From Elusimicrobiota bacterium (lineage in GTDB: Bacteria > Elusimicrobiota > Elusimicrobia > Elusimicrobiales > UBA9959): a stretch of DNA of 49,071 bases. The position numbers were made by a program, and so were the translations under genes. How positions within the stretch are numbered: position 1 is the stretch's first letter; every line of letters begins with the position of its first letter. Under the pieces are notes generated by a model. It ran no database searches, was not told the origin of the DNA, and saw nothing but the letters and a program-made list of their open reading frames with translations. Positions 1 to 49,071 of this stretch are shown in pieces. The stretch spans positions 1 through 49,071 of the forward strand of contig JAPLKJ010000219.1 in the NCBI GenBank assembly GCA_026388125.1. Direction: 5' to 3'.

Positions 1-369
1 GTTCGGGGTCTGCGCCGTGAACTCCCAGGTCTGGCAGTTCATGTCGGGATACACCGGTGAATAAGGATGAGGCATGGGCGGCGGATGCGGCGGGTTCCAC
101 GGCTGGGGCGGAGGAGGCGGGGGATAGCCGCCGTGGCCGCCGGGACCGCCGGGGCCGGGATGATGATCGCCGCCGGGACCCTGCTGCGGGCCGCCCGGGC
201 CCTGGTGCGGGCCGCCGGGGCCCTGATGGCCGGGCTGCGGGCCGGGAGCCAGCGTACTTATCACGTCAAGGACGTCGCTGACACTCTTGTCGAAATCGGA
301 TTGCGCCGCGTACACTCCGGTGGAAAGCGACAGCGCCGCCGCTATCGCAAGTAAACCTGAATATTTCAT
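1..369 (-). CDS. Secreted Gly/Pro/His-rich hypothetical protein (3' end runs off window)
   Basis: Not in the ORF track. ATG at 369 follows SD-like AAGGGAGG; the frame is open to base 1: MKYSGLLAIAAALSLSTGVYAAQSDFDKSVSDVLDVISTLAPGPQPGHQGPGGPHQGPGG...YPPPPPPQPW...; signal-peptide-like N-terminus. Confidence 0.8.
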   Translation of the reverse strand, partial: MKYSGLLAIAAALSLSTGVYAAQSDFDKSVSDVLDVISTLAPGPQPGHQGPGGPHQGPGGPQQGPGGDHHPGPGGPGGHGGYPPPPPPQPWNPPHPPPMPHPYSPVYPDMNCQTWEFTAQTPN

Positions 370-596
370 AACCCTCCCTTTAGCTTAAACGCCTTCTGCT
401 GCATCTTATGGATAGTCTAAACAAAACAAAGGAATTCCCAATAGAGGCAATAGGCCCAGCTGCCCGAGGTTTAATGGCCTAAAGCCTTCTGGGCCTTTAA
501 GGCCTGCGCGGCCGGCCGCGCAGGACGCGTTTTACAGGGGAACCTTACTTTTGATAAGGTAACAACTGCATTATCCGAAAGGTGGAGGGAACATAT

Positions 597-1187
597 ATGA
601 TGAAAGACCCAATGAAAGCGCTGCTCTTAGCGGCCATGGCGGCGGTATTGGCCGCTCAACCGGCGAAATTAGCTTTTGCGGCCGACGAGCCGTGCGCCTC
701 AGACATTAACAAATTCTGCGCGGACGGAAAGCCAGGCGGCGGCCAGCTGCTGGACTGCCTGAACAGGAACGCGGCGAACCTGACGCCCTCCTGCAAGGCG
801 AAAGTAAAGGAATTGAACGCCGCCATAGTGCCCGCCAGGCCCTGCGCGGCCGACCAGGCCAAGTTCTGCAGGGACGTAAAGCCCGGAGGCGGCAAACTGC
901 TGGACTGCCTGAACAGGAACGAAGCGAACCTGACGGCCGCCTGCAAGGCGCAAGTGAAGGAATTGAACGCCGCCATTGTACCCGCCAGGCCCTGCGCGGC
1001 CGACCAGGCCAAGTTCTGCAGGGACGTAAAGCCCGGTGACGGCAAACTGCTGGACTGCCTTACCAGGAACGCGGCGAAGCTGGCGGCCCCCTGCAAAGCG
1101 CAGGTGGCGAAGCTGAACGCGGATATCAAAGCCGCCGGCCGGCCCAAACAAGCGCCGGCCGCGCAGAAGAAGCCAGCGGCTAAATAA
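597..1187 (+). CDS. Secreted cysteine-rich repeat protein (GLG1/Cys_rich_FGFR-like repeats x3)
   Basis: SD GGAGG before ATG 597; signal peptide ending AFA; three 50-aa units C-x6-C...LLDCL...C. Confidence 0.8.
   Translation: MMKDPMKALLLAAMAAVLAAQPAKLAFAADEPCASDINKFCADGKPGGGQLLDCLNRNAANLTPSCKAKVKELNAAIVPARPCAADQAKFCRDVKPGGGKLLDCLNRNEANLTAACKAQVKELNAAIVPARPCAADQAKFCRDVKPGDGKLLDCLTRNAAKLAAPCKAQVAKLNADIKAAGRPKQAPAAQKKPAAK
690..1120 (+). repeat. Intragenic tandem repeat, 150-bp period, 3 copies
   Basis: Units start at 690, 840 and 990; copies 2 and 3 begin with the identical CCCTGCGCGGCCGACCAGGCCAAGTTCTGCAGGGACGTAAAGCCCGG. Confidence 0.9.
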
Positions 1188-1201
1188 GCCCCTGCCGCAT
1201 T

Positions 1202-1234
1202 AAAAAAGCCGCGGAGCTGGTCCGCGGCTTTTTT
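1202..1234. terminator. Bidirectional rho-independent terminator
   Basis: AAAAAAGCCGCGGA-gctgg-TCCGCGGCTTTTTT between convergent genes. Confidence 0.9.
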
Positions 1235-1258
1235 ACGCCCGAAGATACGGACGGACGC

Positions 1259-2734
1259 CTACCCCGTCTCTCCTCCGGCGGCGGTGGAGACCAGGTTCTT
1301 AAGCGTTTCCAGCGAAGCGTGGTCGCCCAGGGAGATAAGTATATCCCCCTTCAGCATTTCGGTCTCGCCGCTGGGGATCAGGTATTTGGAATCGCGGAAG
1401 ATCAGCACTATCAGCGCCTCTTTGGGCACGCCCACTTCGAAAAGTTTCCTGCCGGCCGCCCGCGAGCCCGGCTGCACGATGAACTCCGTCATCTGCGCGT
1501 TTATATCGTAGCCGTCCTCCAGCGAGATAGGCGCCACCCTGGCCTCGGCCGCCGGCACCGCCAGCCCCAGCAGGCGCGCCGCGTACGCTATGGTGGTGCC
1601 CTGCAGCAGCGCCGAGGTGAGCACGCAGAAGAACACGATATTGAAGATCAGGTCAGAGCCTTTCACGCCGGCTATCAGCGGGAACGTGGCCAGCACGATG
1701 GGCGCGGCCCCGCGCAGCCCTACCCAGGAAATAAAAAGTTTTTCCCTGAACCCCAGCCTGAAAGGCGCCAGGGAGACGAACACGGCCAGCGGGCGCGCCA
1801 CGAAGATCAGCACGAAAGAGATGGCCAGCCCTTTCCACGCCACGGGCGCCAGGCGCGACGGATAGACCAGCAGCCCCAGCGCGAGGAACATGGCTATCTG
1901 CATCAGCCAGGCTATGCCCTCGTGGAAATACAGCAGCGGCTTCTTGTGCAGGAAGCCGCGCCCAGCCATCACCAGCCCGGCCACGTAGACCGCCAGGAAG
2001 CCGTTGCCTTTCAGCAGCGCCGTGGCGTAATAAGTGAGCAGTACCAGCGCCAGCGTGAACACCGAATACAGCCCCTCGTAATCCAGGTCCAGCCGGTTTA
2101 TGGCGTAAAGCATCAGGCGCGCCATCAGCCAGCCGGCCGCCAGGCCTATGCTCATCTCCAGCACGAAGGCCGGCAGCAGCAGAAAATAGCCCGCGCCGGA
2201 CGCGGAGATAACGCCTATCATGCCCACCGTCAGGAAAACGGCCGTGGGGTCGTTGCTGCCCGACTCCAGCTCCAGCAGGCCCCGCAGGCCGGGCCTGATG
2301 TTGGCGCTGCGCCCGCGCAGCGCGGCGAACACCGCCGCCGCGTCGGTGGAGGAAAGAACGGAGCCCAGCAGCAGGCCGGAGGGCAGGCTGAACCCCAGCG
2401 CGAAATGCGCGAACAGCCCCGCTACGAGCGCCGTAAGCACCGTCCCCGCCACCGCCAGCGCGAGCCCCTCTTTCACCACGGGCTTCACCGCCTTGATATC
2501 GGTGCCCAGCCCGCCGGCGAAAAGTATTATGGACAGCGCCAGCACGCCGGCGGCCTTGGCCAGCGGGGCGTTATCGAAATATACCCCGCCCAGGCCCTCC
2601 GAGCCGGCGAGCATGCCCATAACGATGAAGATCAGCAGCGCGGGCAGCCCTATCTTCGTAGAGGCTTTGCTGGCCAGCACGCTCACCGCTATCAGCAGCG
2701 CCGCGGCCGGGATAAGCTGTTCTATGCCTGTCAT
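1259..2734 (-). CDS. cvrA: K+/H+ antiporter (CvrA/NhaP2, CPA1 family) with C-terminal TrkA-C domain
   Basis: Motifs GMLAGSEGLGG, SSTDAAAVF, LELESGSNDP and WVGLRGAAPIVLA; multiple TM segments; RCK-C-like tail. Confidence 0.88.
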   Translation of the reverse strand: MTGIEQLIPAAALLIAVSVLASKASTKIGLPALLIFIVMGMLAGSEGLGGVYFDNAPLAKAAGVLALSIILFAGGLGTDIKAVKPVVKEGLALAVAGTVLTALVAGLFAHFALGFSLPSGLLLGSVLSSTDAAAVFAALRGRSANIRPGLRGLLELESGSNDPTAVFLTVGMIGVISASGAGYFLLLPAFVLEMSIGLAAGWLMARLMLYAINRLDLDYEGLYSVFTLALVLLTYYATALLKGNGFLAVYVAGLVMAGRGFLHKKPLLYFHEGIAWLMQIAMFLALGLLVYPSRLAPVAWKGLAISFVLIFVARPLAVFVSLAPFRLGFREKLFISWVGLRGAAPIVLATFPLIAGVKGSDLIFNIVFFCVLTSALLQGTTIAYAARLLGLAVPAAEARVAPISLEDGYDINAQMTEFIVQPGSRAAGRKLFEVGVPKEALIVLIFRDSKYLIPSGETEMLKGDILISLGDHASLETLKNLVSTAAGGETG

Positions 2735-2822
2735 CAGTGAAGAATTTTAGCAATTATGAATATTAAAAAACTCGCCGGCTTTTTGTATCATAACCAGAAG
2801 GGGAGCTTTCACGCTGCCGCAT

Positions 2823-3515
2823 ATGTCTAAAAAAATCCTGCTGGTGGACGACGAACGCCATGTACTGGAAGTAATGCGCTGTTACCTGGAGAACCACGGG
2901 TTCAACGTGATCTTCACGGACAGCAGCTCCGAGGCCCTGCTGCTGGCGCGGGAGGCGCGGCCCGACCTGGTATTGACCGACGCGGACATGCCGGGGCTGG
3001 ACGGGTTCGGGCTGTGCAAAGCGGTCAAAAGCCTGGCCGGCCGGACGCCGGTGCCGGTAATAATCATGTCCGGCAGGAAAACCTCCGACGGGGACATCAT
3101 CTCCGGCTACGACGGGGGCGCGGACGAATACCTTTTAAAACCTCTTTCCTTCCCGGTGCTGGTCGCCATAATCAACGCGGTGCTCAGGCGCTACAGCGCC
3201 TGCGCGCAGGACAATTCCGCCCGGGTCAGCACGCTGGGGATGGTCATAGACCCCGCCGCGCGCACCGTGCTGGTGGACAGCAAGCCGGCGCCGCTTACCC
3301 GCAAAGAGTTCGACCTGCTGGCCCTGCTGCTGGAGAAAGAGAACCGCGTGCTGAGCGTGCCTTATATACTGGAAACGGTCTGGGGCTACGACACGGCCAG
3401 CTACAACGATCCCCATACCGTGGAAGTGCATATCTATTCGCTCAGAAAAAAGCTGGGGCCCGCCATAGCCGCTCATATAGTGAGCGTCATGGGGCACGGC
3501 TATAAATTCGAATAA
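2823..3515 (+). CDS. OmpR/PhoB-family response regulator
   Basis: Receiver domain (LLVDDE, D-x-DMPG, KP) plus winged helix (LTRKEFDLL, VEVHIYSLRKKL, GHGYKF). Confidence 0.92.
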   Translation: MSKKILLVDDERHVLEVMRCYLENHGFNVIFTDSSSEALLLAREARPDLVLTDADMPGLDGFGLCKAVKSLAGRTPVPVIIMSGRKTSDGDIISGYDGGADEYLLKPLSFPVLVAIINAVLRRYSACAQDNSARVSTLGMVIDPAARTVLVDSKPAPLTRKEFDLLALLLEKENRVLSVPYILETVWGYDTASYNDPHTVEVHIYSLRKKLGPAIAAHIVSVMGHGYKFE

Positions 3516-3542
3516 GCCGCCCTCCCGCCGCCTTAAGAACCC

Positions 3543-3583
3543 ATATTTGAGCAGGATTTGAACCGGTTTTGATGAGGATTTTA
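3543..3583 (+). promoter_or_regulatory. Four direct repeats at 11-bp period, probable OmpR-type operator
   Basis: ATATTTGA 3543, GGATTTGA 3554, GGTTTTGA 3565, GGATTTTA 3576, followed by -10-like TACCAT/TACTAT upstream of the ORF at 3627. Confidence 0.55.
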
Positions 3584-3626
3584 GACCGCCAACGTATACC
3601 ATTACTATAGGGCTGGAGGCGATGTT

Positions 3627-4409
3627 ATGACAGCCGGCTTTTCGTGGTGCATACGTTTCGCGGCAGCGGCCCTGGGCGCCGCGCTGCTTCTGTTGTGCAG
3701 CGCGGCGCCGTGCTTTGCCGGGGAGTATGAAAGGGCTGCCGGGCAACTGGTGAAAGCCGCCGCGGAAAAAGGCCTCACCCGGCTGGCCATCGGCGGCTTC
3801 ACGGCGCGGGAACAAGCCGTCCCCGAGGAGGCTGCAGCGGCGCAGCGGCGCCTCTCCGAAACGCTTTACGGAACGCCGGGCGTCGGCGTTATGGACACGG
3901 CGGTGCTGGAGAAAATGCAGGAGCGCGGCCGGCTCTGGGCCCAAGTGCTGGTAAAAGGGCAGGTGTACAGGACCGGGGCCGGCCTGTTCCTGGTATTAAA
4001 AGCGGTCGACCTGCGCACCGGGCGCCCCATGGGTACCATGCAGATAAACGCCGGCAGCGGGCCGGAAGCCTTCCCCAAGGACCTGCGCGACGCGCCCGGC
4101 GGCCTGAAGGATTCCGCCTGCGCCAAAGCTTCCGATGAGCTGCTCAAGGAGAACCTGGCCGCCGTCGACCAGAAGGCGCGCTACTGGGCCGCCCGGGCGC
4201 GCGAGCCCGGCTTCTCTTACGCCGGGCTGGACCGGGCGCCGGGCAGCGAGCTCAGGGATTACCCGACGATACAGAAATTTTACGCGCTGCTCAACGCCTA
4301 TTACGAGCAGGACGCCCCTGTAACGCTTGCGCCGGCCGAGCTGGCCGGCGTAAAGAAGCTGCTGGAGAAGGAGGCCGCCTTCCTGCGCGCCTGCCCGGAG
4401 ACGAAGTGA
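3627..4409 (+). CDS. Exported hypothetical protein (N-terminal region loosely FlgO/CsgG-like)
   Basis: Signal-peptide-like N-terminus; host-like codon usage; family assignment is weak. Confidence 0.65.
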   Translation: MTAGFSWCIRFAAAALGAALLLLCSAAPCFAGEYERAAGQLVKAAAEKGLTRLAIGGFTAREQAVPEEAAAAQRRLSETLYGTPGVGVMDTAVLEKMQERGRLWAQVLVKGQVYRTGAGLFLVLKAVDLRTGRPMGTMQINAGSGPEAFPKDLRDAPGGLKDSACAKASDELLKENLAAVDQKARYWAARAREPGFSYAGLDRAPGSELRDYPTIQKFYALLNAYYEQDAPVTLAPAELAGVKKLLEKEAAFLRACPETK

Positions 4410-4441
4410 GTTCCGGGCCGCGGGTTTTCTCCGGCTTTTTC

Positions 4442-4481
4442 AAAGCCGTTCCGCTTTTGGTATCATAGCGGAGCGGCTTTT
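4442..4481 (+). terminator. Probable terminator hairpin
   Basis: AAAGCCGTTCCGCT...AGCGGAGCGGCTTTT, a 14-bp stem with one G-U pair. Confidence 0.4.
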
Positions 4482-4509
4482 CAGCGCTCAGCTTCGGACC
4501 AGAACAACG

Positions 4510-6309
4510 ATGATACCGGAATATTTTCTTTACCTCACCCTTGTCCTCGCCTGGGCCCTTAATATTTATTTTTTCTGCCGTTTCGCCGTGCGGTGGCATA
4601 AGAGCGAGCCCTCGCCCGCCAAAGCCTGGGGCGCGCTGGCCGCGGTCTGCCTGCCGGCCCTAGCCGTCACTTTTTTCCTGGCCGCGCGCGGCGGCAGCGG
4701 CAGCGACCAGGACCTCCTCTACCTCGGCGCGAAATTCCTCCGGTCCGGCCTTAAACGCGTTTTCGAGCTCAGGGAGGTCGCGCCGCTGCTCACTGACCAG
4801 CTGACGGACGCGCTCAGCGGCGATTCGCTGCGCGCCCTCCTGTGGAAGAACCGCCTGCTTTTTTCGGCCTCCGCGTTCCTGTTCTTCGCCGGGCTGCGCC
4901 GGCTGGGCGCCGGGCTCACGGTCAGCTTTCTCGCCTCCGCTTTTCTTTTCTGGAACTTCCTGGCCCCGCTCAACGCCAACACGTTCTCCGCCACCGCCCC
5001 GAACCTGTTCATCTGGCTGCTGGCGCTGACCGCGCTGTTCGACGCGCACATGAGCGCCGATATCGGCGGCCGGCAGCTGGCCTGGCTGCTCGCCTCAGCC
5101 CTGCTCACCGCGGGCGGGCGCCCGGAATTCCTGCCGGTGAACCTGGCCCTGCTGGCCCTCTCGGCCGCGGCCAGGCCCGCGGCCTGGAAAAAATGCCTGG
5201 GCGCCCCCGCGGCCCGCTGGCTGCTGCCCGCTGCGGCGTGCGTTGCGGCGGCCTGGACCATACATTTCCACGGCCTGTCGGGCGGCGGCTCCACCCCCGC
5301 GCCCTGGGTGTTCCCGCTGAAGGGCCTGTTCTACCGGGCCGGCGCCGCGCAGGCGCCCGACGCCTATCCGCTGCAGTTCATGCGCCAGCAGCTGTATTTT
5401 TTCCTGCCGTTCGCCTACCTTTTCGCGCTGGCCGCCGCGGGCCTGCTGGCCCTGGCCGCCAATAAACCGGAGCGGTGGCGCCGGCGGGCCGCGTTGACCG
5501 CCGCGCTGCTGACGGCGGGCTACGCCTGGCTGAATTTTTCCGCCGCCCTCCGGCTCAACGCCGCGCGCAGCCCCGGCGACCTGGAGCTGGAATTCCTCTC
5601 CGGCGCGCAGCGCGCCTGGGTCCCCGGCTGCAGCATTTATTCTTCCGACGAACAGCCTGACCGCGCGGCCGTCCTGAAAAAATATTTCAGTTTCTCCGAC
5701 CTGTGCGGGAACTGCGCGGACGCCTGCCGGCCGGCTCCGGAGAACTGCGTGCTGGAATACCGGCCCCCGTCCGGCACCTCCCCCGCGCCGGCGCTGGCGA
5801 AGATGGACGCCAAGGCCATACTCGGCGTTAAGGCCGCCTGCCCGGGGGCCGGCAAGCCCGGCCAGGCGCCGCGCGCCGCCGCGTCGGAAAAGCCGACCAC
5901 CGGCTACGGGGTGTCTTACGACCCCTGGCGCGATATCGGCGCCGATATCAGGAGCGCGCGGGCGGCGGCCAAAGCCTCCGGCCGGCGCGTGCTGGTGCTG
6001 GTGGGCGGCGACTGGTGCAGCTGGTGCGCCACTATGGAGGGGCTGTTCGGCAAAAATCCCGACCTCAAAGCTTTTCTTGGCGCGCACTTCGTAAAAGTTA
6101 AGGCCTATTACAATCCTTCCGAGATGCCGCTGCCCGCGGCCCTGGCGGGCTATCCGGCCATACCCGGCTACCCGCACATCTACGTCCTTAACGCCGACGG
6201 GACCGTATTCGAATCCCGGGACACCACCACGCTCGAGAACGATTCCGGCGGCTACGACAGGGAGAAATTCTTCGCTTTCCTGAAAAAAGCCGCCCCGCCG
6301 GCGAAATAG
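4510..6309 (+). CDS. Polytopic membrane protein with C-terminal thioredoxin-like domain
   Basis: Many hydrophobic segments, then KASGRRVLVLVGGDWCSWC and GYPHIYVL (thioredoxin fold with cis-Pro loop). Confidence 0.7.
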   Translation: MIPEYFLYLTLVLAWALNIYFFCRFAVRWHKSEPSPAKAWGALAAVCLPALAVTFFLAARGGSGSDQDLLYLGAKFLRSGLKRVFELREVAPLLTDQLTDALSGDSLRALLWKNRLLFSASAFLFFAGLRRLGAGLTVSFLASAFLFWNFLAPLNANTFSATAPNLFIWLLALTALFDAHMSADIGGRQLAWLLASALLTAGGRPEFLPVNLALLALSAAARPAAWKKCLGAPAARWLLPAAACVAAAWTIHFHGLSGGGSTPAPWVFPLKGLFYRAGAAQAPDAYPLQFMRQQLYFFLPFAYLFALAAAGLLALAANKPERWRRRAALTAALLTAGYAWLNFSAALRLNAARSPGDLELEFLSGAQRAWVPGCSIYSSDEQPDRAAVLKKYFSFSDLCGNCADACRPAPENCVLEYRPPSGTSPAPALAKMDAKAILGVKAACPGAGKPGQAPRAAASEKPTTGYGVSYDPWRDIGADIRSARAAAKASGRRVLVLVGGDWCSWCATMEGLFGKNPDLKAFLGAHFVKVKAYYNPSEMPLPAALAGYPAIPGYPHIYVLNADGTVFESRDTTTLENDSGGYDREKFFAFLKKAAPPAK

Positions 6310-6401
6310 CCGGGCGGACAAGCCTCCGGCAAGTTTTGTATCATACCCTCAGCGCCGCCCGCCGTTCGCGTGACGGCCCGCGGCATAAATTTTAAAGCCA
6401 C

Positions 6402-7700
6402 ATGAAATTCCCCGGAAAAAGAAAGAACAAACATTACTTCCCGGTCACCGAGAAAGGACGCGAGAGCGCCGACCCGCATTTCCTGCAGACCGAGCCGTTC
6501 TACCTGGCGGGCATCGACCAGCTGCTGGTGGATATCGAATGCTCCGTGGAGCCTGAATTCCTGCCCCGCTACCGGCTGAAAAAAGGCGAGTCGCAGATCC
6601 TCGAGGACGGCGTCGCCGAGGCCATCTACCGGGAACTGAAGGCGGGAGGCAGGATACTGGGCGAATACGCCGGCGGCTCGGTGGGCAACACCCTGCACAA
6701 CTATTCGGTGCTGTCCGAAGAGCGCTCGGTGGCCCTCGGCGCCATCACGCGCAACATCACGGTGGGCGACTACGCCTTCAAATACATCCGCAACACCAGC
6801 GCTAAAGTGGACCTGTCCTATCTCCAGCCGTCGGACAACCCCATGGGCCGCGCCATGTGCTTCGTCACCCCCGACGGGGAACGCACCTTCGGCATCAGCA
6901 AAGGCTGCATGAACGACCTGGCCCCGGAATTCATCCCGGCGGACGTGATAGAGAAGGCCTCGGCCCTGCTTATCTCGGCCTATATCCTGCGCGACGAAGG
7001 TGCCCCTATTTTCAACTCCACGGTGAAGGCCTGCGAACTGGCCCTGAAGGCGAAGGTGCCGGTGGTGATGACGCTGGGCACCAGTTCGCTGATAGGTCCC
7101 CGGCGCGATTTTTTCCGGGATTTCATACAGAAATACGTGACCTGCGCGGCCATGAACGACCTGGAGGCGCTGGCCCTTACCGGCTTCAGCGACCCGCTGC
7201 TGGCCGCGCAGTACGTGCTGGACCTGGCCGATTTCGCGCTGCTTACCGTGGGCGCGCACGGGCTTTACCTGGCCGGGCACGTGGACGAGCAGTTCGCGAG
7301 AAGGACCACGTACAAACTGCACACCAAGTCCATAGTGGACTACAACATGTACGAGTTCAGCCGCCCGATGCGCAAAAGCGACTGCGCCAAACCTTTGAAG
7401 ATCTACACCCATATCAACCCGTTCATGGGCGGCCCGCGGGTGATAAAGAACACCAACGGCGCCGGCGACGGCGCGCTGGCGGCGCTGCTGCACGACCTCA
7501 GCGCCCGCAAGTACCACCAGGCCAAAGTGCCGAATTCGCCCAAGAACCTGATAAATTCCCTGACCTACTCTTCCCTGTCGCAGATCTCGAAATATGCCAA
7601 CCGCGTGAGTTTCGAGGTGCTGGCGCAGAACTCCCCGCGCCTGATGCGCGCCCTGCCCGAAAGGGAGGACAACCTGCAGGAAGCGTACTGGGACACCTGA
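6402..7700 (+). CDS. gsk: Inosine/guanosine kinase (PfkB family)
   Basis: N-terminus MKFPGKRKNKHYFPV, GIDQLLVDIE, NTNGAGDGALAALLHD and C-terminal LPEREDNLQEAYWD match E. coli Gsk as recalled. Confidence 0.93.
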   Translation: MKFPGKRKNKHYFPVTEKGRESADPHFLQTEPFYLAGIDQLLVDIECSVEPEFLPRYRLKKGESQILEDGVAEAIYRELKAGGRILGEYAGGSVGNTLHNYSVLSEERSVALGAITRNITVGDYAFKYIRNTSAKVDLSYLQPSDNPMGRAMCFVTPDGERTFGISKGCMNDLAPEFIPADVIEKASALLISAYILRDEGAPIFNSTVKACELALKAKVPVVMTLGTSSLIGPRRDFFRDFIQKYVTCAAMNDLEALALTGFSDPLLAAQYVLDLADFALLTVGAHGLYLAGHVDEQFARRTTYKLHTKSIVDYNMYEFSRPMRKSDCAKPLKIYTHINPFMGGPRVIKNTNGAGDGALAALLHDLSARKYHQAKVPNSPKNLINSLTYSSLSQISKYANRVSFEVLAQNSPRLMRALPEREDNLQEAYWDT

Positions 7701-7734
7701 ACCCCGCGGCGGCGCGGGCCCGCCGGGCGGTTTA

Positions 7735-8067
7735 TTATTTGAAGATAGAGAGGAAGGCGCTGACTATCCACAGCACCAGGGCGAACACCAGCGCCCACCA
7801 GAAGCTGGCCACCTGGAAACCCGGCACCAGCCAGCTCACCAGCTTCACCATGAAGCCGATTATCACAAAAGTGAACAGGCCCAGCGACAGGATGTTGATG
7901 GGCAGCGTAAGTATAAGCAGTATCGGCCGCAGCACGGCGTTGGCCAGGCCCAGCACCACGGCCACCACCAGCGCGGTCATGAAGCCGTCCAGCTTCACGC
8001 CCGGCAGTATCCGGGCGGTCACGAAGACGGCCACCGTGCTTAAAAGCAGATTAACGAGAATTTTCAT
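7735..8067 (-). CDS. YvlD-like 4-TM 'phage holin family' membrane protein
   Basis: Signature LGLANAVLRPILLILTLPINILSLGLFTFVI. Confidence 0.85.
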   Translation of the reverse strand: MKILVNLLLSTVAVFVTARILPGVKLDGFMTALVVAVVLGLANAVLRPILLILTLPINILSLGLFTFVIIGFMVKLVSWLVPGFQVASFWWALVFALVLWIVSAFLSIFK

Positions 8068-8080
8068 AGCGTCCTTATAA

Positions 8081-8590
8081 CTATTTCGGATAAATAAGTT
8101 TGTCCGTATCGAACCCCAGCGCCCTGGCCTTGGCCACCAGCCCGGCCGTCACGGCGGGAGACGGTTCGGGGCTGCGGGCCAGCAGCCACAGGTATGACCG
8201 GCCCGGGCCGGCCACCAGCGCGTACTGGTAATTTTCCTTGTCCAGCTCTAGTATGTAGTAGCCGCCGTAGAAAGGGCGGAAAAAACTCACCTTGAGGCTG
8301 CCGGTAGTCTTCTCGCCGGTGAAATAAGCCCGGCCCTCGGCCTCCTTCCATTCGTTCTTGCGGGGGTCGAAGCCTTTGTTCAGCACCCTCACGCCGCCGT
8401 CGCCGCGCAGCGAATACTCGGCGGTAACCTTTACGAGCCCGCGTTCGAAAGCATGGTCCAGCCGGGCCACCTCGTGCCAGACGCCGAGGTAGCGGCCCAG
8501 GTCGAAACCGTCCACCGGCCGCAGCCCCGCGGGCGCCGGCCCGCAGGCCGGCAGGAACGCCGCGCACGCCGCGAGCAGATATTTTTTCAT
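8081..8590 (-). CDS. blc: Lipocalin lipoprotein Blc
   Basis: Lipobox-like LPAC; motifs RYLGVWHEVARLDHAFERG, LKVSFFRPFYGGY and YLWLLARSP. Confidence 0.9.
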   Translation of the reverse strand: MKKYLLAACAAFLPACGPAPAGLRPVDGFDLGRYLGVWHEVARLDHAFERGLVKVTAEYSLRGDGGVRVLNKGFDPRKNEWKEAEGRAYFTGEKTTGSLKVSFFRPFYGGYYILELDKENYQYALVAGPGRSYLWLLARSPEPSPAVTAGLVAKARALGFDTDKLIYPK

Positions 8591-8621
8591 GCCGCGGCCC
8601 TTCGCCCGGTAGAATTTTTGG

Positions 8622-9011
8622 TCATTTTTTATCGGCCGCGTCCGCGCGGTCCGCCAGCGCCCTGCGCACGGCTTCCAGGAATTCCGCCACTTCGAAAGGC
8701 TTCTGAAAGCGCGCCGCCAGCTCCAGGCCGGCGGCTTTCTCCAGGAACTCCTCCGTGGCCAGGTAACCGGTTATCAGGATGCAGGGCGCGCCCGGGAATT
8801 TACCTTTGAAAGCCCGGATCACGTCCGCGCCGTCGCCGTCCGGCAGATGCCAGTCCACTATCAGCAGGTCCAGCTGGTTGGCGGAAATTATTTTCAGGGC
8901 CTCGCGCATTCCCGCCGCGGGCAGGAACTCGTACATCCCCCCCAGCAGGCGCCGGCCCAGCTTAAGTACCACTTCCTCATCGTCCACGAAAAGTATTTTA
9001 TTGGTTTTCAT
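8622..9011 (-). CDS. Single-domain response regulator
   Basis: ILFVDDE, VDWHLPDGDG, ITGY and KPF; overlaps the kinase stop. Confidence 0.88.
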   Translation of the reverse strand: MKTNKILFVDDEEVVLKLGRRLLGGMYEFLPAAGMREALKIISANQLDLLIVDWHLPDGDGADVIRAFKGKFPGAPCILITGYLATEEFLEKAAGLELAARFQKPFEVAEFLEAVRRALADRADAADKK

Positions 9012-10527
9012 TTTTAACGGGCAGCTCCACGGTGAACGTGGTCTCCCCTCCCGGCCCGCTTTCCGCGCTGAGCCTGCCTTTATGGTTCTCGACGATCTCC
9101 CTGGAGATGGAAAGCCCTATCCCGGTCCCCTTCCCCTTGGGTTTTGTGGTAAAGAACGGCTCGAAGATCCTGTCCAGGTTCCCTTCCGGGATCACCGGTC
9201 CGGTATTCGTGAATTTCAGTACTATCATGTTCCCGGCCGCCGCGGCCTTTATCTGCAGCCTGCCGCCCTTGGCGGAAACCATGGCGTCCCTGGCGTTGGC
9301 GATGATGTTGAAAAAAACCTGCTGCAACTGGGCGGCGTCGCCGAAGACCGGGGGCAGCTCGCTGGGCACGTCCTGCACCACTTCCATGCCGGGAGGGAAG
9401 AAATCGAGGCTGAGAAGTTTCATCACGCCCGCCAACAGATCGTGGACGCTGACGGTTTCCCGCACGGATTCCCTTTTCCGGCTGAACAGCAGCAGATGCT
9501 GGATGAACTCCTTGCAGCGCCTGGCCTGCAGGAGTATGACCTCCAGGTCCTCCCGCTGCTGCGCGGACAGAGCGCTGTCCTTCAGCATTATCTGCGCGTA
9601 GCCCATTATGCCGGCCAGCGGGTTGTTAAGCTCGTGCGCCACCCCGGAGACCAGCTGGCCCACTACGGCCATCTTGCTCGCCTGCACCAGCCGCTCCTGG
9701 GAATCCTCCAGCTGCCGGCTCCGTTTTTCCACTTTCTGTTCCAGGGTCTGCTGGTACACCTCTATTACGTTCTTTTTATTTTTCAGGTCCTTCAGCAGCT
9801 CGTTGAAGAACCTGGTCAGCCGCCCTATTTCATCCCGGGAGCTCACCTTTACCTCCCAGGCCAGGTCGCCTTCACGCGCTTTGCGCATGCCTTCCTGCAG
9901 CAGCCCCACCGGCCTCAGCATAAGCCGCACGAAAAAGCCTGAAATTATCAGGACCGCCAGCAGGAGCAGCGCGGTCGTCAGCAAAAGCTTCGAGACAATG
10001 CCCTTTTCGGCCTTGCGCGCGGGGGCGAGGGAAAAGCCGGCCCAGATATACCCTTCGGGCGCGCCGTTCTCCGCCGCCCCGTCGAGCAGGATCTTCCCGC
10101 CGGAAGCGTCTTCGGCCGCCCTTACGGGGATAAGCGTTTCGACTATCTCCTCACCCCTATAGAGCGTCCGCCGGTAAACCGGCTCCCGGGCCGGCAGGCT
10201 CCGCACCCAGCCAAGGTCGGCCGCGGCGCCCGCCAGGAGCACGTTGGTATGCGCCTGCAGCTTCAGGTCGGGGCGCAGCAGCCCGGCGTATATCAGGGGG
10301 GTCCGCTGCTGAAAGGCGCGCAGGACCGTCAGCCCGTCGGCCTCCCTGCCGGTGGCCAGCGTTTTCCGGAAGGCTGGCAGGATCTCGGCGGCCTCCAGAG
10401 CGGCGTCATTGGCGACCTGCACGCTTATCACGTTGGAGACGGCCTGCCTGGAAAAATACAGGCTCGCCCACAGCGATACGCCGGTAAGCGCCAGTATGAA
10501 GACCAGGAATTTAGAAGATAGCTTCAT
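8998..10527 (-). CDS. Membrane sensor histidine kinase (HAMP-HisKA-HATPase, NtrB-like)
   Basis: H-box GVAHELNNPL, N-box QVFFNIIANARDA, IFEPFFTTK and GTGIGLS; start placed at MKLSSK. Confidence 0.9.
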   Translation of the reverse strand: MKLSSKFLVFILALTGVSLWASLYFSRQAVSNVISVQVANDAALEAAEILPAFRKTLATGREADGLTVLRAFQQRTPLIYAGLLRPDLKLQAHTNVLLAGAAADLGWVRSLPAREPVYRRTLYRGEEIVETLIPVRAAEDASGGKILLDGAAENGAPEGYIWAGFSLAPARKAEKGIVSKLLLTTALLLLAVLIISGFFVRLMLRPVGLLQEGMRKAREGDLAWEVKVSSRDEIGRLTRFFNELLKDLKNKKNVIEVYQQTLEQKVEKRSRQLEDSQERLVQASKMAVVGQLVSGVAHELNNPLAGIMGYAQIMLKDSALSAQQREDLEVILLQARRCKEFIQHLLLFSRKRESVRETVSVHDLLAGVMKLLSLDFFPPGMEVVQDVPSELPPVFGDAAQLQQVFFNIIANARDAMVSAKGGRLQIKAAAAGNMIVLKFTNTGPVIPEGNLDRIFEPFFTTKPKGKGTGIGLSISREIVENHKGRLSAESGPGGETTFTVELPVKNENQ

Positions 10528-10629
10528 GGAAGCGGATAACCGGCCCTTTTCAGCGTTGCGCGGGCAGCAGTGCCGGCGCGCACGCAAAAATAGCCCCCCC
10601 TCATCTTTTTTCGCTCATGCCGCAGGTTT

Positions 10630-11010
10630 TTAACGGTTAAAACTGCGCTTCAGTATCCCGGCCACCCTGGCCGTCAGCTCTTCGTTGATAAAAGGCTTGA
10701 GCACGTAGTCCTCCGCGCCGGCCGCCAGCCCCTGCACCTTGCTGTCCACCGAAGTGGCGTCGCAGGTCAGCATTACTATCGGGATATGCCGTATGCGGGA
10801 ATTTTCCTTCATTTTCGCGCACAGGTCCAGGCCGTTGCCGTCGGGCAGGTTTATGTCCATCAGCACCAGGTCAGGCAGTTCCTTAAGGCAGGCGGCCATT
10901 CCTTCGGCGGCGGTATTCACCTGCAGCACATCGTAGCCTTCCGGCGTAAAGATACGCACCAGGACTTTAGACATTATACGGTCGTCTTCTATGACAAGCA
11001 GCTTAAACAT
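10630..11010 (-). CDS. Single-domain response regulator
   Basis: LLVIEDD, MDINLPDGNG, GAEDYVLKPF. Confidence 0.88.
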   Translation of the reverse strand: MFKLLVIEDDRIMSKVLVRIFTPEGYDVLQVNTAAEGMAACLKELPDLVLMDINLPDGNGLDLCAKMKENSRIRHIPIVMLTCDATSVDSKVQGLAAGAEDYVLKPFINEELTARVAGILKRSFNR

Positions 11011-11177
11011 ATGGTCCTCCCCGCGCGCCGGGCAGCGCCGGCGGGCAAAGCCGCCGGAAAATCCCCCAAAAAAACGTCCCTTCCTTTATATAGTACCAAA
11101 GTGGAAACGTTTTATGAAATCCCTTTAAGGTTCTCCCGCCCCCGGACCCGGCCGCGCGGCCGCGCCAAAGATTCTTG

Positions 11178-11228
11178 TTGACAAGCCTGGCGGGGATATG
11201 GTAAAAAATGAATACTGAATCACTATTC
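11178..11228 (+). promoter_or_regulatory. Sigma70 promoter with downstream palindromic TetR-type operator
   Basis: TTGACA at 11178, extended -10 TGgTAAAAA at 11199-11207, palindrome GAATAcTGA-A-TCAcTATTC at 11210-11228. Confidence 0.65.
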
Positions 11229-11315
11229 GCTTTATTGAGCCCGGCAGGCGCCGCGCGGAGAACAGGGCGGCCACGGCGGAGAAAAGCGTAAAAAATAAAC
11301 GGAGGGCAGAACAAA

Positions 11316-12059
11316 ATGGAAAAGAAAACAGCTGTAGTAACCGGGGCGGCCAGGGGTCTGGGACGGGCCGGGGCGGAAAGGTTCCTTGAAGCGGGCGACT
11401 GGAAAGTGGCCCTGCTGGACGTGAACGAAGAATCGCTGGCGAAGACCGCCGCGGAGCTGGCGGAAAAGTACGGCGCCGAGAACGTGGCGCATTTCACCGT
11501 GAACGTGACCTCGAAAGAATCGGTGGGCAACACCATGCAGGCCGTGCTGGCCAAGTTCGGCCGCATAGATACCCTTATAAACAACGCCGGCATCACCCGC
11601 GACGCCATGATGCACAAGATGATCGAAAGCGACTGGGACCTGGTGCTGGACGTGAACCTGAAAGGCGCGTTCCTGTGCGCCACCGCGGTAGCCCCCCACA
11701 TGAAAGAAAGGAAATCGGGCACCATCGTCAACACCTCCTCCGTGGTAGGCGTTTACGGCAACATGGGCCAGAGCAACTACGCGGCCTCCAAGTTCGGCAT
11801 CATCGGCCTTACCAAGACCTGGGCCAAGGAGCTGGGCCGTGACGGCATACGGGTCAACGCGGTAGCCCCCGGCTACACCATGACCGAGATGCTCGAGACC
11901 GTGCCGGAGAAGATCCTCACCGCCATCTCCGACAAGACCCCCCTTAAAAGGCTGGGCAACCCCAGGGATATAGCTAATTCTTATTATTTCCTTTCTTCCG
12001 ACCAGTCCGCCTTCATAACCGGGCAGGTCCTGTCCGTGGACGGAGGCCTGGTAATCTAA
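11316..12059 (+). CDS. 3-oxoacyl-ACP/acetoacetyl-CoA reductase (FabG/PhaB-like SDR)
   Basis: TGAARGLG, NNAGITRD, YAASK, VNAVAPG. Confidence 0.88.
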   Translation: MEKKTAVVTGAARGLGRAGAERFLEAGDWKVALLDVNEESLAKTAAELAEKYGAENVAHFTVNVTSKESVGNTMQAVLAKFGRIDTLINNAGITRDAMMHKMIESDWDLVLDVNLKGAFLCATAVAPHMKERKSGTIVNTSSVVGVYGNMGQSNYAASKFGIIGLTKTWAKELGRDGIRVNAVAPGYTMTEMLETVPEKILTAISDKTPLKRLGNPRDIANSYYFLSSDQSAFITGQVLSVDGGLVI

Positions 12060-13255
12060 TGCCCGCAGCCCCTTCCACGCCGAAAGGCCAGAAGACCCGC
12101 GAGAGGATAATCAGTACCTCCGGCGAAGTTTTCTCGAAAGCCGGCTACGGCCTGACCGGGGTCGCGGACATCTGCGCGGCCTCGGAAATTGCCGTGGGCG
12201 GCTTTTACCGGTATTTCTCCGGCAAGGAAGAGGTGCTGGCGGCCGTGGTGGCCAGCCTGGAGGCCCGGCTGACCGCCGAGGTCGCCGGGCTGCCGCCCGC
12301 CGCCGACCTGCGGTCAGAGATAGCCGCCGTAGCCGGGCTTTATTTCCGGTTCGTGGCGGAGAACAAGGATTTCTACCAGGTAATGCGCGAAGCCGAGTTC
12401 GCCTGCGAGCGGGTGTCGAAGAAGTTCTACGGCTCCTTCGCCTCCGCCATCCTCGCGCGGCTCGCCAAATACGGCGCCGGCAAAGACGAGGCGGCGGTGT
12501 ACGCGCTGATAGGCATACTTTCTTTCGTGGGCGTGAAGAACCTCCTCTGGCAGAAAAGGCCCGTGCCCGCCGGGACGGCGGCGGCGGCCGCCGAAGTGTT
12601 CCTCAACGGCGTCAGCCGCGTAACGCCCGACTTCGCCGCGCTGGTGAAGAAGGCCGCTGCGCTTAAAAAAGCGCCGCAGCCGAAAGCGGCGAAGAACACC
12701 GCTGCGCGCCTGCTGGCCTCGGCCGAGGTGGTGTTCGGCCGCCTGGGTTACGGCCCGGCCCATATTTCCGAGATAACGAAGCACGCCGGCTACGCGGCCG
12801 GCACTTTTTACACCTGCTTCAAGTCGAAGAAAGAGGCGCTGGACCAGCTGGTGATAAAGCTGAGGAACGAGCTGGTGGCTAAGGCCGCGGCGTATTCCAA
12901 AGGATCGGGTTCCAGGACCGAGACCGAAGTGCTGGCCTTCATCGCCCTCTTCGATTTCATAGCCGAACATCCCTATGGCTACAGCATCATGCGCGAGGCC
13001 GAGTTCGTGGACTTTAAGCTGGCCGAGGATTACTACATCTACATCCTCAACGGCTACACGGCCGGCATGCGCGCCTACGCCCGCCCGGGCGAGTTCGCGC
13101 TCAACGACCACGAAACGCTGTCGCTGATGATGATGGGCATGGGGCATATGCTGGGGCTTAAGTACGCGCTGTGGAGCGCGAAGAACCCCGGCAGCAAAGA
13201 AATAGAAAACCTGCTGCGGCGGGTGTTCTCGGGTTTCAAAAAAACTAAAAAATAA
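12059..13255 (+). CDS. Tandem (double) TetR/AcrR-family regulator
   Basis: Two HTH motifs (GGFYRYFSGKEE and GTFYTCFKSKKE); TAATG overlap with the upstream SDR gene. Confidence 0.85.
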   Translation: MPAAPSTPKGQKTRERIISTSGEVFSKAGYGLTGVADICAASEIAVGGFYRYFSGKEEVLAAVVASLEARLTAEVAGLPPAADLRSEIAAVAGLYFRFVAENKDFYQVMREAEFACERVSKKFYGSFASAILARLAKYGAGKDEAAVYALIGILSFVGVKNLLWQKRPVPAGTAAAAAEVFLNGVSRVTPDFAALVKKAAALKKAPQPKAAKNTAARLLASAEVVFGRLGYGPAHISEITKHAGYAAGTFYTCFKSKKEALDQLVIKLRNELVAKAAAYSKGSGSRTETEVLAFIALFDFIAEHPYGYSIMREAEFVDFKLAEDYYIYILNGYTAGMRAYARPGEFALNDHETLSLMMMGMGHMLGLKYALWSAKNPGSKEIENLLRRVFSGFKKTKK

Positions 13256-13270
13256 ACGGAGGGTTAACGT

Positions 13271-14245
13271 ATGTTCAAAATAGTATCTACCGGGATGTAT
13301 CTTCCCAAAAACCTGGTGACCAACGAGGATATGTACAAGAAATTCGGCAGCGACCCGCTCAGGAAGGTCTTCGAGCGCATCGGCCACGGCGCCCGCTATT
13401 ACTCGGACAAGGAAGAATCCTCCGCCACGCTGGCCATCAATGCCGGCCGCCAGGCGCTGGAGAATTCCAACCTGAAGCCCGGGGACATAGACCTCCTTAT
13501 AATCTCCACCGATACTCCCTCCCAGCTTTCCCCCGCCACCGCGGCGCAGGTAGGCCACGAACTGGGCATCAAGAGCGCCGGCGCGTTCGACGTGAACTGC
13601 GCCTGCGCGGGCTTCGTCACCGCCGTGGACATGGCGGCCAAGTACCTCAACGGCAAAGAATACAGGAACGCCATGGTGATAGGCACCTACGCCATGAGCA
13701 AGCACCTGGACCACGACGACGGCAACACCTCCATCCTGTTCGGCGACGGCGCCGGCGCTTTCATCATGAGCTACTGCCTGGAGAAAGGCAAATCGGCCTC
13801 CACCCTTAAATCCGACGGCTCCTACTGGGATTTCATGGGCATCTACGGCGGCGGCACCATGATGCCGGTGGACGAAAAAGTGCTGATAGAGCGCACCCAC
13901 AAAGTTAAGGTCCCGAAAAAATTCCCCGCCACGCTCAACTCCGAAGAGTGGCCCCCGCTCATCGAAAAGACCCTGGCGAAGCTCGCGCTCAAGCCCAAGG
14001 ACGTGGACGCCTACGTCTTCACGCAGATCAGGAAGCCCACCATCGTGGAAGTGATGGAGAAGTTCAACATCCCGATGGAAAAAACCCACACGATAATGGA
14101 AAAATGGGGCTACACCGGCTCGGCCTGCGTGCCCATGGCGTTCCACGACATGGCGGCCCAGGGCAAAGTGAAGCGCGGCGACCGCGTGCTGCTGTGCGCC
14201 TCCGGCGGCGGCTACTCGATGGCCTGCATGACCTTCAGATATTAA
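13271..14245 (+). CDS. FabH-like (KAS III fold) enzyme with non-canonical active site
   Basis: FDVNCACAGF and LFGDGAGA present; FTQIR replaces PHQAN and GYTGSA replaces GNTSAA. Confidence 0.85.
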   Translation: MFKIVSTGMYLPKNLVTNEDMYKKFGSDPLRKVFERIGHGARYYSDKEESSATLAINAGRQALENSNLKPGDIDLLIISTDTPSQLSPATAAQVGHELGIKSAGAFDVNCACAGFVTAVDMAAKYLNGKEYRNAMVIGTYAMSKHLDHDDGNTSILFGDGAGAFIMSYCLEKGKSASTLKSDGSYWDFMGIYGGGTMMPVDEKVLIERTHKVKVPKKFPATLNSEEWPPLIEKTLAKLALKPKDVDAYVFTQIRKPTIVEVMEKFNIPMEKTHTIMEKWGYTGSACVPMAFHDMAAQGKVKRGDRVLLCASGGGYSMACMTFRY

Positions 14246-15486
14246 ATGGAGACCGTGATGACGCGTACCATACAGCCCGCCCCCGCCGCCCACGCGGCGG
14301 GCGCGGGGGCGGGGGTCTACAAGAGCAAGCTCATAAGCATAGACGAGGCCGTGTCGAAGATACGGTCCGACCAGGACGTGGTGGTGGCGCAATGCGCCTC
14401 CGAGCCGCAGGGCCTGATGTCCCGGTTCCACACCGCGGCGGCGGAGAACGTGCGCGTGTTCTCCGTGCTGACGCTGAAGCCCTATGACTTCTACATGCGG
14501 CCCGACATGAAAGGGCGGTTCGAGCTGTGCAGCTGGTTCCATGCCCCCGGCTCTCGCGCGGCGCTCAAGAACGGCACCGGCACGGTGACTTTCGTGCCCA
14601 ACATGCTGCACCGCGCCGCGCTGGACCGCATCCAGGCCCGGCGGCCGGACGTGTTCTTCGGCACCTGCACGCCGCCCGACAGGAACGGCTTCGTTTCGCT
14701 GTCTTTGGGCATCACCTACGAAAAAGAGATCCTCGAAGCGGCGAAGCTGGTTATTCTGGAAGTGAACCGCAACCTCCCCCTCACCTTCGGGGACACCCAC
14801 CTGCACGTGAGCGCGGTGGATAATTTCGTGGAGCACACGCAGGAAGTGCCCACGCTGCCCGCGGCGTCCCCGGACGCCACGGAGCTGGCCATCGGCGGCT
14901 ACATCGGCGAGCTGGTGCCGGATGAAGCCACCATCCAGCTGGGCATCGGCGGCATCCCCAACGCCGCGGCGCTGGCGCTGAAAGGCAAGAAGGACCTGGG
15001 CGTGCACACCGAGATGATGGTGGATTCCATGATGGAGCTTTACGAGTGCGGGGCCATCACCAACCGCAAAAAAGCGCTGGTGAAAGACAAGTTCGTCTGC
15101 ACCTTCGCCATGGGCTCGCGCAAACTCTACGACTGGCTGGACGGCAACGTGGCCGTGGAGTTCCGGCGCGGCAGCTGGGTGAACGACCCCGCCGTGATAC
15201 GGCGCAACTCCAAGATGGTTTCCGTGAACACCTGCCTTACGGTGGACCTCACCGGCCAGGTGGCCAGCGAGACCATCGGCACCACGCAGTATTCCGGCAC
15301 CGGCGGCCAGACCGACACGGCCGTGGGCGCGAAAGAGGCCTACGACGGGCTGGGCAAGTCCGTGATAGCCTGACGCGGCTGCGCGGCCGCACGGTGCGCG
15401 AGCGCGCCCAGAACCTGATAGCGGTGGCGCACCCGGATTTCCGGGCGGAGCTCAGGGCGCAGGCGGCCAAGCTCGGGTATATCTGA
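14246..15486 (+). pseudogene. Acetyl-CoA hydrolase/4-hydroxybutyrate CoA-transferase (Cat2-like), disrupted by an internal deletion and frameshift
   Basis: QLGIGGIP, LGVHTEM and SGTGGQTD present; stop after KSVIA at 15371-15373; the family C-terminus RLRGRTVRERAQNLIAVAHPDFR resumes in another frame to 15486; the ST...IVP...VVTEYG segment is missing. Confidence 0.8.
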
Positions 15487-15528
15487 CAGTTTTGGGTTGG
15501 TATAAAAAAATTAACGGAGGAGAATAAA

Positions 15529-16710
15529 ATGAAAGAAGTTTTTATAGTTGACGGCGTTCGGACGGCTATCGGCAATTTCGGCGGCACGCTGGCGGACTTC
15601 AGCTCGGTGGAGCTCGGCAAAGTGGCCGGCAAAGCCCTGCTGGAGCGGACCCACACCGACCCCGCGCAGGTGGACGAGGCGCTGTTCGGCAGCATCTACC
15701 AGGCCGGCTGCGGCCAGAACATAGCCCGGCAGATAGCCATGGGCATCGGGATGCCGAACGAAAAGACGGCCCTTACCCTTAACATGCTGTGCGGCTCCGG
15801 GCTGCGCACCGTGGCTATGGCGGCGCAGCAGATAAAGTGCGGCGACGCCGAACTGATCATAGCCGGCGGCGCCGAGTCCATGACCAACGCGCCCTACCTG
15901 CTTAAGAAAGCGCGCGCGGGCTACAAGATGGGCCACGGCGAAATGCTGGACTCGCTGATCTACGACGGCCTTACCGATATCTTCAATAATTACCACATGG
16001 GCGTGACGGCCGAGAACCTGGTGACCCAGTACGGCCTCACCCGCGAACAGCAGGACAATTTCGCCGCGGCTTCGCAGAACAAGGCCGAGAAAGCCCAGGC
16101 CGCCGACCGCTTCAAGGAAGAGATCGCCCCCGTGGCCATAACGGACCGGAAAGGCAACACCACGTATTTCGCCAAGGACGAATTCCCCAAAGCCGGCATC
16201 ACCGCGGAGAAGCTTTCGAAGCTGCGCCCCGCCTTCAAGAAGGACGGCACCGTTACCGCCGCCAACGCCTCGGGCATCAACGACGCGGCCGCCTGCGTGC
16301 TGGTGGCCTCGGCCGACGCGGTGAAGAAACACGGCTACAAGCCGATGGCGAAGATAGTTTCCTACGGCTGGGCCGGCACCGACCCCGCCATCATGGGCAT
16401 CGGCCCGGTGGAAGCCGTAAAGCTGGCCCTCTCCCGCGCCGGCTGGCAGATGAAGGACGTGGAGCTGATCGAGGCCAACGAAGCTTTCGCCGCGCAGTCG
16501 CTGGCGGTGTCCAAGGACCTCGGCTTCAACCCCGACCTCGTGAACGTCAACGGCGGCGCGATAGCCCTCGGCCATCCCGTGGGCGCCAGCGGCGCCAGGA
16601 TCCTGGTGACGCTCATCCACGAAATGAAAAAACGCGGCGTAAAAAAAGGCCTGGCCACGCTGTGCGTGGGCGGCGGCATGGGCATAGCCATGTGCGTGGA
16701 AGCGGTATAA
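15529..16710 (+). CDS. atoB: Acetyl-CoA C-acetyltransferase (thiolase)
   Basis: [25 protein letters not shown]. Confidence 0.9.
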   Translation: MKEVFIVDGVRTAIGNFGGTLADFSSVELGKVAGKALLERTHTDPAQVDEALFGSIYQAGCGQNIARQIAMGIGMPNEKTALTLNMLCGSGLRTVAMAAQQIKCGDAELIIAGGAESMTNAPYLLKKARAGYKMGHGEMLDSLIYDGLTDIFNNYHMGVTAENLVTQYGLTREQQDNFAAASQNKAEKAQAADRFKEEIAPVAITDRKGNTTYFAKDEFPKAGITAEKLSKLRPAFKKDGTVTAANASGINDAAACVLVASADAVKKHGYKPMAKIVSYGWAGTDPAIMGIGPVEAVKLALSRAGWQMKDVELIEANEAFAAQSLAVSKDLGFNPDLVNVNGGAIALGHPVGASGARILVTLIHEMKKRGVKKGLATLCVGGGMGIAMCVEAV

Positions 16711-16733
16711 GAACGGTACTGCCGGCTACCCCG

Positions 16734-17747
16734 ATGACCGCTGTGAAGAACAGGGACCTTACGGCGCTGACGCCGGAACTGCGCGAATATTTTCTGCGCG
16801 CGGTTTCGGCGCCGCCGCCGGCGGCCGACCAGCTGGGCGAGGCGCTGGCGGTCTCCAAAGCTTTCCTGGCGGCGGCGGCCGCCCGCGCGGGCGCTTTCCA
16901 GGCCATGCGCGACGCCGAGACGGACGAAGCGCTGGCCCGCGATTTCTACGACCCGCTGGCCGACGCTATAGCCCTGCGGCTGGCCCGCTTTACCGCCGGC
17001 CGGCGCGCGCCGGTGCACGCCTGGGCGCTGCTGGGCGCTTTATATTTTTACGCGGTTAAATTTTTAGTATGGGATAAGGCGGCGGTGCCGCCCGGCGCGG
17101 CCGTTGCGGCGGCCAGCCTTTGCGCCAAAGGCATCAGCAGGCGCCCTTTCCCCTGGTGGGGACCCGCCGCCACCGGCCCGTCGCACGCCGTGCCCGCCCC
17201 GGGCGACACGCGCGGCAGGATGCTGGCCGCGGCCGAAGAAAGCTTCGGGCGCAGCGGCTACAACGCCACGCTGGTCTCGGACATCGCCAGGAAGGCCGGC
17301 GTCTCGGCCGGGAATTTCTATCTTTTTTTCGGCTCCAAGCAGAAAGCCCTTGAAACGGTGGTGACGCGCCTGCGCGACAGCCTGGTGAAAAAAGCCGCCG
17401 CTTATTCCGCCGGCGCGGGCTCCCGCGTGGAAACCGAGGCCATGTCCTTCTGGGCGCTGTTCGACTTCATACAGGAGCACCCGCACGGCTACCGCATAAT
17501 GCGCGAGGCGGAGACCGCCGACCGGGAACTGGCCGACGCCTACTACGGCGAAATTTTCAGGAACTACGCTGGTCAGCTGAGCCGCGCGGGAGAGGAAGAG
17601 TTCACGATAAAGGACCACGAACTGCTGGCCCTGGCCCTGATGGGCGCCGGGCATATGCTGGGCATGAAGCGCGTGCTGCGCGGGGGCTTGCGCGGCATAA
17701 CCGACAACGAACTTTTAAAAGCTGTCTTCGAGGGCGTCAGGGAATAA
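16734..17747 (+). CDS. TetR-family regulator, paralog of 12059..13255 with degenerate N-terminal half
   Basis: HTH GVSAGNFYLFFGSKQ; ALFDFIQEHPHGYRIMREAE closely matches the first TetR; no N-terminal HTH; start uncertain. Confidence 0.7.
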   Translation: MTAVKNRDLTALTPELREYFLRAVSAPPPAADQLGEALAVSKAFLAAAAARAGAFQAMRDAETDEALARDFYDPLADAIALRLARFTAGRRAPVHAWALLGALYFYAVKFLVWDKAAVPPGAAVAAASLCAKGISRRPFPWWGPAATGPSHAVPAPGDTRGRMLAAAEESFGRSGYNATLVSDIARKAGVSAGNFYLFFGSKQKALETVVTRLRDSLVKKAAAYSAGAGSRVETEAMSFWALFDFIQEHPHGYRIMREAETADRELADAYYGEIFRNYAGQLSRAGEEEFTIKDHELLALALMGAGHMLGMKRVLRGGLRGITDNELLKAVFEGVRE

Positions 17748-17816
17748 AAAGCGCGGCACCCAGTATTTATAAATAAACTCCCCCGGCGCACTTATAATAT
17801 GATAGGATATTGACCA

Positions 17817-19112
17817 ATGACAAAGTCCTCTATAACTTTTTTCGCCCTTCTCCTGACCGCGCTGTCACCCGGCGCCGGCGCCGCTAAAGCGCTGGAACAA
17901 CTGCCGGGCCAAGCCCCGGACATAAAGATATCCGAAGTTTCCTCCCCCATGCCCGTTCCCTCGGTCAGGGCCGCCGGCCTCGCTCTGGTCCGTTCCATCC
18001 AGTCGAAATACTGGGAGCGCATAGAGTGCTACCAGGACACGGCCCGCCCTTTCGCGATAGAGAGCGCGCTGAACAAATCGCGCCACGAGAACCCGGAAGT
18101 AGTAGCGGCTTTCGGCTCCGCCATGCCGGCGGCCTCCACTTTTCTGCTGCATTACGGCCCGCGCTGGAGCACCAACACGGGCAAAACTGTGATACTGGCG
18201 CACGGCGCTTCAGACAACGCCACCCGCGCCTGGGCCGCCCCGCTCATGATGATGGGCGACGCCAACGCGCCCGGCCTGCTGCAGGCGCTGGAAGCGAAGA
18301 ACTACAGGGTTTTCGCGGTGACTTTCCCGCATAAGCACGGCAGCCTGTTCTACGAGGAGCAGTACCTGGCCGACGCCATCGAGCTGGCCCGGCAGGCCAC
18401 CGGCGCGAACAAAGTTATACTCATCGGCCACAGCGCCGGCGGGCTGGCCGCCAGGGCTTACGTTTCCAGCTACCGCCTGCTCGGCGCGTGGACCTCGTAC
18501 CGCAACGACGTGGAACAGCTGATAACGCTGGCCACCCCGCACCGCGGGCAGGACTTCGCTTTCCGCCATCCCGAGTTCAATTATTTCTTCATGAAGGACG
18601 ACATGGCCGCCAACGCGCCCATGAGCTGGGACAAGGTCCTGGCCTACGGCACCTGGCAGGACACCTTCGAGTTCAGTATCTACAGCGACAATTTCCCGAT
18701 GCAGCAGCAGGTGCTGTACAACTGGACCGGCAAGTATCCCGTCAACGCGATGTCGCCTGACAATGTTACCACCATGGCCGGCGGGCAGGGCTTCGTAAGC
18801 CACTCGCTGGGCATCAACAGCGCCATGATGAAAGGCGGTAATTTCATGGCCACTTTCAAGGCGTACCCGGTGCCGGCCGATATTTCCGTTACCGTGATAG
18901 CCGGCAACAACAATAAGATAGACGGCGTCCCGCAGACCGAGAGCGATGGCCCCTCCGACGGGCTGGTGTTCCTGGAAAGCGCCAGCCATACCGCCGACCT
19001 CACCAGCCCGGCCCGCAAAGAGCCCATCAATAAATTGATAGTGAACGAGAACCACCTGACCATGACCTACAGCCCGGCCATGATGAAAATGATCCCCGGC
19101 CTGTTGAAATAA
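17817..19112 (+). CDS. Secreted alpha/beta hydrolase (lipase/esterase, PGAP1-like)
   Basis: Signal peptide, LAHG oxyanion loop, GHSAGG nucleophile elbow, ATPHRG, SDGLV, C-terminal NH. Confidence 0.85.
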   Translation: MTKSSITFFALLLTALSPGAGAAKALEQLPGQAPDIKISEVSSPMPVPSVRAAGLALVRSIQSKYWERIECYQDTARPFAIESALNKSRHENPEVVAAFGSAMPAASTFLLHYGPRWSTNTGKTVILAHGASDNATRAWAAPLMMMGDANAPGLLQALEAKNYRVFAVTFPHKHGSLFYEEQYLADAIELARQATGANKVILIGHSAGGLAARAYVSSYRLLGAWTSYRNDVEQLITLATPHRGQDFAFRHPEFNYFFMKDDMAANAPMSWDKVLAYGTWQDTFEFSIYSDNFPMQQQVLYNWTGKYPVNAMSPDNVTTMAGGQGFVSHSLGINSAMMKGGNFMATFKAYPVPADISVTVIAGNNNKIDGVPQTESDGPSDGLVFLESASHTADLTSPARKEPINKLIVNENHLTMTYSPAMMKMIPGLLK

Positions 19113-19122
19113 GAAGCTGCGG

Positions 19123-20940
19123 CTATTTATAGAATTTCTTGGCTTCCCTCTGGAACCCCATTATCAGCGGCGTGAACGCCGCCGCCGCGCGCCCCGGCTG
19201 CTGCCGGTATTCGCCGTCGAAAACCTTTACGCCGCCTTTGTACGCCTCCAGCGGCATCTCCAGCGTGGCGGTGGCCGTTATTATGCCGGCGCTGTCCCAC
19301 GACGAGGAAGGCAGGAAGGTCCGCTCTTCGCGCGCCAGCAGGCTGCGCCCGCTGGAGTAATCCTGGGCCGCGTTCTTCACGCCGGCCAGCGGCAGCAGCG
19401 TTGGGACGATATCCAGGTGGCTGGTAAGGATGCTCACGCGTTCGGCGGCCCGGCCCGGCACGTACAGCACCAGCGGCACGCGTATCTCCTCGGGGCTGTA
19501 GCCCTGGTTATGCCCGTAGCGCCCCCGCTCCAGGAAAGCCTCGCCATGGTCGCCCAGCACCAGCACCACCGTATCCTTAAGCCCGCCGGAGGCCTGCAGC
19601 GCCTTCATTATGCGCCCGACGAGGTGGTCGTCGAAGCCTACGGAATTCCTGTATTTGTTCTTCAGCCCGCCCACGTTGCTTTTGTTCAGCAGCAGCTGGC
19701 TCATCCCGTACGAGGGCTTGAACTTTTCGAAGCCGGGCAGGTAATCGTAATTGCCGTGCGAGGCGTCGTAGAAGATGAAGCCGAAATAAGGTTTTTTCGC
19801 GTCGCGCTTCTTCAGGTAGGAGATGAACTTCTCCGAGATGTCCTGGTCGCGCTCCGCGCCGTCCGCGCCGGCCGGCTCGTCGTAAATTCCGGCGCGCGGC
19901 ACGTCCACGAAGCAGGTCTTGTTGAACTCGGGGAAGCTGAGCTTGGCGCTGGCCAGGACCCGCAGGTCGTAGCCCTGCTTTTTCAGCACGTCCACCAGCA
20001 GCGGGCCGCGCCGCTCGCCCAGCATGGGGAACCAGTAGTTGCCGTAGATGCCGTACAGCATGGTAAAGATCCCGAACCGGGTGCAGTTGCCGCCGCTGTA
20101 ATGGTTCTCGAACACCGCGGAGCGCTTGCCCAGCGCCCAGGTTTCAGGCATCACTTCGGGCGTGAGCATATCGGAGCGCAGCGAGTCCACTATTATAAAA
20201 AGGAAGTTCAGCGGCCTGGCCGGCGGCTCCGTGCGCAGCGGCGCGCGCGGGTAGGCCAGCCCGGAATACCGCAGGTCCACGCCGCCCTTCACCTCGTTGT
20301 CCAGTTTCACGCCCAGGTATTTGCTGGCGAAGGTGCGGATGCGCAGCGGCTGGTAAAGCGGGAACAGCTGCGCGTTGCGGGTAATGTAGACCGAATCGTA
20401 AAGCGTGCCCCAGGCGAACAGCCCCTTGTCGGCCGCCACGAACAGCAGCAGCACTACCGCCAGCGCCTTGGCCTGCCGGGGCTTCCATTTCTGCGCCAGC
20501 ACCGCGGACTTGCGCCAGAAATACCACTGCGCCGCGCCCATGGCCGCTATTATCGCCGCAAAAAGCAGCTTCGTCCCCGGGCCCTGGCCCAGGGTGGCCA
20601 TCCCGCCCGGCGTGAGGATCAGGTTCAGCACCATGGAATTCTGGTGGAATTTAAAGATCTTGTAGATGGCCACGTCGACCACCAGCACGGTCTGAAAAGA
20701 CGCCAGCACGGCGGCCAGCGCGCCGCGGCCCGCCGGGAAAAGAAAAAGCAGCGCGGCCGGCACCGCCAGCACAACATACAGCATTACGGTGTTCGAAACC
20801 AGCGCGGCCACGGTATAAACCGTTTCCAGCGGCTGCCCGCCGGTGAAGAAAAGCAGGAAAGCGCAGACGGCCAGAGAAAGGCCGAAGTTAAGCCACAGGA
20901 ACGCCGCGAAACGTTTAAAGTCAGGTTTTAATATAGCCAT
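19123..20940 (-). CDS. YejM/PbgA-like inner-membrane sulfatase-fold protein
   Basis: About 5 N-terminal TM segments, FPLYQPL, IIVDSLR, HYSGGNCTRFGIFTMLYG, GDHGE, TSHLDIVPTL. Confidence 0.8.
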   Translation of the reverse strand: MAILKPDFKRFAAFLWLNFGLSLAVCAFLLFFTGGQPLETVYTVAALVSNTVMLYVVLAVPAALLFLFPAGRGALAAVLASFQTVLVVDVAIYKIFKFHQNSMVLNLILTPGGMATLGQGPGTKLLFAAIIAAMGAAQWYFWRKSAVLAQKWKPRQAKALAVVLLLFVAADKGLFAWGTLYDSVYITRNAQLFPLYQPLRIRTFASKYLGVKLDNEVKGGVDLRYSGLAYPRAPLRTEPPARPLNFLFIIVDSLRSDMLTPEVMPETWALGKRSAVFENHYSGGNCTRFGIFTMLYGIYGNYWFPMLGERRGPLLVDVLKKQGYDLRVLASAKLSFPEFNKTCFVDVPRAGIYDEPAGADGAERDQDISEKFISYLKKRDAKKPYFGFIFYDASHGNYDYLPGFEKFKPSYGMSQLLLNKSNVGGLKNKYRNSVGFDDHLVGRIMKALQASGGLKDTVVLVLGDHGEAFLERGRYGHNQGYSPEEIRVPLVLYVPGRAAERVSILTSHLDIVPTLLPLAGVKNAAQDYSSGRSLLAREERTFLPSSSWDSAGIITATATLEMPLEAYKGGVKVFDGEYRQQPGRAAAAFTPLIMGFQREAKKFYK

Positions 20941-21019
20941 AAGCGATAGCGCCAAAGTGATATAATGATTTTACTTATTTTAGACCTTTGCGGCCGAGCC
21001 AGGACCGCGCTTTACCTTT

Positions 21020-22042
21020 ATGGACATTAAAAAACTTGCTGTTTTCATGAAAGAGAACGGCGCCCCCGCTTTCCGCATAAAGCAGGCGCGCGACGCCGTG
21101 TACAAGAATTTCGCCGCCTCCTGGGACGAAGTGCCGGTGCTGCCCGCCCCCCTCAGGGAGGCCCTGCACCGCAGCCTCCGCATCCATTCCGTGGACAACC
21201 TGGAAACCCTGGTCTCAAAAAAAGGCGACGCGGTGAAGTTCTGCTTCGGCCTGAAGGACGGCCATAAGATAGAGACCGTGCTGCTCAACCTCATGCCCGA
21301 GAAATGGAGCCTCTGCATCTCCACGCAGGTAGGCTGCCCGGTGCGCTGCCCCTTCTGCGCCACCGGCCGCAAAGGACTGAAGCGCAACCTTTCGCCGGAA
21401 GAGATCACCGACCAGTTCCTGGCCGCGGCCTCTTACCTTAAAAAGACCCGCCAGCAGAAGATCACGAACGTGATCTTCATGGGCATGGGCGAGCCGTTCC
21501 TGAACTACGAGTCGGTGGCCGAGGCAATAAAGGCCATCTCCGACCCAGACCGCATAGGGCTGGGCCACCGGCACATCTCGGTGTCCACCGCCGGCCACGT
21601 GCCCGGCATACGCCGCTACGCCAAGGATTTTCCGCAGTGCAACCTGGCCATCTCGCTGCACGCCGTTGAGGACGCGCTGCGCACCAGCCTGGTGCCGCTC
21701 AACAGCACCTACCCGCTCGGCCAGCTTACCAAGGCGCTGACCGATTATATCTTCTCCACCAAGCGCCGCGTGTTCGTGGAATACGTGATGCTGGAAGGCA
21801 TAAACAGCAGCCGCAGCCAGGCGGCCAGGCTCAACTCCTGGCTGCGCACGGTGGCCGCACCCAAGTATTTCGTGGTGAACCTGATCCCCTACAACCGCAC
21901 CGGCTCCCTTTACCGGGCGCCCGCCCGCGAAAGGGTTAAGGTGTTCGCCGACCTGCTGACGGAGATGGGCATAGAAGTGACCACCCGCAAAAGCATGGGT
22001 TCGGACATAGCCGGCGCCTGCGGCCAGCTGGCCGGCGAGTAA
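21020..22042 (+). CDS. rlmN: 23S rRNA m2A2503 radical-SAM methyltransferase
   Basis: CISTQVGCPVRCPFCATG, MGMGEP, DIAGACGQL. Confidence 0.93.
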   Translation: MDIKKLAVFMKENGAPAFRIKQARDAVYKNFAASWDEVPVLPAPLREALHRSLRIHSVDNLETLVSKKGDAVKFCFGLKDGHKIETVLLNLMPEKWSLCISTQVGCPVRCPFCATGRKGLKRNLSPEEITDQFLAAASYLKKTRQQKITNVIFMGMGEPFLNYESVAEAIKAISDPDRIGLGHRHISVSTAGHVPGIRRYAKDFPQCNLAISLHAVEDALRTSLVPLNSTYPLGQLTKALTDYIFSTKRRVFVEYVMLEGINSSRSQAARLNSWLRTVAAPKYFVVNLIPYNRTGSLYRAPARERVKVFADLLTEMGIEVTTRKSMGSDIAGACGQLAGE

Positions 22043-22048
22043 GGGCAG

Positions 22049-22132
22049 AGGGGACGTATTTGACTTTTTGACTATTTATCAACAGCGCATGAGCAACTGC
22101 CGCGAATAGTCAAAAAGTCAAATACGTCCCCT
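22049..22132. repeat. Perfect 28-bp inverted repeat with 28-nt spacer (REP/REPIN-like)
   Basis: AGGGGACGTATTTGACTTTTTGACTATT (22049-22076) and its exact reverse complement (22105-22132). Confidence 0.85.
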
Positions 22133-22197
22133 GGCAATAATTATATAATAACTGTGTATTACGCTGTTTATTCGCTGGTCCTTTCCGGAGGTACACC

Positions 22198-23658
22198 ATG
22201 TGCGGCATAGCTGGCGTGTTCGAAGCCGAGGGGGCCACAGGCCTCATCGCGTCCATACTTTTCGCCATCCAGCACCGCGGCCAGGAAAGCTGCGGCGCCG
22301 CCGCAAAAGATACCTCGGGACGCATCCTGCTGCACAAGGGCATGGGCCTGGTGAAGCAGGTGCTGGATTCGGACGTGCAGGCGCGCCTGCCCGGCAGGTC
22401 CGCCATCGGCCACGTTCGCTACCCCACCGCCGGCAGGAGCGACGTACTTAACTCACAGCCCCATGTAATAGAACTGGCCCAAGGCCCCATAATGGCCATA
22501 GCCTCCAACGGCGACCTCATCAACTACGGCGAACTGCGCGCGCGGCTGGAGCGGGACGGCGTGGTGTTCAAGAGCGACAACGACGCCGAGCTGATAGGCC
22601 GCATGATAGCCATGTACCATGTGAAGGAAAGGCTGGAGATAGAGGACGCCATCGCCCGCGTGCAGCGCGAGCTGAAAGGCGCCTTCTCCACCGTACTTAT
22701 GTTCCGCGACCGCCTTTACGCTTTCCGCGACCCCCACGGCTTCCGCCCCTTCGTGATAGGCCACCTGAGCTACACCGGCGCCGGCGAGCCGCCCAGCGAG
22801 GGCACGGTGTTCGCTTCCGAGGACTGCGGTTTCGGAATTATTGGCGCGCGCCGCCTGCGCGAAGTGAAGCCCGGCGAGATCCTGCGCCTGGAGAAAGGCC
22901 GCCCGGTAATATCCGTGGCCCGCGCGCCGCTGCAGCTGCGGCATTGCGTGTTCGAACTTATCTATTTCTCGCGCCCCGACAGCATAGTCTTCGAAGAGCC
23001 GGTCTGGCAGGCCCGCCAGCGCATCGGCGCCTGCATAGCGGCCAAGGACGCGGCGCTGCCCAACGGGGACGACCTGGTGGCCATGCCGGTGCCGGATTCC
23101 TCCAACTTCATAGCGCTGGGCTACGCCAAGGCCAAAGGCGCCGAGTTCGGCATGGGCCTGCTGCGCAACCATTACGTGGGCCGCACTTTCATAAAGCCCA
23201 CGCAGGCCAGCCGCGACGAGGGCGTGAAGCAGAAGTTCAACCCGCTGCCCGGCTATTTCCCGGGCAAGCGCGTGGTGCTGATAGACGATTCCGTGGTGCG
23301 CGGCACCAGCCTGCGCAAGCTGGTATCCATGCTGCGCCGGGCCGGCGCCAAAGAAGTGCACGTGCGCATAGGCTCGCCCAAGGTGATAGGCCGCTGCTTC
23401 TACGGCATAGACACCCCCACCGCCGGGGAACTGATAGCCAACCGCATGTCCGAGAAAGAGATTCGCGCCTACTTGGGCGCGGACAGCATACGCTGGCTGG
23501 AAACGGCCGATTTCGAAGACCTGCTGCCCGGCCGGCGGCAGGACTTCTGCACCGCCTGCTTCGACTTAGACTATATCTACCCGCCGGAAGACTTCGCCGC
23601 CAAGGCCAACATTCCGGCGGCGCGGCAGGCGCCCGCGCCGGCCGCCTGCGTCTCCTGA
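22198..23658 (+). CDS. purF: Amidophosphoribosyltransferase
   Basis: MCGI N-terminal nucleophile, QHRGQE, GHVRYPT, PRT loop VLIDDSVVRGTS, Cys residues consistent with Fe-S ligands (HCVFE, CFYGID, CTAC). Confidence 0.95.
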   Translation: MCGIAGVFEAEGATGLIASILFAIQHRGQESCGAAAKDTSGRILLHKGMGLVKQVLDSDVQARLPGRSAIGHVRYPTAGRSDVLNSQPHVIELAQGPIMAIASNGDLINYGELRARLERDGVVFKSDNDAELIGRMIAMYHVKERLEIEDAIARVQRELKGAFSTVLMFRDRLYAFRDPHGFRPFVIGHLSYTGAGEPPSEGTVFASEDCGFGIIGARRLREVKPGEILRLEKGRPVISVARAPLQLRHCVFELIYFSRPDSIVFEEPVWQARQRIGACIAAKDAALPNGDDLVAMPVPDSSNFIALGYAKAKGAEFGMGLLRNHYVGRTFIKPTQASRDEGVKQKFNPLPGYFPGKRVVLIDDSVVRGTSLRKLVSMLRRAGAKEVHVRIGSPKVIGRCFYGIDTPTAGELIANRMSEKEIRAYLGADSIRWLETADFEDLLPGRRQDFCTACFDLDYIYPPEDFAAKANIPAARQAPAPAACVS

Positions 23659-23670
23659 CCGCCAGCCCGC

Positions 23671-23699
23671 AAAAAAGCCCCGGCGGACCGGGGCTTTTT
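23671..23699. terminator. Bidirectional rho-independent terminator
   Basis: AAAAAAGCCCCGG-cgga-CCGGGGCTTTTT between convergent purF and thiolase. Confidence 0.88.
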
Positions 23700-23718
23700 C
23701 ATTTGCTGCTTTAGCGGC

Positions 23719-24897
23719 TCAGCGCTCCACGCACATTGCTATGCCCATGCCGCCGCCTATGCACAGCGTGGCCAGGCCTTTCCTGGCGTTCCTGCGGCGC
23801 ATTTCGTGCAGCAGCGTAACCAGTATGCGCGCGCCCGAGGCGCCCACCGGGTGCCCCAGCGCTATGGCGCCGCCGTTCACGTTCACTATATCCATGTTGA
23901 AGCCCAGCTCCTTGGCCACCGCCAGCGCCTGCGCGGCGAAAGCCTCGTTGCCTTCAATAAGCTCCACGTCCTTAAGCTGCCAGCCGGCGCGCTTCAGCGC
24001 CAGCCGCACCGCTTCCGCCGGGCCGATGCCCATTATGGAGGGGTCAACACCGGCCCAGCCGTAGGACGCTATGCGCGCCATGGGTTTCAGGTTATATTCT
24101 TTCAAAGCCTCTTCCGAAACGGCCAGCACGGCGGCAGCGCCGTCGTTGATGCCGGAGGAGTTGGCCGCCGTAACGGTGACGTCCTTCTTGAAGGCGGGGC
24201 GCAGCTTCGCAAGACCCTCGGCGGTAACGCCGGCCCGGGGGAACTCGTCCTTGTCGAACGCCAGGGGGTCGCCCTTGCGCTGCGGTATCATTACCGGCAC
24301 TATCTCGTCCCCGAAGCGACCGGCCTTCATGGCCTGCTCGGCCCTGTTCTGGGAAAGGGCAGCGAAAGCGTCCTGCTGCTCGCGCGTAATGTTGTATTTC
24401 GCCGCCAGGTTCTCGGCCGTTATGCCCATGTGGCAGTTGTTAAAAACGTCCCAGAGCCCGTCGTTGATCATCGAGTCGATCAGCTCGCCGTTGCCCATCT
24501 TGTAGCCGGCGCGCGCTTTCTTCAGCAGGTACGGCGCGTTGGTCATGCTCTCGGTGCCGCCCGCTATTATCAGGCCGGCGTCGCCGCACTTTATCTGCTG
24601 CGCGGCCATGGCTACGGCGCGCAGGCCGGAGCCGCATACCATGTTTATGGTCAGCGCGGTCTTTTCCTTGGGGATGCCGGCGCCCATTTGCACCTGCCGC
24701 GCTATGTTCTGCCCCTGGCCGGCCTGGTAAATGTTGCCCAGCAGCACTTCATCGATATTTTCGGCCGCCGCGCCGGTACGCGCCAGCAGCGCCTTCACCA
24801 CCGTCTTGCCGAGTTCCACAGAGCTGACCTCAGCCAGCCCGCCCGAGAAATTACCTATGGCAGTCCTTACACCTTCCGCAATAAATACTTCTTTCAT
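23719..24897 (-). CDS. atoB: Acetyl-CoA C-acetyltransferase (thiolase), second paralog
   Basis: [25 protein letters not shown]. Confidence 0.9.
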
Positions 24898-24908
24898 TAC
24901 GAGCCTCC

Positions 24909-25589
24909 TTATACGGCGCTTTTCGGTGCGGCAGCGCGCTTATGCCTGAGATACTCCACCAGCGCGGGCAGAATTGAAATAAAAACGATGGCCATGATGA
25001 CGGCCGTAAAATTGGCCCTGACCACCGGGATGTTCCCGAAGAAATAGCCGGTAGATAGCAGGATGGTCACCCAGGTAAAGCCGCCAACCACGTTGAACAT
25101 GAGGAATTTGGGATACGTCATGGCGCCCACGCCGGCCACGAACGGCGCGAACGTGCGCACTATGGGCACGTACTTGCACAGGATGATGGCCTTGCCGCCA
25201 TACTTTTCGTAGAAGTTATGCGTCTTCTGCAGGTATTCTTTTTTAAAGATGCGCGAATTCTCGTAGTGGAAGACCTTGGGGCCGATATAATTGCCCACGC
25301 CGTAATTCACGTTGTCGCCCAGGATGGCGGCAAAGACCAGCAGCGGCCAGATCTTGTGTATGTCCAGGTAGCCCAGGGCCGCGAACGTGCCCACCGCGAA
25401 CAGCAGCGAATCCCCCGGCAGAATGGGCGTTACCACCAGCCCCGTTTCGCAGAAGATGATGAGGAACAGGATAAGGTAGGTCCACGCCCCGTAATTCTGT
25501 ATTACGAGGCCGAGGTATTTGTCGAGATGGATGAAAATATTGAATGCGTAAAGAAGGAAGTTCGCCGCGTGGGCAAGGAGTTCTGTCAT
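24909..25589 (-). CDS. dedA: DedA family membrane protein
   Basis: [41 protein letters not shown]. Confidence 0.92.
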
Positions 25590-25615
25590 TTACGCATTAC
25601 CGCGGAGGAAAAATC

Positions 25616-25690
25616 TGGTGGGTGATACAGGATTTGAACCTGTGACATCTGTCGTGTGAGGACAGCGCTCTACCGCTGAGCTAATCACCC
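25616..25690 (-). tRNA. tRNA-Val (anticodon CAC), CCA encoded
   Basis: GGGTGATTAGCTCAGCGGTAGAGCGCTGTCCTCACACGACAGATGTCACAGGTTCAAATCCTGTATCACCCACCA; all four stems pair. Confidence 0.97.
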
Positions 25691-25701
25691 TTTGAATATA
25701 T

Positions 25702-25740
25702 ATTTTACAATAGTTTTTTGTGTTTTGCAGTTTTAATTTT
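25702..25740 (-). promoter_or_regulatory. Putative tRNA promoter
   Basis: On the minus strand CTGCAA-17 bp-TAAAAT with an A-rich upstream tract, 11 nt before the tRNA 5' end. Confidence 0.5.
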
Positions 25741-25747
25741 GAACCCC

Positions 25748-25771
25748 TGGTGTCCAATTTGGTGTCCAATT
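25748..25771 (+). repeat. Tandem 12-bp direct repeat, probable integrase arm-type sites
   Basis: TGGTGTCCAATT x2, between the integrase stop and the tRNA. Confidence 0.7.
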
Positions 25772-25780
25772 CCCAAAATA

Positions 25781-25807
25781 CAAGTAGAACCAAGTAGAAC
25801 GAAATAG
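25781..25807 (+). repeat. 10-bp-period array, inverted copy of 26962..26988
   Basis: CAAGTAGAAC-CAAGTAGAAC-GAAATAG; 25/27 identical to the reverse complement of 26962-26988. Confidence 0.85.
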
Positions 25808-25825
25808 CGATAAAAGGCACCGGAG

Positions 25826-26899
25826 CTATGGCTGGCATGATAGTTGACCACTATGCGTTGCCGGGGCCGCCGGCGCGCCCAGAACAGGCATCCCCGATTC
25901 GAACGCGGCCATGGCGGCGTTAATATGCGCCTTCGACAGGTGGGCATAGCGTTGCGTCATCTGCGGCGACGCGTGGCCCAACAGTTTTTGCAGGGCGTAC
26001 AGGTCCGCCGTCCTCATATAGAAGTGGCTGGCAAAAGTATGTCGAATATCATGAAACCGGAAATACGCAATGCCGGACTCCGCCTTCAACCGGTCGAACA
26101 GACGCCTGAACGTTATATGCGCTATTTCGAAAACTTTCCCCTCCGGTTTCGGCCTAGTACCTAACATTACTTCCTTCAGGCGCGGCGTGATAGGCACCTC
26201 GCGCGGCTTGCCGGACTTCGATATAAGAATGTAGATGGTGCCATGCTCAAGGTCGACGTTCTTCCAATCCAGCCTTAATATCTCGCCTTGCCGCATGCCC
26301 GTAAAGAGCGCGCAGACGACAACAGGATATAGCTTGCTGTACTCCGGCCCCTGGCACACGAGTAGTAGCCGGTCCATCTCGGCGGAACTTAGGTAACGGA
26401 GCCGGGAGGCGTTATCGGGCTGCTTCTTAATGCGCTTGGCAGGATTTTCCTTCTGAAAGTCGCCCCACTCAATGGCGCGGTTGTAGATGGCCTTTATCAA
26501 TGCCAGGTACCGGTTCGCGGTCGACGGCGTGGTCGAGACCGCTTTCTTGTTGTACCATTCCTGCCATTCTTTCGTCGTTATTTCGTCGGCCCGCCGATGG
26601 CCGAATTCGGGAATCAGGGTACCGGTTCGGTAGCTCCATGAACTATCCCTGTTGAAGCCGACAAGCCGGTAGTAGTTATCCGCCAGTTCTTTAAAAGTGC
26701 AACGCTTAACGGCGGCGATATATTTATTTTCATAAACCTCGCCCTGCACCTTAACTAGTGACCGCTTAGCCAACTTGCGCATTTCTGCGGTATCAGGCCC
26801 GATCTTCTCACGGTGGCGCTTGCCGGCCTGATCATTAAAGACTATCCATACTTCCGCCAATTTATCCGCCCGTTTTCGTATCCAGATTCCGTTTGCCAT
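25826..26899 (-). CDS. Tyrosine recombinase/integrase
   Basis: Catalytic R (TGMRQGEI), K (SKSGK), HxxR (HDIRH), H (LLGH) and Y (QRYAH); start at MANGIW after SD AGGAG/AAGGA (ORF track extends to 26932). Confidence 0.93.
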   Translation of the reverse strand: MANGIWIRKRADKLAEVWIVFNDQAGKRHREKIGPDTAEMRKLAKRSLVKVQGEVYENKYIAAVKRCTFKELADNYYRLVGFNRDSSWSYRTGTLIPEFGHRRADEITTKEWQEWYNKKAVSTTPSTANRYLALIKAIYNRAIEWGDFQKENPAKRIKKQPDNASRLRYLSSAEMDRLLLVCQGPEYSKLYPVVVCALFTGMRQGEILRLDWKNVDLEHGTIYILISKSGKPREVPITPRLKEVMLGTRPKPEGKVFEIAHITFRRLFDRLKAESGIAYFRFHDIRHTFASHFYMRTADLYALQKLLGHASPQMTQRYAHLSKAHINAAMAAFESGMPVLGAPAAPATHSGQLSCQP

Positions 26900-26962
26900 A
26901 AGTTCCTTTTCTCCTTGGACAATAGCGGACATTTACGTCGTCCGTCAAGTCCTGTTTCGCTC

Positions 26963-27095
26963 TATTTCGTGCTACTTGGTTCTATTTGGTTTTGAATCAA
27001 ATCTACCCTGTTTTGACTTTGCTGTACTTTGTTGTATTTGGTTACGACCCCGCTTCCATGCAGTTCGACTTTGTTGTATTTTGTTGTGTTTGGTT
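26963..27095 (-). repeat. Three 29-bp arrays of 10-bp units at exact 52-bp period upstream of the integrase
   Basis: On +: TATTTCGTGCTACTTGGTTCTATTTGGTT (26963-26991), GACTTTGCTGTACTTTGTTGTATTTGGTT (27015-27043), GACTTTGTTGTATTTTGTTGTGTTTGGTT (27067-27095). Confidence 0.8.
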
Positions 27096-28073
27096 CAGGA
27101 GCCATTCATCTATCGTGCTTTTCCGGAACCGGTTCAGCCGCCCCAACTTTATAACGGGTATCTTCCCCTCGCTTACCTTCGTGTATATGGTGGCAATAGC
27201 CCAGCCCAGGTACGCGGAAAGCCCCGGCACATCCATCAAGGGGTCATTTTGAACGGGGACCGGCACGGATACTGGGGTGGCCACAGGCGCGGCGGCTGCG
27301 TTAATCGGCCCGGAATCGGGGCATAGCCGCGCTTTCGCCGCGTTTACGTAGTCCGCATTCAGATCGTAGCCCACAAAGCGCCGGCCGTGCTTCTGCGCCG
27401 CCAGGAGCGTGGTGCCAGAGCCGCAGAAGGGGTCAAGAACAACATCGCCGGGCTTACTGCCGTACAGAACGAACCGCTCTGCCACGGCGTCCGGCATCTT
27501 GGCGGGGTGGATCTCTTTCTGGTCCTGGGATTTAGGGTGAATAAAATAGTTGCCCGGGTCTTTGCCAAGTTCGTTATATTTATAGGTCCGGTTATCTTTG
27601 CCCGCCCATTCGCTCGGCTCGCGGATAGCGTCCTTATAAACAATAAAATCTTTTGATTTCGCGAAGTGCCAGATAAACTCAACAGAGTTCTTCAGCACGT
27701 TCCGGGCGGGCAGGGGATTGGCGTTGGGCTTCACCCAGGTATGCGTCTGCACGTGCAGCAGACCAAGCTCTTCTACTGCCATCTTCACGATCAGGTATTC
27801 CGTGGGCGAGGTCAGCCCGTCGATTATCTGCGCCTGAAAGTTCAGGAACAGGTTTCCGCCTGGCTTCAATACGCGCTTACATTCAGCCAGTACGGCTTTC
27901 AGCTTAGTTACATATTCCAGCCCCTGGTAATTCCCAAGATCCTCCGGGTCATCAGAATAATGCCGCATGGTCTCGTAAGGGGGCGAGGTAAGAATAAGGT
28001 CCACCGACAGCGGCTCCAGTTCCGCCATCCGCGCGGACGAGCTGCAGTACACCGCATCAAAAAAGTCTTTCAT
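27042..28073 (-). CDS. Beta-class N4C/N6A DNA methyltransferase fused to a C-terminal excisionase-type HTH
   Basis: Motif IV TSPPY, HPAKMP, motif I VLDPFCGSGTT; Pro/Ala linker; LMDVPGLSAYLGWAIATIYTKVSEGKIPVIKLGRLNRFRKSTIDEWL (HTH_17/Xis-like); SD AGGAG. Confidence 0.85.
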   Translation of the reverse strand: MKDFFDAVYCSSSARMAELEPLSVDLILTSPPYETMRHYSDDPEDLGNYQGLEYVTKLKAVLAECKRVLKPGGNLFLNFQAQIIDGLTSPTEYLIVKMAVEELGLLHVQTHTWVKPNANPLPARNVLKNSVEFIWHFAKSKDFIVYKDAIREPSEWAGKDNRTYKYNELGKDPGNYFIHPKSQDQKEIHPAKMPDAVAERFVLYGSKPGDVVLDPFCGSGTTLLAAQKHGRRFVGYDLNADYVNAAKARLCPDSGPINAAAAPVATPVSVPVPVQNDPLMDVPGLSAYLGWAIATIYTKVSEGKIPVIKLGRLNRFRKSTIDEWLLNQTQQNTTKSNCMEAGS

Positions 28074-28081
28074 GGCACACT

Positions 28082-28181
28082 CCTAAAAAATATTAACCTT
28101 ACCTCAATATTTTAGGCCAGGCCATGAATAAGCGCCCGGATACAGTTCCGCGAACCGTATCCGAGTCCCGTCTGAAACGGG
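28082..28181 (-). promoter_or_regulatory. Structured leader with three hairpins, the last overlapping the SD
   Basis: Stems at 28167-28181, 28135-28165 (14 bp) and 28082-28116; the mismatches are G-U pairs only on the minus strand. Confidence 0.5.
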
Positions 28182-28193
28182 CATTTGGGGTTG

Positions 28194-29480
28194 TCAGCTT
28201 TTGGGAAGAGTTACTGGCGGGGTTTCCGGCAAATTAGAGAGGGTCATATCTCCCGTTCCGGGGAAATATTCATCCAGATAATCTGTCCAAAGCTTGTTCG
28301 TCTGTGCAGTGCTTTTCCCTATATAGAAAAGTGTATTCGCGTAGTCTAACTTTTTACCATCCATTTCCATGAGGCCCATTTGCAGGGCGGCTTCCTGAAG
28401 CGCCTTGGATGTGTTGTGACTTTCAGAAGCACGGTATTCCGCTATCTGTCCAGTGGTGAGCTCCGGATATTTCTTCTGGCACTCCAAGAGGGCTTCGTCT
28501 CTGCTTTTACCGCTGGAGCATATCCCTTGTACATCTTCACGCATATTTAAAAAAACCTGTTGCAGCCTGTAAAGCTCATCAGGATTGCCCGGCTCTAACG
28601 CTGCAGGCGCTTCATACCCCGACACGTTGGCTAACGAGATAGCGCCGAAATCGCTGACAACTCCCTTGATAACCTTCAACTTCTCTTCCTGCAAGTATTT
28701 CCCCAGTGAATTCCCCGGCCGGTTCTTTCCGGCAACCAGGCTTTTAAGCTGCTCGTTGTAATAGCTATCACCTTTCGGCCGTTCTCTTTTATAATCAACG
28801 GAAATCTGGGCCAGTCTTTCTTTTGTGATCTTTGCCGTTACCGGGTTACAGATTTTTTCCGCGATCTGCTGCTTTTTTTCATCCGACATTGTGTCTTTTA
28901 TGCCCAGTTTTTCCGGCTGCTGGTTTATACGATCAAGCAAAGCATGTTTTTGCGCTTCCGATTTGTGGAATAACGGATCTGTTGAATTTATCCCGCATTC
29001 TTCCGGTAATTCCGGGGTAGTTCTTGCCCACTTGATTAGGAACGCTTTTTCTTTGTCAACTCCATGCTTGTTTATTGCAATATTTAAGCGCTCTGACAGC
29101 TCTTTTGGGGTTAAGTCAAAAAGATGGATATATCCGGTAGGAATTTTACTGGGTTTTTCATAGAGCAAGATTTTATGTTTTCCTTTCTCCACACGGTTGA
29201 AATATTCGATGGCAGAATTGGCCGAAATCAGGCTAAAAAAACTTTCAAAGAATTTTTCTTCTGGTTTTACCTCCAGGCAGGCCGCAAAAGAACGAAAAAT
29301 CGCAAGATCAGCCGGGATTAGCCCCATCACCCCGGAAACCCACCATTCAAAGGGCCGGGAATCGCCCGTCCAGAGCTTGTTTTTTAGAACGACAATCCGT
29401 TCATGTATTTCCCTATGCAGCACCGGGAAATTTTTCTGATGTTTTTCGGCCCATCGGCGCTTCTTAACTTCGTCTCTCAT
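28194..29480 (-). CDS. Hypothetical protein (428 aa), unknown family
   Basis: Long ORF with SD GAGGA, co-oriented with MTase-Xis and the integrase; no motif recognised. Confidence 0.75.
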   Translation of the reverse strand: MRDEVKKRRWAEKHQKNFPVLHREIHERIVVLKNKLWTGDSRPFEWWVSGVMGLIPADLAIFRSFAACLEVKPEEKFFESFFSLISANSAIEYFNRVEKGKHKILLYEKPSKIPTGYIHLFDLTPKELSERLNIAINKHGVDKEKAFLIKWARTTPELPEECGINSTDPLFHKSEAQKHALLDRINQQPEKLGIKDTMSDEKKQQIAEKICNPVTAKITKERLAQISVDYKRERPKGDSYYNEQLKSLVAGKNRPGNSLGKYLQEEKLKVIKGVVSDFGAISLANVSGYEAPAALEPGNPDELYRLQQVFLNMREDVQGICSSGKSRDEALLECQKKYPELTTGQIAEYRASESHNTSKALQEAALQMGLMEMDGKKLDYANTLFYIGKSTAQTNKLWTDYLDEYFPGTGDMTLSNLPETPPVTLPKS

Positions 29481-30035
29481 AATTTTCCTCTAAACTCCGT
29501 GATAAACCCCGGCTTAAAGGATAAATCTTTTACCGGCGGCCATCAATAAGGATTTTAAAAGCCTTACAGTGGAAAATTTGAGATTTTATTACGTATTATC
29601 CGGGGAATTATTCCCGGGGCGACGAAGATAGAATAATATATCTAAAAAAAGTGGCCTGTTTTGCCCTGAACTTGTTATCTATATACCCCGAAATGTCCAT
29701 TTTTATAAACCGCGAAAGTTTTAACCCTTTTCCAGATATTTTCAATGGAAAGAATTCATCCTTACAAGGAAAATTATTACGCACTTGTCTCCAATGAAAA
29801 TAGCGATATTTTACAGCAAATAATTTTGGGGCTATGGAATGGAACCAGGAAACGAAAATAATGCCGGCTCCGGGCAGAGATTTCCCGATTTTCCCGGGGG
29901 AAAGTTCTTCACTACACGGCCCGGCACAGTCGCCACTCTGCCGGCAAGGCCGCCGTTGGCGGCAAGGCTCGCGCAAACAACTGCGGCCTTGCGGGAGAAA
30001 ATCCTTAAAAGATGTGAAAAAATCTCTAAACTCAA

Positions 30036-30962
30036 TTAGAAAAACCAAGTGCGATTTCTGAAAATAGCGCCAAAAACAATACTCGCTGGGATTAATATGA
30101 ATACGATGGATATTTTTAACCATCGATAATTGGTTCTGTTGTCTCTCATTGCCTTAATGCCGCATGAAAATAATGCAACAGAGATTGCCCAAGCGAAAAA
30201 TATAAATCCAGAATAGGCAAGTAGCCCGATCATGCCAGCACCATTCTGCTGTTGAAGTGAATCCGAAGCTAAGAACGTGTCTTTCCAAAAAGTGTTTTTT
30301 GCAACTATATTCATAGCGGCATAGCTATTGGAAATAGTAAGCCGTGATAAAAATTGTGCAACTGGATTGCATGCAATAATTAATAGCACCCATATTTTCT
30401 TCGAGATTCCTGAAAAATAAAAGAGTTCTTGGTCTTTAGAATTAAAATAAGTGGTCTTTTTTGCGAAGTTAAAGCTGAAGTAAGACGCGCTGAATGTGAG
30501 GAGTATTTGTAAAATGATCAACGTCCACTCACCAGAATTTATTCCTAAGACGAAAGGGTTTGCCTCTGCAAATGTCTGTCCCTTTATTATGCGAGCAGCC
30601 ACAAGTAATAGAGATTCAATGACACGGTAATATATCAACAAAAATCCAAATAAGACCCCCCAAAAAACACGTAGCTCTCTTAGATAATAACCGAGTATTC
30701 CTACCGAACATGTAATAACTAATGAGTCGAACAGTAAGGATATAAGGTTGAAAACCCAGAATTGAGTTAACGTTAAATAAATTGGGACACCATTGGTGGT
30801 TCGATATATCAAAGACTCTTGGAATTCAGGTATCGCCCTGCTAAAAAGCCCTAAATAGTTTAGCGCCAGAAAACTGGAGAATAGTAAAATAAATATTGTA
30901 TTTTTGCTTCTAGTTCTGGTTTTCATATAATTCCAGAAACTTTTAGTTGTAGTTCTGTTCAC
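30036..30962 (-). CDS. Hypothetical polytopic membrane protein
   Basis: AT-rich ORF with about 7 hydrophobic segments; start may instead be ATG 30926. Confidence 0.7.
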   Translation of the reverse strand: MNRTTTKSFWNYMKTRTRSKNTIFILLFSSFLALNYLGLFSRAIPEFQESLIYRTTNGVPIYLTLTQFWVFNLISLLFDSLVITCSVGILGYYLRELRVFWGVLFGFLLIYYRVIESLLLVAARIIKGQTFAEANPFVLGINSGEWTLIILQILLTFSASYFSFNFAKKTTYFNSKDQELFYFSGISKKIWVLLIIACNPVAQFLSRLTISNSYAAMNIVAKNTFWKDTFLASDSLQQQNGAGMIGLLAYSGFIFFAWAISVALFSCGIKAMRDNRTNYRWLKISIVFILIPASIVFGAIFRNRTWFF

Positions 30963-31422
30963 GATTAATTAAAAAGAGTCCTAAACCTCGAATCCCTAAA
31001 GTTGCAATAAGTAGGAGTATGAGATTCCCGGATGTGCCCCACATTCCATGAAAAAGTGTCGCGAGAATGGCGAGCGGTACGACTCCAACTCCTAAGAAGC
31101 AAAGACCCAAAAAAACCGCGAGTATTCCCCAGATGTTGTACGTAATTAGTAAACCCCAGGCCCACAATGTTAATCCAAAAATATATGAGCAGAGATAAAA
31201 CCCAAGTCCAGAGAAACTTCTGGTTTTTCTGAACATAGAAAGAGGTAGAAGTATTAGTATGCATACTTCAGTAGTGAGGGTTGCTAAAACAAGTAAAATT
31301 GGATAAAGCTTAGCAGAAAGCCATGCAGCCCCCGAAAGAAATAATAAGCCTAATATCACAGATGCCGCTAGGACAAATATCCCCGCCAAAAATATTCCTA
31401 TTGATTTTAGTGAGTTGTTCAT
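30943..31422 (-). CDS. Hypothetical membrane protein
   Basis: Hydrophobic ORF from MNNSLK; overlaps the downstream membrane gene. Confidence 0.7.
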   Translation of the reverse strand: MNNSLKSIGIFLAGIFVLAASVILGLLFLSGAAWLSAKLYPILLVLATLTTEVCILILLPLSMFRKTRSFSGLGFYLCSYIFGLTLWAWGLLITYNIWGILAVFLGLCFLGVGVVPLAILATLFHGMWGTSGNLILLLIATLGIRGLGLFLINREQNYN

Positions 31423-31664
31423 GCGCAACCAAACCTTACATTTTCTAACATTTATTCGCCCAGTTAGCAAGATTAATTGACAAGAAAAGGCAACTGCGGC
31501 CATGCGCCCCGCCACTATTATAACTTGCAACCGTGGTGCCAGCCCACCAAGCGGGTTGGTTTGTAGGGTACCAAGCCGTATCCCCGTGCTCCACTGTACA
31601 GGCCGCGCCAAACCGTGGCCTTGCGGGAAATGCTGTATAATAATCAGGTTAGGAAACTCAAATA

Positions 31665-32780
31665 ATGATACAGCATAAGGCCGAATACCTTAAATTTCTT
31701 CAGGACGATCCGGCCGTAGACGACCCGTCAATAAAATCTTATGTTTCCTACCTAACAACGGTTTCCCGTTTTCTTGATAAAGACATTACTCCCGCCCTTC
31801 TTCATTCGGAAACTAATAGACAAGATATTGTTCGTCGACTTCAACTTGCAGAGAAGAACGTGCACACAATAAATAATTTAAGTTCTGCTATGCGCAAGTA
31901 TGTGAAGATGGTTCAGGTTGAAAAGTTTTACCGCCCTTTAGCAGAACCTAGCTATTGGCGTATATCTTTCCGTATTGGAAATCAGGGTGAGCGCCTTTGG
32001 TTGGATTGCCTTAAGCGGGGCGTAGCTGTCATCACTTATCCGTCTCTTCACAATATCGACCTTTCCAGATTTGATAAATATGAGCCGAAAGTTAAGTGGG
32101 CAAAACTGGCTGTGTCCCAACGTTTTAGTTTAGCAGCTATTGCGTATGAAATGAAACCAGGTGACATAATTTATGTAAAAGAAGGGCCGTTTATTGTCGC
32201 CAAAGGTTTAATAACTCGTGGATATCAATTTAATCCTAGCGTTCTACACCGGCCTGATGTGACTTGGGGACATCATGTAAAGGTAGATTGGAAATATACT
32301 TACCCCGAAGGCAGAATCAAATATGTCGGGCCCACGCAAAACACGGTCCATAAACTCACTCAGGAACAAGTGACTGGCCTAGAAGCGCAGAGTAAGAGGG
32401 TTTTTTTAGATCAAGAACATCAGGAAGATGTATTGGAAGGCCGCTTAATCGAATGCCATTCACATGCTCGTGTCAGAAATCCGAAACTCGCCCAGTTCAA
32501 AAAAACTCAATCTGATTACCGATGCGAGATTTGTGGTTTTAATTTCGAAGAGACTTATGGGAATATCGGGCGGGGATATATTCTAGTTCACCACCTAAAA
32601 CCTATTGGCAGTCGCCGGAGAGCAACAAAAACGCGATTAGAAGATCTTGTTGTTATTTGCCAGAATTGCCATGCAATGCTGCACCAACAAAGGCCCCCAT
32701 TATCTCCGGACGAACTGCATTCTCTTGTGGTTCAATTTGAAAAAGACACCAGATTAATCCCCAGTGTCGCAAAAGTCTAA
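31665..32780 (+). CDS. HNH endonuclease, McrA-like (putative type IV modification-dependent nuclease) with central EVE/PUA-like domain
   Basis: CEICGFNFEETYG...VHHLKP...ICQNCHAMLH; central YWRIS...MKPGDIIYVK...VDW; TATAAT at 31636 and SD AGGA. Confidence 0.8.
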   Translation: MIQHKAEYLKFLQDDPAVDDPSIKSYVSYLTTVSRFLDKDITPALLHSETNRQDIVRRLQLAEKNVHTINNLSSAMRKYVKMVQVEKFYRPLAEPSYWRISFRIGNQGERLWLDCLKRGVAVITYPSLHNIDLSRFDKYEPKVKWAKLAVSQRFSLAAIAYEMKPGDIIYVKEGPFIVAKGLITRGYQFNPSVLHRPDVTWGHHVKVDWKYTYPEGRIKYVGPTQNTVHKLTQEQVTGLEAQSKRVFLDQEHQEDVLEGRLIECHSHARVRNPKLAQFKKTQSDYRCEICGFNFEETYGNIGRGYILVHHLKPIGSRRRATKTRLEDLVVICQNCHAMLHQQRPPLSPDELHSLVVQFEKDTRLIPSVAKV

Positions 32781-32860
32781 ATCCTTCTTTTCCCCTCGCG
32801 TCGGGAAATTCCCCCTTCCCCTCTTCGAGTGTCGCAAAAGTAGCACTTTTGCGACACTGG
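32761..32860. repeat. 100-bp MITE-like element with 16-bp terminal inverted repeats and an internal third copy
   Basis: CCAGTGTCGCAAAAGT (32761-32776) and ACTTTTGCGACACTGG (32845-32860); third copy AGTGTCGCAAAAGT at 32828-32841. Confidence 0.7.
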
Positions 32861-33125
32861 ATGGATAGGCCTGGGAATTAAATTGATGCCCCCTATTAGT
32901 TGTCGAGCTTTCTCCAAATATATCGTTGGTCTCCGTCCAAGATTCCCCTACGAATTCGCGAATGTAGGGCGGACTTAAAGTGGGACCAGATTTCACACGT
33001 TCTCACGGACCCGTTCAAATTCAAATGTTATAGTTCCGATCTACTGAGGATTGCTGGGAATAATGCGATTATGATTTTATATCATTCCATAATAGACGGT
33101 CACCTAAAAAATGCACAAAACACTA

Positions 33126-33163
33126 TTGACAGCATGTTTGGTATGGTGCTATAATAATGCTGT
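33126..33163 (+). promoter_or_regulatory. Consensus sigma70 promoter with overlapping inverted repeat
   Basis: TTGACA (33126)-18 bp-TATAAT (33150) with extended TG; inverted heptamers ACAGCAT (33129) and ATGCTGT (33157). Confidence 0.75.
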
Positions 33164-33199
33164 TATCGGTATAGATTCATATTAGTATGGAGATTTATT

Positions 33200-33574
33200 A
33201 TGTCAGAACAGGAACTTATCACTTTAACCGACGTCGCCGAGCGGCTGCAACTTCACCCGGAAACAGTACGCAGGCTCTACCGGCATGGCAAAATCCCGGG
33301 AATTAAATTCGGGCATCGAACGTTACGTTTTGATTATGCCAAGGTGGTGGAGGCGCTCCACAAACCCGGAATAGCAATGGCGAACATACAAGGCCCCGTC
33401 CAAGTTAAGAAATCACCAGTTTCCGATCCTAAAGCAAACATAACAGTTCAGAAGAAAGTGGAAGCTCCAGCCCCGGTTAAAACTGTTAAAGCGCCCATAG
33501 ACAAACCGACAGCGGAAACAACCATAAAGCCTAGAATGATCAGTCCAATAAACATTTTACGCCGGAAAGAATAA
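33200..33574 (+). CDS. Excisionase-family HTH DNA-binding protein with Pro/Lys-rich tail
   Basis: LITLTDVAERLQLHPETVRRLYRHGKIPGIKFGHRTLRFD; SD GGAG. Confidence 0.8.
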   Translation: MSEQELITLTDVAERLQLHPETVRRLYRHGKIPGIKFGHRTLRFDYAKVVEALHKPGIAMANIQGPVQVKKSPVSDPKANITVQKKVEAPAPVKTVKAPIDKPTAETTIKPRMISPINILRRKE

Positions 33575-33773
33575 CGGAAAGGAACAAGCCGGAGGTTTTC
33601 ATACGTTATTGGGCCTGTGGGAATGCCGCTGACTGGTTGCATGCATAAGTGCAATTCTGTTGTGGGCGATTCTAGCAAAGGAGCTGGGACTCTGACCGCT
33701 TGTGGGGGCAGGCACTGTTTGGGACAGACCAAAAACAGGATGTTATTATTGCGGCATTTTGTAGAATTATTTC

Positions 33774-35654
33774 ATGGGGATAATAATTCCAGATTCCGCG
33801 CTGGCTGGCGGACCGTATAAGATCGAACCCGGAGAGAAGCTGCTGCTTAAAAAGTTCAAAGAGTCTCTCCCTGAAAACTGCCTGGTGTGGCACAATGTGG
33901 ATCTGCCGCGCCATTACCAACCCGACATCATCGCCTATATTCCCCGCCTCGGGATAATCATTATTGAAGTAAAAGACTGGCTTCCGTCGACCGTAACAAA
34001 AATAGGCAAGAACAAATGGGAACTGAGCATTGACGGCCGCCGCAAAGAAGTGACTTCCCCCCTTGAGCAGGTGAGAGGCTATTTCGTGCAGCTGAAAAAC
34101 CTGCTGGAAACGCATACCACCCTGCTTTCCCAAAGCGGAGCACGAAAAGGCTCCTTCAAACTGCCCATAAGCTATTTTGTCGCCTTCAGCAAGATCAGCC
34201 GCGCGGACCTCCCGGCGGAAGCCTCGGCATTTCTGTCCGAAGATAAATTCCTGTTCAAAGAAGACATAACCGCCATAGGCAATTCCCTGAAAGGCGCGGA
34301 CCTGGCGAAATATTTCATGCGCATTTTTGCGCAAAGCTTCTGGAAAACGGAACCGCTTTCACCCAAAGAGCTTGAAACGCTGCGCGGCGCCTTATATCCC
34401 GAAATAACGCTTACAAGAAAATCGAAGACCGGCGATAAACAGATAGTTCTGGACATAACCCAAGAGCAGTTAGCTAAAAAACTGGATTCCGGGCACCATG
34501 TTGTGCGCGGTATAGCCGGCAGCGGCAAATCCCTGGTATTATGCGCCAAGGCGAAACTGCTTGCGGAAACCAAACCGGAGTGGAAAACCCTGCTGACCTG
34601 CTTTAACACCAGTTTAAAAGCGCAGCTTGTGTTTTACATTAAAAACATGAACGATATGTTCATAACGGAGCCGGCTAGGCCCAACTGGGAAATAGCCAGT
34701 TTCTACAACCTGCTTTTTAGACTCGCCCGCGAAACAGGCTATAACGGCATCCCGGATGATTTTTTCTCGCACGGAGCGGATACGCAAAGCGACGAAGAAC
34801 AAAGTCTTAAAGCCGGCGAGCATTTACAGCAGATAGCCAAGCTACCGGGCGCTCCGAAGTTCGACGCGATATTGATAGACGAGAGCCAGGATTTTCATCA
34901 CTCCTGGCTGAAAGGCCTCATGTCGCTTTTAAATCCTGAAACTAATTTTATAATTCTGGCGGAAGACCCCAACCAAAAGATCTATAAACGCAGCTTCACC
35001 TATAAAGATGCCGGGTTAAATATCGCCGGGCACGTACGAAAACTGCCGGTTACATATCGCAGTACCAGGGAAATAGTGCTCCCCGCGTCTTTATTCGTGC
35101 AGCAGTCGAACTGCGACGAGTTTTTTAAGCAGTATGTGGGCGAAGATAATTTTGCGACGCTTTTCAGTGAGCCAGCCGGGACTCCGCCGCGGCTGGCCAT
35201 TGTTAAGGACGATAGAATTTTAAGTCATTTATTGGAAAGCATCTACCGCGATACCAAAAACGGGATGGCATATTCCGACATAGCCGTTATCTGTCCCTAT
35301 AATGAGCAAACCAGAAAAGTATCCGATTTCCTGCGGCGGGCTAAAATTCCGGCGTATTGGCTTGTAAAAGACGCCAAGGCCAAAAAGGAATACGACCTTA
35401 CCCAAGACAAAGTTGTAATAACCACGATCCATTCCGCGAAAGGCCTGGAGTTCGAGAAAGTGTACTTCCTGGGTTTTGAGGCGTTCCCTTTAGATTCCCT
35501 GGAACTAAACGACCGGGAAAACGCCTCGATGATCTACGTGGCCATGACCCGGGCAAAGAAGCAGCTTGAGATAGTAAGCACCCAGCGCACCAAAACTTTC
35601 AGCAAACTAAGTGATGTAATAGCGAAATACACGACTGCGGAGAACAAGGCCTAA
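33774..35654 (+). CDS. NERD nuclease plus SF1 (UvrD-like) helicase
   Basis: PDII...IIIEVKDW; Walker A GIAGSGKS; ILIDESQD; TYRST; TIHSAKGLEF; YVAMTRAK. Confidence 0.88.
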   Translation: MGIIIPDSALAGGPYKIEPGEKLLLKKFKESLPENCLVWHNVDLPRHYQPDIIAYIPRLGIIIIEVKDWLPSTVTKIGKNKWELSIDGRRKEVTSPLEQVRGYFVQLKNLLETHTTLLSQSGARKGSFKLPISYFVAFSKISRADLPAEASAFLSEDKFLFKEDITAIGNSLKGADLAKYFMRIFAQSFWKTEPLSPKELETLRGALYPEITLTRKSKTGDKQIVLDITQEQLAKKLDSGHHVVRGIAGSGKSLVLCAKAKLLAETKPEWKTLLTCFNTSLKAQLVFYIKNMNDMFITEPARPNWEIASFYNLLFRLARETGYNGIPDDFFSHGADTQSDEEQSLKAGEHLQQIAKLPGAPKFDAILIDESQDFHHSWLKGLMSLLNPETNFIILAEDPNQKIYKRSFTYKDAGLNIAGHVRKLPVTYRSTREIVLPASLFVQQSNCDEFFKQYVGEDNFATLFSEPAGTPPRLAIVKDDRILSHLLESIYRDTKNGMAYSDIAVICPYNEQTRKVSDFLRRAKIPAYWLVKDAKAKKEYDLTQDKVVITTIHSAKGLEFEKVYFLGFEAFPLDSLELNDRENASMIYVAMTRAKKQLEIVSTQRTKTFSKLSDVIAKYTTAENKA

Positions 35655-35708
35655 CCGACGATAGAAGCCTGCTGTTTATGCAGCTGAGCGCAAATGTCAA
35701 AAAAATAT

Positions 35709-36644
35709 TTAGACCAATGGGCCGAGAAATTTATCTCCGTTAAAGTGGATCATGTGCCCTGGAACTTCCGAAACCCAGACTTCTGTTTCCCAGGCTATAT
35801 CATTTGCGTACCGTTTAAATTCCCTGAAATCCGGGAACGCGCTCACATAAATTCTGGTGGCGGGACATTTCGCAAGAATTTCTTCCAGCTCCATGTGCCG
35901 CTTTGGCGAAACCGGGCCATGCGCCGTAACCGCTTCGATCAAGAACAAATAATTCCTCGCCCTGTCGTAGAGGACAACATCGGGAAGCTTGTCGTGCTTG
36001 GTTATCGGAATGCCGAGAGCTTCTAACTCCTCTTTTTCCATGTGCAGAAGCTTATGGGCGGTGTCGCCCATATAAAGCAAACTCGCATCCGGGCAGAATC
36101 TTGCTTTAAACTCCTCGAAGATTTTAATCTGCAGTTTGTTGTGCTTTCCGGGTGATAAAGTTATGGTTTTATCTCCGCTTATGGGAAGGGCTAAGGTGTT
36201 GCTGGTTTTTACTTTTTGATACTTATCGACAAGCCGCCCCTGGGCCGCGATAAAACCACGCAGAGCTTCCTCCCATTGGGGAGTGCCGTACGTTGAAATA
36301 GTCGCTAATGCCTGCGGTGAGATGTTATAGACGTTATTCGGGCTGTTAGTCGGGCGCGTGGGATCATCGGAATTCCTTTCCGCAATCCCGGCCTGTTCAA
36401 ATTGGTGCAGAGTCTGGCGGCGTATCGTTTCGCGGGTGTTCTCGGCGTAGGTCTTGTTGTATTTGGCTTTTACGAATTTCAGAACGTCATGGACACGGAT
36501 TAAACCAGTCTTTGCGTCCTTCCATTCGCTCCGGGGCGAAAGATCGAGCAGCGCCAGCAACGTCAGGGCCGAGCGGTCATTTTGCTGCGCACGCGGGAGC
36601 CCCAAGTCTTTTAGGATCAGTGTTGCCTGTTTTATCTTGTTCAT
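35709..36644 (-). CDS. BsuBI/PstI-family type II restriction endonuclease
   Basis: LGLPRAQQNDRSALTLLALL, YAENTRETIRRQTLHQF, LSPGKHNKL, KLPDVV, EAVTAHGP, IAWETEVW, HMIHFNG. Confidence 0.92.
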   Translation of the reverse strand: MNKIKQATLILKDLGLPRAQQNDRSALTLLALLDLSPRSEWKDAKTGLIRVHDVLKFVKAKYNKTYAENTRETIRRQTLHQFEQAGIAERNSDDPTRPTNSPNNVYNISPQALATISTYGTPQWEEALRGFIAAQGRLVDKYQKVKTSNTLALPISGDKTITLSPGKHNKLQIKIFEEFKARFCPDASLLYMGDTAHKLLHMEKEELEALGIPITKHDKLPDVVLYDRARNYLFLIEAVTAHGPVSPKRHMELEEILAKCPATRIYVSAFPDFREFKRYANDIAWETEVWVSEVPGHMIHFNGDKFLGPLV

Positions 36645-38307
36645 TGTCGTCCTTTAGGTTCAGCAAATTGACGGGGATATCCAGGATTTTCGCCACCAGA
36701 AGATCAAGCTTTTTCCCCGGCAGGCATTTCCGCATGCGCACCTGCCGGCCTATCTCTTTGAGTCTCGCCAGCGGTGGCAAAGGCAATGCCCGCAAGTCTC
36801 CCGCATTAACCTGGGTGTTCCCGTTAATACTCCTAAAGAAGCAATCGACAATGGAAGTGTTAAGGAATGCCGCTATACCAAAAGCCTCCTCGGCGGGGAT
36901 ATCGCTGTTTTTCTTGTGGATATAGTTCAGGTGGTTCTCTATGCCTATATATTTGCCCTTAATATCGTTTCCAAGCAGGACACCCGCATATAAGCGGCGC
37001 TGCTGTTCTTTTGACGTGAACCTTTTTAAGAGAATGTAGTTTTTTGCGGGCAGCAGGATATTCTTTGTCCGGCCGCTGGTGGTAATATATTTTTCTTTGC
37101 CCGCCCTGTCTAAAGGCCAGCGGACATCAAGCCCCTGTATGTTATGCATCCATAGGAGCGGAGTAAGTTTTTCTTTGGCATCTGGCGCGTTGAAAAGGTA
37201 TTCTTTTGCCCGGAACGCCACTACGGGACCCGTAGAAACCGACATCCCCAGGCTCTGAAAGGTTAAATTCCATTTTTGGAGGATTTTGCCGATAGCAAGC
37301 TCTTCTTTGTTCGCCGGTATCTTAATGAAAGCATCCTCATGGTGGAAAATATCCGCGTAGGGGAATTTCCCCTCCGTAAGGTCTGAGAAAGTAGAGTCAT
37401 TACTCTGGGAAACAGTGACTTCCTGGTTGGGCGTGAAGGGCGTAATGTTCCGCACCTTGATGATTATGCTTTCCTGAAGGATGTCTTCGTTATAAAAAAC
37501 ATTCTTCCTTGAATCAAAATTATGGATATTTTCGATGGAGTAGCGGTCTATTAACCACTTCCGGAACTTCATATGGTAAAGCCCCGAGCAGAAACTTCTG
37601 GGGGTGATAAACACAAGCTGGCCCTTTGGTTTCAGCAAGAGCAGGGATAATATCATGAAAAAGACGTAGATATTGGGTTGGCCGGAGGTAAAATCTTTCA
37701 AAAGTATCGTTTCGGGCGAGTCGGCGTTCAGTTTAAAGTACGGAGGATTTGAAACGATATAATCATACCGGTCTTTCGCGGGATCAGCCTCAAGAAACAT
37801 TTGGGACCGGGCCACGTTTAGATTGGCCAGGATAAAATCGGCATTGATGATCTTGTAGGTTAAATCCCAGCCTCGGTCTTTGAATTTAAGATGGCAGGCG
37901 GCTATGGTCTTTTTCAGGAAAGGAAGCACTTCCCCGTCCTTCTCGTATAAATCAATATGGAGGATTACTTTCTTGTAGTTGTTAGCCAGGACGGCGTTGC
38001 AAAAGCCCGCGGTCAGTATTCCCGCTCCCGCTCCAGGGTCCAGCAATGAGATTTTAATGGAAGGTGTTTTAGGAAGCGAGAAAAGGCCGGACATGAAATT
38101 GGAGATTTCCGGCGGCGTAAAAAATTGCCCCTTCTCTTTGCGTCCGTCGGGCGATTTAAGGATGTATGCTTCGGCGTGTGAATTAGCCAGGGAAGTTAAA
38201 GTAATGTCATTGATGAATCTTTCGCGCATTTCATTTTCCTGATACTCTATTTTATCACATACAGAAAAGGTTGGGCCGTTTATTAACGACAAAAATATTT
38301 CTCCCAT
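36577..38307 (-). CDS. Cognate N6-adenine DNA methyltransferase (BsuBI/PstI, gamma class)
   Basis: GQFFTP, LDPGAGAG, NPPY, FITPRSFCSG, VSTGPVV, ENHLNY, NGNTQVNA; start may instead be 38229. Confidence 0.9.
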   Translation of the reverse strand: MGEIFLSLINGPTFSVCDKIEYQENEMRERFINDITLTSLANSHAEAYILKSPDGRKEKGQFFTPPEISNFMSGLFSLPKTPSIKISLLDPGAGAGILTAGFCNAVLANNYKKVILHIDLYEKDGEVLPFLKKTIAACHLKFKDRGWDLTYKIINADFILANLNVARSQMFLEADPAKDRYDYIVSNPPYFKLNADSPETILLKDFTSGQPNIYVFFMILSLLLLKPKGQLVFITPRSFCSGLYHMKFRKWLIDRYSIENIHNFDSRKNVFYNEDILQESIIIKVRNITPFTPNQEVTVSQSNDSTFSDLTEGKFPYADIFHHEDAFIKIPANKEELAIGKILQKWNLTFQSLGMSVSTGPVVAFRAKEYLFNAPDAKEKLTPLLWMHNIQGLDVRWPLDRAGKEKYITTSGRTKNILLPAKNYILLKRFTSKEQQRRLYAGVLLGNDIKGKYIGIENHLNYIHKKNSDIPAEEAFGIAAFLNTSIVDCFFRSINGNTQVNAGDLRALPLPPLARLKEIGRQVRMRKCLPGKKLDLLVAKILDIPVNLLNLKDDNEQDKTGNTDPKRLGAPACAAK

Positions 38308-38529
38308 AATTCAACCTCCATAACCGGCAAAATATATAAAAAGTATAGCAGACGAACCCGACATAGGCGTGACGGGTTGTAAAATGAAGGCGGCGTCGGG
38401 ATCCTTTCGGGCGGCGGCTTGCTGTTTTTCCAACCCGGTCCACACGTCAGCCCATGCGATTGGAGTTACCCACCCATTTGCTAAACATTGGCTACATACT
38501 TTATGTTATCATTGGGTAGTGGAGCCTTT

Positions 38530-39381
38530 ATGAGCAAGTGTAGCAACTGCAATGCCCCGCTATCACCAAGCTTAAGGCACTGCCCTGCATGTAGGGCAGA
38601 TGCTGGTGCACCTAATGTCAGAGAATGTGGAAGCACGGAAGAGCGGCTTGCATTAGAAGAACGCTTTGAAGTTTCAAAGAAAAGTGCATTTTCACGTGGG
38701 TGCGGAACAGAATTTTCAGATTTCATTTTACTGACAGAAAAAAGTTCTTGCGTGATTGTAAACATGCCAGCAGCTCAAGCACGTAATTTAGTGACAGATG
38801 TTAAGAATATATATGTAAATTATGAAAAATTAGTAGGAAGCGGATTACGTCTACCAGCATTAATTCCGAATGACAAAAAACGTAGTGGAATGGCTGGATT
38901 CTTCTTTGGCACTTATGATGACCAAATAATTTATGGCTTTCTCGGTTTTCCAAGCTCAAAGCTTCCATCTTATGGTGGAATTGCTTGCCAGTTAAAATCA
39001 ATTTCAATCAGAAATCGTGTAAGTTTTCTTGAGGAGAACTCCTATAGTTTCTTCAATCAGCATAAAGATGCCATCCTAAAGAGTGACTTCCCAAAAGGCT
39101 ATAGGGCAGTTTGGGGGAACCGTCATAAATTAGTAATGGCTAAACTAGGGGATAGAATTCAGAAAGGCTCTACAGATACCGACCATGAGATTCTTATTTC
39201 TGTTTCGGGGGGTATGAATAGAGAACAAGACGAATTTATTGAAGCGCACATTTTTGAAACTTTCAATGTTCACGCAATTGAAGCGATGAAAGATGCTAAC
39301 ACATCAAAGCATGATAAGGGTGCAAAAATAGACGCAAAAATAGCTCTTGAGCAATTTGCAAAGATTCAGACTACACCATGA
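38530..39381 (+). CDS. Zn-ribbon protein with DUF3626/ADP-ribosyltransferase-like motifs (tentative)
   Basis: CxxC-x10-CxxC N-terminus; IIYGFL...SYGGIACQL...RVSFLEENS...FIEAHI; SD GGAG before ATG 38530. Confidence 0.7.
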   Translation: MSKCSNCNAPLSPSLRHCPACRADAGAPNVRECGSTEERLALEERFEVSKKSAFSRGCGTEFSDFILLTEKSSCVIVNMPAAQARNLVTDVKNIYVNYEKLVGSGLRLPALIPNDKKRSGMAGFFFGTYDDQIIYGFLGFPSSKLPSYGGIACQLKSISIRNRVSFLEENSYSFFNQHKDAILKSDFPKGYRAVWGNRHKLVMAKLGDRIQKGSTDTDHEILISVSGGMNREQDEFIEAHIFETFNVHAIEAMKDANTSKHDKGAKIDAKIALEQFAKIQTTP

Positions 39382-41282
39382 CGGTTCAAAAAGCTTTCTG
39401 GTCTACTACTGCGGGAGTTCTCGTTGGGGAGAGAACCGGTGAGGCTCCTCCTAAGGTGCATTCTATTGGAATACAGGATTTCTCCGACCAAGAAGCAGGG
39501 TATTACCTTTCTTCCATAACTGATTGGGAGGAAGTGGAATTCAACGACATCACATCTTTGTTAGGCACCCTTACAACTCGGTACTGGGTAGACAGAGCAC
39601 ATGCTTTAGCTGTAGCTTTATTAAGTGGTCTCTCCGAAGTGTTGGAGAAAGAAGTCCTAGAAGAACTCGAGCAACTCATTCAGACACGAATTAAAGCCAA
39701 GAGTCTGCTATCACTCCTTTTAGTCGCCCCTCTTGCTTCGCCTGCAAAATCGAAGTCCCTTGCAGTGACTTCACTAAAAACAAATCTCCCTGCTATAGCT
39801 GCAGTTTGGGACAAACTTAGTGAATTACAACCCTTAATTAATCGCTTTTCATCATTATGGCTAACTATTCCCGAAGAGAGTTTTTTACAATATGCACGGC
39901 ACGATTTATGGGTTAGGGTGGCCACGGAAGAAGTACTTCCGGACTTGCTTGAATCCCCCAATAGTAATAGTTTCCGTTCCCAATGGAATACTTTATTATT
40001 TAAGAGCAAGCAATCGCCTGACCAGATAAAATCTTTAAATACAGTGGGGATAACTTTAACTGGTAAATTATTCCCGCATGGCGCGAGTGTCACTCCAATG
40101 TCGATTGCGGACGAATTACCAGAAGAACACATACATAAAAAAAAGTTTACTCACTATATTGCCGCAGAGGAAAAGGACAGTGCTCTTAAACAAGTTGCTG
40201 CGATTGCAAAAACACTAGCTGAAGGTAAAGATGATATTGCCCATAAGTATCTGCGGGAACTTGTGAAGCATCAGGTAGCAGGTGGGGATACAGAATTCGT
40301 TCTTAAATCGCTATGTAATATCGCAAAGAAATGTGCAGACACGTTTAGAATTGATTTCGAGCATGACTGTTTGTTAAAAGCATTGTCTCTTTCTCCATCA
40401 GATTCCTGGACTTTAATTCAATGGGGAGATCATTTGAAAAGAACTGGGGATTACGATCTCGCACTAGAGGCGATGGAGAAAGCATGGCAGATGAGCGGCA
40501 ACATAATTGCCCAAACAATCATAGCTGATATATGGGCTATGCAGGGAAAGCGCGAGAAGGCTCTTTCAATATACAAAAAGATTGAGAATTGTGAAAATAA
40601 TGAGACTGTCAGAACCGCTATCGGTGACATTTTACGAAGAGATGGTCATCTTGAAAATGCTGAGAAAGAATATGATTATGTAATATCCAAATGGGAGTCT
40701 CATCGCGCTTATGCGGGCAAAGCTGAAATAGCTAAAAATAAGTTGCTATTCCAAAAATCTTTATCTATCTATGAGAAACTTCTAGAAAACCCAGATACCG
40801 ACGAGCATTCTCGCGCTATTTACAGATCGGCTCAATGTCGCTTATTTAAACTGATGGGCCGGTTTACTGAAGCCTATAAGGGGTGTGAGTTACTATTGCT
40901 TAAGTTACAACGATATGATGAAGCAAAATGCTTATTAACTGAGAGAATAGATTCTGTAATGGAATCGAGCGACAACCCCGCTCTTCTACGATTAGGGGCG
41001 ACATTGGCATTTTTAAGTGCACGAGAGGATTCAGAGGCAGAAAGAATAATTAAAGAGTTCCCTAAAAGTTCAAATCAGTATGTAGAATACCTTGCTTCTA
41101 TTATGAGGTTGCATCTTGCCGTTTTAAAATCGGATGAAGTATCTATACAGTGGTTGACTAAGGAATTGTTGCAGTACCCTGAAATGTCCACCAAAACGGA
41201 TGTAGCTTTAGCCGATCTTAAGAAACACGATTTTAAATCTATAATAGAGCTCGAGATCGAACTCTGCCTTATGGCTGCATAA
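39378..41282 (+). CDS. Tetratricopeptide-repeat protein
   Basis: TPR-like units (WGDHLKRTGDYDLALEAMEKA; IGDILRRDGHLENAEKEYD); ATGA overlap with the upstream gene. Confidence 0.8.
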   Translation: MTVQKAFWSTTAGVLVGERTGEAPPKVHSIGIQDFSDQEAGYYLSSITDWEEVEFNDITSLLGTLTTRYWVDRAHALAVALLSGLSEVLEKEVLEELEQLIQTRIKAKSLLSLLLVAPLASPAKSKSLAVTSLKTNLPAIAAVWDKLSELQPLINRFSSLWLTIPEESFLQYARHDLWVRVATEEVLPDLLESPNSNSFRSQWNTLLFKSKQSPDQIKSLNTVGITLTGKLFPHGASVTPMSIADELPEEHIHKKKFTHYIAAEEKDSALKQVAAIAKTLAEGKDDIAHKYLRELVKHQVAGGDTEFVLKSLCNIAKKCADTFRIDFEHDCLLKALSLSPSDSWTLIQWGDHLKRTGDYDLALEAMEKAWQMSGNIIAQTIIADIWAMQGKREKALSIYKKIENCENNETVRTAIGDILRRDGHLENAEKEYDYVISKWESHRAYAGKAEIAKNKLLFQKSLSIYEKLLENPDTDEHSRAIYRSAQCRLFKLMGRFTEAYKGCELLLLKLQRYDEAKCLLTERIDSVMESSDNPALLRLGATLAFLSAREDSEAERIIKEFPKSSNQYVEYLASIMRLHLAVLKSDEVSIQWLTKELLQYPEMSTKTDVALADLKKHDFKSIIELEIELCLMAA

Positions 41283-41293
41283 CGGAAATAATG

Positions 41294-41321
41294 AAAAAAA
41301 AGGGACAGCGAGGCTGTCCTT
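41294..41321 (-). terminator. Rho-independent terminator of the ABC/MTase operon
   Basis: Minus strand GGACAGC-CTC-GCTGTCC followed by C and a T8 tract. Confidence 0.75.
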
Positions 41322-41363
41322 AGGAAAGAGGCCCGGTGCATGCACGCGCCCTCTATTGCTATC

Positions 41364-42113
41364 TCAACACTGAGAGTCAAACTCCAAAAGCATTGACGCC
41401 TCTGGTAGTGCGATTAAATCTTGCACTGACATTGCGAGCCTCTCGGAACAGGGAACTTTGATAGCTACAGATTTGCATAAAATGCCGTTATCCACCAAAT
41501 AGATCCTAGTGGCAATCCGCAACACATCAACAATTTGATGAGCAGTGGCGATAATGGATAAACCATCACCTTCGACTCGTCTATGCAATTCTGACATTAT
41601 TTTAGCTTTTGTGATTGCATCAATCCCGGTAAAAGATTCATCTAAAAGAAGCAAATCAGGGTTAAATGATAGCGCCTTACACAATTCCACACGTTGCCTC
41701 ATGCCGAGAGAGAGTTGTCGGGGAAGAAGATCCTTTATCTTATAAAGGCCACATATTAAACATAGCTTTTCAAATTCATTTACATTTGCAGCGTGGCGTC
41801 TAAGAGCCGCTTCTGTAACAACATTATCCGTTACTGATAACCATGGGAGTAGTGTGCTATCATGCATTATATACCCAAGACATCTCACTGAGGAGCGAAT
41901 GGAATCAGAAAGGTTGCTTCGCAACACCCCACTCATAAGATTGAGGAATGTCGTCTTTCCGCAACCACTTCGGCCATGGAGAAAAATAATTTCACCTGGA
42001 AAAATTCGAAAGTCTCGTAAAATAAATTCAGAAGCATCCGCTATGCCATCATAGGAAAACTGTGATTTACTAATTTCAATCAAAGGGGACTTAGAATAAC
42101 GATCTGATATCAT
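41364..42113 (-). CDS. ABC transporter ATP-binding subunit (NitT/TauT type)
   Basis: Walker A GRSGCGKT, LLPWLSVTDNV, signature LSLGMRQR, LLLLDE, H-loop. Confidence 0.88.
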   Translation of the reverse strand: MISDRYSKSPLIEISKSQFSYDGIADASEFILRDFRIFPGEIIFLHGRSGCGKTTFLNLMSGVLRSNLSDSIRSSVRCLGYIMHDSTLLPWLSVTDNVVTEAALRRHAANVNEFEKLCLICGLYKIKDLLPRQLSLGMRQRVELCKALSFNPDLLLLDESFTGIDAITKAKIMSELHRRVEGDGLSIIATAHQIVDVLRIATRIYLVDNGILCKSVAIKVPCSERLAMSVQDLIALPEASMLLEFDSQC

Positions 42114-43588
42114 TATTTATTTGTAACCGCTAAAAGATTTGAAGATGTTTTACTGGGATCGTGTCTGAAGAAAAAAAGGACATCATCACAGGGCAGCGAA
42201 TCTATACCATGTACTTTGCGGACAAGATTAGCGAAGCGGTTTAGGATTTGAATATCATTGCATGGGTCATCATATAAATAATGGAGAAAGTCGGTAAGGT
42301 CATGCAAATATGCAATTGGGTATGTTTGTAGCACTTCACAATCCGGTTGTAGCAAATTTTGCATAGATTTACTACAGTCAACTGACACTAATTGGGCTTG
42401 GTCGATTACCATCTTCAGGAAGGTATCAATCCATATATGACTACGATTATCCGCAGTCAGTGAACGTGATTTAATGAATGAAATCGCAACAAATATCGAC
42501 TTTGGGCCATTACCTCTAAACACCACCAAAGCATTTGGCTTAGTATTCTGGATAACACGAATTATCTCGTGGACGGTTTTTTCCTCATATAGTACGTGAG
42601 AAAAATAGAGCAAATCAGCCTTTTTTGCTATGGTTAGCAAATCGGTCTCTTTGCCATTAATAAACCTCCATGCATTAGTAGTGTTCCGCGCATTGAATTC
42701 TTTCTCCCATCTTGAATCTTTTTCATAGCAGTAAACTTCTTTAGGGCTGATTTTCATCCAGGAAAGGAGTTGCGCTAATCGTTCTCCATCGCCACACCCA
42801 AAGTCCAAAACACAATCCATCGATCCTGTGATCGACGGAAGATTTGGTTGACTCAATTGTGCGATGTGTGTTTTGAAGCGTTTATAAATACTAGCGTAAT
42901 TCTCATCTTTCACTAAACTGTGAAATAGGCGTACAACTAAATAAAATAAAACACTCATTCCGACAGCGAGGTCTTTGGTATTTATATGAGATTCGTTGAA
43001 ATCTGAATTAAACCCCGGGTATCTTAGGAATATAATAAATATGATTATGGCAACAAATTCTATAAGCACCCATAACGTTGTTTCTGCTTTGTTCTTTTCA
43101 GGATTTTTTCCCTCACCCCAATCTCTAATAAGCCATAGAAGAAATAAGGCAATAAAGGTTCCATAAGACGCAGTTCGGAACATTTCAGAAGACCTTGGAA
43201 AGGCTAGGGATAAAGTGTATAACCCCTGGGCACCTAAAAGTAAAGTTGGAATAACAAAATGTTGCGGGAATAACCCTTCCATAGGTTGGGAGAACACTAG
43301 GATATTGAATACAATATATAGGTACAAGGCATGAGTTAGAGCCTTAAAGAGTACCCATACCTGCATGGTCAAGGGCGTGAATCCATTCGCCATATTTAAA
43401 GGAAATTCTGCTTCATAAATCAAAACAGTCAGAAGCGACATTCCAATAACTATGTATGTGAATAGCTTTAAATAGTATGCCGACCTCGTAGAGAAAGGTT
43501 TATGCTTAGAAGTGTCTTCAAGAACTGAATCTTGAATGGCAATGAACAAATCTCGAATTGTGGTACTGTTTAATGTAAAGTTAGCCAT
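42113..43588 (-). CDS. Multi-TM protein with C-terminal class I SAM-dependent methyltransferase domain
   Basis: About 6 hydrophobic segments, then VLDFGCGDG, CYEKD and LYFSHVLY; TAATG coupling to the ATPase gene. Confidence 0.78.
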   Translation of the reverse strand: MANFTLNSTTIRDLFIAIQDSVLEDTSKHKPFSTRSAYYLKLFTYIVIGMSLLTVLIYEAEFPLNMANGFTPLTMQVWVLFKALTHALYLYIVFNILVFSQPMEGLFPQHFVIPTLLLGAQGLYTLSLAFPRSSEMFRTASYGTFIALFLLWLIRDWGEGKNPEKNKAETTLWVLIEFVAIIIFIIFLRYPGFNSDFNESHINTKDLAVGMSVLFYLVVRLFHSLVKDENYASIYKRFKTHIAQLSQPNLPSITGSMDCVLDFGCGDGERLAQLLSWMKISPKEVYCYEKDSRWEKEFNARNTTNAWRFINGKETDLLTIAKKADLLYFSHVLYEEKTVHEIIRVIQNTKPNALVVFRGNGPKSIFVAISFIKSRSLTADNRSHIWIDTFLKMVIDQAQLVSVDCSKSMQNLLQPDCEVLQTYPIAYLHDLTDFLHYLYDDPCNDIQILNRFANLVRKVHGIDSLPCDDVLFFFRHDPSKTSSNLLAVTNK

Positions 43589-43691
43589 ATTTAACTTCTT
43601 TTTTAATTAAATAAAATTAATTCAATGAGAAGTGTTTTCAGTCAATACAATTCATGAATTGGCGATGACATATTGATTTTACTGGCAATTA

Positions 43692-44672
43692 CTATTTATA
43701 TAATAAAGCAGCCTGCTGCCTAATCGACTCTGAAATTTCGTCACCAAGCCACATGTCAACCCGGTCTGGGGTTATTGGCATAATGGTGCGTAATTGTGCA
43801 ACTCGCTTAATAGCTGCTGTTATTTTAGTCGCATCCAATGTGGGCGATGCTTTTTTTAGTGCGTCCACTGCGCCTGATAAATCCTGGCTGCCTTTGACAT
43901 ATCCGTCTAATGTGGCTTGAGCTAATTTGTTTACGTCATCAACGGTTAATTTAGCGGCACTAAGGCTTTTCTGACCTGCCGAGACGAGTACAAGCCCATA
44001 ACTTTCAACCCCTAGATTTTCAAAATTTAATTCCTTAAATTTTGTCCCATCAATACTAAGGTCAACAGCATGGTTGGTTGTATAGGCACAAAAAGCATCT
44101 ATGTCCCCAGTCTTAAACGGGATTTGCCCACCATACCCAATTGGGATTTCAGTGAAGGAATTCAAGGGAATCATTTTCTTTTTCAGTAGATAAATAAATT
44201 GTGTATAGACAACCGATTGTGGATTAACGCCAATTCGTTTGCCTTTTATATTGTCCAAACCTTCAATATTGCTGGAAGGTTGAGTAATTAAAGTTGCTAA
44301 GTTGACAGGGATTAGAGGGATTGCTTTTGAAAAAATTCCCCCCTTTGCGAGTCGTTGTAAAATATCGCCAGAAGTAGTTGTTCCAAACAATGCTGCGCCT
44401 GTAGCAACTTGAGCTGCCACAAGGGGAGCACCATTTCCTGTAATAATTTTCACATCGTAACCAGCAGCAGCATATAACCCATGCTCCTTCGCATAGAATA
44501 TTCCATAGTATTCTGCCGATGGCAACCAATCGATGGTAATTTCAATCGTTCGGAGCTTAGATGACGCAGTTGAGGACCCACTCTTCCCACATGACGCCAG
44601 CCCAAAAGCGATTGCGATACACAAGACAACCACAATAGAAACAGGGCGAATGACTTGTTTTAATATTTGCAT
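43692..44672 (-). CDS. ABC substrate-binding lipoprotein, NMT1/THI5-like
   Basis: Lipobox LASC; DWLPSAEYYGIFYAKEHGLYAAAGYDVKI; IKGKRIGV. Confidence 0.85.
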   Translation of the reverse strand: MQILKQVIRPVSIVVVLCIAIAFGLASCGKSGSSTASSKLRTIEITIDWLPSAEYYGIFYAKEHGLYAAAGYDVKIITGNGAPLVAAQVATGAALFGTTTSGDILQRLAKGGIFSKAIPLIPVNLATLITQPSSNIEGLDNIKGKRIGVNPQSVVYTQFIYLLKKKMIPLNSFTEIPIGYGGQIPFKTGDIDAFCAYTTNHAVDLSIDGTKFKELNFENLGVESYGLVLVSAGQKSLSAAKLTVDDVNKLAQATLDGYVKGSQDLSGAVDALKKASPTLDATKITAAIKRVAQLRTIMPITPDRVDMWLGDEISESIRQQAALLYK

Positions 44673-44686
44673 AATTTGCCTCCAAA

Positions 44687-45361
44687 TTAATATCCACGTT
44701 TTTGAATTAATTTCTCTTGGATATAACTTAAGCCGACGTAAACCGTGACTCCTTGAACGATTAATAGACTTACTGCTATATAAATCACATCCATGTCGAG
44801 AGAAGATTGCGCCACAAGTAATAATCTACCTATGCCACGATCAGGTTGTATGAATTCCGCAACGACTGCGCCCAAAACAGCTAAAGTGAACCCGATTTTG
44901 GCAGCTGATACAATAAGTGGAAGAGCATGAGGCATCACCACATAAACTACTTCGTCAAAAAAAGTGGGGTTTGCAATTGCAATAACAGCTTGGAGTGATT
45001 TTGGCAATGTGCGAGTAGCTGAGGCGCACGATGCGTAAATTGGGAAAAATGCTATTAGAAAAGCAATTAGAACTTTAATATGAAAACCAACTCCTAGCGC
45101 GACAATAATTACTGGTGTTAGGGCTTGTAGCGGAAATGATTGGGAGAGTGCAACAATAGGCCCAAAAAATCTTTCAATATGCCTATAGCGGATTCCAATA
45201 CCCGCCAACAAAATTGCTGCCACCAAAGCTATCACAGACGCCACAGCGGCAACAGAGAACGTCGCCCACCATTGCTCGAGTATATAAGGGCCATTGGCTT
45301 TTAAGACTCGTGCAATGCCGCCTGGGTTCGGCAATAATAATGCCCATTTCATTGAATCCAT
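44687..45361 (-). CDS. ABC transporter permease (NitT/TauT type)
   Basis: LLPNP, QSFPLQALTP, AFFPI, MPHALP, GAVVAEF...GIGRLL; the first TM helix appears to be missing. Confidence 0.85.
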   Translation of the reverse strand: MDSMKWALLLPNPGGIARVLKANGPYILEQWWATFSVAAVASVIALVAAILLAGIGIRYRHIERFFGPIVALSQSFPLQALTPVIIVALGVGFHIKVLIAFLIAFFPIYASCASATRTLPKSLQAVIAIANPTFFDEVVYVVMPHALPLIVSAAKIGFTLAVLGAVVAEFIQPDRGIGRLLLVAQSSLDMDVIYIAVSLLIVQGVTVYVGLSYIQEKLIQKRGY

Positions 45362-45565
45362 TTTTACCTTAACCCGAGAGCCAATAAACTAATTTAATTA
45401 ATGTTACTAAAAATATATTGGAAAGCGAAATGCTATATCCATTATGCATGTTTTACGCCGATTTTTTTTGTTATCAGAGCGCACGGTAATTTCCTGGCAA
45501 TATTGATTCACGATAATCATAATAGATTTTAAGAGTTTTGAAACAGCCTCACGTCCCATATCTCA

Positions 45566-46726
45566 CTATTTATTAGCATTCATATGCTTTTCACATGAAA
45601 AAGACAAATCCAGTAGGAATGCAAGCTCAGACGAGTAGAGCCTATTCAGATTGCCTTTCATAGCCCTCACAAATAATGAACCCCAATTATATGAGTCGTC
45701 GTTCGCAAGGTGCAGGGCATATGCCATGCGTGCATACGCTTGTTCAGAGTGCACGTTTTGCCTTTTCAGGGACTTAAGGTATAGTTGGCTGAGGTCATCT
45801 GTCGTTGGGCTCAAAAACCCTTTCATTGTTGCAAGACACTTAACTTGAAGACGGTGGGAATAGCGAGGCAGGAGCGACGCCAAGTCGATATACATAGATA
45901 CCAGATTCTCCTCTGCGAGCAATTTATCGGGGATTCCCCAAGTATGTACGTTCCATTCTGCTTCGAGATATTTAAATGTCGTTAACATCGAGAATTTGGC
46001 AAGGTTCAGTGCTTTTTGGGGAACATTTGTAATTGATCCGCTGATGACCGACCCAAGGAGTTTTGCCGCATATACACTTGCCCAAAGATCTGGCTCGCCT
46101 CGTTTTTCACTCGTCTGCCACCATCCTCCAGCGGTGTGTTGCCAGCCATTATTACCATCAAGCATCAAGTCAACGACTGCCCTTGTAATTAGATTCGTAG
46201 GGTCCTCGTCTGCGAGCATATGCGCGGCCGCCATGGTGTGACGATAATTCCATTTCATCTCATGTGAGGTAGGTGAGGAATCTGGAGCACTCGTGAACAT
46301 TGGGATTCGGTCCTCGCTGAAGAGGCCCCTCACCCCTGCCCTAGCGCGAGCTATCGATATTGGGACAAGACCATGCTTGTGCAGTATGATTGCCGGCCAG
46401 TAGGTAAGATACATCCTTGGCTTTAGGTCCAAAGTCTCTCTTGAACCTTTAGTCTGCCATTTCCCCGAATCTACAGCATTGCGTGATTTGCCGTACTCTC
46501 CCCGGTGTTGTCCAAACCAAGACTGGCCGCGAAGAAGATATCTCACCAGTCGTTTCTGGAGAGCCGTTGTGTCCGCGGAAAGGGGGCCTGCATCTCTTTT
46601 CCATGAAGAAGCGAGAAAACAGTAACGGGTTTCTAGGAGGACATGGAGGTGCCCACTTTGGTAGATGGTAACTAGCAAACCCCACAATGCTGAGGTAATT
46701 AGCCCCACGATAATAGTCTCAATCAT
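45566..46726 (-). CDS. N-terminally anchored alpha/alpha-barrel protein (prenyltransferase/squalene-cyclase repeat-like)
   Basis: N-terminal TM; QW-like motifs YLLRGQ...GEYG and WQHTAGGWW; PDLWASVYA; SD GGAGAGG. Confidence 0.65.
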   Translation of the reverse strand: MIETIIVGLITSALWGLLVTIYQSGHLHVLLETRYCFLASSWKRDAGPLSADTTALQKRLVRYLLRGQSWFGQHRGEYGKSRNAVDSGKWQTKGSRETLDLKPRMYLTYWPAIILHKHGLVPISIARARAGVRGLFSEDRIPMFTSAPDSSPTSHEMKWNYRHTMAAAHMLADEDPTNLITRAVVDLMLDGNNGWQHTAGGWWQTSEKRGEPDLWASVYAAKLLGSVISGSITNVPQKALNLAKFSMLTTFKYLEAEWNVHTWGIPDKLLAEENLVSMYIDLASLLPRYSHRLQVKCLATMKGFLSPTTDDLSQLYLKSLKRQNVHSEQAYARMAYALHLANDDSYNWGSLFVRAMKGNLNRLYSSELAFLLDLSFSCEKHMNANK

Positions 46727-46828
46727 ATCCTCTCCCGCTAAACTATCGTTAGACTGGTCAGTCTATTTTGGCCGATGAAATCTATAAATAGCAAGTTTTT
46801 TGATCTGACTCCCTAGTGATTTCGATTA

Positions 46829-47032
46829 TTAGCGATATTTACTGACAGCAGTTCTGTATATAGCTTTAGTTTCGCCCTCATATTGCTGTAAGTTTTTTCA
46901 TGGCAACCCGGACTATCTCAATCCAAGCACATCAATTATTCTTTCCCGTGAAATTACGCCTGTGTCTAAAAATAATTCTTCTAATCTAAAATGATCTATC
47001 TCAACATCCTGCAGCTTAGAGTCGGGCCTTGG
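46829..47032 (-). pseudogene. Degenerate 3' gene fragment
   Basis: Reads PRPDSKLQDVEIDHFRLEELFLDTGVISRERIIDVLGLR*SGLP*KNLQQYEGETKAIYRTAVSKYR*; protein-like with two in-frame stops and no start. Confidence 0.35.
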
Positions 47033-47265
47033 GGACGCTGTTTACTATCTTCCTATTCCCCCAGAAAGTGACAATTAGAAATCAGGAAACAGTGACCTTC
47101 CCCCAAAAAACAGACCACCCGCTGGTTTGGAATTTCCGAGGCTTTCCCAACCCACCAAGCCCGACGATACCAATATAGCTTTCAACAAACATAATTTTCC
47201 TCTAATTGTAGAATGGCCCTCATAATAATTGGCATTAAACAGTAACGTTCGCCCTCCCAGGCCTC

Positions 47266-47294
47266 AGCGGAATAGAGCTAGCCTCTATTCCGCT
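47266..47294. other. 12-bp perfect hairpin downstream of the SEC-C gene
   Basis: AGCGGAATAGAG-ctagc-CTCTATTCCGCT. Confidence 0.6.
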
Positions 47295-47311
47295 CATAAC
47301 TTTTTTCATGT

Positions 47312-49071
47312 CTAGCAAATGTCCATGCAACATTTTTTATATTTTCTGCCGCTGCCGCATGGACACTTGTCGTTTCTTCCAATAGTTGTAGTTGCTCTCT
47401 CCCGAGACACCCTAGCTTTCTTAAGTGATTCTGCCAATTCTTTTACTTTTTCCAACTCAAAGGAAGAAAGCGAATTAAGTTTCAAAAACTTGAAACATAC
47501 ATCAGTGATACTAGAGTTTTTATCAAAAAACAATTCAATGAGTATTCTTTCCGAATCATTGCGGATGATCATCGCTGCTTGCGAATGTTCTATTGCGAAC
47601 CTCTCATTTCTATCGAATACCCCTTCTTGCCAACAATAGATACTAATCTTTTCTCCTACAAATGTTGAGATAGATTTAGGACGCATATCGCGCGCCTGCT
47701 CTATCAATAACTCATCTATACCTGAAGCTATCTTTTCTCGCCAATAGCTGTCGCAATTTAGAAGAGCTCGAACGACCCGCGAGCGTCCAGGCCGTGTTCC
47801 TTTTACCAAGATGTCGTTAATTTCCCTGATTCTTTTTGGAGTCTTTTGTTTTGGAAGATGAACATCAGGAATGCCAGAAGCTTTTCTTGAATAATACCTA
47901 TCAATGTCCGCAGCGTACCCGACCCATTGCATCGGTTCATTTTCATTGAATTGTTTGGCATACTCGGTATAAAGATTGTGTTTTAAATATAACCCAAGAT
48001 GATATAACTCATCATCCAATTTAATCTGGAGAGATTTACTCGCCCGCAATCTTTCTTCCACAAAATGGAGGAACACCAATGGGTTCTCGAAAATATCCGA
48101 GTATACCGTTAGATCCTCAACCGATATTGACCAGACCGGAGAAGCACCGACATCCACTCCAATATCTTTAAGATGTGTTACTTGCGCAGCATATTCAGTA
48201 AACGGGTCTAAACTGACAGCCAAAATCACATTCTGCCGATAATCTCTATATGATACTCGCTTAATTTCACTATGAGAGGAATCGAATAGTGCCACTTCTT
48301 CCGCAGATGCAAGATACTTCAAAAATCTCTCCCCTTGCTTTGCCGGAGTAAGGACTAAATCCCTTAAAGATCGTATATACATGGGGAAGTCTGTGGCAGG
48401 AGAAATTAACTTAAAGGCACCTGCTTTTACCTCAACGACGAACAAGTAGTCATCATAAGTCAATACTGCATCAACTTCTCCCCACTGTCGGGGTGCCCCG
48501 CCTTCGGGCTGTATTGGGTAAAACACATTCCGATAGACTTGTGCGCCAGGAAGCAATCGCAGCAATAGATCACACGGGATCTTTTCTGAAATATCTTTCT
48601 GTTTATTGTTCCATGTCTCTTGATATCCCGGTTTATTTTTTAAAATCACTCTCTGCAAGGCACGGTAAAGGTGGTCGTACATGCCATGCAAATCAAAACA
48701 GTAATAATGATTATTTATCTTTAAAAATGGCCGCTTGAATACTGGCCAAACTCTCAATGGCCACCCACGAAACTTACCTTCAGAGAAAAACTCCAAATCT
48801 TCACCTACTCCCCAAGAAAGTGCGTCTAGGACATTTGAAGAAAAACCACTTGTTTTTTGTAAATCAAATAGGTCCTCCTGGAACAACCGTCCAATAATAC
48901 TTCCCTGCCAGTCTCCCCAACCTCTATCCACAACAATTTCATGCATTAGCCTGGGAATTTCATCTTCTGTCAAAATAGGATGTGTTTTTTGTTTTTCCTC
49001 CAGCTCTTGTAGCGTAGCCTGCCTGAATTCATTAAATTCTGCAAAAGCATCTGAAATCCCGATGGTTAGAG
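47312..49071 (-). CDS. Large protein with PD-(D/E)xK/NERD-like nuclease motif and C-terminal SEC-C motif (5' end outside window)
   Basis: GEVDAVLTYDDYLFVVEVKAG; GRNDKCPCGSGRKYKKCC; the frame stays open upstream of 48973 to the window edge (LTIGISDAFAEFNEFRQ...). Confidence 0.85.
   Translation of the reverse strand, partial: LTIGISDAFAEFNEFRQATLQELEEKQKTHPILTEDEIPRLMHEIVVDRGWGDWQGSIIGRLFQEDLFDLQKTSGFSSNVLDALSWGVGEDLEFFSEGKFRGWPLRVWPVFKRPFLKINNHYYCFDLHGMYDHLYRALQRVILKNKPGYQETWNNKQKDISEKIPCDLLLRLLPGAQVYRNVFYPIQPEGGAPRQWGEVDAVLTYDDYLFVVEVKAGAFKLISPATDFPMYIRSLRDLVLTPAKQGERFLKYLASAEEVALFDSSHSEIKRVSYRDYRQNVILAVSLDPFTEYAAQVTHLKDIGVDVGASPVWSISVEDLTVYSDIFENPLVFLHFVEERLRASKSLQIKLDDELYHLGLYLKHNLYTEYAKQFNENEPMQWVGYAADIDRYYSRKASGIPDVHLPKQKTPKRIREINDILVKGTRPGRSRVVRALLNCDSYWREKIASGIDELLIEQARDMRPKSISTFVGEKISIYCWQEGVFDRNERFAIEHSQAAMIIRNDSERILIELFFDKNSSITDVCFKFLKLNSLSSFELEKVKELAESLKKARVSRERATTTIGRNDKCPCGSGRKYKKCCMDIC

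Follow-up and report, generated by a model that had tools for sequence, protein, structure and literature searches.

The window, i.e. the whole 49,071-nucleotide stretch of Elusimicrobiota DNA that was analysed, carries on its minus strand a gene (27042–28073, stop codon 27042–27044) that the list of open reading frames gives as one reading frame of 343 amino acids. From N- to C-terminus, its product consists of a β-class N6_N4 methyltransferase domain, a disordered Pro/Ala linker and a winged helix-turn-helix (HTH) domain of the excisionase/MerR type. A sequence-only reading of the locus had described this continuous arrangement, and the motifs it quoted, SPPY and DPFCGSGTT, as well as the linker sequence were all found as stated. 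The start codon (ATG 28073) has an AGGAG 6 nt upstream. On the same strand, genes for a tyrosine integrase and a tRNA-Val lie downstream, and a gene for a 428-aa protein lies upstream (28194–29480). Homologs of the latter are kept directly upstream of the fusion gene in its closest relatives (L001–L003, 31–40% identity by tblastn); the protein itself matched no Pfam, NCBIfam, PHROG or PADLOC family and had no usable match in the protein atlas. A 27-nt imperfect palindrome (28137–28163) is also present upstream of the fusion gene.

The methyltransferase domain (residues 24–247, 27333–28004, minus strand) matches Pfam N6_N4_Mtase (PF01555) with 161.1 bits against a cutoff of 26.7, covers positions 1–220 of the 221 in the profile and is modelled confidently by AlphaFold2. 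Motif IV (SPPY, residues 30–33) lies N-terminal of motif I (DPFCGSGTT, residues 214–222), which is the circular permutation of the β class; a motif IV of the form (S/D/N)PP(Y/F) that precedes the SAM-binding motif I (FxGxG) is described as the hallmark of β methylases (PMC10406627). Both motifs are conserved in 21 aligned sequences, with S30, P32, D214, G218, G220 and T222 invariant. Foldseek matched the catalytic domain with a probability of 1.00 to N4CMT, M.PvuII, M.BceJIV, M.RsrI, M.MboIIA and CcrM (E 1.6e-18 to 5.7e-17), the best matches being N4CMT (8s9m, E 1.6e-18) and M.PvuII (1boo, E 3.5e-18). SPPY is reported as the motif common to most bacterial N4C methylases (PMC8885841), and SPPY or SPPF instead of DPPY or NPPY in motif IV points, as a tendency and not as proof, to N4-cytosine. 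The enzyme is probably N4-cytosine specific (m4C) and, by analogy with its solved relatives, probably dimeric, both properties being read from motif and fold. Searches of Pfam, NCBIfam, PHROGs and PADLOC recognised no restriction partner beside the fusion gene, whose neighbours are the integrase and the 428-aa protein without a family; in L001–L007, the neighbours are replication-type proteins, HTH proteins and proteins without a family match. A classical (Type II) restriction–modification (R-M) pair was rejected, with no nuclease recognised at the window locus or in L001–L007, although a nuclease of an unrecognised kind may be present.

The linker (residues 253–277, 27243–27317, minus strand; DSGPINAAAAPVATPVSVPVPVQND) is rich in Pro and Ala, has pLDDT values below 50 across residues 257–277 of the AlphaFold2 model and varies in both length and sequence among aligned homologs. 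An internal ATG at 27236, noted earlier as having no evident Shine–Dalgarno sequence, indeed follows no purine-rich stretch when inspected by eye. In homologs, its position is taken by the L/M residue of a K-x-W-[LM] motif, and it is not conserved as a start.

The C-terminal winged HTH (residues 281–328, 27090–27233, minus strand) was identified by family profiles, a domain model and fold matches. Its score for HTH_17 (PF12728) is barely above threshold (29.1 bits against a cutoff of 27), and the match to NCBIfam TIGR01764, ‘excisionase family DNA-binding’, is similarly marginal (30.3 against 28.8); PHROG 66, ‘excisionase and transcriptional regulator’, was matched at 7.6e-07, and relatives of the fusion score between 29.7 and 56.3 bits for HTH_17. 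Both Pfam domains predicted by the sequence-only reading are thus found above their cutoffs by profile search (N6_N4_Mtase 161.1 bits, HTH_17 29.1 bits), and the C-terminus does match HTH_17. The model of this domain (pLDDT 79.7) has the order β-α-α-β-β-α, i.e. a β-hairpin wing before the last helix. VIA-align superimposed it on RdfS (Z 7.5, rmsd 2.1 over 58 residues), the excisionase (Xis) of GIsul2 (Z 7.2, rmsd 2.0 over 55 residues) and Pukovnik Xis (Z 6.3, rmsd 2.3 over 52 residues), Z values that are middling by the tool's own scale, and on λ Xis with Z 5.0–5.2; further fold matches are BldC and P2 Cox. The HTH of the window is the most divergent of its family, being identical to P0002 at 27 of 50 positions vs 217 of 250 for the methylase part, and a word-based search with residues 271–343 found only the domain itself. 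Where the HTH subfamily occurs inside longer proteins, its partner is this kind of methylase in 30 of 32 matches. Standalone HTH_17 genes are present as well, both in the window (33200–33574) and in L002, L003 and L006, and their products could be the real Xis/AlpA; in these elements, the fused domain is thus not necessarily the sole candidate for an Xis.

Conservation and rarity of the fusion

At least 21 of 120 listed homologs, the window protein included, carry both PF01555 and PF12728, with identities of 37–77%, and a domain-profile search added 11 more fusion clusters, giving about 32 protein clusters in all. One explanation for such a protein would be an assembly or frameshift artefact that joined separate methylase and xis genes. 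Two records point in this direction: in L098, a distant viral contig with 28% identity, the methylase ORF is overlapped by a separate 103-aa HTH_17 ORF, and P0129 is a 72-aa protein on record whose start falls exactly at the HTH domain. However, P0129 as query led to a single locus, L152, in which the two parts are again fused, and the continuous ORF recurs in the roughly 32 clusters from many assemblies, at seven genome loci and one metagenome locus. Moreover, the methylase/HTH junction is covered without differences or indels by contigs of two sequencing runs, X1 (25667–28300), which may be the source sample, and X2 (26913–27368), another sample of the same study. With the frame intact in clusters and runs alike, an artefact is extremely improbable.

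Judged by the sequences searched, the fusion is nevertheless rare. Among 145 methylase loci, an HMM of the fused HTH subfamily placed the domain within the methylase ORF only in L001–L007, and gave a weak match elsewhere in the locus in L024, L026 and L086. None of 938 matching records of a phage collection and none of 2417 of a plasmid collection covered at least 80% of the query, the matches ending near residue 250. [quoted passage not shown]

The integrase gene (25826–26899, minus strand; the longest ORF starts at 26932) was assigned through Phage_integrase (2.3e-30), Int_N and the PHROG 1 integrase family (3.1e-70). It probably starts at ATG 26899, as the N-terminus encoded from there (MANGIW...) is conserved in all seven aligned integrases, and the N-terminal region of its product is conserved and of a type usual for arm-binding domains. 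A homologous tyrosine integrase lies directly downstream of the fusion gene on the same strand at nine of nine loci (window, L001–L007 and L152), with identities of 37–77% for L001–L007 and a judgement by eye from shared motifs for L152; these loci all come from one clade and are therefore not independent. By comparison, the HTH-less relatives L008–L013 gave an integrase match in zero of six loci. The gap between fusion and integrase genes can be as small as 3 nt (L002) or 9 nt (L003), and the ORF list of the window contains no HTH-bearing ORF of at least 40 aa between them. The fusion hence takes the place where an xis gene usually sits, as had been proposed, and the same architecture was recovered beside tyrosine integrases at every one of the nine loci examined.

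Upstream of the integrase gene lies a σ70-like promoter (TTGACG, 18 nt, TATTGT; 26919–26948, minus strand), one of two promoter-like sites in 25500–29700 and the sole one on the strand of the genes. Its TTGAC ... GTCCGCTATTGTCC arrangement is conserved before the integrase gene in L001, L004, L005, L006 (there GCCCGCTATTGTCC) and L007. No terminator-like site was found between the fusion gene and the integrase gene.

These genes belong to an island that is a true, recently mobile element, bounded by attL and attR, with attB unoccupied in a relative of 95% identity and the fusion gene found in none of the 30 relatives searched (E ≤ 1e-20). The attL core is a 60-nt direct repeat (25654–25713) made up of the 5′ half of tRNA-Val (positions 1–37) and 23 nt upstream; attR is a 97% identical copy (G000:C147:5597–5656), and the relative (G012) has a single copy with both flanks joined. 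The tRNA-Val (CAC) gene predicted by ARAGORN (25616–25690, minus strand) was rebuilt by the insertion and has its 5′ end toward the island, and contigs of the sequencing runs compared end at the 60-nt repeat. Taken together, these findings are best explained if the fusion belongs to the backbone of a family of integrative islands that target tRNA genes and have so far been seen mainly in Elusimicrobia-type metagenome genomes.

Two kinds of short repeats are found in this element. The first, called type i here, is a 10-bp unit (A[CG]A[AG]C.AA[AG]T) that forms an array at 26950–27095 (minus strand), recovered by repeat search as family D1. The array is built of three 42-nt blocks (A–C) that each start from AACCAAA, have a period of 52 nt and contain three 10-bp units, the start-to-start spacing in family D1 being 10, 42, 10, 42 and 10. 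Block A falls within the final codons of the fusion gene; the array covers the 3′ end of this gene and reaches the −35 element of the integrase promoter, which lies directly downstream of block C. Seven of the nine exact matches to the pattern in the 49-kb window are located in the array or its inverted copy, and nine matches were reached in 0 of 100 shuffles. The inverted copy (25776–25814, plus strand; repeat I1) lies in the P arm between the integrase stop codon and the tRNA gene; its 39 nt are 82% complementary to 26955–26993, including a 23-nt match. Inverted type-i blocks are present in both att arms, P and P′.

The second kind, type ii, is a tandem repeat in the P arm in which ATTGGACACCA stands twice (25748–25773, minus strand; direct repeat D7). 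A 21-mer of this repeat has exactly two copies in the 3.47-Mb genome, one here and one in the P′ arm (C147, 5460–5480), and the 26-mer is found with 100% identity beside tRNA-Val in L001. Among the relatives with an integrase promoter of their own, i.e. L001, L004, L005, L006 and L007, inspection by eye revealed two to three short repeats in phase within the 3′-terminal part of the fusion gene, just before TTGAC, of which a 7-mer repeat count flagged only those in L005 and L007. The short phased repeats that the sequence-only reading had expected from an Xis-like protein are thus present, both at the integrase promoter and in the two att arms. For an RDF, repeated sites in the att arms of its own element are expected, and candidate phased repeats, which may be sites of the HTH or equally of Int, do occur in both arms and before the integrase promoter.

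Possible roles of the fused domain

We tentatively favour, with a probability of roughly 40%, a reading in which the HTH is the Xis/AlpA-like factor of the element and acts on the phased type-i repeats. The protein would then be bifunctional, an orphan β-class amino-methyltransferase with a winged HTH of the Xis/AlpA/RdfS type: the methylase part would methylate DNA of the island and the host, and the flexible linker of about 25 residues would tether it to the HTH. The latter would bind the 10-bp units cooperatively, head to tail, in the three blocks against the −35 element of the integrase promoter and in the inverted blocks of both att arms. Its occupancy might set integrase transcription, the direction of Int-mediated recombination or both, replacing a free-standing xis. 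The three 10-bp units per block recall the cooperative Xis–DNA micronucleoprotein filament (PDB 2ief). Three monomers form that filament. RdfS is described as binding both attP and a promoter and as coordinating rdfS/intS expression with excision (PMC11963761). The presence of the integrase at nine of nine loci with the fusion vs zero of six HTH-less ones also argues for this reading. Type ii, occurring once per arm, is a natural candidate for the arm sites of Int, which would leave type i for the HTH. Conversely, the arm-binding-like N-terminal region of Int means that the type-i units may be Int sites and that the HTH may bind elsewhere, so that binding of these repeats by the HTH rather than by Int is a prediction. 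The scores of the window HTH just above the Pfam and TIGRFAM cutoffs speak against an Xis-like role as well, as does L098, where the HTH_17 ORF is separate and an SNF2 helicase, not an integrase, adjoins.

The main rival would make the HTH an accessory module that anchors or orients the methylase on DNA without taking part in recombination, with the adjacent integrase merely part of a shared backbone and the type-i repeats serving as Int arm-type or operator sites. It owes this rank to a sister clade (P0018, P0019, P0021, P0025 and P0026) in which the same core and a Pro-rich linker are followed, in the place of the HTH, by a CxxC...CSxxCR zinc ribbon, with no integrase nearby; the JGI name of P0025 is ‘predicted nucleic acid-binding Zn ribbon protein’. 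In CcrM, also of the β class, a C-terminal addition is described as binding the non-target DNA strand (PMC10406627), and the pairing of methylase and HTH_17 in L098 as well as the arm-site-binding kind of Int N-terminus fit an anchor too. P0014 (272 aa, 52% identity) is a close homolog without any C-terminal domain; together with the zinc-ribbon clade, it suggests that DNA-binding add-ons may be general in this methylase family, yet it also indicates that the core does not need one. Further points are at odds with a mere anchor: the restriction of the integrase neighbourhood to the HTH-bearing form in the loci compared; the fold neighbours of the HTH, which are sequence-reading excisionases and regulators, CcrM (6pbd) not being among the matches listed; and the far faster evolution of the HTH compared with the catalytic domain, as expected of a specificity module for element-specific sites. 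On balance, we consider an accessory module possible but rather doubtful.

Transcriptional control offers another account. Here, the HTH would act as a controller in the style of M.SsoII and M.Ecl18kI, through which the methylase represses or times its own operon (the 428-aa gene, the methylase gene and, by read-through, the integrase gene) and does not affect recombination. M.SsoII and M.Ecl18kI are described as methyltransferases whose separate DNA-binding region regulates transcription of their systems, and a single operon is suggested by the 3–9 nt that separate the integrase gene from the fusion stop codon in L002 and L003 and agrees with the lack of a terminator-like site between the two genes of the window. 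The upstream palindrome is in keeping with such control. The sites of excisionase-type HTH domains, however, are usually direct repeats rather than palindromes. The region upstream of the fusion gene (28074–28193) contains no type-i unit even with one mismatch allowed; autoregulation through such units at the gene's own promoter was ruled out on this ground, and the autoregulatory methylase raised as an option by the sequence-only reading finds no site there. Since no restriction partner was recognised, what usually calls for such control is absent, and the SsoII-type region is N-terminal and belongs to C5 methylases. A controller of this kind is improbable.

A final reading, close to the epigenetic switch raised by the sequence-only reading, retains the targets of the favoured one and gives a part to the mark itself: the HTH would tether a dimeric m4C methylase to the repeats of the integrase promoter and to both att arms, where a local methyl mark, in addition to protein occupancy, would decide integrase expression and excision. 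Although we consider it unlikely, this tether would, if real, amount to a self-contained epigenetic excision switch on a mobile element and to an RDF with ‘writer’ activity.

Excisionases are normally tiny and free-standing, and the usual view of orphan methylases on mobile elements is that they serve anti-restriction or regulation. A conserved union of a methylase with an excisionase-type domain, encoded beside the integrase gene of an island whose limits are mapped precisely, would physically tie methylation to the control of integration and excision. Should the HTH be a directionality factor, the protein would represent a new form of RDF and a natural sequence-targeted DNA methylase; should it be only an anchor, the fusion and the zinc-ribbon clade together would reveal a methylase family that swaps its C-terminal DNA-binding modules. 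The system is small and well defined, comprising att sites, a promoter, repeats and two proteins, and can easily be tested in E. coli.

Comparison with known systems

The fold of the C-terminal domain is shared with winged-HTH RDFs and regulators such as RdfS of ICEMlSymR7A, λ Xis, Pukovnik Xis, the GIsul2 excisionase, TorI, P2 Cox and AlpA, and the fusion is likewise encoded right before a tyrosine integrase gene. Phased repeats at the integrase promoter and in the att arms extend the likeness to RdfS, which is described as binding attP and a promoter (PMC11963761). However, these factors are free-standing proteins of 50–100 aa, whereas the domain studied here is the tail of a 343-aa enzyme and its role in directionality is putative.

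M.SsoII and M.Ecl18kI resemble the fusion in combining a methyltransferase with a flexibly linked DNA-binding region that recognises a site other than the methylation site (PMC3978073, PMC2760811). Yet, they are C5-cytosine enzymes of R-M systems whose additional region is N-terminal, while the fusion is a β-class amino-methylase with a C-terminal excisionase-type domain, an integrase as neighbour and no recognised restriction partner. CcrM is alike in its catalytic fold (6pbd, Foldseek E 3.3e-17) and in the order of its motifs, and it likewise has a C-terminal addition, which is described as binding DNA in CcrM (PMC10406627) and is predicted to do so in the fusion. In contrast to the SPPY-bearing fusion, CcrM is a chromosomal cell-cycle enzyme, a β-class N6-adenine methylase with DPPY; the fold matches listed for the fusion HTH do not include its addition, and the fusion scores 70.5 bits against the cutoff of 830 for the CcrM equivalog model (NCBIfam NF050803). 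M.PvuII and the rotifer N4CMT, which head the structural matches of the catalytic domain, have the SPPY/SPPF-type motif IV in common with it, but they have known target sequences and no HTH tail.

In the methylation-associated defence system MADS, too, an HTH_17-type domain (MAD1) is associated with a DNA methyltransferase (MAD2). MAD1 is a separate small protein there, and the other genes of the MADS operon, which comprises eight genes (PMC13662399), are not adjacent to the fusion. The NCBIfam MAD1 model reaches 41 bits on fusion residues 277–325 against a cutoff of 80, and the likeness to MAD2 is weak (5.1e-15) and confined to the SAM-binding part. Membership in MADS was ruled out, with MAD1 below cutoff, no operon and only generic mad2/mad3 matches elsewhere in the island.

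Finally, a Salmonella prophage with Dam-dependent control of the intA promoter is described as a case in which methylation can set the integration state (PMC12455584). That control relies on the unfused Dam enzyme of the host and 6mA at GATC, whereas the fusion brings together the element's own methylase and a DNA-binding domain.

Domains and integrity of the fused gene

The fusion gene (27042..28073, minus strand) appears in the ORF list as a single ORF of 343 codons with an AGGAG 6 nt ahead of its ATG, and SPPY, DPFCGSGTT and the Pro/Ala linker are all present in it, as the sequence-only reading had claimed. Residues 24–247 match N6_N4_Mtase over its full length (Pfam, 161.1 bits). The excisionase-type C terminus postulated in the same reading is borne out by an HTH_17 match at residues 281–328 (Pfam, 29.1 bits; cutoff 27); the domain also clears the TIGR01764 excisionase-family model by a small margin (NCBIfam, 30.3 vs 28.8), and residues 265–335 match PHROG 66, ‘excisionase and transcriptional regulator’. 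In an AlphaFold2 model built on a 21-sequence alignment, the methylase domain is confident, the linker (residues 257–277) has a pLDDT below 50 and the C-terminal domain is compact, with the element order beta-alpha-alpha-beta-beta-alpha; modelled by itself, this domain reaches a pLDDT of 79.7. Conserved methylase positions in the alignment are S30, P32, D214, G218, G220 and T222, and conserved HTH positions are K277, Y288, T295, P306, R315, D322 and W324. The window's HTH is the most divergent of the family, sharing 27/50 residues with its closest homolog as against 217/250 for the methylase part, which could mean that it co-evolves with element-specific sites or that constraint on it has relaxed.

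All top structural neighbours of the C-terminal domain are excisionases or MerR-type winged-helix relatives: 6hn7 (72-residue chain, Z 8.5), RdfS (7.5), the GIsul2 excisionase (7.2), BldC (7.0), P2 Cox (6.5), Pukovnik Xis (6.3) and the Xis proteins of Tn916 and lambda (5.0–5.2), values that are middling for such a small domain, so that the fold assignment rests on profile matches and structure jointly. Foldseek gave E-values of 0.025–0.44 at probabilities of 0.8–1.0. The methylase domain finds its best fold matches in N4CMT and M.PvuII. Since most bacterial N4C enzymes have SPPY as their motif (PMC8885841), motif and fold together make the methylase probably m4C-specific. Beside the fusion gene, no restriction partner was recognised by Pfam, by PADLOC or among the neighbours in seven further loci with the fused form (L001–L007). 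This absence of a recognised nuclease to control speaks against an SsoII-like controller role for the fused HTH, as does the lack of site evidence at the gene's own promoter; control by a methylase has a precedent in the SsoII literature, and such a role here is quite improbable.

Both PF01555 and PF12728 occur in 21 of the 120 best homologs listed (window protein counted), all 21 within the top 32 and at 37–77% identity. Searching longer proteins with the HTH-domain profile returned 32 matches, 30 of them with PF01555 and 11 of them newly found clusters; JGI names one fused cluster ‘DNA modification methylase/predicted DNA-binding transcriptional regulator AlpA’. The domain junction is spanned by contigs of two runs with neither differences nor indels; one run may be the source sample, and the same study contributed the other as a further sample. 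Finally, P0129, a 72-aa record that begins exactly at the HTH, led as a query only to another fused locus, L152. Given this last result, together with the recurrence in homologs and the clean junction contigs, an artefactual fusion was rejected. Phage and plasmid record collections lack the fused form: none of 938 matching phage records and none of 2417 matching plasmid records covers 80% of the fusion protein.

The proteins closest to the fused HTH include some with 3 to 8 tandem HTH_17 domains (P0121, P0122, P0124, P0127, P0132, P0141 and P0142; by Pfam, five in P0121 and eight in P0132), an architecture that is not known to have been described before.

An integrative element at the 5′ half of a tRNA gene

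G+C drops at about 25.7 kb from ~0.62 to 0.36–0.55 and remains low through to the contig end. At this edge lies a tRNA-Val(CAC) gene (25616–25690, minus strand), and a 60-nt att stretch (25654–25713) comprises its 5′ half and 23 nt upstream. A second, 97% identical copy occurs in the same genome on contig C147 (5597–5656), where it separates low-G+C from high-G+C DNA. The same-genus relative G012 (L157 2246–2309), whose flanks are ~95% identical, has one copy, through which the window's left flank is joined straight to the right flank of C147; this is an empty attB. The island thus spans 25714 through the window end to C147:5596 and is at least 29 kb in size; it is a genuine integrative element that has been mobile recently. 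A search of 30 relatives at E <= 1e-20 found the fusion gene in none of them. Because the island sits at the 5′ end of the intact tRNA-Val and the 5′ half is the duplicated part, the element supplies this half and part of the tRNA's promoter; tRNA-targeting elements usually replace the 3′ part of the tRNA.

The cargo (31665–38307 and C147) is defence-rich. It includes an HNH protein (31665–32780), a standalone HTH_17 gene (33200–33574) directly ahead of a NERD-UvrD helicase (33774–35654; PADLOC C3a187, 7.4e-73), and a BsuBI/PstI-type restriction enzyme (35709–36644) paired with its methylase (36577–38307). At the far end (C147 1272–3110; L155), a ParA-like ATPase (AAA_31) precedes a 228-aa protein with a RelA/SpoT domain, possibly a toxin or defence gene of the small alarmone-synthetase type. 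Outside attR, C147 carries host NUDIX and RNase T genes.

Conserved neighbourhood of the fusion

The suggested search for the same architecture beside tyrosine integrases gave a uniform answer: the fusion precedes a homologous integrase in 9/9 loci (the window, L001–L007 and L152, all in the same order). In L001–L007, mostly Elusimicrobia metagenome genomes, the integrase lies on the same strand (37–77% identity; Pfam agrees), with gaps as small as 3 nt (L002) and 9 nt (L003). After int, the window and four of these seven loci (Val in L001 and L007, Arg in L005 and L006) have a tRNA gene whose 5′ end points toward int in every case. Upstream genes differ, among them a D5-type primase-helicase (L005), a Prim-Pol (L006) and an AAA_25 protein with a second methylase (L004), and the carriers resemble small integrative elements of the P4 or satellite type. 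A 428-aa protein (28194–29480) has no family in four libraries and no protein-atlas match; its gene keeps its place immediately ahead of the fusion in L001–L003 (31–40% identity), which makes it a possible third component of the module. Between this gene and the fusion lies a 27-nt imperfect palindrome (CGGATACGGTTCGCGGAACTGTATCCG, 28137–28163), preceded by a short hairpin (CCCGT..ACGGG); the palindrome may serve as an operator or form a structure at a transcript end.

The main rival explanation is that the HTH is a DNA-binding add-on of the methylase without a role in recombination, which we hold to be only somewhat less probable than the excisionase reading proposed below. It draws on relatives such as P0014, which have a tail-less methylase core, and on a Myxococcota sister clade (P0018, P0019, P0021, P0025 and P0026; 42–45% identity; loci L008–L013), in which the place of the HTH is taken by a different nucleic-acid-binding module, a small zinc ribbon (CxxC ... 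CSxxCR) behind a Pro-rich linker. None of these six loci has an integrase match; in four, a thiolase gene lies nearby. A distant viral contig (L098 5950–6982, 28% identity) likewise serves this explanation: its 258-aa methylase ORF and 103-aa HTH_17 ORF are separate, overlapping by 56 nt in different frames, with a SNF2-type helicase next and no adjoining integrase, either a split form or a frameshift. In beta-class CcrM, moreover, a C-terminal addition grips the non-target strand (PMC10406627).

Repeats, promoter and the proposed role of the HTH

From the last codons of the fusion to int run three 42-nt blocks, A to C, which start at 27095, 27043 and 26991 on the gene strand (52 nt apart), open with AACCAAA and contain three 10-bp type-i units each (A[CG]A[AG]C.AA[AG]T). 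Block A encodes the protein's poorly conserved, low-confidence C-terminal tail. One nucleotide after block C starts TTGACG-18-TATTGT; on the strand of these genes, 25500–29700 contains no other promoter-like site. The int promoter sequence (TTGAC ... GTCCGCTATTGTCC) is kept ahead of int in L001, L004, L005, L006 and L007. Inspected by eye, relatives with their own int promoter have 2–3 short phased repeats within the tail of the fusion ORF, and in L005 (~6320–6340) and L007 (~1185–1195) the fusion stop codon lies inside the TTGAC −35 hexamer and the repeats code for the variable C-terminal tail; coding and control sequence therefore overlap. L002 and L003, with a translationally coupled int, have no phased array.

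The unit pattern has nine exact matches in the whole window, a number reached by 0/100 shuffles; seven lie in the array or in an inverted copy of a block between int and the tRNA gene (25776–25814; 39 nt, 82% complementary). Type-i units recur in the P′ arm on C147, including ATACAACAAAGTCGAA, identical to part of block A. The type-ii repeat ATTGGACACCAAATTGGACAC has exactly two copies in the 3.47-Mb genome, one per arm, and in L001 an identical 26-mer adjoins tRNA-Val.

The crossover region is thus flanked by two site families, and there are two DNA-binding candidates: the conserved N-terminal region of the integrase (MANGIWIRKR ... GKRHREK), which we take to resemble arm-binding domains, and the fused HTH. 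RDFs of the winged-helix type bind cooperatively to direct repeats in tandem. The blocks here, each with three 10-bp units spaced in whole helical turns and the last one next to the −35, fit this mode, and the invariant type-ii tandem suits Int arm sites, which together favour the HTH as the partner of type-i. The title of PDB 2ief names a ‘micronucleoprotein filament’, and RdfS binds attP and a promoter, coupling rdfS/intS expression to excision (PMC11963761). We therefore tentatively propose, with a probability of roughly 0.4, that the fused HTH is the element's Xis/AlpA-like factor, working on the type-i arrays and tethered to what would be an orphan methylase. The add-on explanation would instead have all type-i and type-ii repeats belong to Int and could find the true Xis in the standalone HTH_17 genes of the island (33200–33574) and of L002, L003 and L006.

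Each half of the protein is of an already known kind, and M.SsoII/Ecl18kI and CcrM are known methylases with a second DNA-binding region. The full-text literature searched describes no methylase-excisionase fusion of this type, and the union of a beta-class amino-methylase with a winged helix of excisionase type, in a constant position ahead of a tyrosine integrase, appears not to have been described. Its carriers are a family of islands that target the 5′ half of tRNA genes.

Follow-up and report, generated by a model that had tools for sequence, protein, structure and literature searches.

What are five AT-rich genes, encoding a toroid protein, the parts of an ABC importer and a membrane methyltransferase, doing together among defence genes? 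They lie on the minus strand at 41364–46726 of the window, the whole 49,071-nucleotide stretch of an Elusimicrobiota bacterium contig analysed here. We regard them as a candidate for a new module linked to conflict; their combination of toroid, importer and membrane methyltransferase matches no described system.

All five open reading frames are intact and co-oriented, exactly where the earlier note had placed them, and the order it gave (barrel protein, permease, lipoprotein, methyltransferase, ATPase, terminator) is borne out by the ORFs, Pfam and a terminal hairpin. Read along the minus strand, the module begins with the toroid protein gene (45566–46726, 386 aa), which belongs to no Pfam, NCBIfam or PADLOC family. 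This is followed by an ABC importer permease (44687–45361, 224 aa; Pfam BPD_transp_1, 56 bits), a substrate-binding lipoprotein of NMT1/THI5 (SsuA-like) fold (43692–44672, 326 aa; PF09084, 86 bits), a TM-fused SAM methyltransferase (42113–43588, 491 aa; Methyltransf_23, 26.4 bits against a 27-bit cut-off) and an ABC transporter ATPase (41364–42113, 249 aa; Pfam ABC_tran, 73 bits). An intrinsic-terminator-like hairpin of seven pairs, five of them G-C, and then a T-run mark the module end (41303–41319). The methyltransferase gene sits inside the transporter operon and is joined to the ATPase gene by TAATG, as first described, with base 42113 belonging both to the stop of the methyltransferase gene and to the start of the ATPase gene. 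Gaps of 204 bp between toroid and permease genes (45362–45565, with a possible internal promoter) and of 103 bp between binding protein and methyltransferase genes are also present, hence the module may be two or three transcripts rather than one. The longer gap contains a weak sigma-70-like site (45441–45412, 9/12 matches); the number of such sites in the region showed no excess over shuffles. No Rfam riboswitch, TPP included, was found in the module sequence.

The AT-richness of these genes is clear, with 38–42% GC (~40%) compared to 58–72%, mostly 61–65%, over the window's first 24 kb and 62% in the genome. The module is carried by an island of 36–54% GC, which starts at a tRNA-Val(cac) and tyrosine integrase (25616–26932, minus strand) and also carries two DNA methyltransferases, a BsuBI/PstI nuclease, an HNH protein and a NERD-UvrD helicase, in agreement with the defence setting previously assigned to it. 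A search of 36 same-genus and 24 same-order genomes did not find the toroid. The five genes are thus accessory and lie in a horizontally acquired defence island.

The importer genes have recognisable parts, although all missed the NCBIfam equivalog cut-offs widely (e.g. 47.6 bits vs 347). The permease, with around five hydropathy peaks and an EAA-type loop, is weakly similar to SsuC, TauC and NtrB, and is 25–28% identical to the permeases of two other toroid loci (L003 and L009). A signal peptide and an L-A-S-C lipobox can be read in the sequence of the binding protein, which scores 35.7 bits against TIGR01728 (cut-off 163.5) and matches solved structures weakly (4nmy, 1.5e-5; ThiY 3ix1, 1.4e-3). 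The best NCBIfam match of the ATPase is the nitrate-type NtrCD subfamily, under cut-off. Its Walker A, Walker B and H-loop motifs are all there, but His replaces Gln in the Q-loop and the signature is LSLGM, and owing to these unusual motifs the copy in the window might be impaired.

The methyltransferase gene product is a fusion: a polytopic membrane domain (~30–241), with four hydropathy peaks or ~6 predicted helices ahead of residue 241, precedes a class I SAM methyltransferase domain (~255–480). Its family is small, with three relatives among 5.8 billion proteins, in which motif I (LDFGCGDG) is invariant. The AF2 model of the domain (pLDDT 70–88) gave Foldseek matches to BioC, FPP-MTase, trans-aconitate MTase and histamine MTase (E 4e-8 to 1e-5), with cyclopropane and mycolic-acid synthases among other matches. 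As modelled, the domain thus resembles small-molecule/lipid methyltransferases, the type the earlier note had expected, and not DNA methyltransferases.

The barrel guessed from the letters alone proved to be an (alpha/alpha)6 toroid in the AF2 model (pLDDT 92.7), with Z 15–18 against many toroids of this fold. One N-terminal TM helix (~2–24) precedes the toroid domain (~50–386), whose repeats, of the type WQ..DGGW......DLWAS.YA..L, we take to resemble QW-type repeats. The family comprises 100 cluster representatives and has no model in Pfam, NCBIfam or PADLOC. The majority have the single N-terminal TM helix, and the K+R count is 2.96 after the helix vs 0.15 before it, being higher after than before in 46/47 proteins; by the positive-inside rule the toroid domain is therefore predicted to be cytoplasmic. 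R162, H163 and R333 are invariant in the family alignment, in which only one His is invariant, and a polar pocket of K102, R162-H163 and R333 is retained in the TM-anchored and all fused forms. Among 20 long or otherwise different members scanned, fusions to TIR-type modules were the most frequent (n = 7, including a CAP12/Pycsar-type TIR (PF10137, protein P0045)), followed by PNP_UDP_1 (n = 2) and cytidine deaminase, guanylate cyclase, a sigma-54 AAA+ domain and an ABC fusion (n = 1 each). In the last, P0066, one polypeptide joins a permease, an ATPase and the toroid, which is C-terminal to the ABC ATPase, and the ABC part is PAAT-like. The earlier suggestion that the barrel makes a molecule as a prenyltransferase or cyclase found no support, as the sequences lack a DxDD motif and a conserved Asp/Cys/His zinc site, and none of 46 members matched SQHop_cyclase or Prenyltrans in Pfam. 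Because the same pocket is kept across TIR, PNP, deaminase, cyclase, sigma-54 activator and ABC modules, a candidate role as a ligand-binding or ligand-processing partner fits the family better than that of a biosynthetic enzyme.

Association with transporters is seen again in other bacteria. Ten separate toroid loci, each flanked by 3 kb or more of sequence, were informative (the window, L002 (= L006), L003, L004, L005, L009, L011, L014, L015 and L016), drawn from the 100 family representatives and, being partly kin, not independent. In seven of them ABC importer genes (NitT/TauT, Liv, ECF or unclassified) lay within 5 kb of the toroid gene, compared to a base rate of ~0.16 estimated for the host genome, which has 51 ABC_tran matches in 3.47 Mb (binomial p ~2e-4, with loci partly kin); L004, L005 and L014 had a toroid without a transporter. 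Binding proteins and permeases were kept at every ABC-linked locus. A SAM methyltransferase was found inside the ABC operon at four of the ten loci (the window, L009, L011 and L016), overlapping the ATPase start in three of these four, and L009, L011 and L016 combine toroid, ABC and methyltransferase in differing gene orders and with differing ABC families. The L011 methyltransferase is likewise TM-fused; the methyltransferases of the four loci showed no orthology by BLASTP at 1e-2, and hhalign aligned the SAM-binding motif region only. L002 has a TIR gene and a viperin-like radical-SAM gene where the methyltransferase would otherwise be; its toroid shares 49% identity with that of the window, yet the ABC families of the two loci differ.

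Defence or mobile contexts surrounded six of the ten loci, including SIR2-HerA at L005, CBASS genes at L009, where two CD-NTase-type cyclases flank the module, which is itself convergent with a Cap2/Cap3 pair, and integrases, transposases, a terminase and toxin-antitoxin genes at others. At L002, L003 and L011 we recognised no defence neighbourhood, the surrounding genes being of housekeeping type. An 832-aa protein embedded at L009 was linked weakly to diadenylate-cyclase-domain proteins (protein-atlas score 0.88, bar 0.9), a lead that received no support from Pfam or PDB sequence search.

Our preferred reading, held tentatively and with slightly less than even confidence, is that the five genes form one horizontally acquired module handling a small molecule at the inner membrane, within the conflict gene pool. 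A binding-protein-dependent, NitT/TauT-type ABC importer would bring in a small polar compound, while one TM helix would hold the toroid on the cytoplasmic face beside the transporter. The toroid pocket of invariant basic and aromatic residues (K102, R162-H163, W202, Y219, R333 and Y336) would bind, and perhaps process, a conserved anionic ligand (the compound brought in or one derived from it), and the membrane-fused class I methyltransferase, co-translated with the ATPase, would have a small molecule or lipid as its methylation target in the same place. We infer in this way both ligand binding by the toroid and its joint action with the transporter here, and an anti-phage effect may be part of the outcome. 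The picture of a small molecule imported and then methylated may still be apt, as the earlier note proposed, but its pyrimidine-like ligand is not a safe guess because the transporter type varies among loci. For the same reason, equating the imported substrate with the toroid ligand sits awkwardly with a constant pocket beside a varying ABC family (NitT/TauT, Liv, ECF, PAAT-like). The interpretation in the earlier note is partly supported: gene order, fold, methyltransferase type, setting and the lack of a named system stand, the biosynthetic barrel finds no support. Barrel and methyltransferase do co-occur with a transporter elsewhere, and no described uptake pathway was matched.

The genes could instead be nutrient salvage cargo with no conflict role, the NitT/TauT-type importer taking up sulfonate, pyrimidine or similar, the toroid acting as a cytoplasmic isomerase or hydrolase like AGE or YihS and the methyltransferase providing a tailoring or detoxifying step. 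Binding protein, permease and ATPase are genuine components of an importer, weakly similar to SsuA, SsuC, TauC and NtrCD; the toroid has sugar epimerases and the sulfoquinovose isomerase YihS among its best structural matches (Z 15.9–17.9); its invariant R-H, K and R would be in keeping with an enzyme that acts on an anionic substrate; and three loci have housekeeping-type surroundings. This is nevertheless unlikely, given the widely missed equivalog cut-offs, the lack of a TPP or other riboswitch and of SsuD/TauD-type partner catabolic genes among the window neighbours, and the single invariant His where AGE-type enzymes have a catalytic pair. The change of ABC family between toroids as close as those of the window and L002, the mobile or defence contexts of six loci and the fusion of the same pocket to TIR, CAP12/Pycsar-type TIR, SEFIR, PNP, deaminase and cyclase modules point the same way. 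These fusions, particularly CAP12/Pycsar-type TIR and PNP_UDP_1, would also fit signal-activated abortive infection, with the toroid as receptor for a nucleotide-derived second messenger or infection-induced metabolite and its swappable partners as effectors; in the window, ABC ATPase and methyltransferase would drain ATP and SAM or perturb the membrane. A variable N-terminal module on a constant toroid mirrors the effector-sensor proteins of signalling defence, and the cyclases and Cap2/Cap3 pair at L009, the TIR and viperin-like genes at L002 and the weak diadenylate-cyclase lead agree with it. We consider it distinctly unlikely, since no signal-producing enzyme is encoded in the window module, the binding proteins and permeases kept at all ABC-linked loci argue for real transport, the cyclase lead is unconfirmed by Pfam or PDB search and the toroid has no PADLOC match.

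Modification of envelope lipids or isoprenoids is quite improbable. The toroid would here be a divergent class II terpene-cyclase/prenyltransferase-like enzyme working on a polyprenyl lipid of the membrane, and the methyltransferase would add a methyl group to this lipid, altering the cell surface and, for example, phage adsorption. Drimenyl-diphosphate and drimenol synthases head the Foldseek matches of the toroid, squalene-hopene cyclases being also listed (E 1e-3 to 7e-3), it neighbours terpene cyclase and prenyltransferase clusters in the protein atlas (scores 0.84–0.88), and the methyltransferase model matches FPP methyltransferases and cyclopropane/mycolic-acid synthases; both proteins are membrane-bound, and the basic residues could hold a diphosphate. 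However, glycosidases and epimerases match the toroid structure at least as well, the cyclase and prenyltransferase motifs and Pfam matches are absent, and importers dependent on binding proteins and soluble TIR, PNP and deaminase fusions are left unexplained. Chance juxtaposition, with toroid and methyltransferase as unrelated passengers beside or inside a decaying transporter operon, would suit the two intergenic gaps, the atypical ATPase motifs and the tiny methyltransferase family, but is disfavoured and very improbable with five intact ORFs, a three-part combination recurring at L009, L011 and L016 in other gene orders and ABC families, methyltransferase/ATPase overlaps at three loci and the covalent joining of toroid and transporter in P0066.

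As the earlier note had supposed, no named system with this five-gene composition emerged from the literature or as a specific PADLOC match. The closest importers are SsuABC, TauABC, NrtABCD and ThiXYZ-type systems, which we take to be the NitT/TauT family. They share with the window an NMT1/SsuA-fold lipoprotein, a BPD_transp_1 permease, a single ATPase and the best NCBIfam matches (SsuC, TauC, NtrB, NtrCD), but the window differs in the TM-fused methyltransferase between binding protein and ATPase, the upstream toroid gene, the absence of sulfonate/nitrate enzymes or a TPP riboswitch, the missed cut-offs, the atypical ATPase Q-loop and signature, and the defence-island location. PADLOC matched no module component beyond generic methyltransferase and ATPase motifs. 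These matches were to the methylation-associated defence system MADS (mad2 to the methyltransferase, 5.5e-4; mad3 to the ATPase, 1.8e-19) and cover generic SAM-binding and ABC-ATPase motifs only; the island's two DNA methyltransferases match mad2 better, no other mad gene occurs in the module, and MAD3 is, in the available part of its description, an OLD-family ATPase acting with a nuclease (PMC13662399).

In APE (Alpha-Alpha toroid - ParA - Effector), the available part of the preprint proposes the toroid as a conflict-system sensor with varying effectors, TIR included, structurally related to complement TED but without its cysteine (bioRxiv 10.64898/2026.10.19.760177). As far as that part goes, both families combine an uncharacterised alpha-alpha toroid with variable partners including TIR. 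In APE, as described there, the toroid is N-terminal, a long charged helix comes after it and its partner is a ParA NTPase, whereas the window-family toroid, set apart by that description, is C-terminal to a TM helix, TIR, PNP, deaminase or ABC module and paired with ABC importers and methyltransferases, with no ParA gene beside the window toroid. Terpenoid cyclase, protein prenyltransferase and complement-TED toroids share the (alpha/alpha)6 fold (Z ~15–17) and protein-atlas neighbourhood, but the window family has a single ~330-aa domain with its own invariant set (K102, R162-H163, R333), and the DxDD motif, Zn site and thioester Cys-Gln of the SQHop_cyclase, Prenyltrans and TED_complement toroids are missing from it.

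TIR-SAVED/Cap12, PycTIR, PycTM and TM-type Thoeris ThsA are signalling-defence effector-sensors with swappable N-terminal modules. Their constant domain is SAVED, CARF, cNMP-binding, Macro or STING rather than a toroid, the window has no cognate signal synthase, and we know of no counterpart to the ABC importer link in these systems. What the window family shares with them is the architecture, a constant C-terminal domain behind interchangeable N-terminal TIR, TM or nucleosidase modules, extending to one fusion with a CAP12/Pycsar-type TIR.

The five minus-strand open reading frames of the module (41364–46726) were found exactly where the earlier note had read them, encoding an (alpha/alpha)6 protein (the toroid; 386 aa, 45566–46726), a permease, an NMT1-type binding lipoprotein (SBP), a methyltransferase fused to a membrane domain and an ATPase (41364–42113). 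Two further features claimed for this layout were also present, namely the TAATG coupling, where the ATG of the ATPase gene has one base in common with the methyltransferase stop codon, and a terminator, seen as a terminator-like hairpin at 41319–41303 on the minus strand. Two intergenic gaps, one of 204 bp and one of 103 bp, interrupt the cluster, which may therefore be transcribed in more than one piece. In the module region neither a riboswitch nor any other Rfam element was detected, a scan of 41000–47400 at E ≤1 returning one chance lncRNA row. Near-identical module DNA occurs in freshwater metagenome runs from three studies, one of which is possibly the source.

The window is one whole contig (49,071 bp) of a 3.47-Mb, 311-contig genome. 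Its GC content is 58–72% (mostly 61–65%) until approximately 25 kb and 36–54% over the remainder, the drop coinciding with a tRNA-Val(cac) gene (25616–25690) and a tyrosine integrase gene (25826–26932). The low-GC part is a defence island, with genes for an N6/N4 DNA methyltransferase, an HNH protein, a NERD-UvrD helicase (PADLOC C3a187, 7e-73), a BsuBI/PstI nuclease with an Eco57I-type methyltransferase, and a SEC-C-motif protein (47312–48973, minus strand) that adjoins the toroid gene. Between the DNA methyltransferase and HNH genes are four consecutive minus-strand ORFs (28194–31611; 428, 171, 308 and 222 aa) belonging to no Pfam or PADLOC family. Contigs of all four sequencing runs break at both ends of a 43-bp stretch at 29949–29992 and on one side run on into GC-rich sequence unlike the window, hence either a repeat or an alternative junction lies here. 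Two plus-strand genes that overlap by 4 nt (38488–41282) converge on the module, one encoding a 297-aa zinc-ribbon protein and the other a 634-aa TPR protein. This pair had zero PADLOC matches and zero homologues at other toroid loci, and is a separate unassigned two-gene unit within the island. Inside the TPR gene (39378–41282), contigs from two sequencing runs (X1, the possible source, and X3) have 156 extra letters at 40888–40889, where contigs of a third (X2) have loose ends; either the TPR gene differs in length here by 52 codons, in frame, or a repeat in it was collapsed in the window assembly.

The toroid gave zero Pfam, NCBIfam or PADLOC matches. An exhaustive HMMER search defined its family as 100 cluster representatives (30 at E ≤1e-30); none of the 46 aligned full-length members matched any Pfam family at E ≤0.01, and all 24 close relatives with names are annotated as “hypothetical protein”. 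An AlphaFold2 model built from a 46-row alignment (pLDDT 92.7, pTM 0.89) has an N-terminal helix (residues 2–24) followed by an all-helical domain. A structural search other than Foldseek matched this model to (alpha/alpha)6 toroids at Z 15–18 with no clear winner, including cellobiose 2-epimerase (17.9), ent-CPP synthase (17.3), squalene-hopene cyclase (17.2), drimenol synthase (17.1), several glycosidases and the TED of C4 and C3 (C3d, Z ~15). Foldseek by itself reached E 1e-3 or weaker, and the nearest clusters in a protein atlas were terpene-cyclase, prenyltransferase and TED-like (scores 0.84–0.91). The alpha/alpha barrel proposed in the earlier note is thus borne out by the model and the Z scores, but membership of the cyclases and prenyltransferases is not. 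The fold does match class II terpene cyclases and prenyltransferases, but their Z scores are tied with those of epimerases and glycosidases, SQHop_cyclase or Prenyltrans repeats were found in 0 of 46 members, and the family has no DxDD motif, no Asp/Cys/His zinc site and no conserved cysteine. A complement-type thioester domain (TED/A2M) was also rejected, as the Cys-Gln motif is absent, the alignments hold no conserved cysteine and the toroid profile matched bacterial A2M at E 0.087 only.

After setting aside 21 fragments, the other 79 representatives comprise 46 with a predicted N-terminal TM helix, the architecture of the window protein, 19 with a short N-terminus below the hydropathy threshold and 14 with long N-terminal extensions. 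Lysine plus arginine in the TM class averages 2.96 per 15 residues after the helix versus 0.15 before it, with 46 of 47 proteins having more of these residues after the helix, which places the toroid in the cytoplasm. A Pfam scan of 20 long or otherwise unexplained members revealed TIR-type domains in seven (P0021, P0045 [CAP12/Pycsar TIR], P0059 [SEFIR/TIR], P0087, P0094, P0100 and P0103), PNP_UDP_1 in two (P0046, P0063) and single fusions to cytidine deaminase (P0056), guanylate cyclase (P0089) and a sigma-54 AAA+ domain (P0086), with a sub-threshold HNH in P0071 and no domain in six. An 837-aa chain (P0066) joins a BPD_transp_1 permease and an ABC_tran ATPase to a toroid, its ATPase part being 30% identical to the window ATPase. 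This and each other fusion are known only as one cluster representative, and a word-indexed search, which is weak evidence here, returned none of the longer fused forms. At another toroid locus, L010 (845–2317), the toroid gene is split (residues 44–263 and 271–376) by an insertion of ~1.47 kb bearing a 432-aa ORF without a Pfam or PADLOC family.

Three toroid residues are invariant (R162, H163, R333) and others nearly so (K102, G200-G201-W202, D213, Y219, W258, W263, Y336). The pocket residues K102, R162, H163, W202, Y219 and R333 are kept in both the TM class (35 sequences) and 16 fused forms, among them the ABC, TIR and PNP fusions. That such dissimilar partners come with an unchanging pocket points to a single conserved small ligand, or a single conserved chemistry, and the basic and aromatic make-up of the pocket suggests that such a ligand would be anionic. 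Recognition of variable phage proteins by the toroid does not fit a constant pocket.

The binding protein scored 86 bits against PF09084 (NMT1/SsuA fold; cut-off 20.5) and reads as a lipoprotein with a signal peptide and lipobox LASC, while the permease scored 56 bits against PF00528 (BPD_transp_1) and has an EAA-type loop in its sequence. The ATPase possesses Walker A (GRSGCGKT), Walker B (LLLLDE) and the H-loop histidine; its Q-loop has His for Gln and its signature reads LSLGM, compared with LSGGM in the ATPase of locus L009, where both Q-loop and signature are canonical. The transporter is NitT/TauT-like at the family level only. Sulfonate or taurine uptake was rejected, with scores far under the NCBIfam equivalog cut-offs (SsuC 47.6 vs 347, TauC 45.9 vs 342, SsuA subfamily 35.7 vs 163.5), and no oxygenase partner genes were present among the module neighbours. 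Thiamine-pyrimidine uptake was likewise set aside, ThiY (3ix1) matching at E 1.4e-3 over 70 residues and no TPP riboswitch being found. The binding protein has no close relative among solved structures. A predicted complex of the window ATPase and toroid scored 0.00, which is evidence neither way.

The gene within the transporter cluster encodes a 491-aa protein in which a membrane domain is joined to a class I methyltransferase domain, in line with the membrane methyltransferase claimed earlier. Only three relatives were retrieved from 5.8 billion clusters (45%, 28% and 23% identity). Among the four sequences motif I (LDFGCGDG) is invariant, as are an SHVLY motif and the membrane-domain polar residues H86, E159, E177 and K205-D206, and the acidic residue after strand 2 (YEKD) is conserved. 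The score for Methyltransf_23 (26.4 bits) falls slightly under the cut-off of 27. The structural model is poor for the membrane part (pLDDT <50) and fair for the catalytic part (70–88), which gave 475 Foldseek matches at E ≤1e-3; all the matches listed were small-molecule, lipid or unassigned methyltransferases, with no DNA methyltransferases. On motifs and predicted fold, the enzyme is most probably a class I methyltransferase of the small-molecule type. Searches for this family found no locus in genome contigs and two generic motif matches in viral contigs (L017 and L018).

Pattern scans recovered the toroid at 4 genome loci and 11 metagenome loci. One locus (L006) equals L002 over 9.6 kb and five were too short (L007, L008, L010, L012, L013), leaving a census of 10 distinct loci flanked by 3 kb or more, the window counted. 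ABC importer genes lie within 5 kb of the toroid in seven of these. Besides the NitT/TauT-type importer of the window, L003 repeats the order toroid, permease, NMT1 SBP before the contig ends, and L009 has overlapping or abutting genes for an NMT1 SBP, a permease, an 832-aa protein, a 257-aa methyltransferase, an ATPase and the toroid. Liv-type operons converge on the toroid gene at L011, where the operon also overlaps it (SBP, 4-TM-fused methyltransferase, two permeases, two ATPases), and at L002, whose ATPase and SBP genes are separated by genes (13977–16125, minus strand) for a 452-aa TIR protein and a 262-aa radical-SAM protein that is viperin-like (pVip profile 1e-21). The toroid gene of L016 is divergent from genes for a methyltransferase, a double-NBD ATPase and a pair of polytopic membrane proteins, and upstream of the L015 toroid lie an ECF S-component and a fragment resembling an ATPase, the fragment resting solely on a tblastn match (8.5e-8) with broken frames. 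The remaining three toroids (L004, L005, L014) have no transporter.

Four of the 10 loci (window, L009, L011, L016) have a SAM methyltransferase gene within the ABC operon, and this gene overlaps the ATPase start by 1 nt in the window, 23 nt at L009 and 4 nt at L016. By hhalign, the window family matched the methyltransferases of the other three loci in the SAM-motif region alone or not at all; the four are not detectable orthologues. The fourth gene at L003 (272 aa, open 3′ end) has no likeness to the methyltransferase membrane domain. The 832-aa protein of L009 (5967–8465, plus strand), between permease and methyltransferase, has no Pfam or PADLOC family; it lies near diadenylate-cyclase-domain (DAC) proteins in the protein atlas (0.88), a lead only, which neither Pfam nor a PDB sequence search supported. 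In a quick maximum-likelihood tree, ABC-linked toroids fell within one 27-row clade (SH-aLRT 88) and the ABC fusion P0066 fell in a separate clade. The nearest relatives of the window toroid are P0005 (52% identity) and that of L002 (49%), where transporter family and embedded enzymes are both unlike those of the window.

Mobile or defence contexts were observed at six of the 10 loci. These are the window island; L004 (integrase, IS91 and DDE transposases); L005, with the toroid directly downstream of SIR2 (9e-74) and HerA (1.6e-130); L009, with an integrase, a CD-NTase on one side and DUF6602, CD-NTase, Cap2 E1-E2 (3e-134) and JAB proteins on the other; L014 (integrase, ParA, ParB); and L016 (terminase, Phd and HicB antitoxin-family genes). 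Three loci are outside such contexts (L002, L003, L011) and L015 is too short to judge. SEC-C-motif proteins flank the toroid genes of both the window and L005 (5977–6795), in the latter directly upstream of SIR2-HerA, their likeness being confined to a 19-residue motif. The host genome carries one copy of the toroid gene, which was not found in 36 same-genus and 24 same-order genomes, two marginal ~1e-4 matches aside, and was found in 0 of 400 further genomes of the phylum of L004. Viral contigs held no toroid relatives and a BFVD fold search returned nothing at E ≤1e-3. The marginal matches (G030:C54:6926–7219 and G054:C3:34695–34997) lie inside ~1,900-aa ORFs of host relatives, which may encode TED-containing proteins of the alpha-2-macroglobulin type.

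We favour the interpretation that toroid, ABC importer and methyltransferase form a functional unit within a conflict-associated accessory gene pool. With 51 ABC_tran matches in the 3.47-Mb host genome, at most ~16% of 11-kb intervals would be expected to hold one; against this rate, seven of 10 loci gives a binomial p of ~2e-4 by our own arithmetic, a rough value as the loci are few and related. Chance juxtaposition of these genes appears highly improbable. A model in which a compound is imported, bound and methylated, with the toroid working at the cytoplasmic face of the transporter, is plausible at somewhat short of an even chance. Its weakest point is the constancy of the toroid pocket across loci whose transporters belong to different families. 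The module could instead be ordinary salvage cargo, which we think unlikely; the family-level NitT/TauT assignment stands beside the failed sulfonate and thiamine-pyrimidine matches. Rather less probable is a signal-activated abortive module with the ABC and methyltransferase parts as outputs; TIR fusions occur in the family, and the five window genes include no signal-producing enzyme. Modification of an envelope lipid or isoprenoid seems improbable; lipid methyltransferases among the Foldseek matches speak for it, and the lack of terpene-cyclase motifs in the toroid speaks against it.

A bolder possibility, and a doubtful one, is that the toroid founds a new class of immune receptor in prokaryotes, one that recognises a conserved small anionic molecule and takes interchangeable plug-in outputs (TIR, PNP nucleosidase, deaminase, cyclase, transcription activator, ABC importer). 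In the transporter-coupled form, an external compound, such as a signal of danger or of kin or a metabolite resembling a nucleobase, would be imported, edited by the embedded methyltransferase (radical-SAM and TIR enzymes elsewhere) and read by the toroid at the membrane. If this receptor reading were true, immunity would be wired to environmental uptake, and to our knowledge no described defence system ties the two together.

Should the association be functional, the (alpha/alpha)6 toroid, which has no family model, would be a new sensor or ligand-handling domain for bacterial conflict systems, and the first case with complete binding-protein-dependent importers as constant partners of such a domain. 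Questions made testable include the ligand of the invariant K/R-H/R pocket, the response of TIR-, PNP- and deaminase-toroid fusions to that ligand, and whether outside uptake feeds an immune or exclusion decision. Even under an ordinary reading, the module would represent an undescribed import-and-methylate pathway and provide a function for ~100 “hypothetical protein” clusters.

The earlier note recognised no named system of this composition, and literature searches agreed, finding no description of a module of toroid, ABC importer and methyltransferase; the supplements of the APE preprint named below lay outside these searches and might list related families. MADS (the mad1–mad8 set) was rejected, as only partial matches to mad2, mad3 and mad8 were obtained, these being generic motifs without the nuclease partner. 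MAD3 is reported to be an OLD-type ATPase (PMC13662399), unlike the window ATPase, which is a transporter NBD. A system of the CBASS, Pycsar or Thoeris type was also rejected, since neither the five genes nor the window flanks contain a signal-producing cyclase or TIR; only the versions at L009 and L002 have such signal genes, either adjacent or within the module. Closest in print is the predicted APE system (bioRxiv 10.64898/2026.10.19.760177), in which a toroid resembling a TED is combined with ParA and with effectors that vary. By that published description, on which rather than on sequence the families were compared, APE differs in partners and architecture. Among the toroid loci, ParA and ParB were seen solely at L014, past an integrase. 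APE needs a ParA-family NTPase beside its toroid, whereas the window toroid adjoins a permease and a SEC-C protein.
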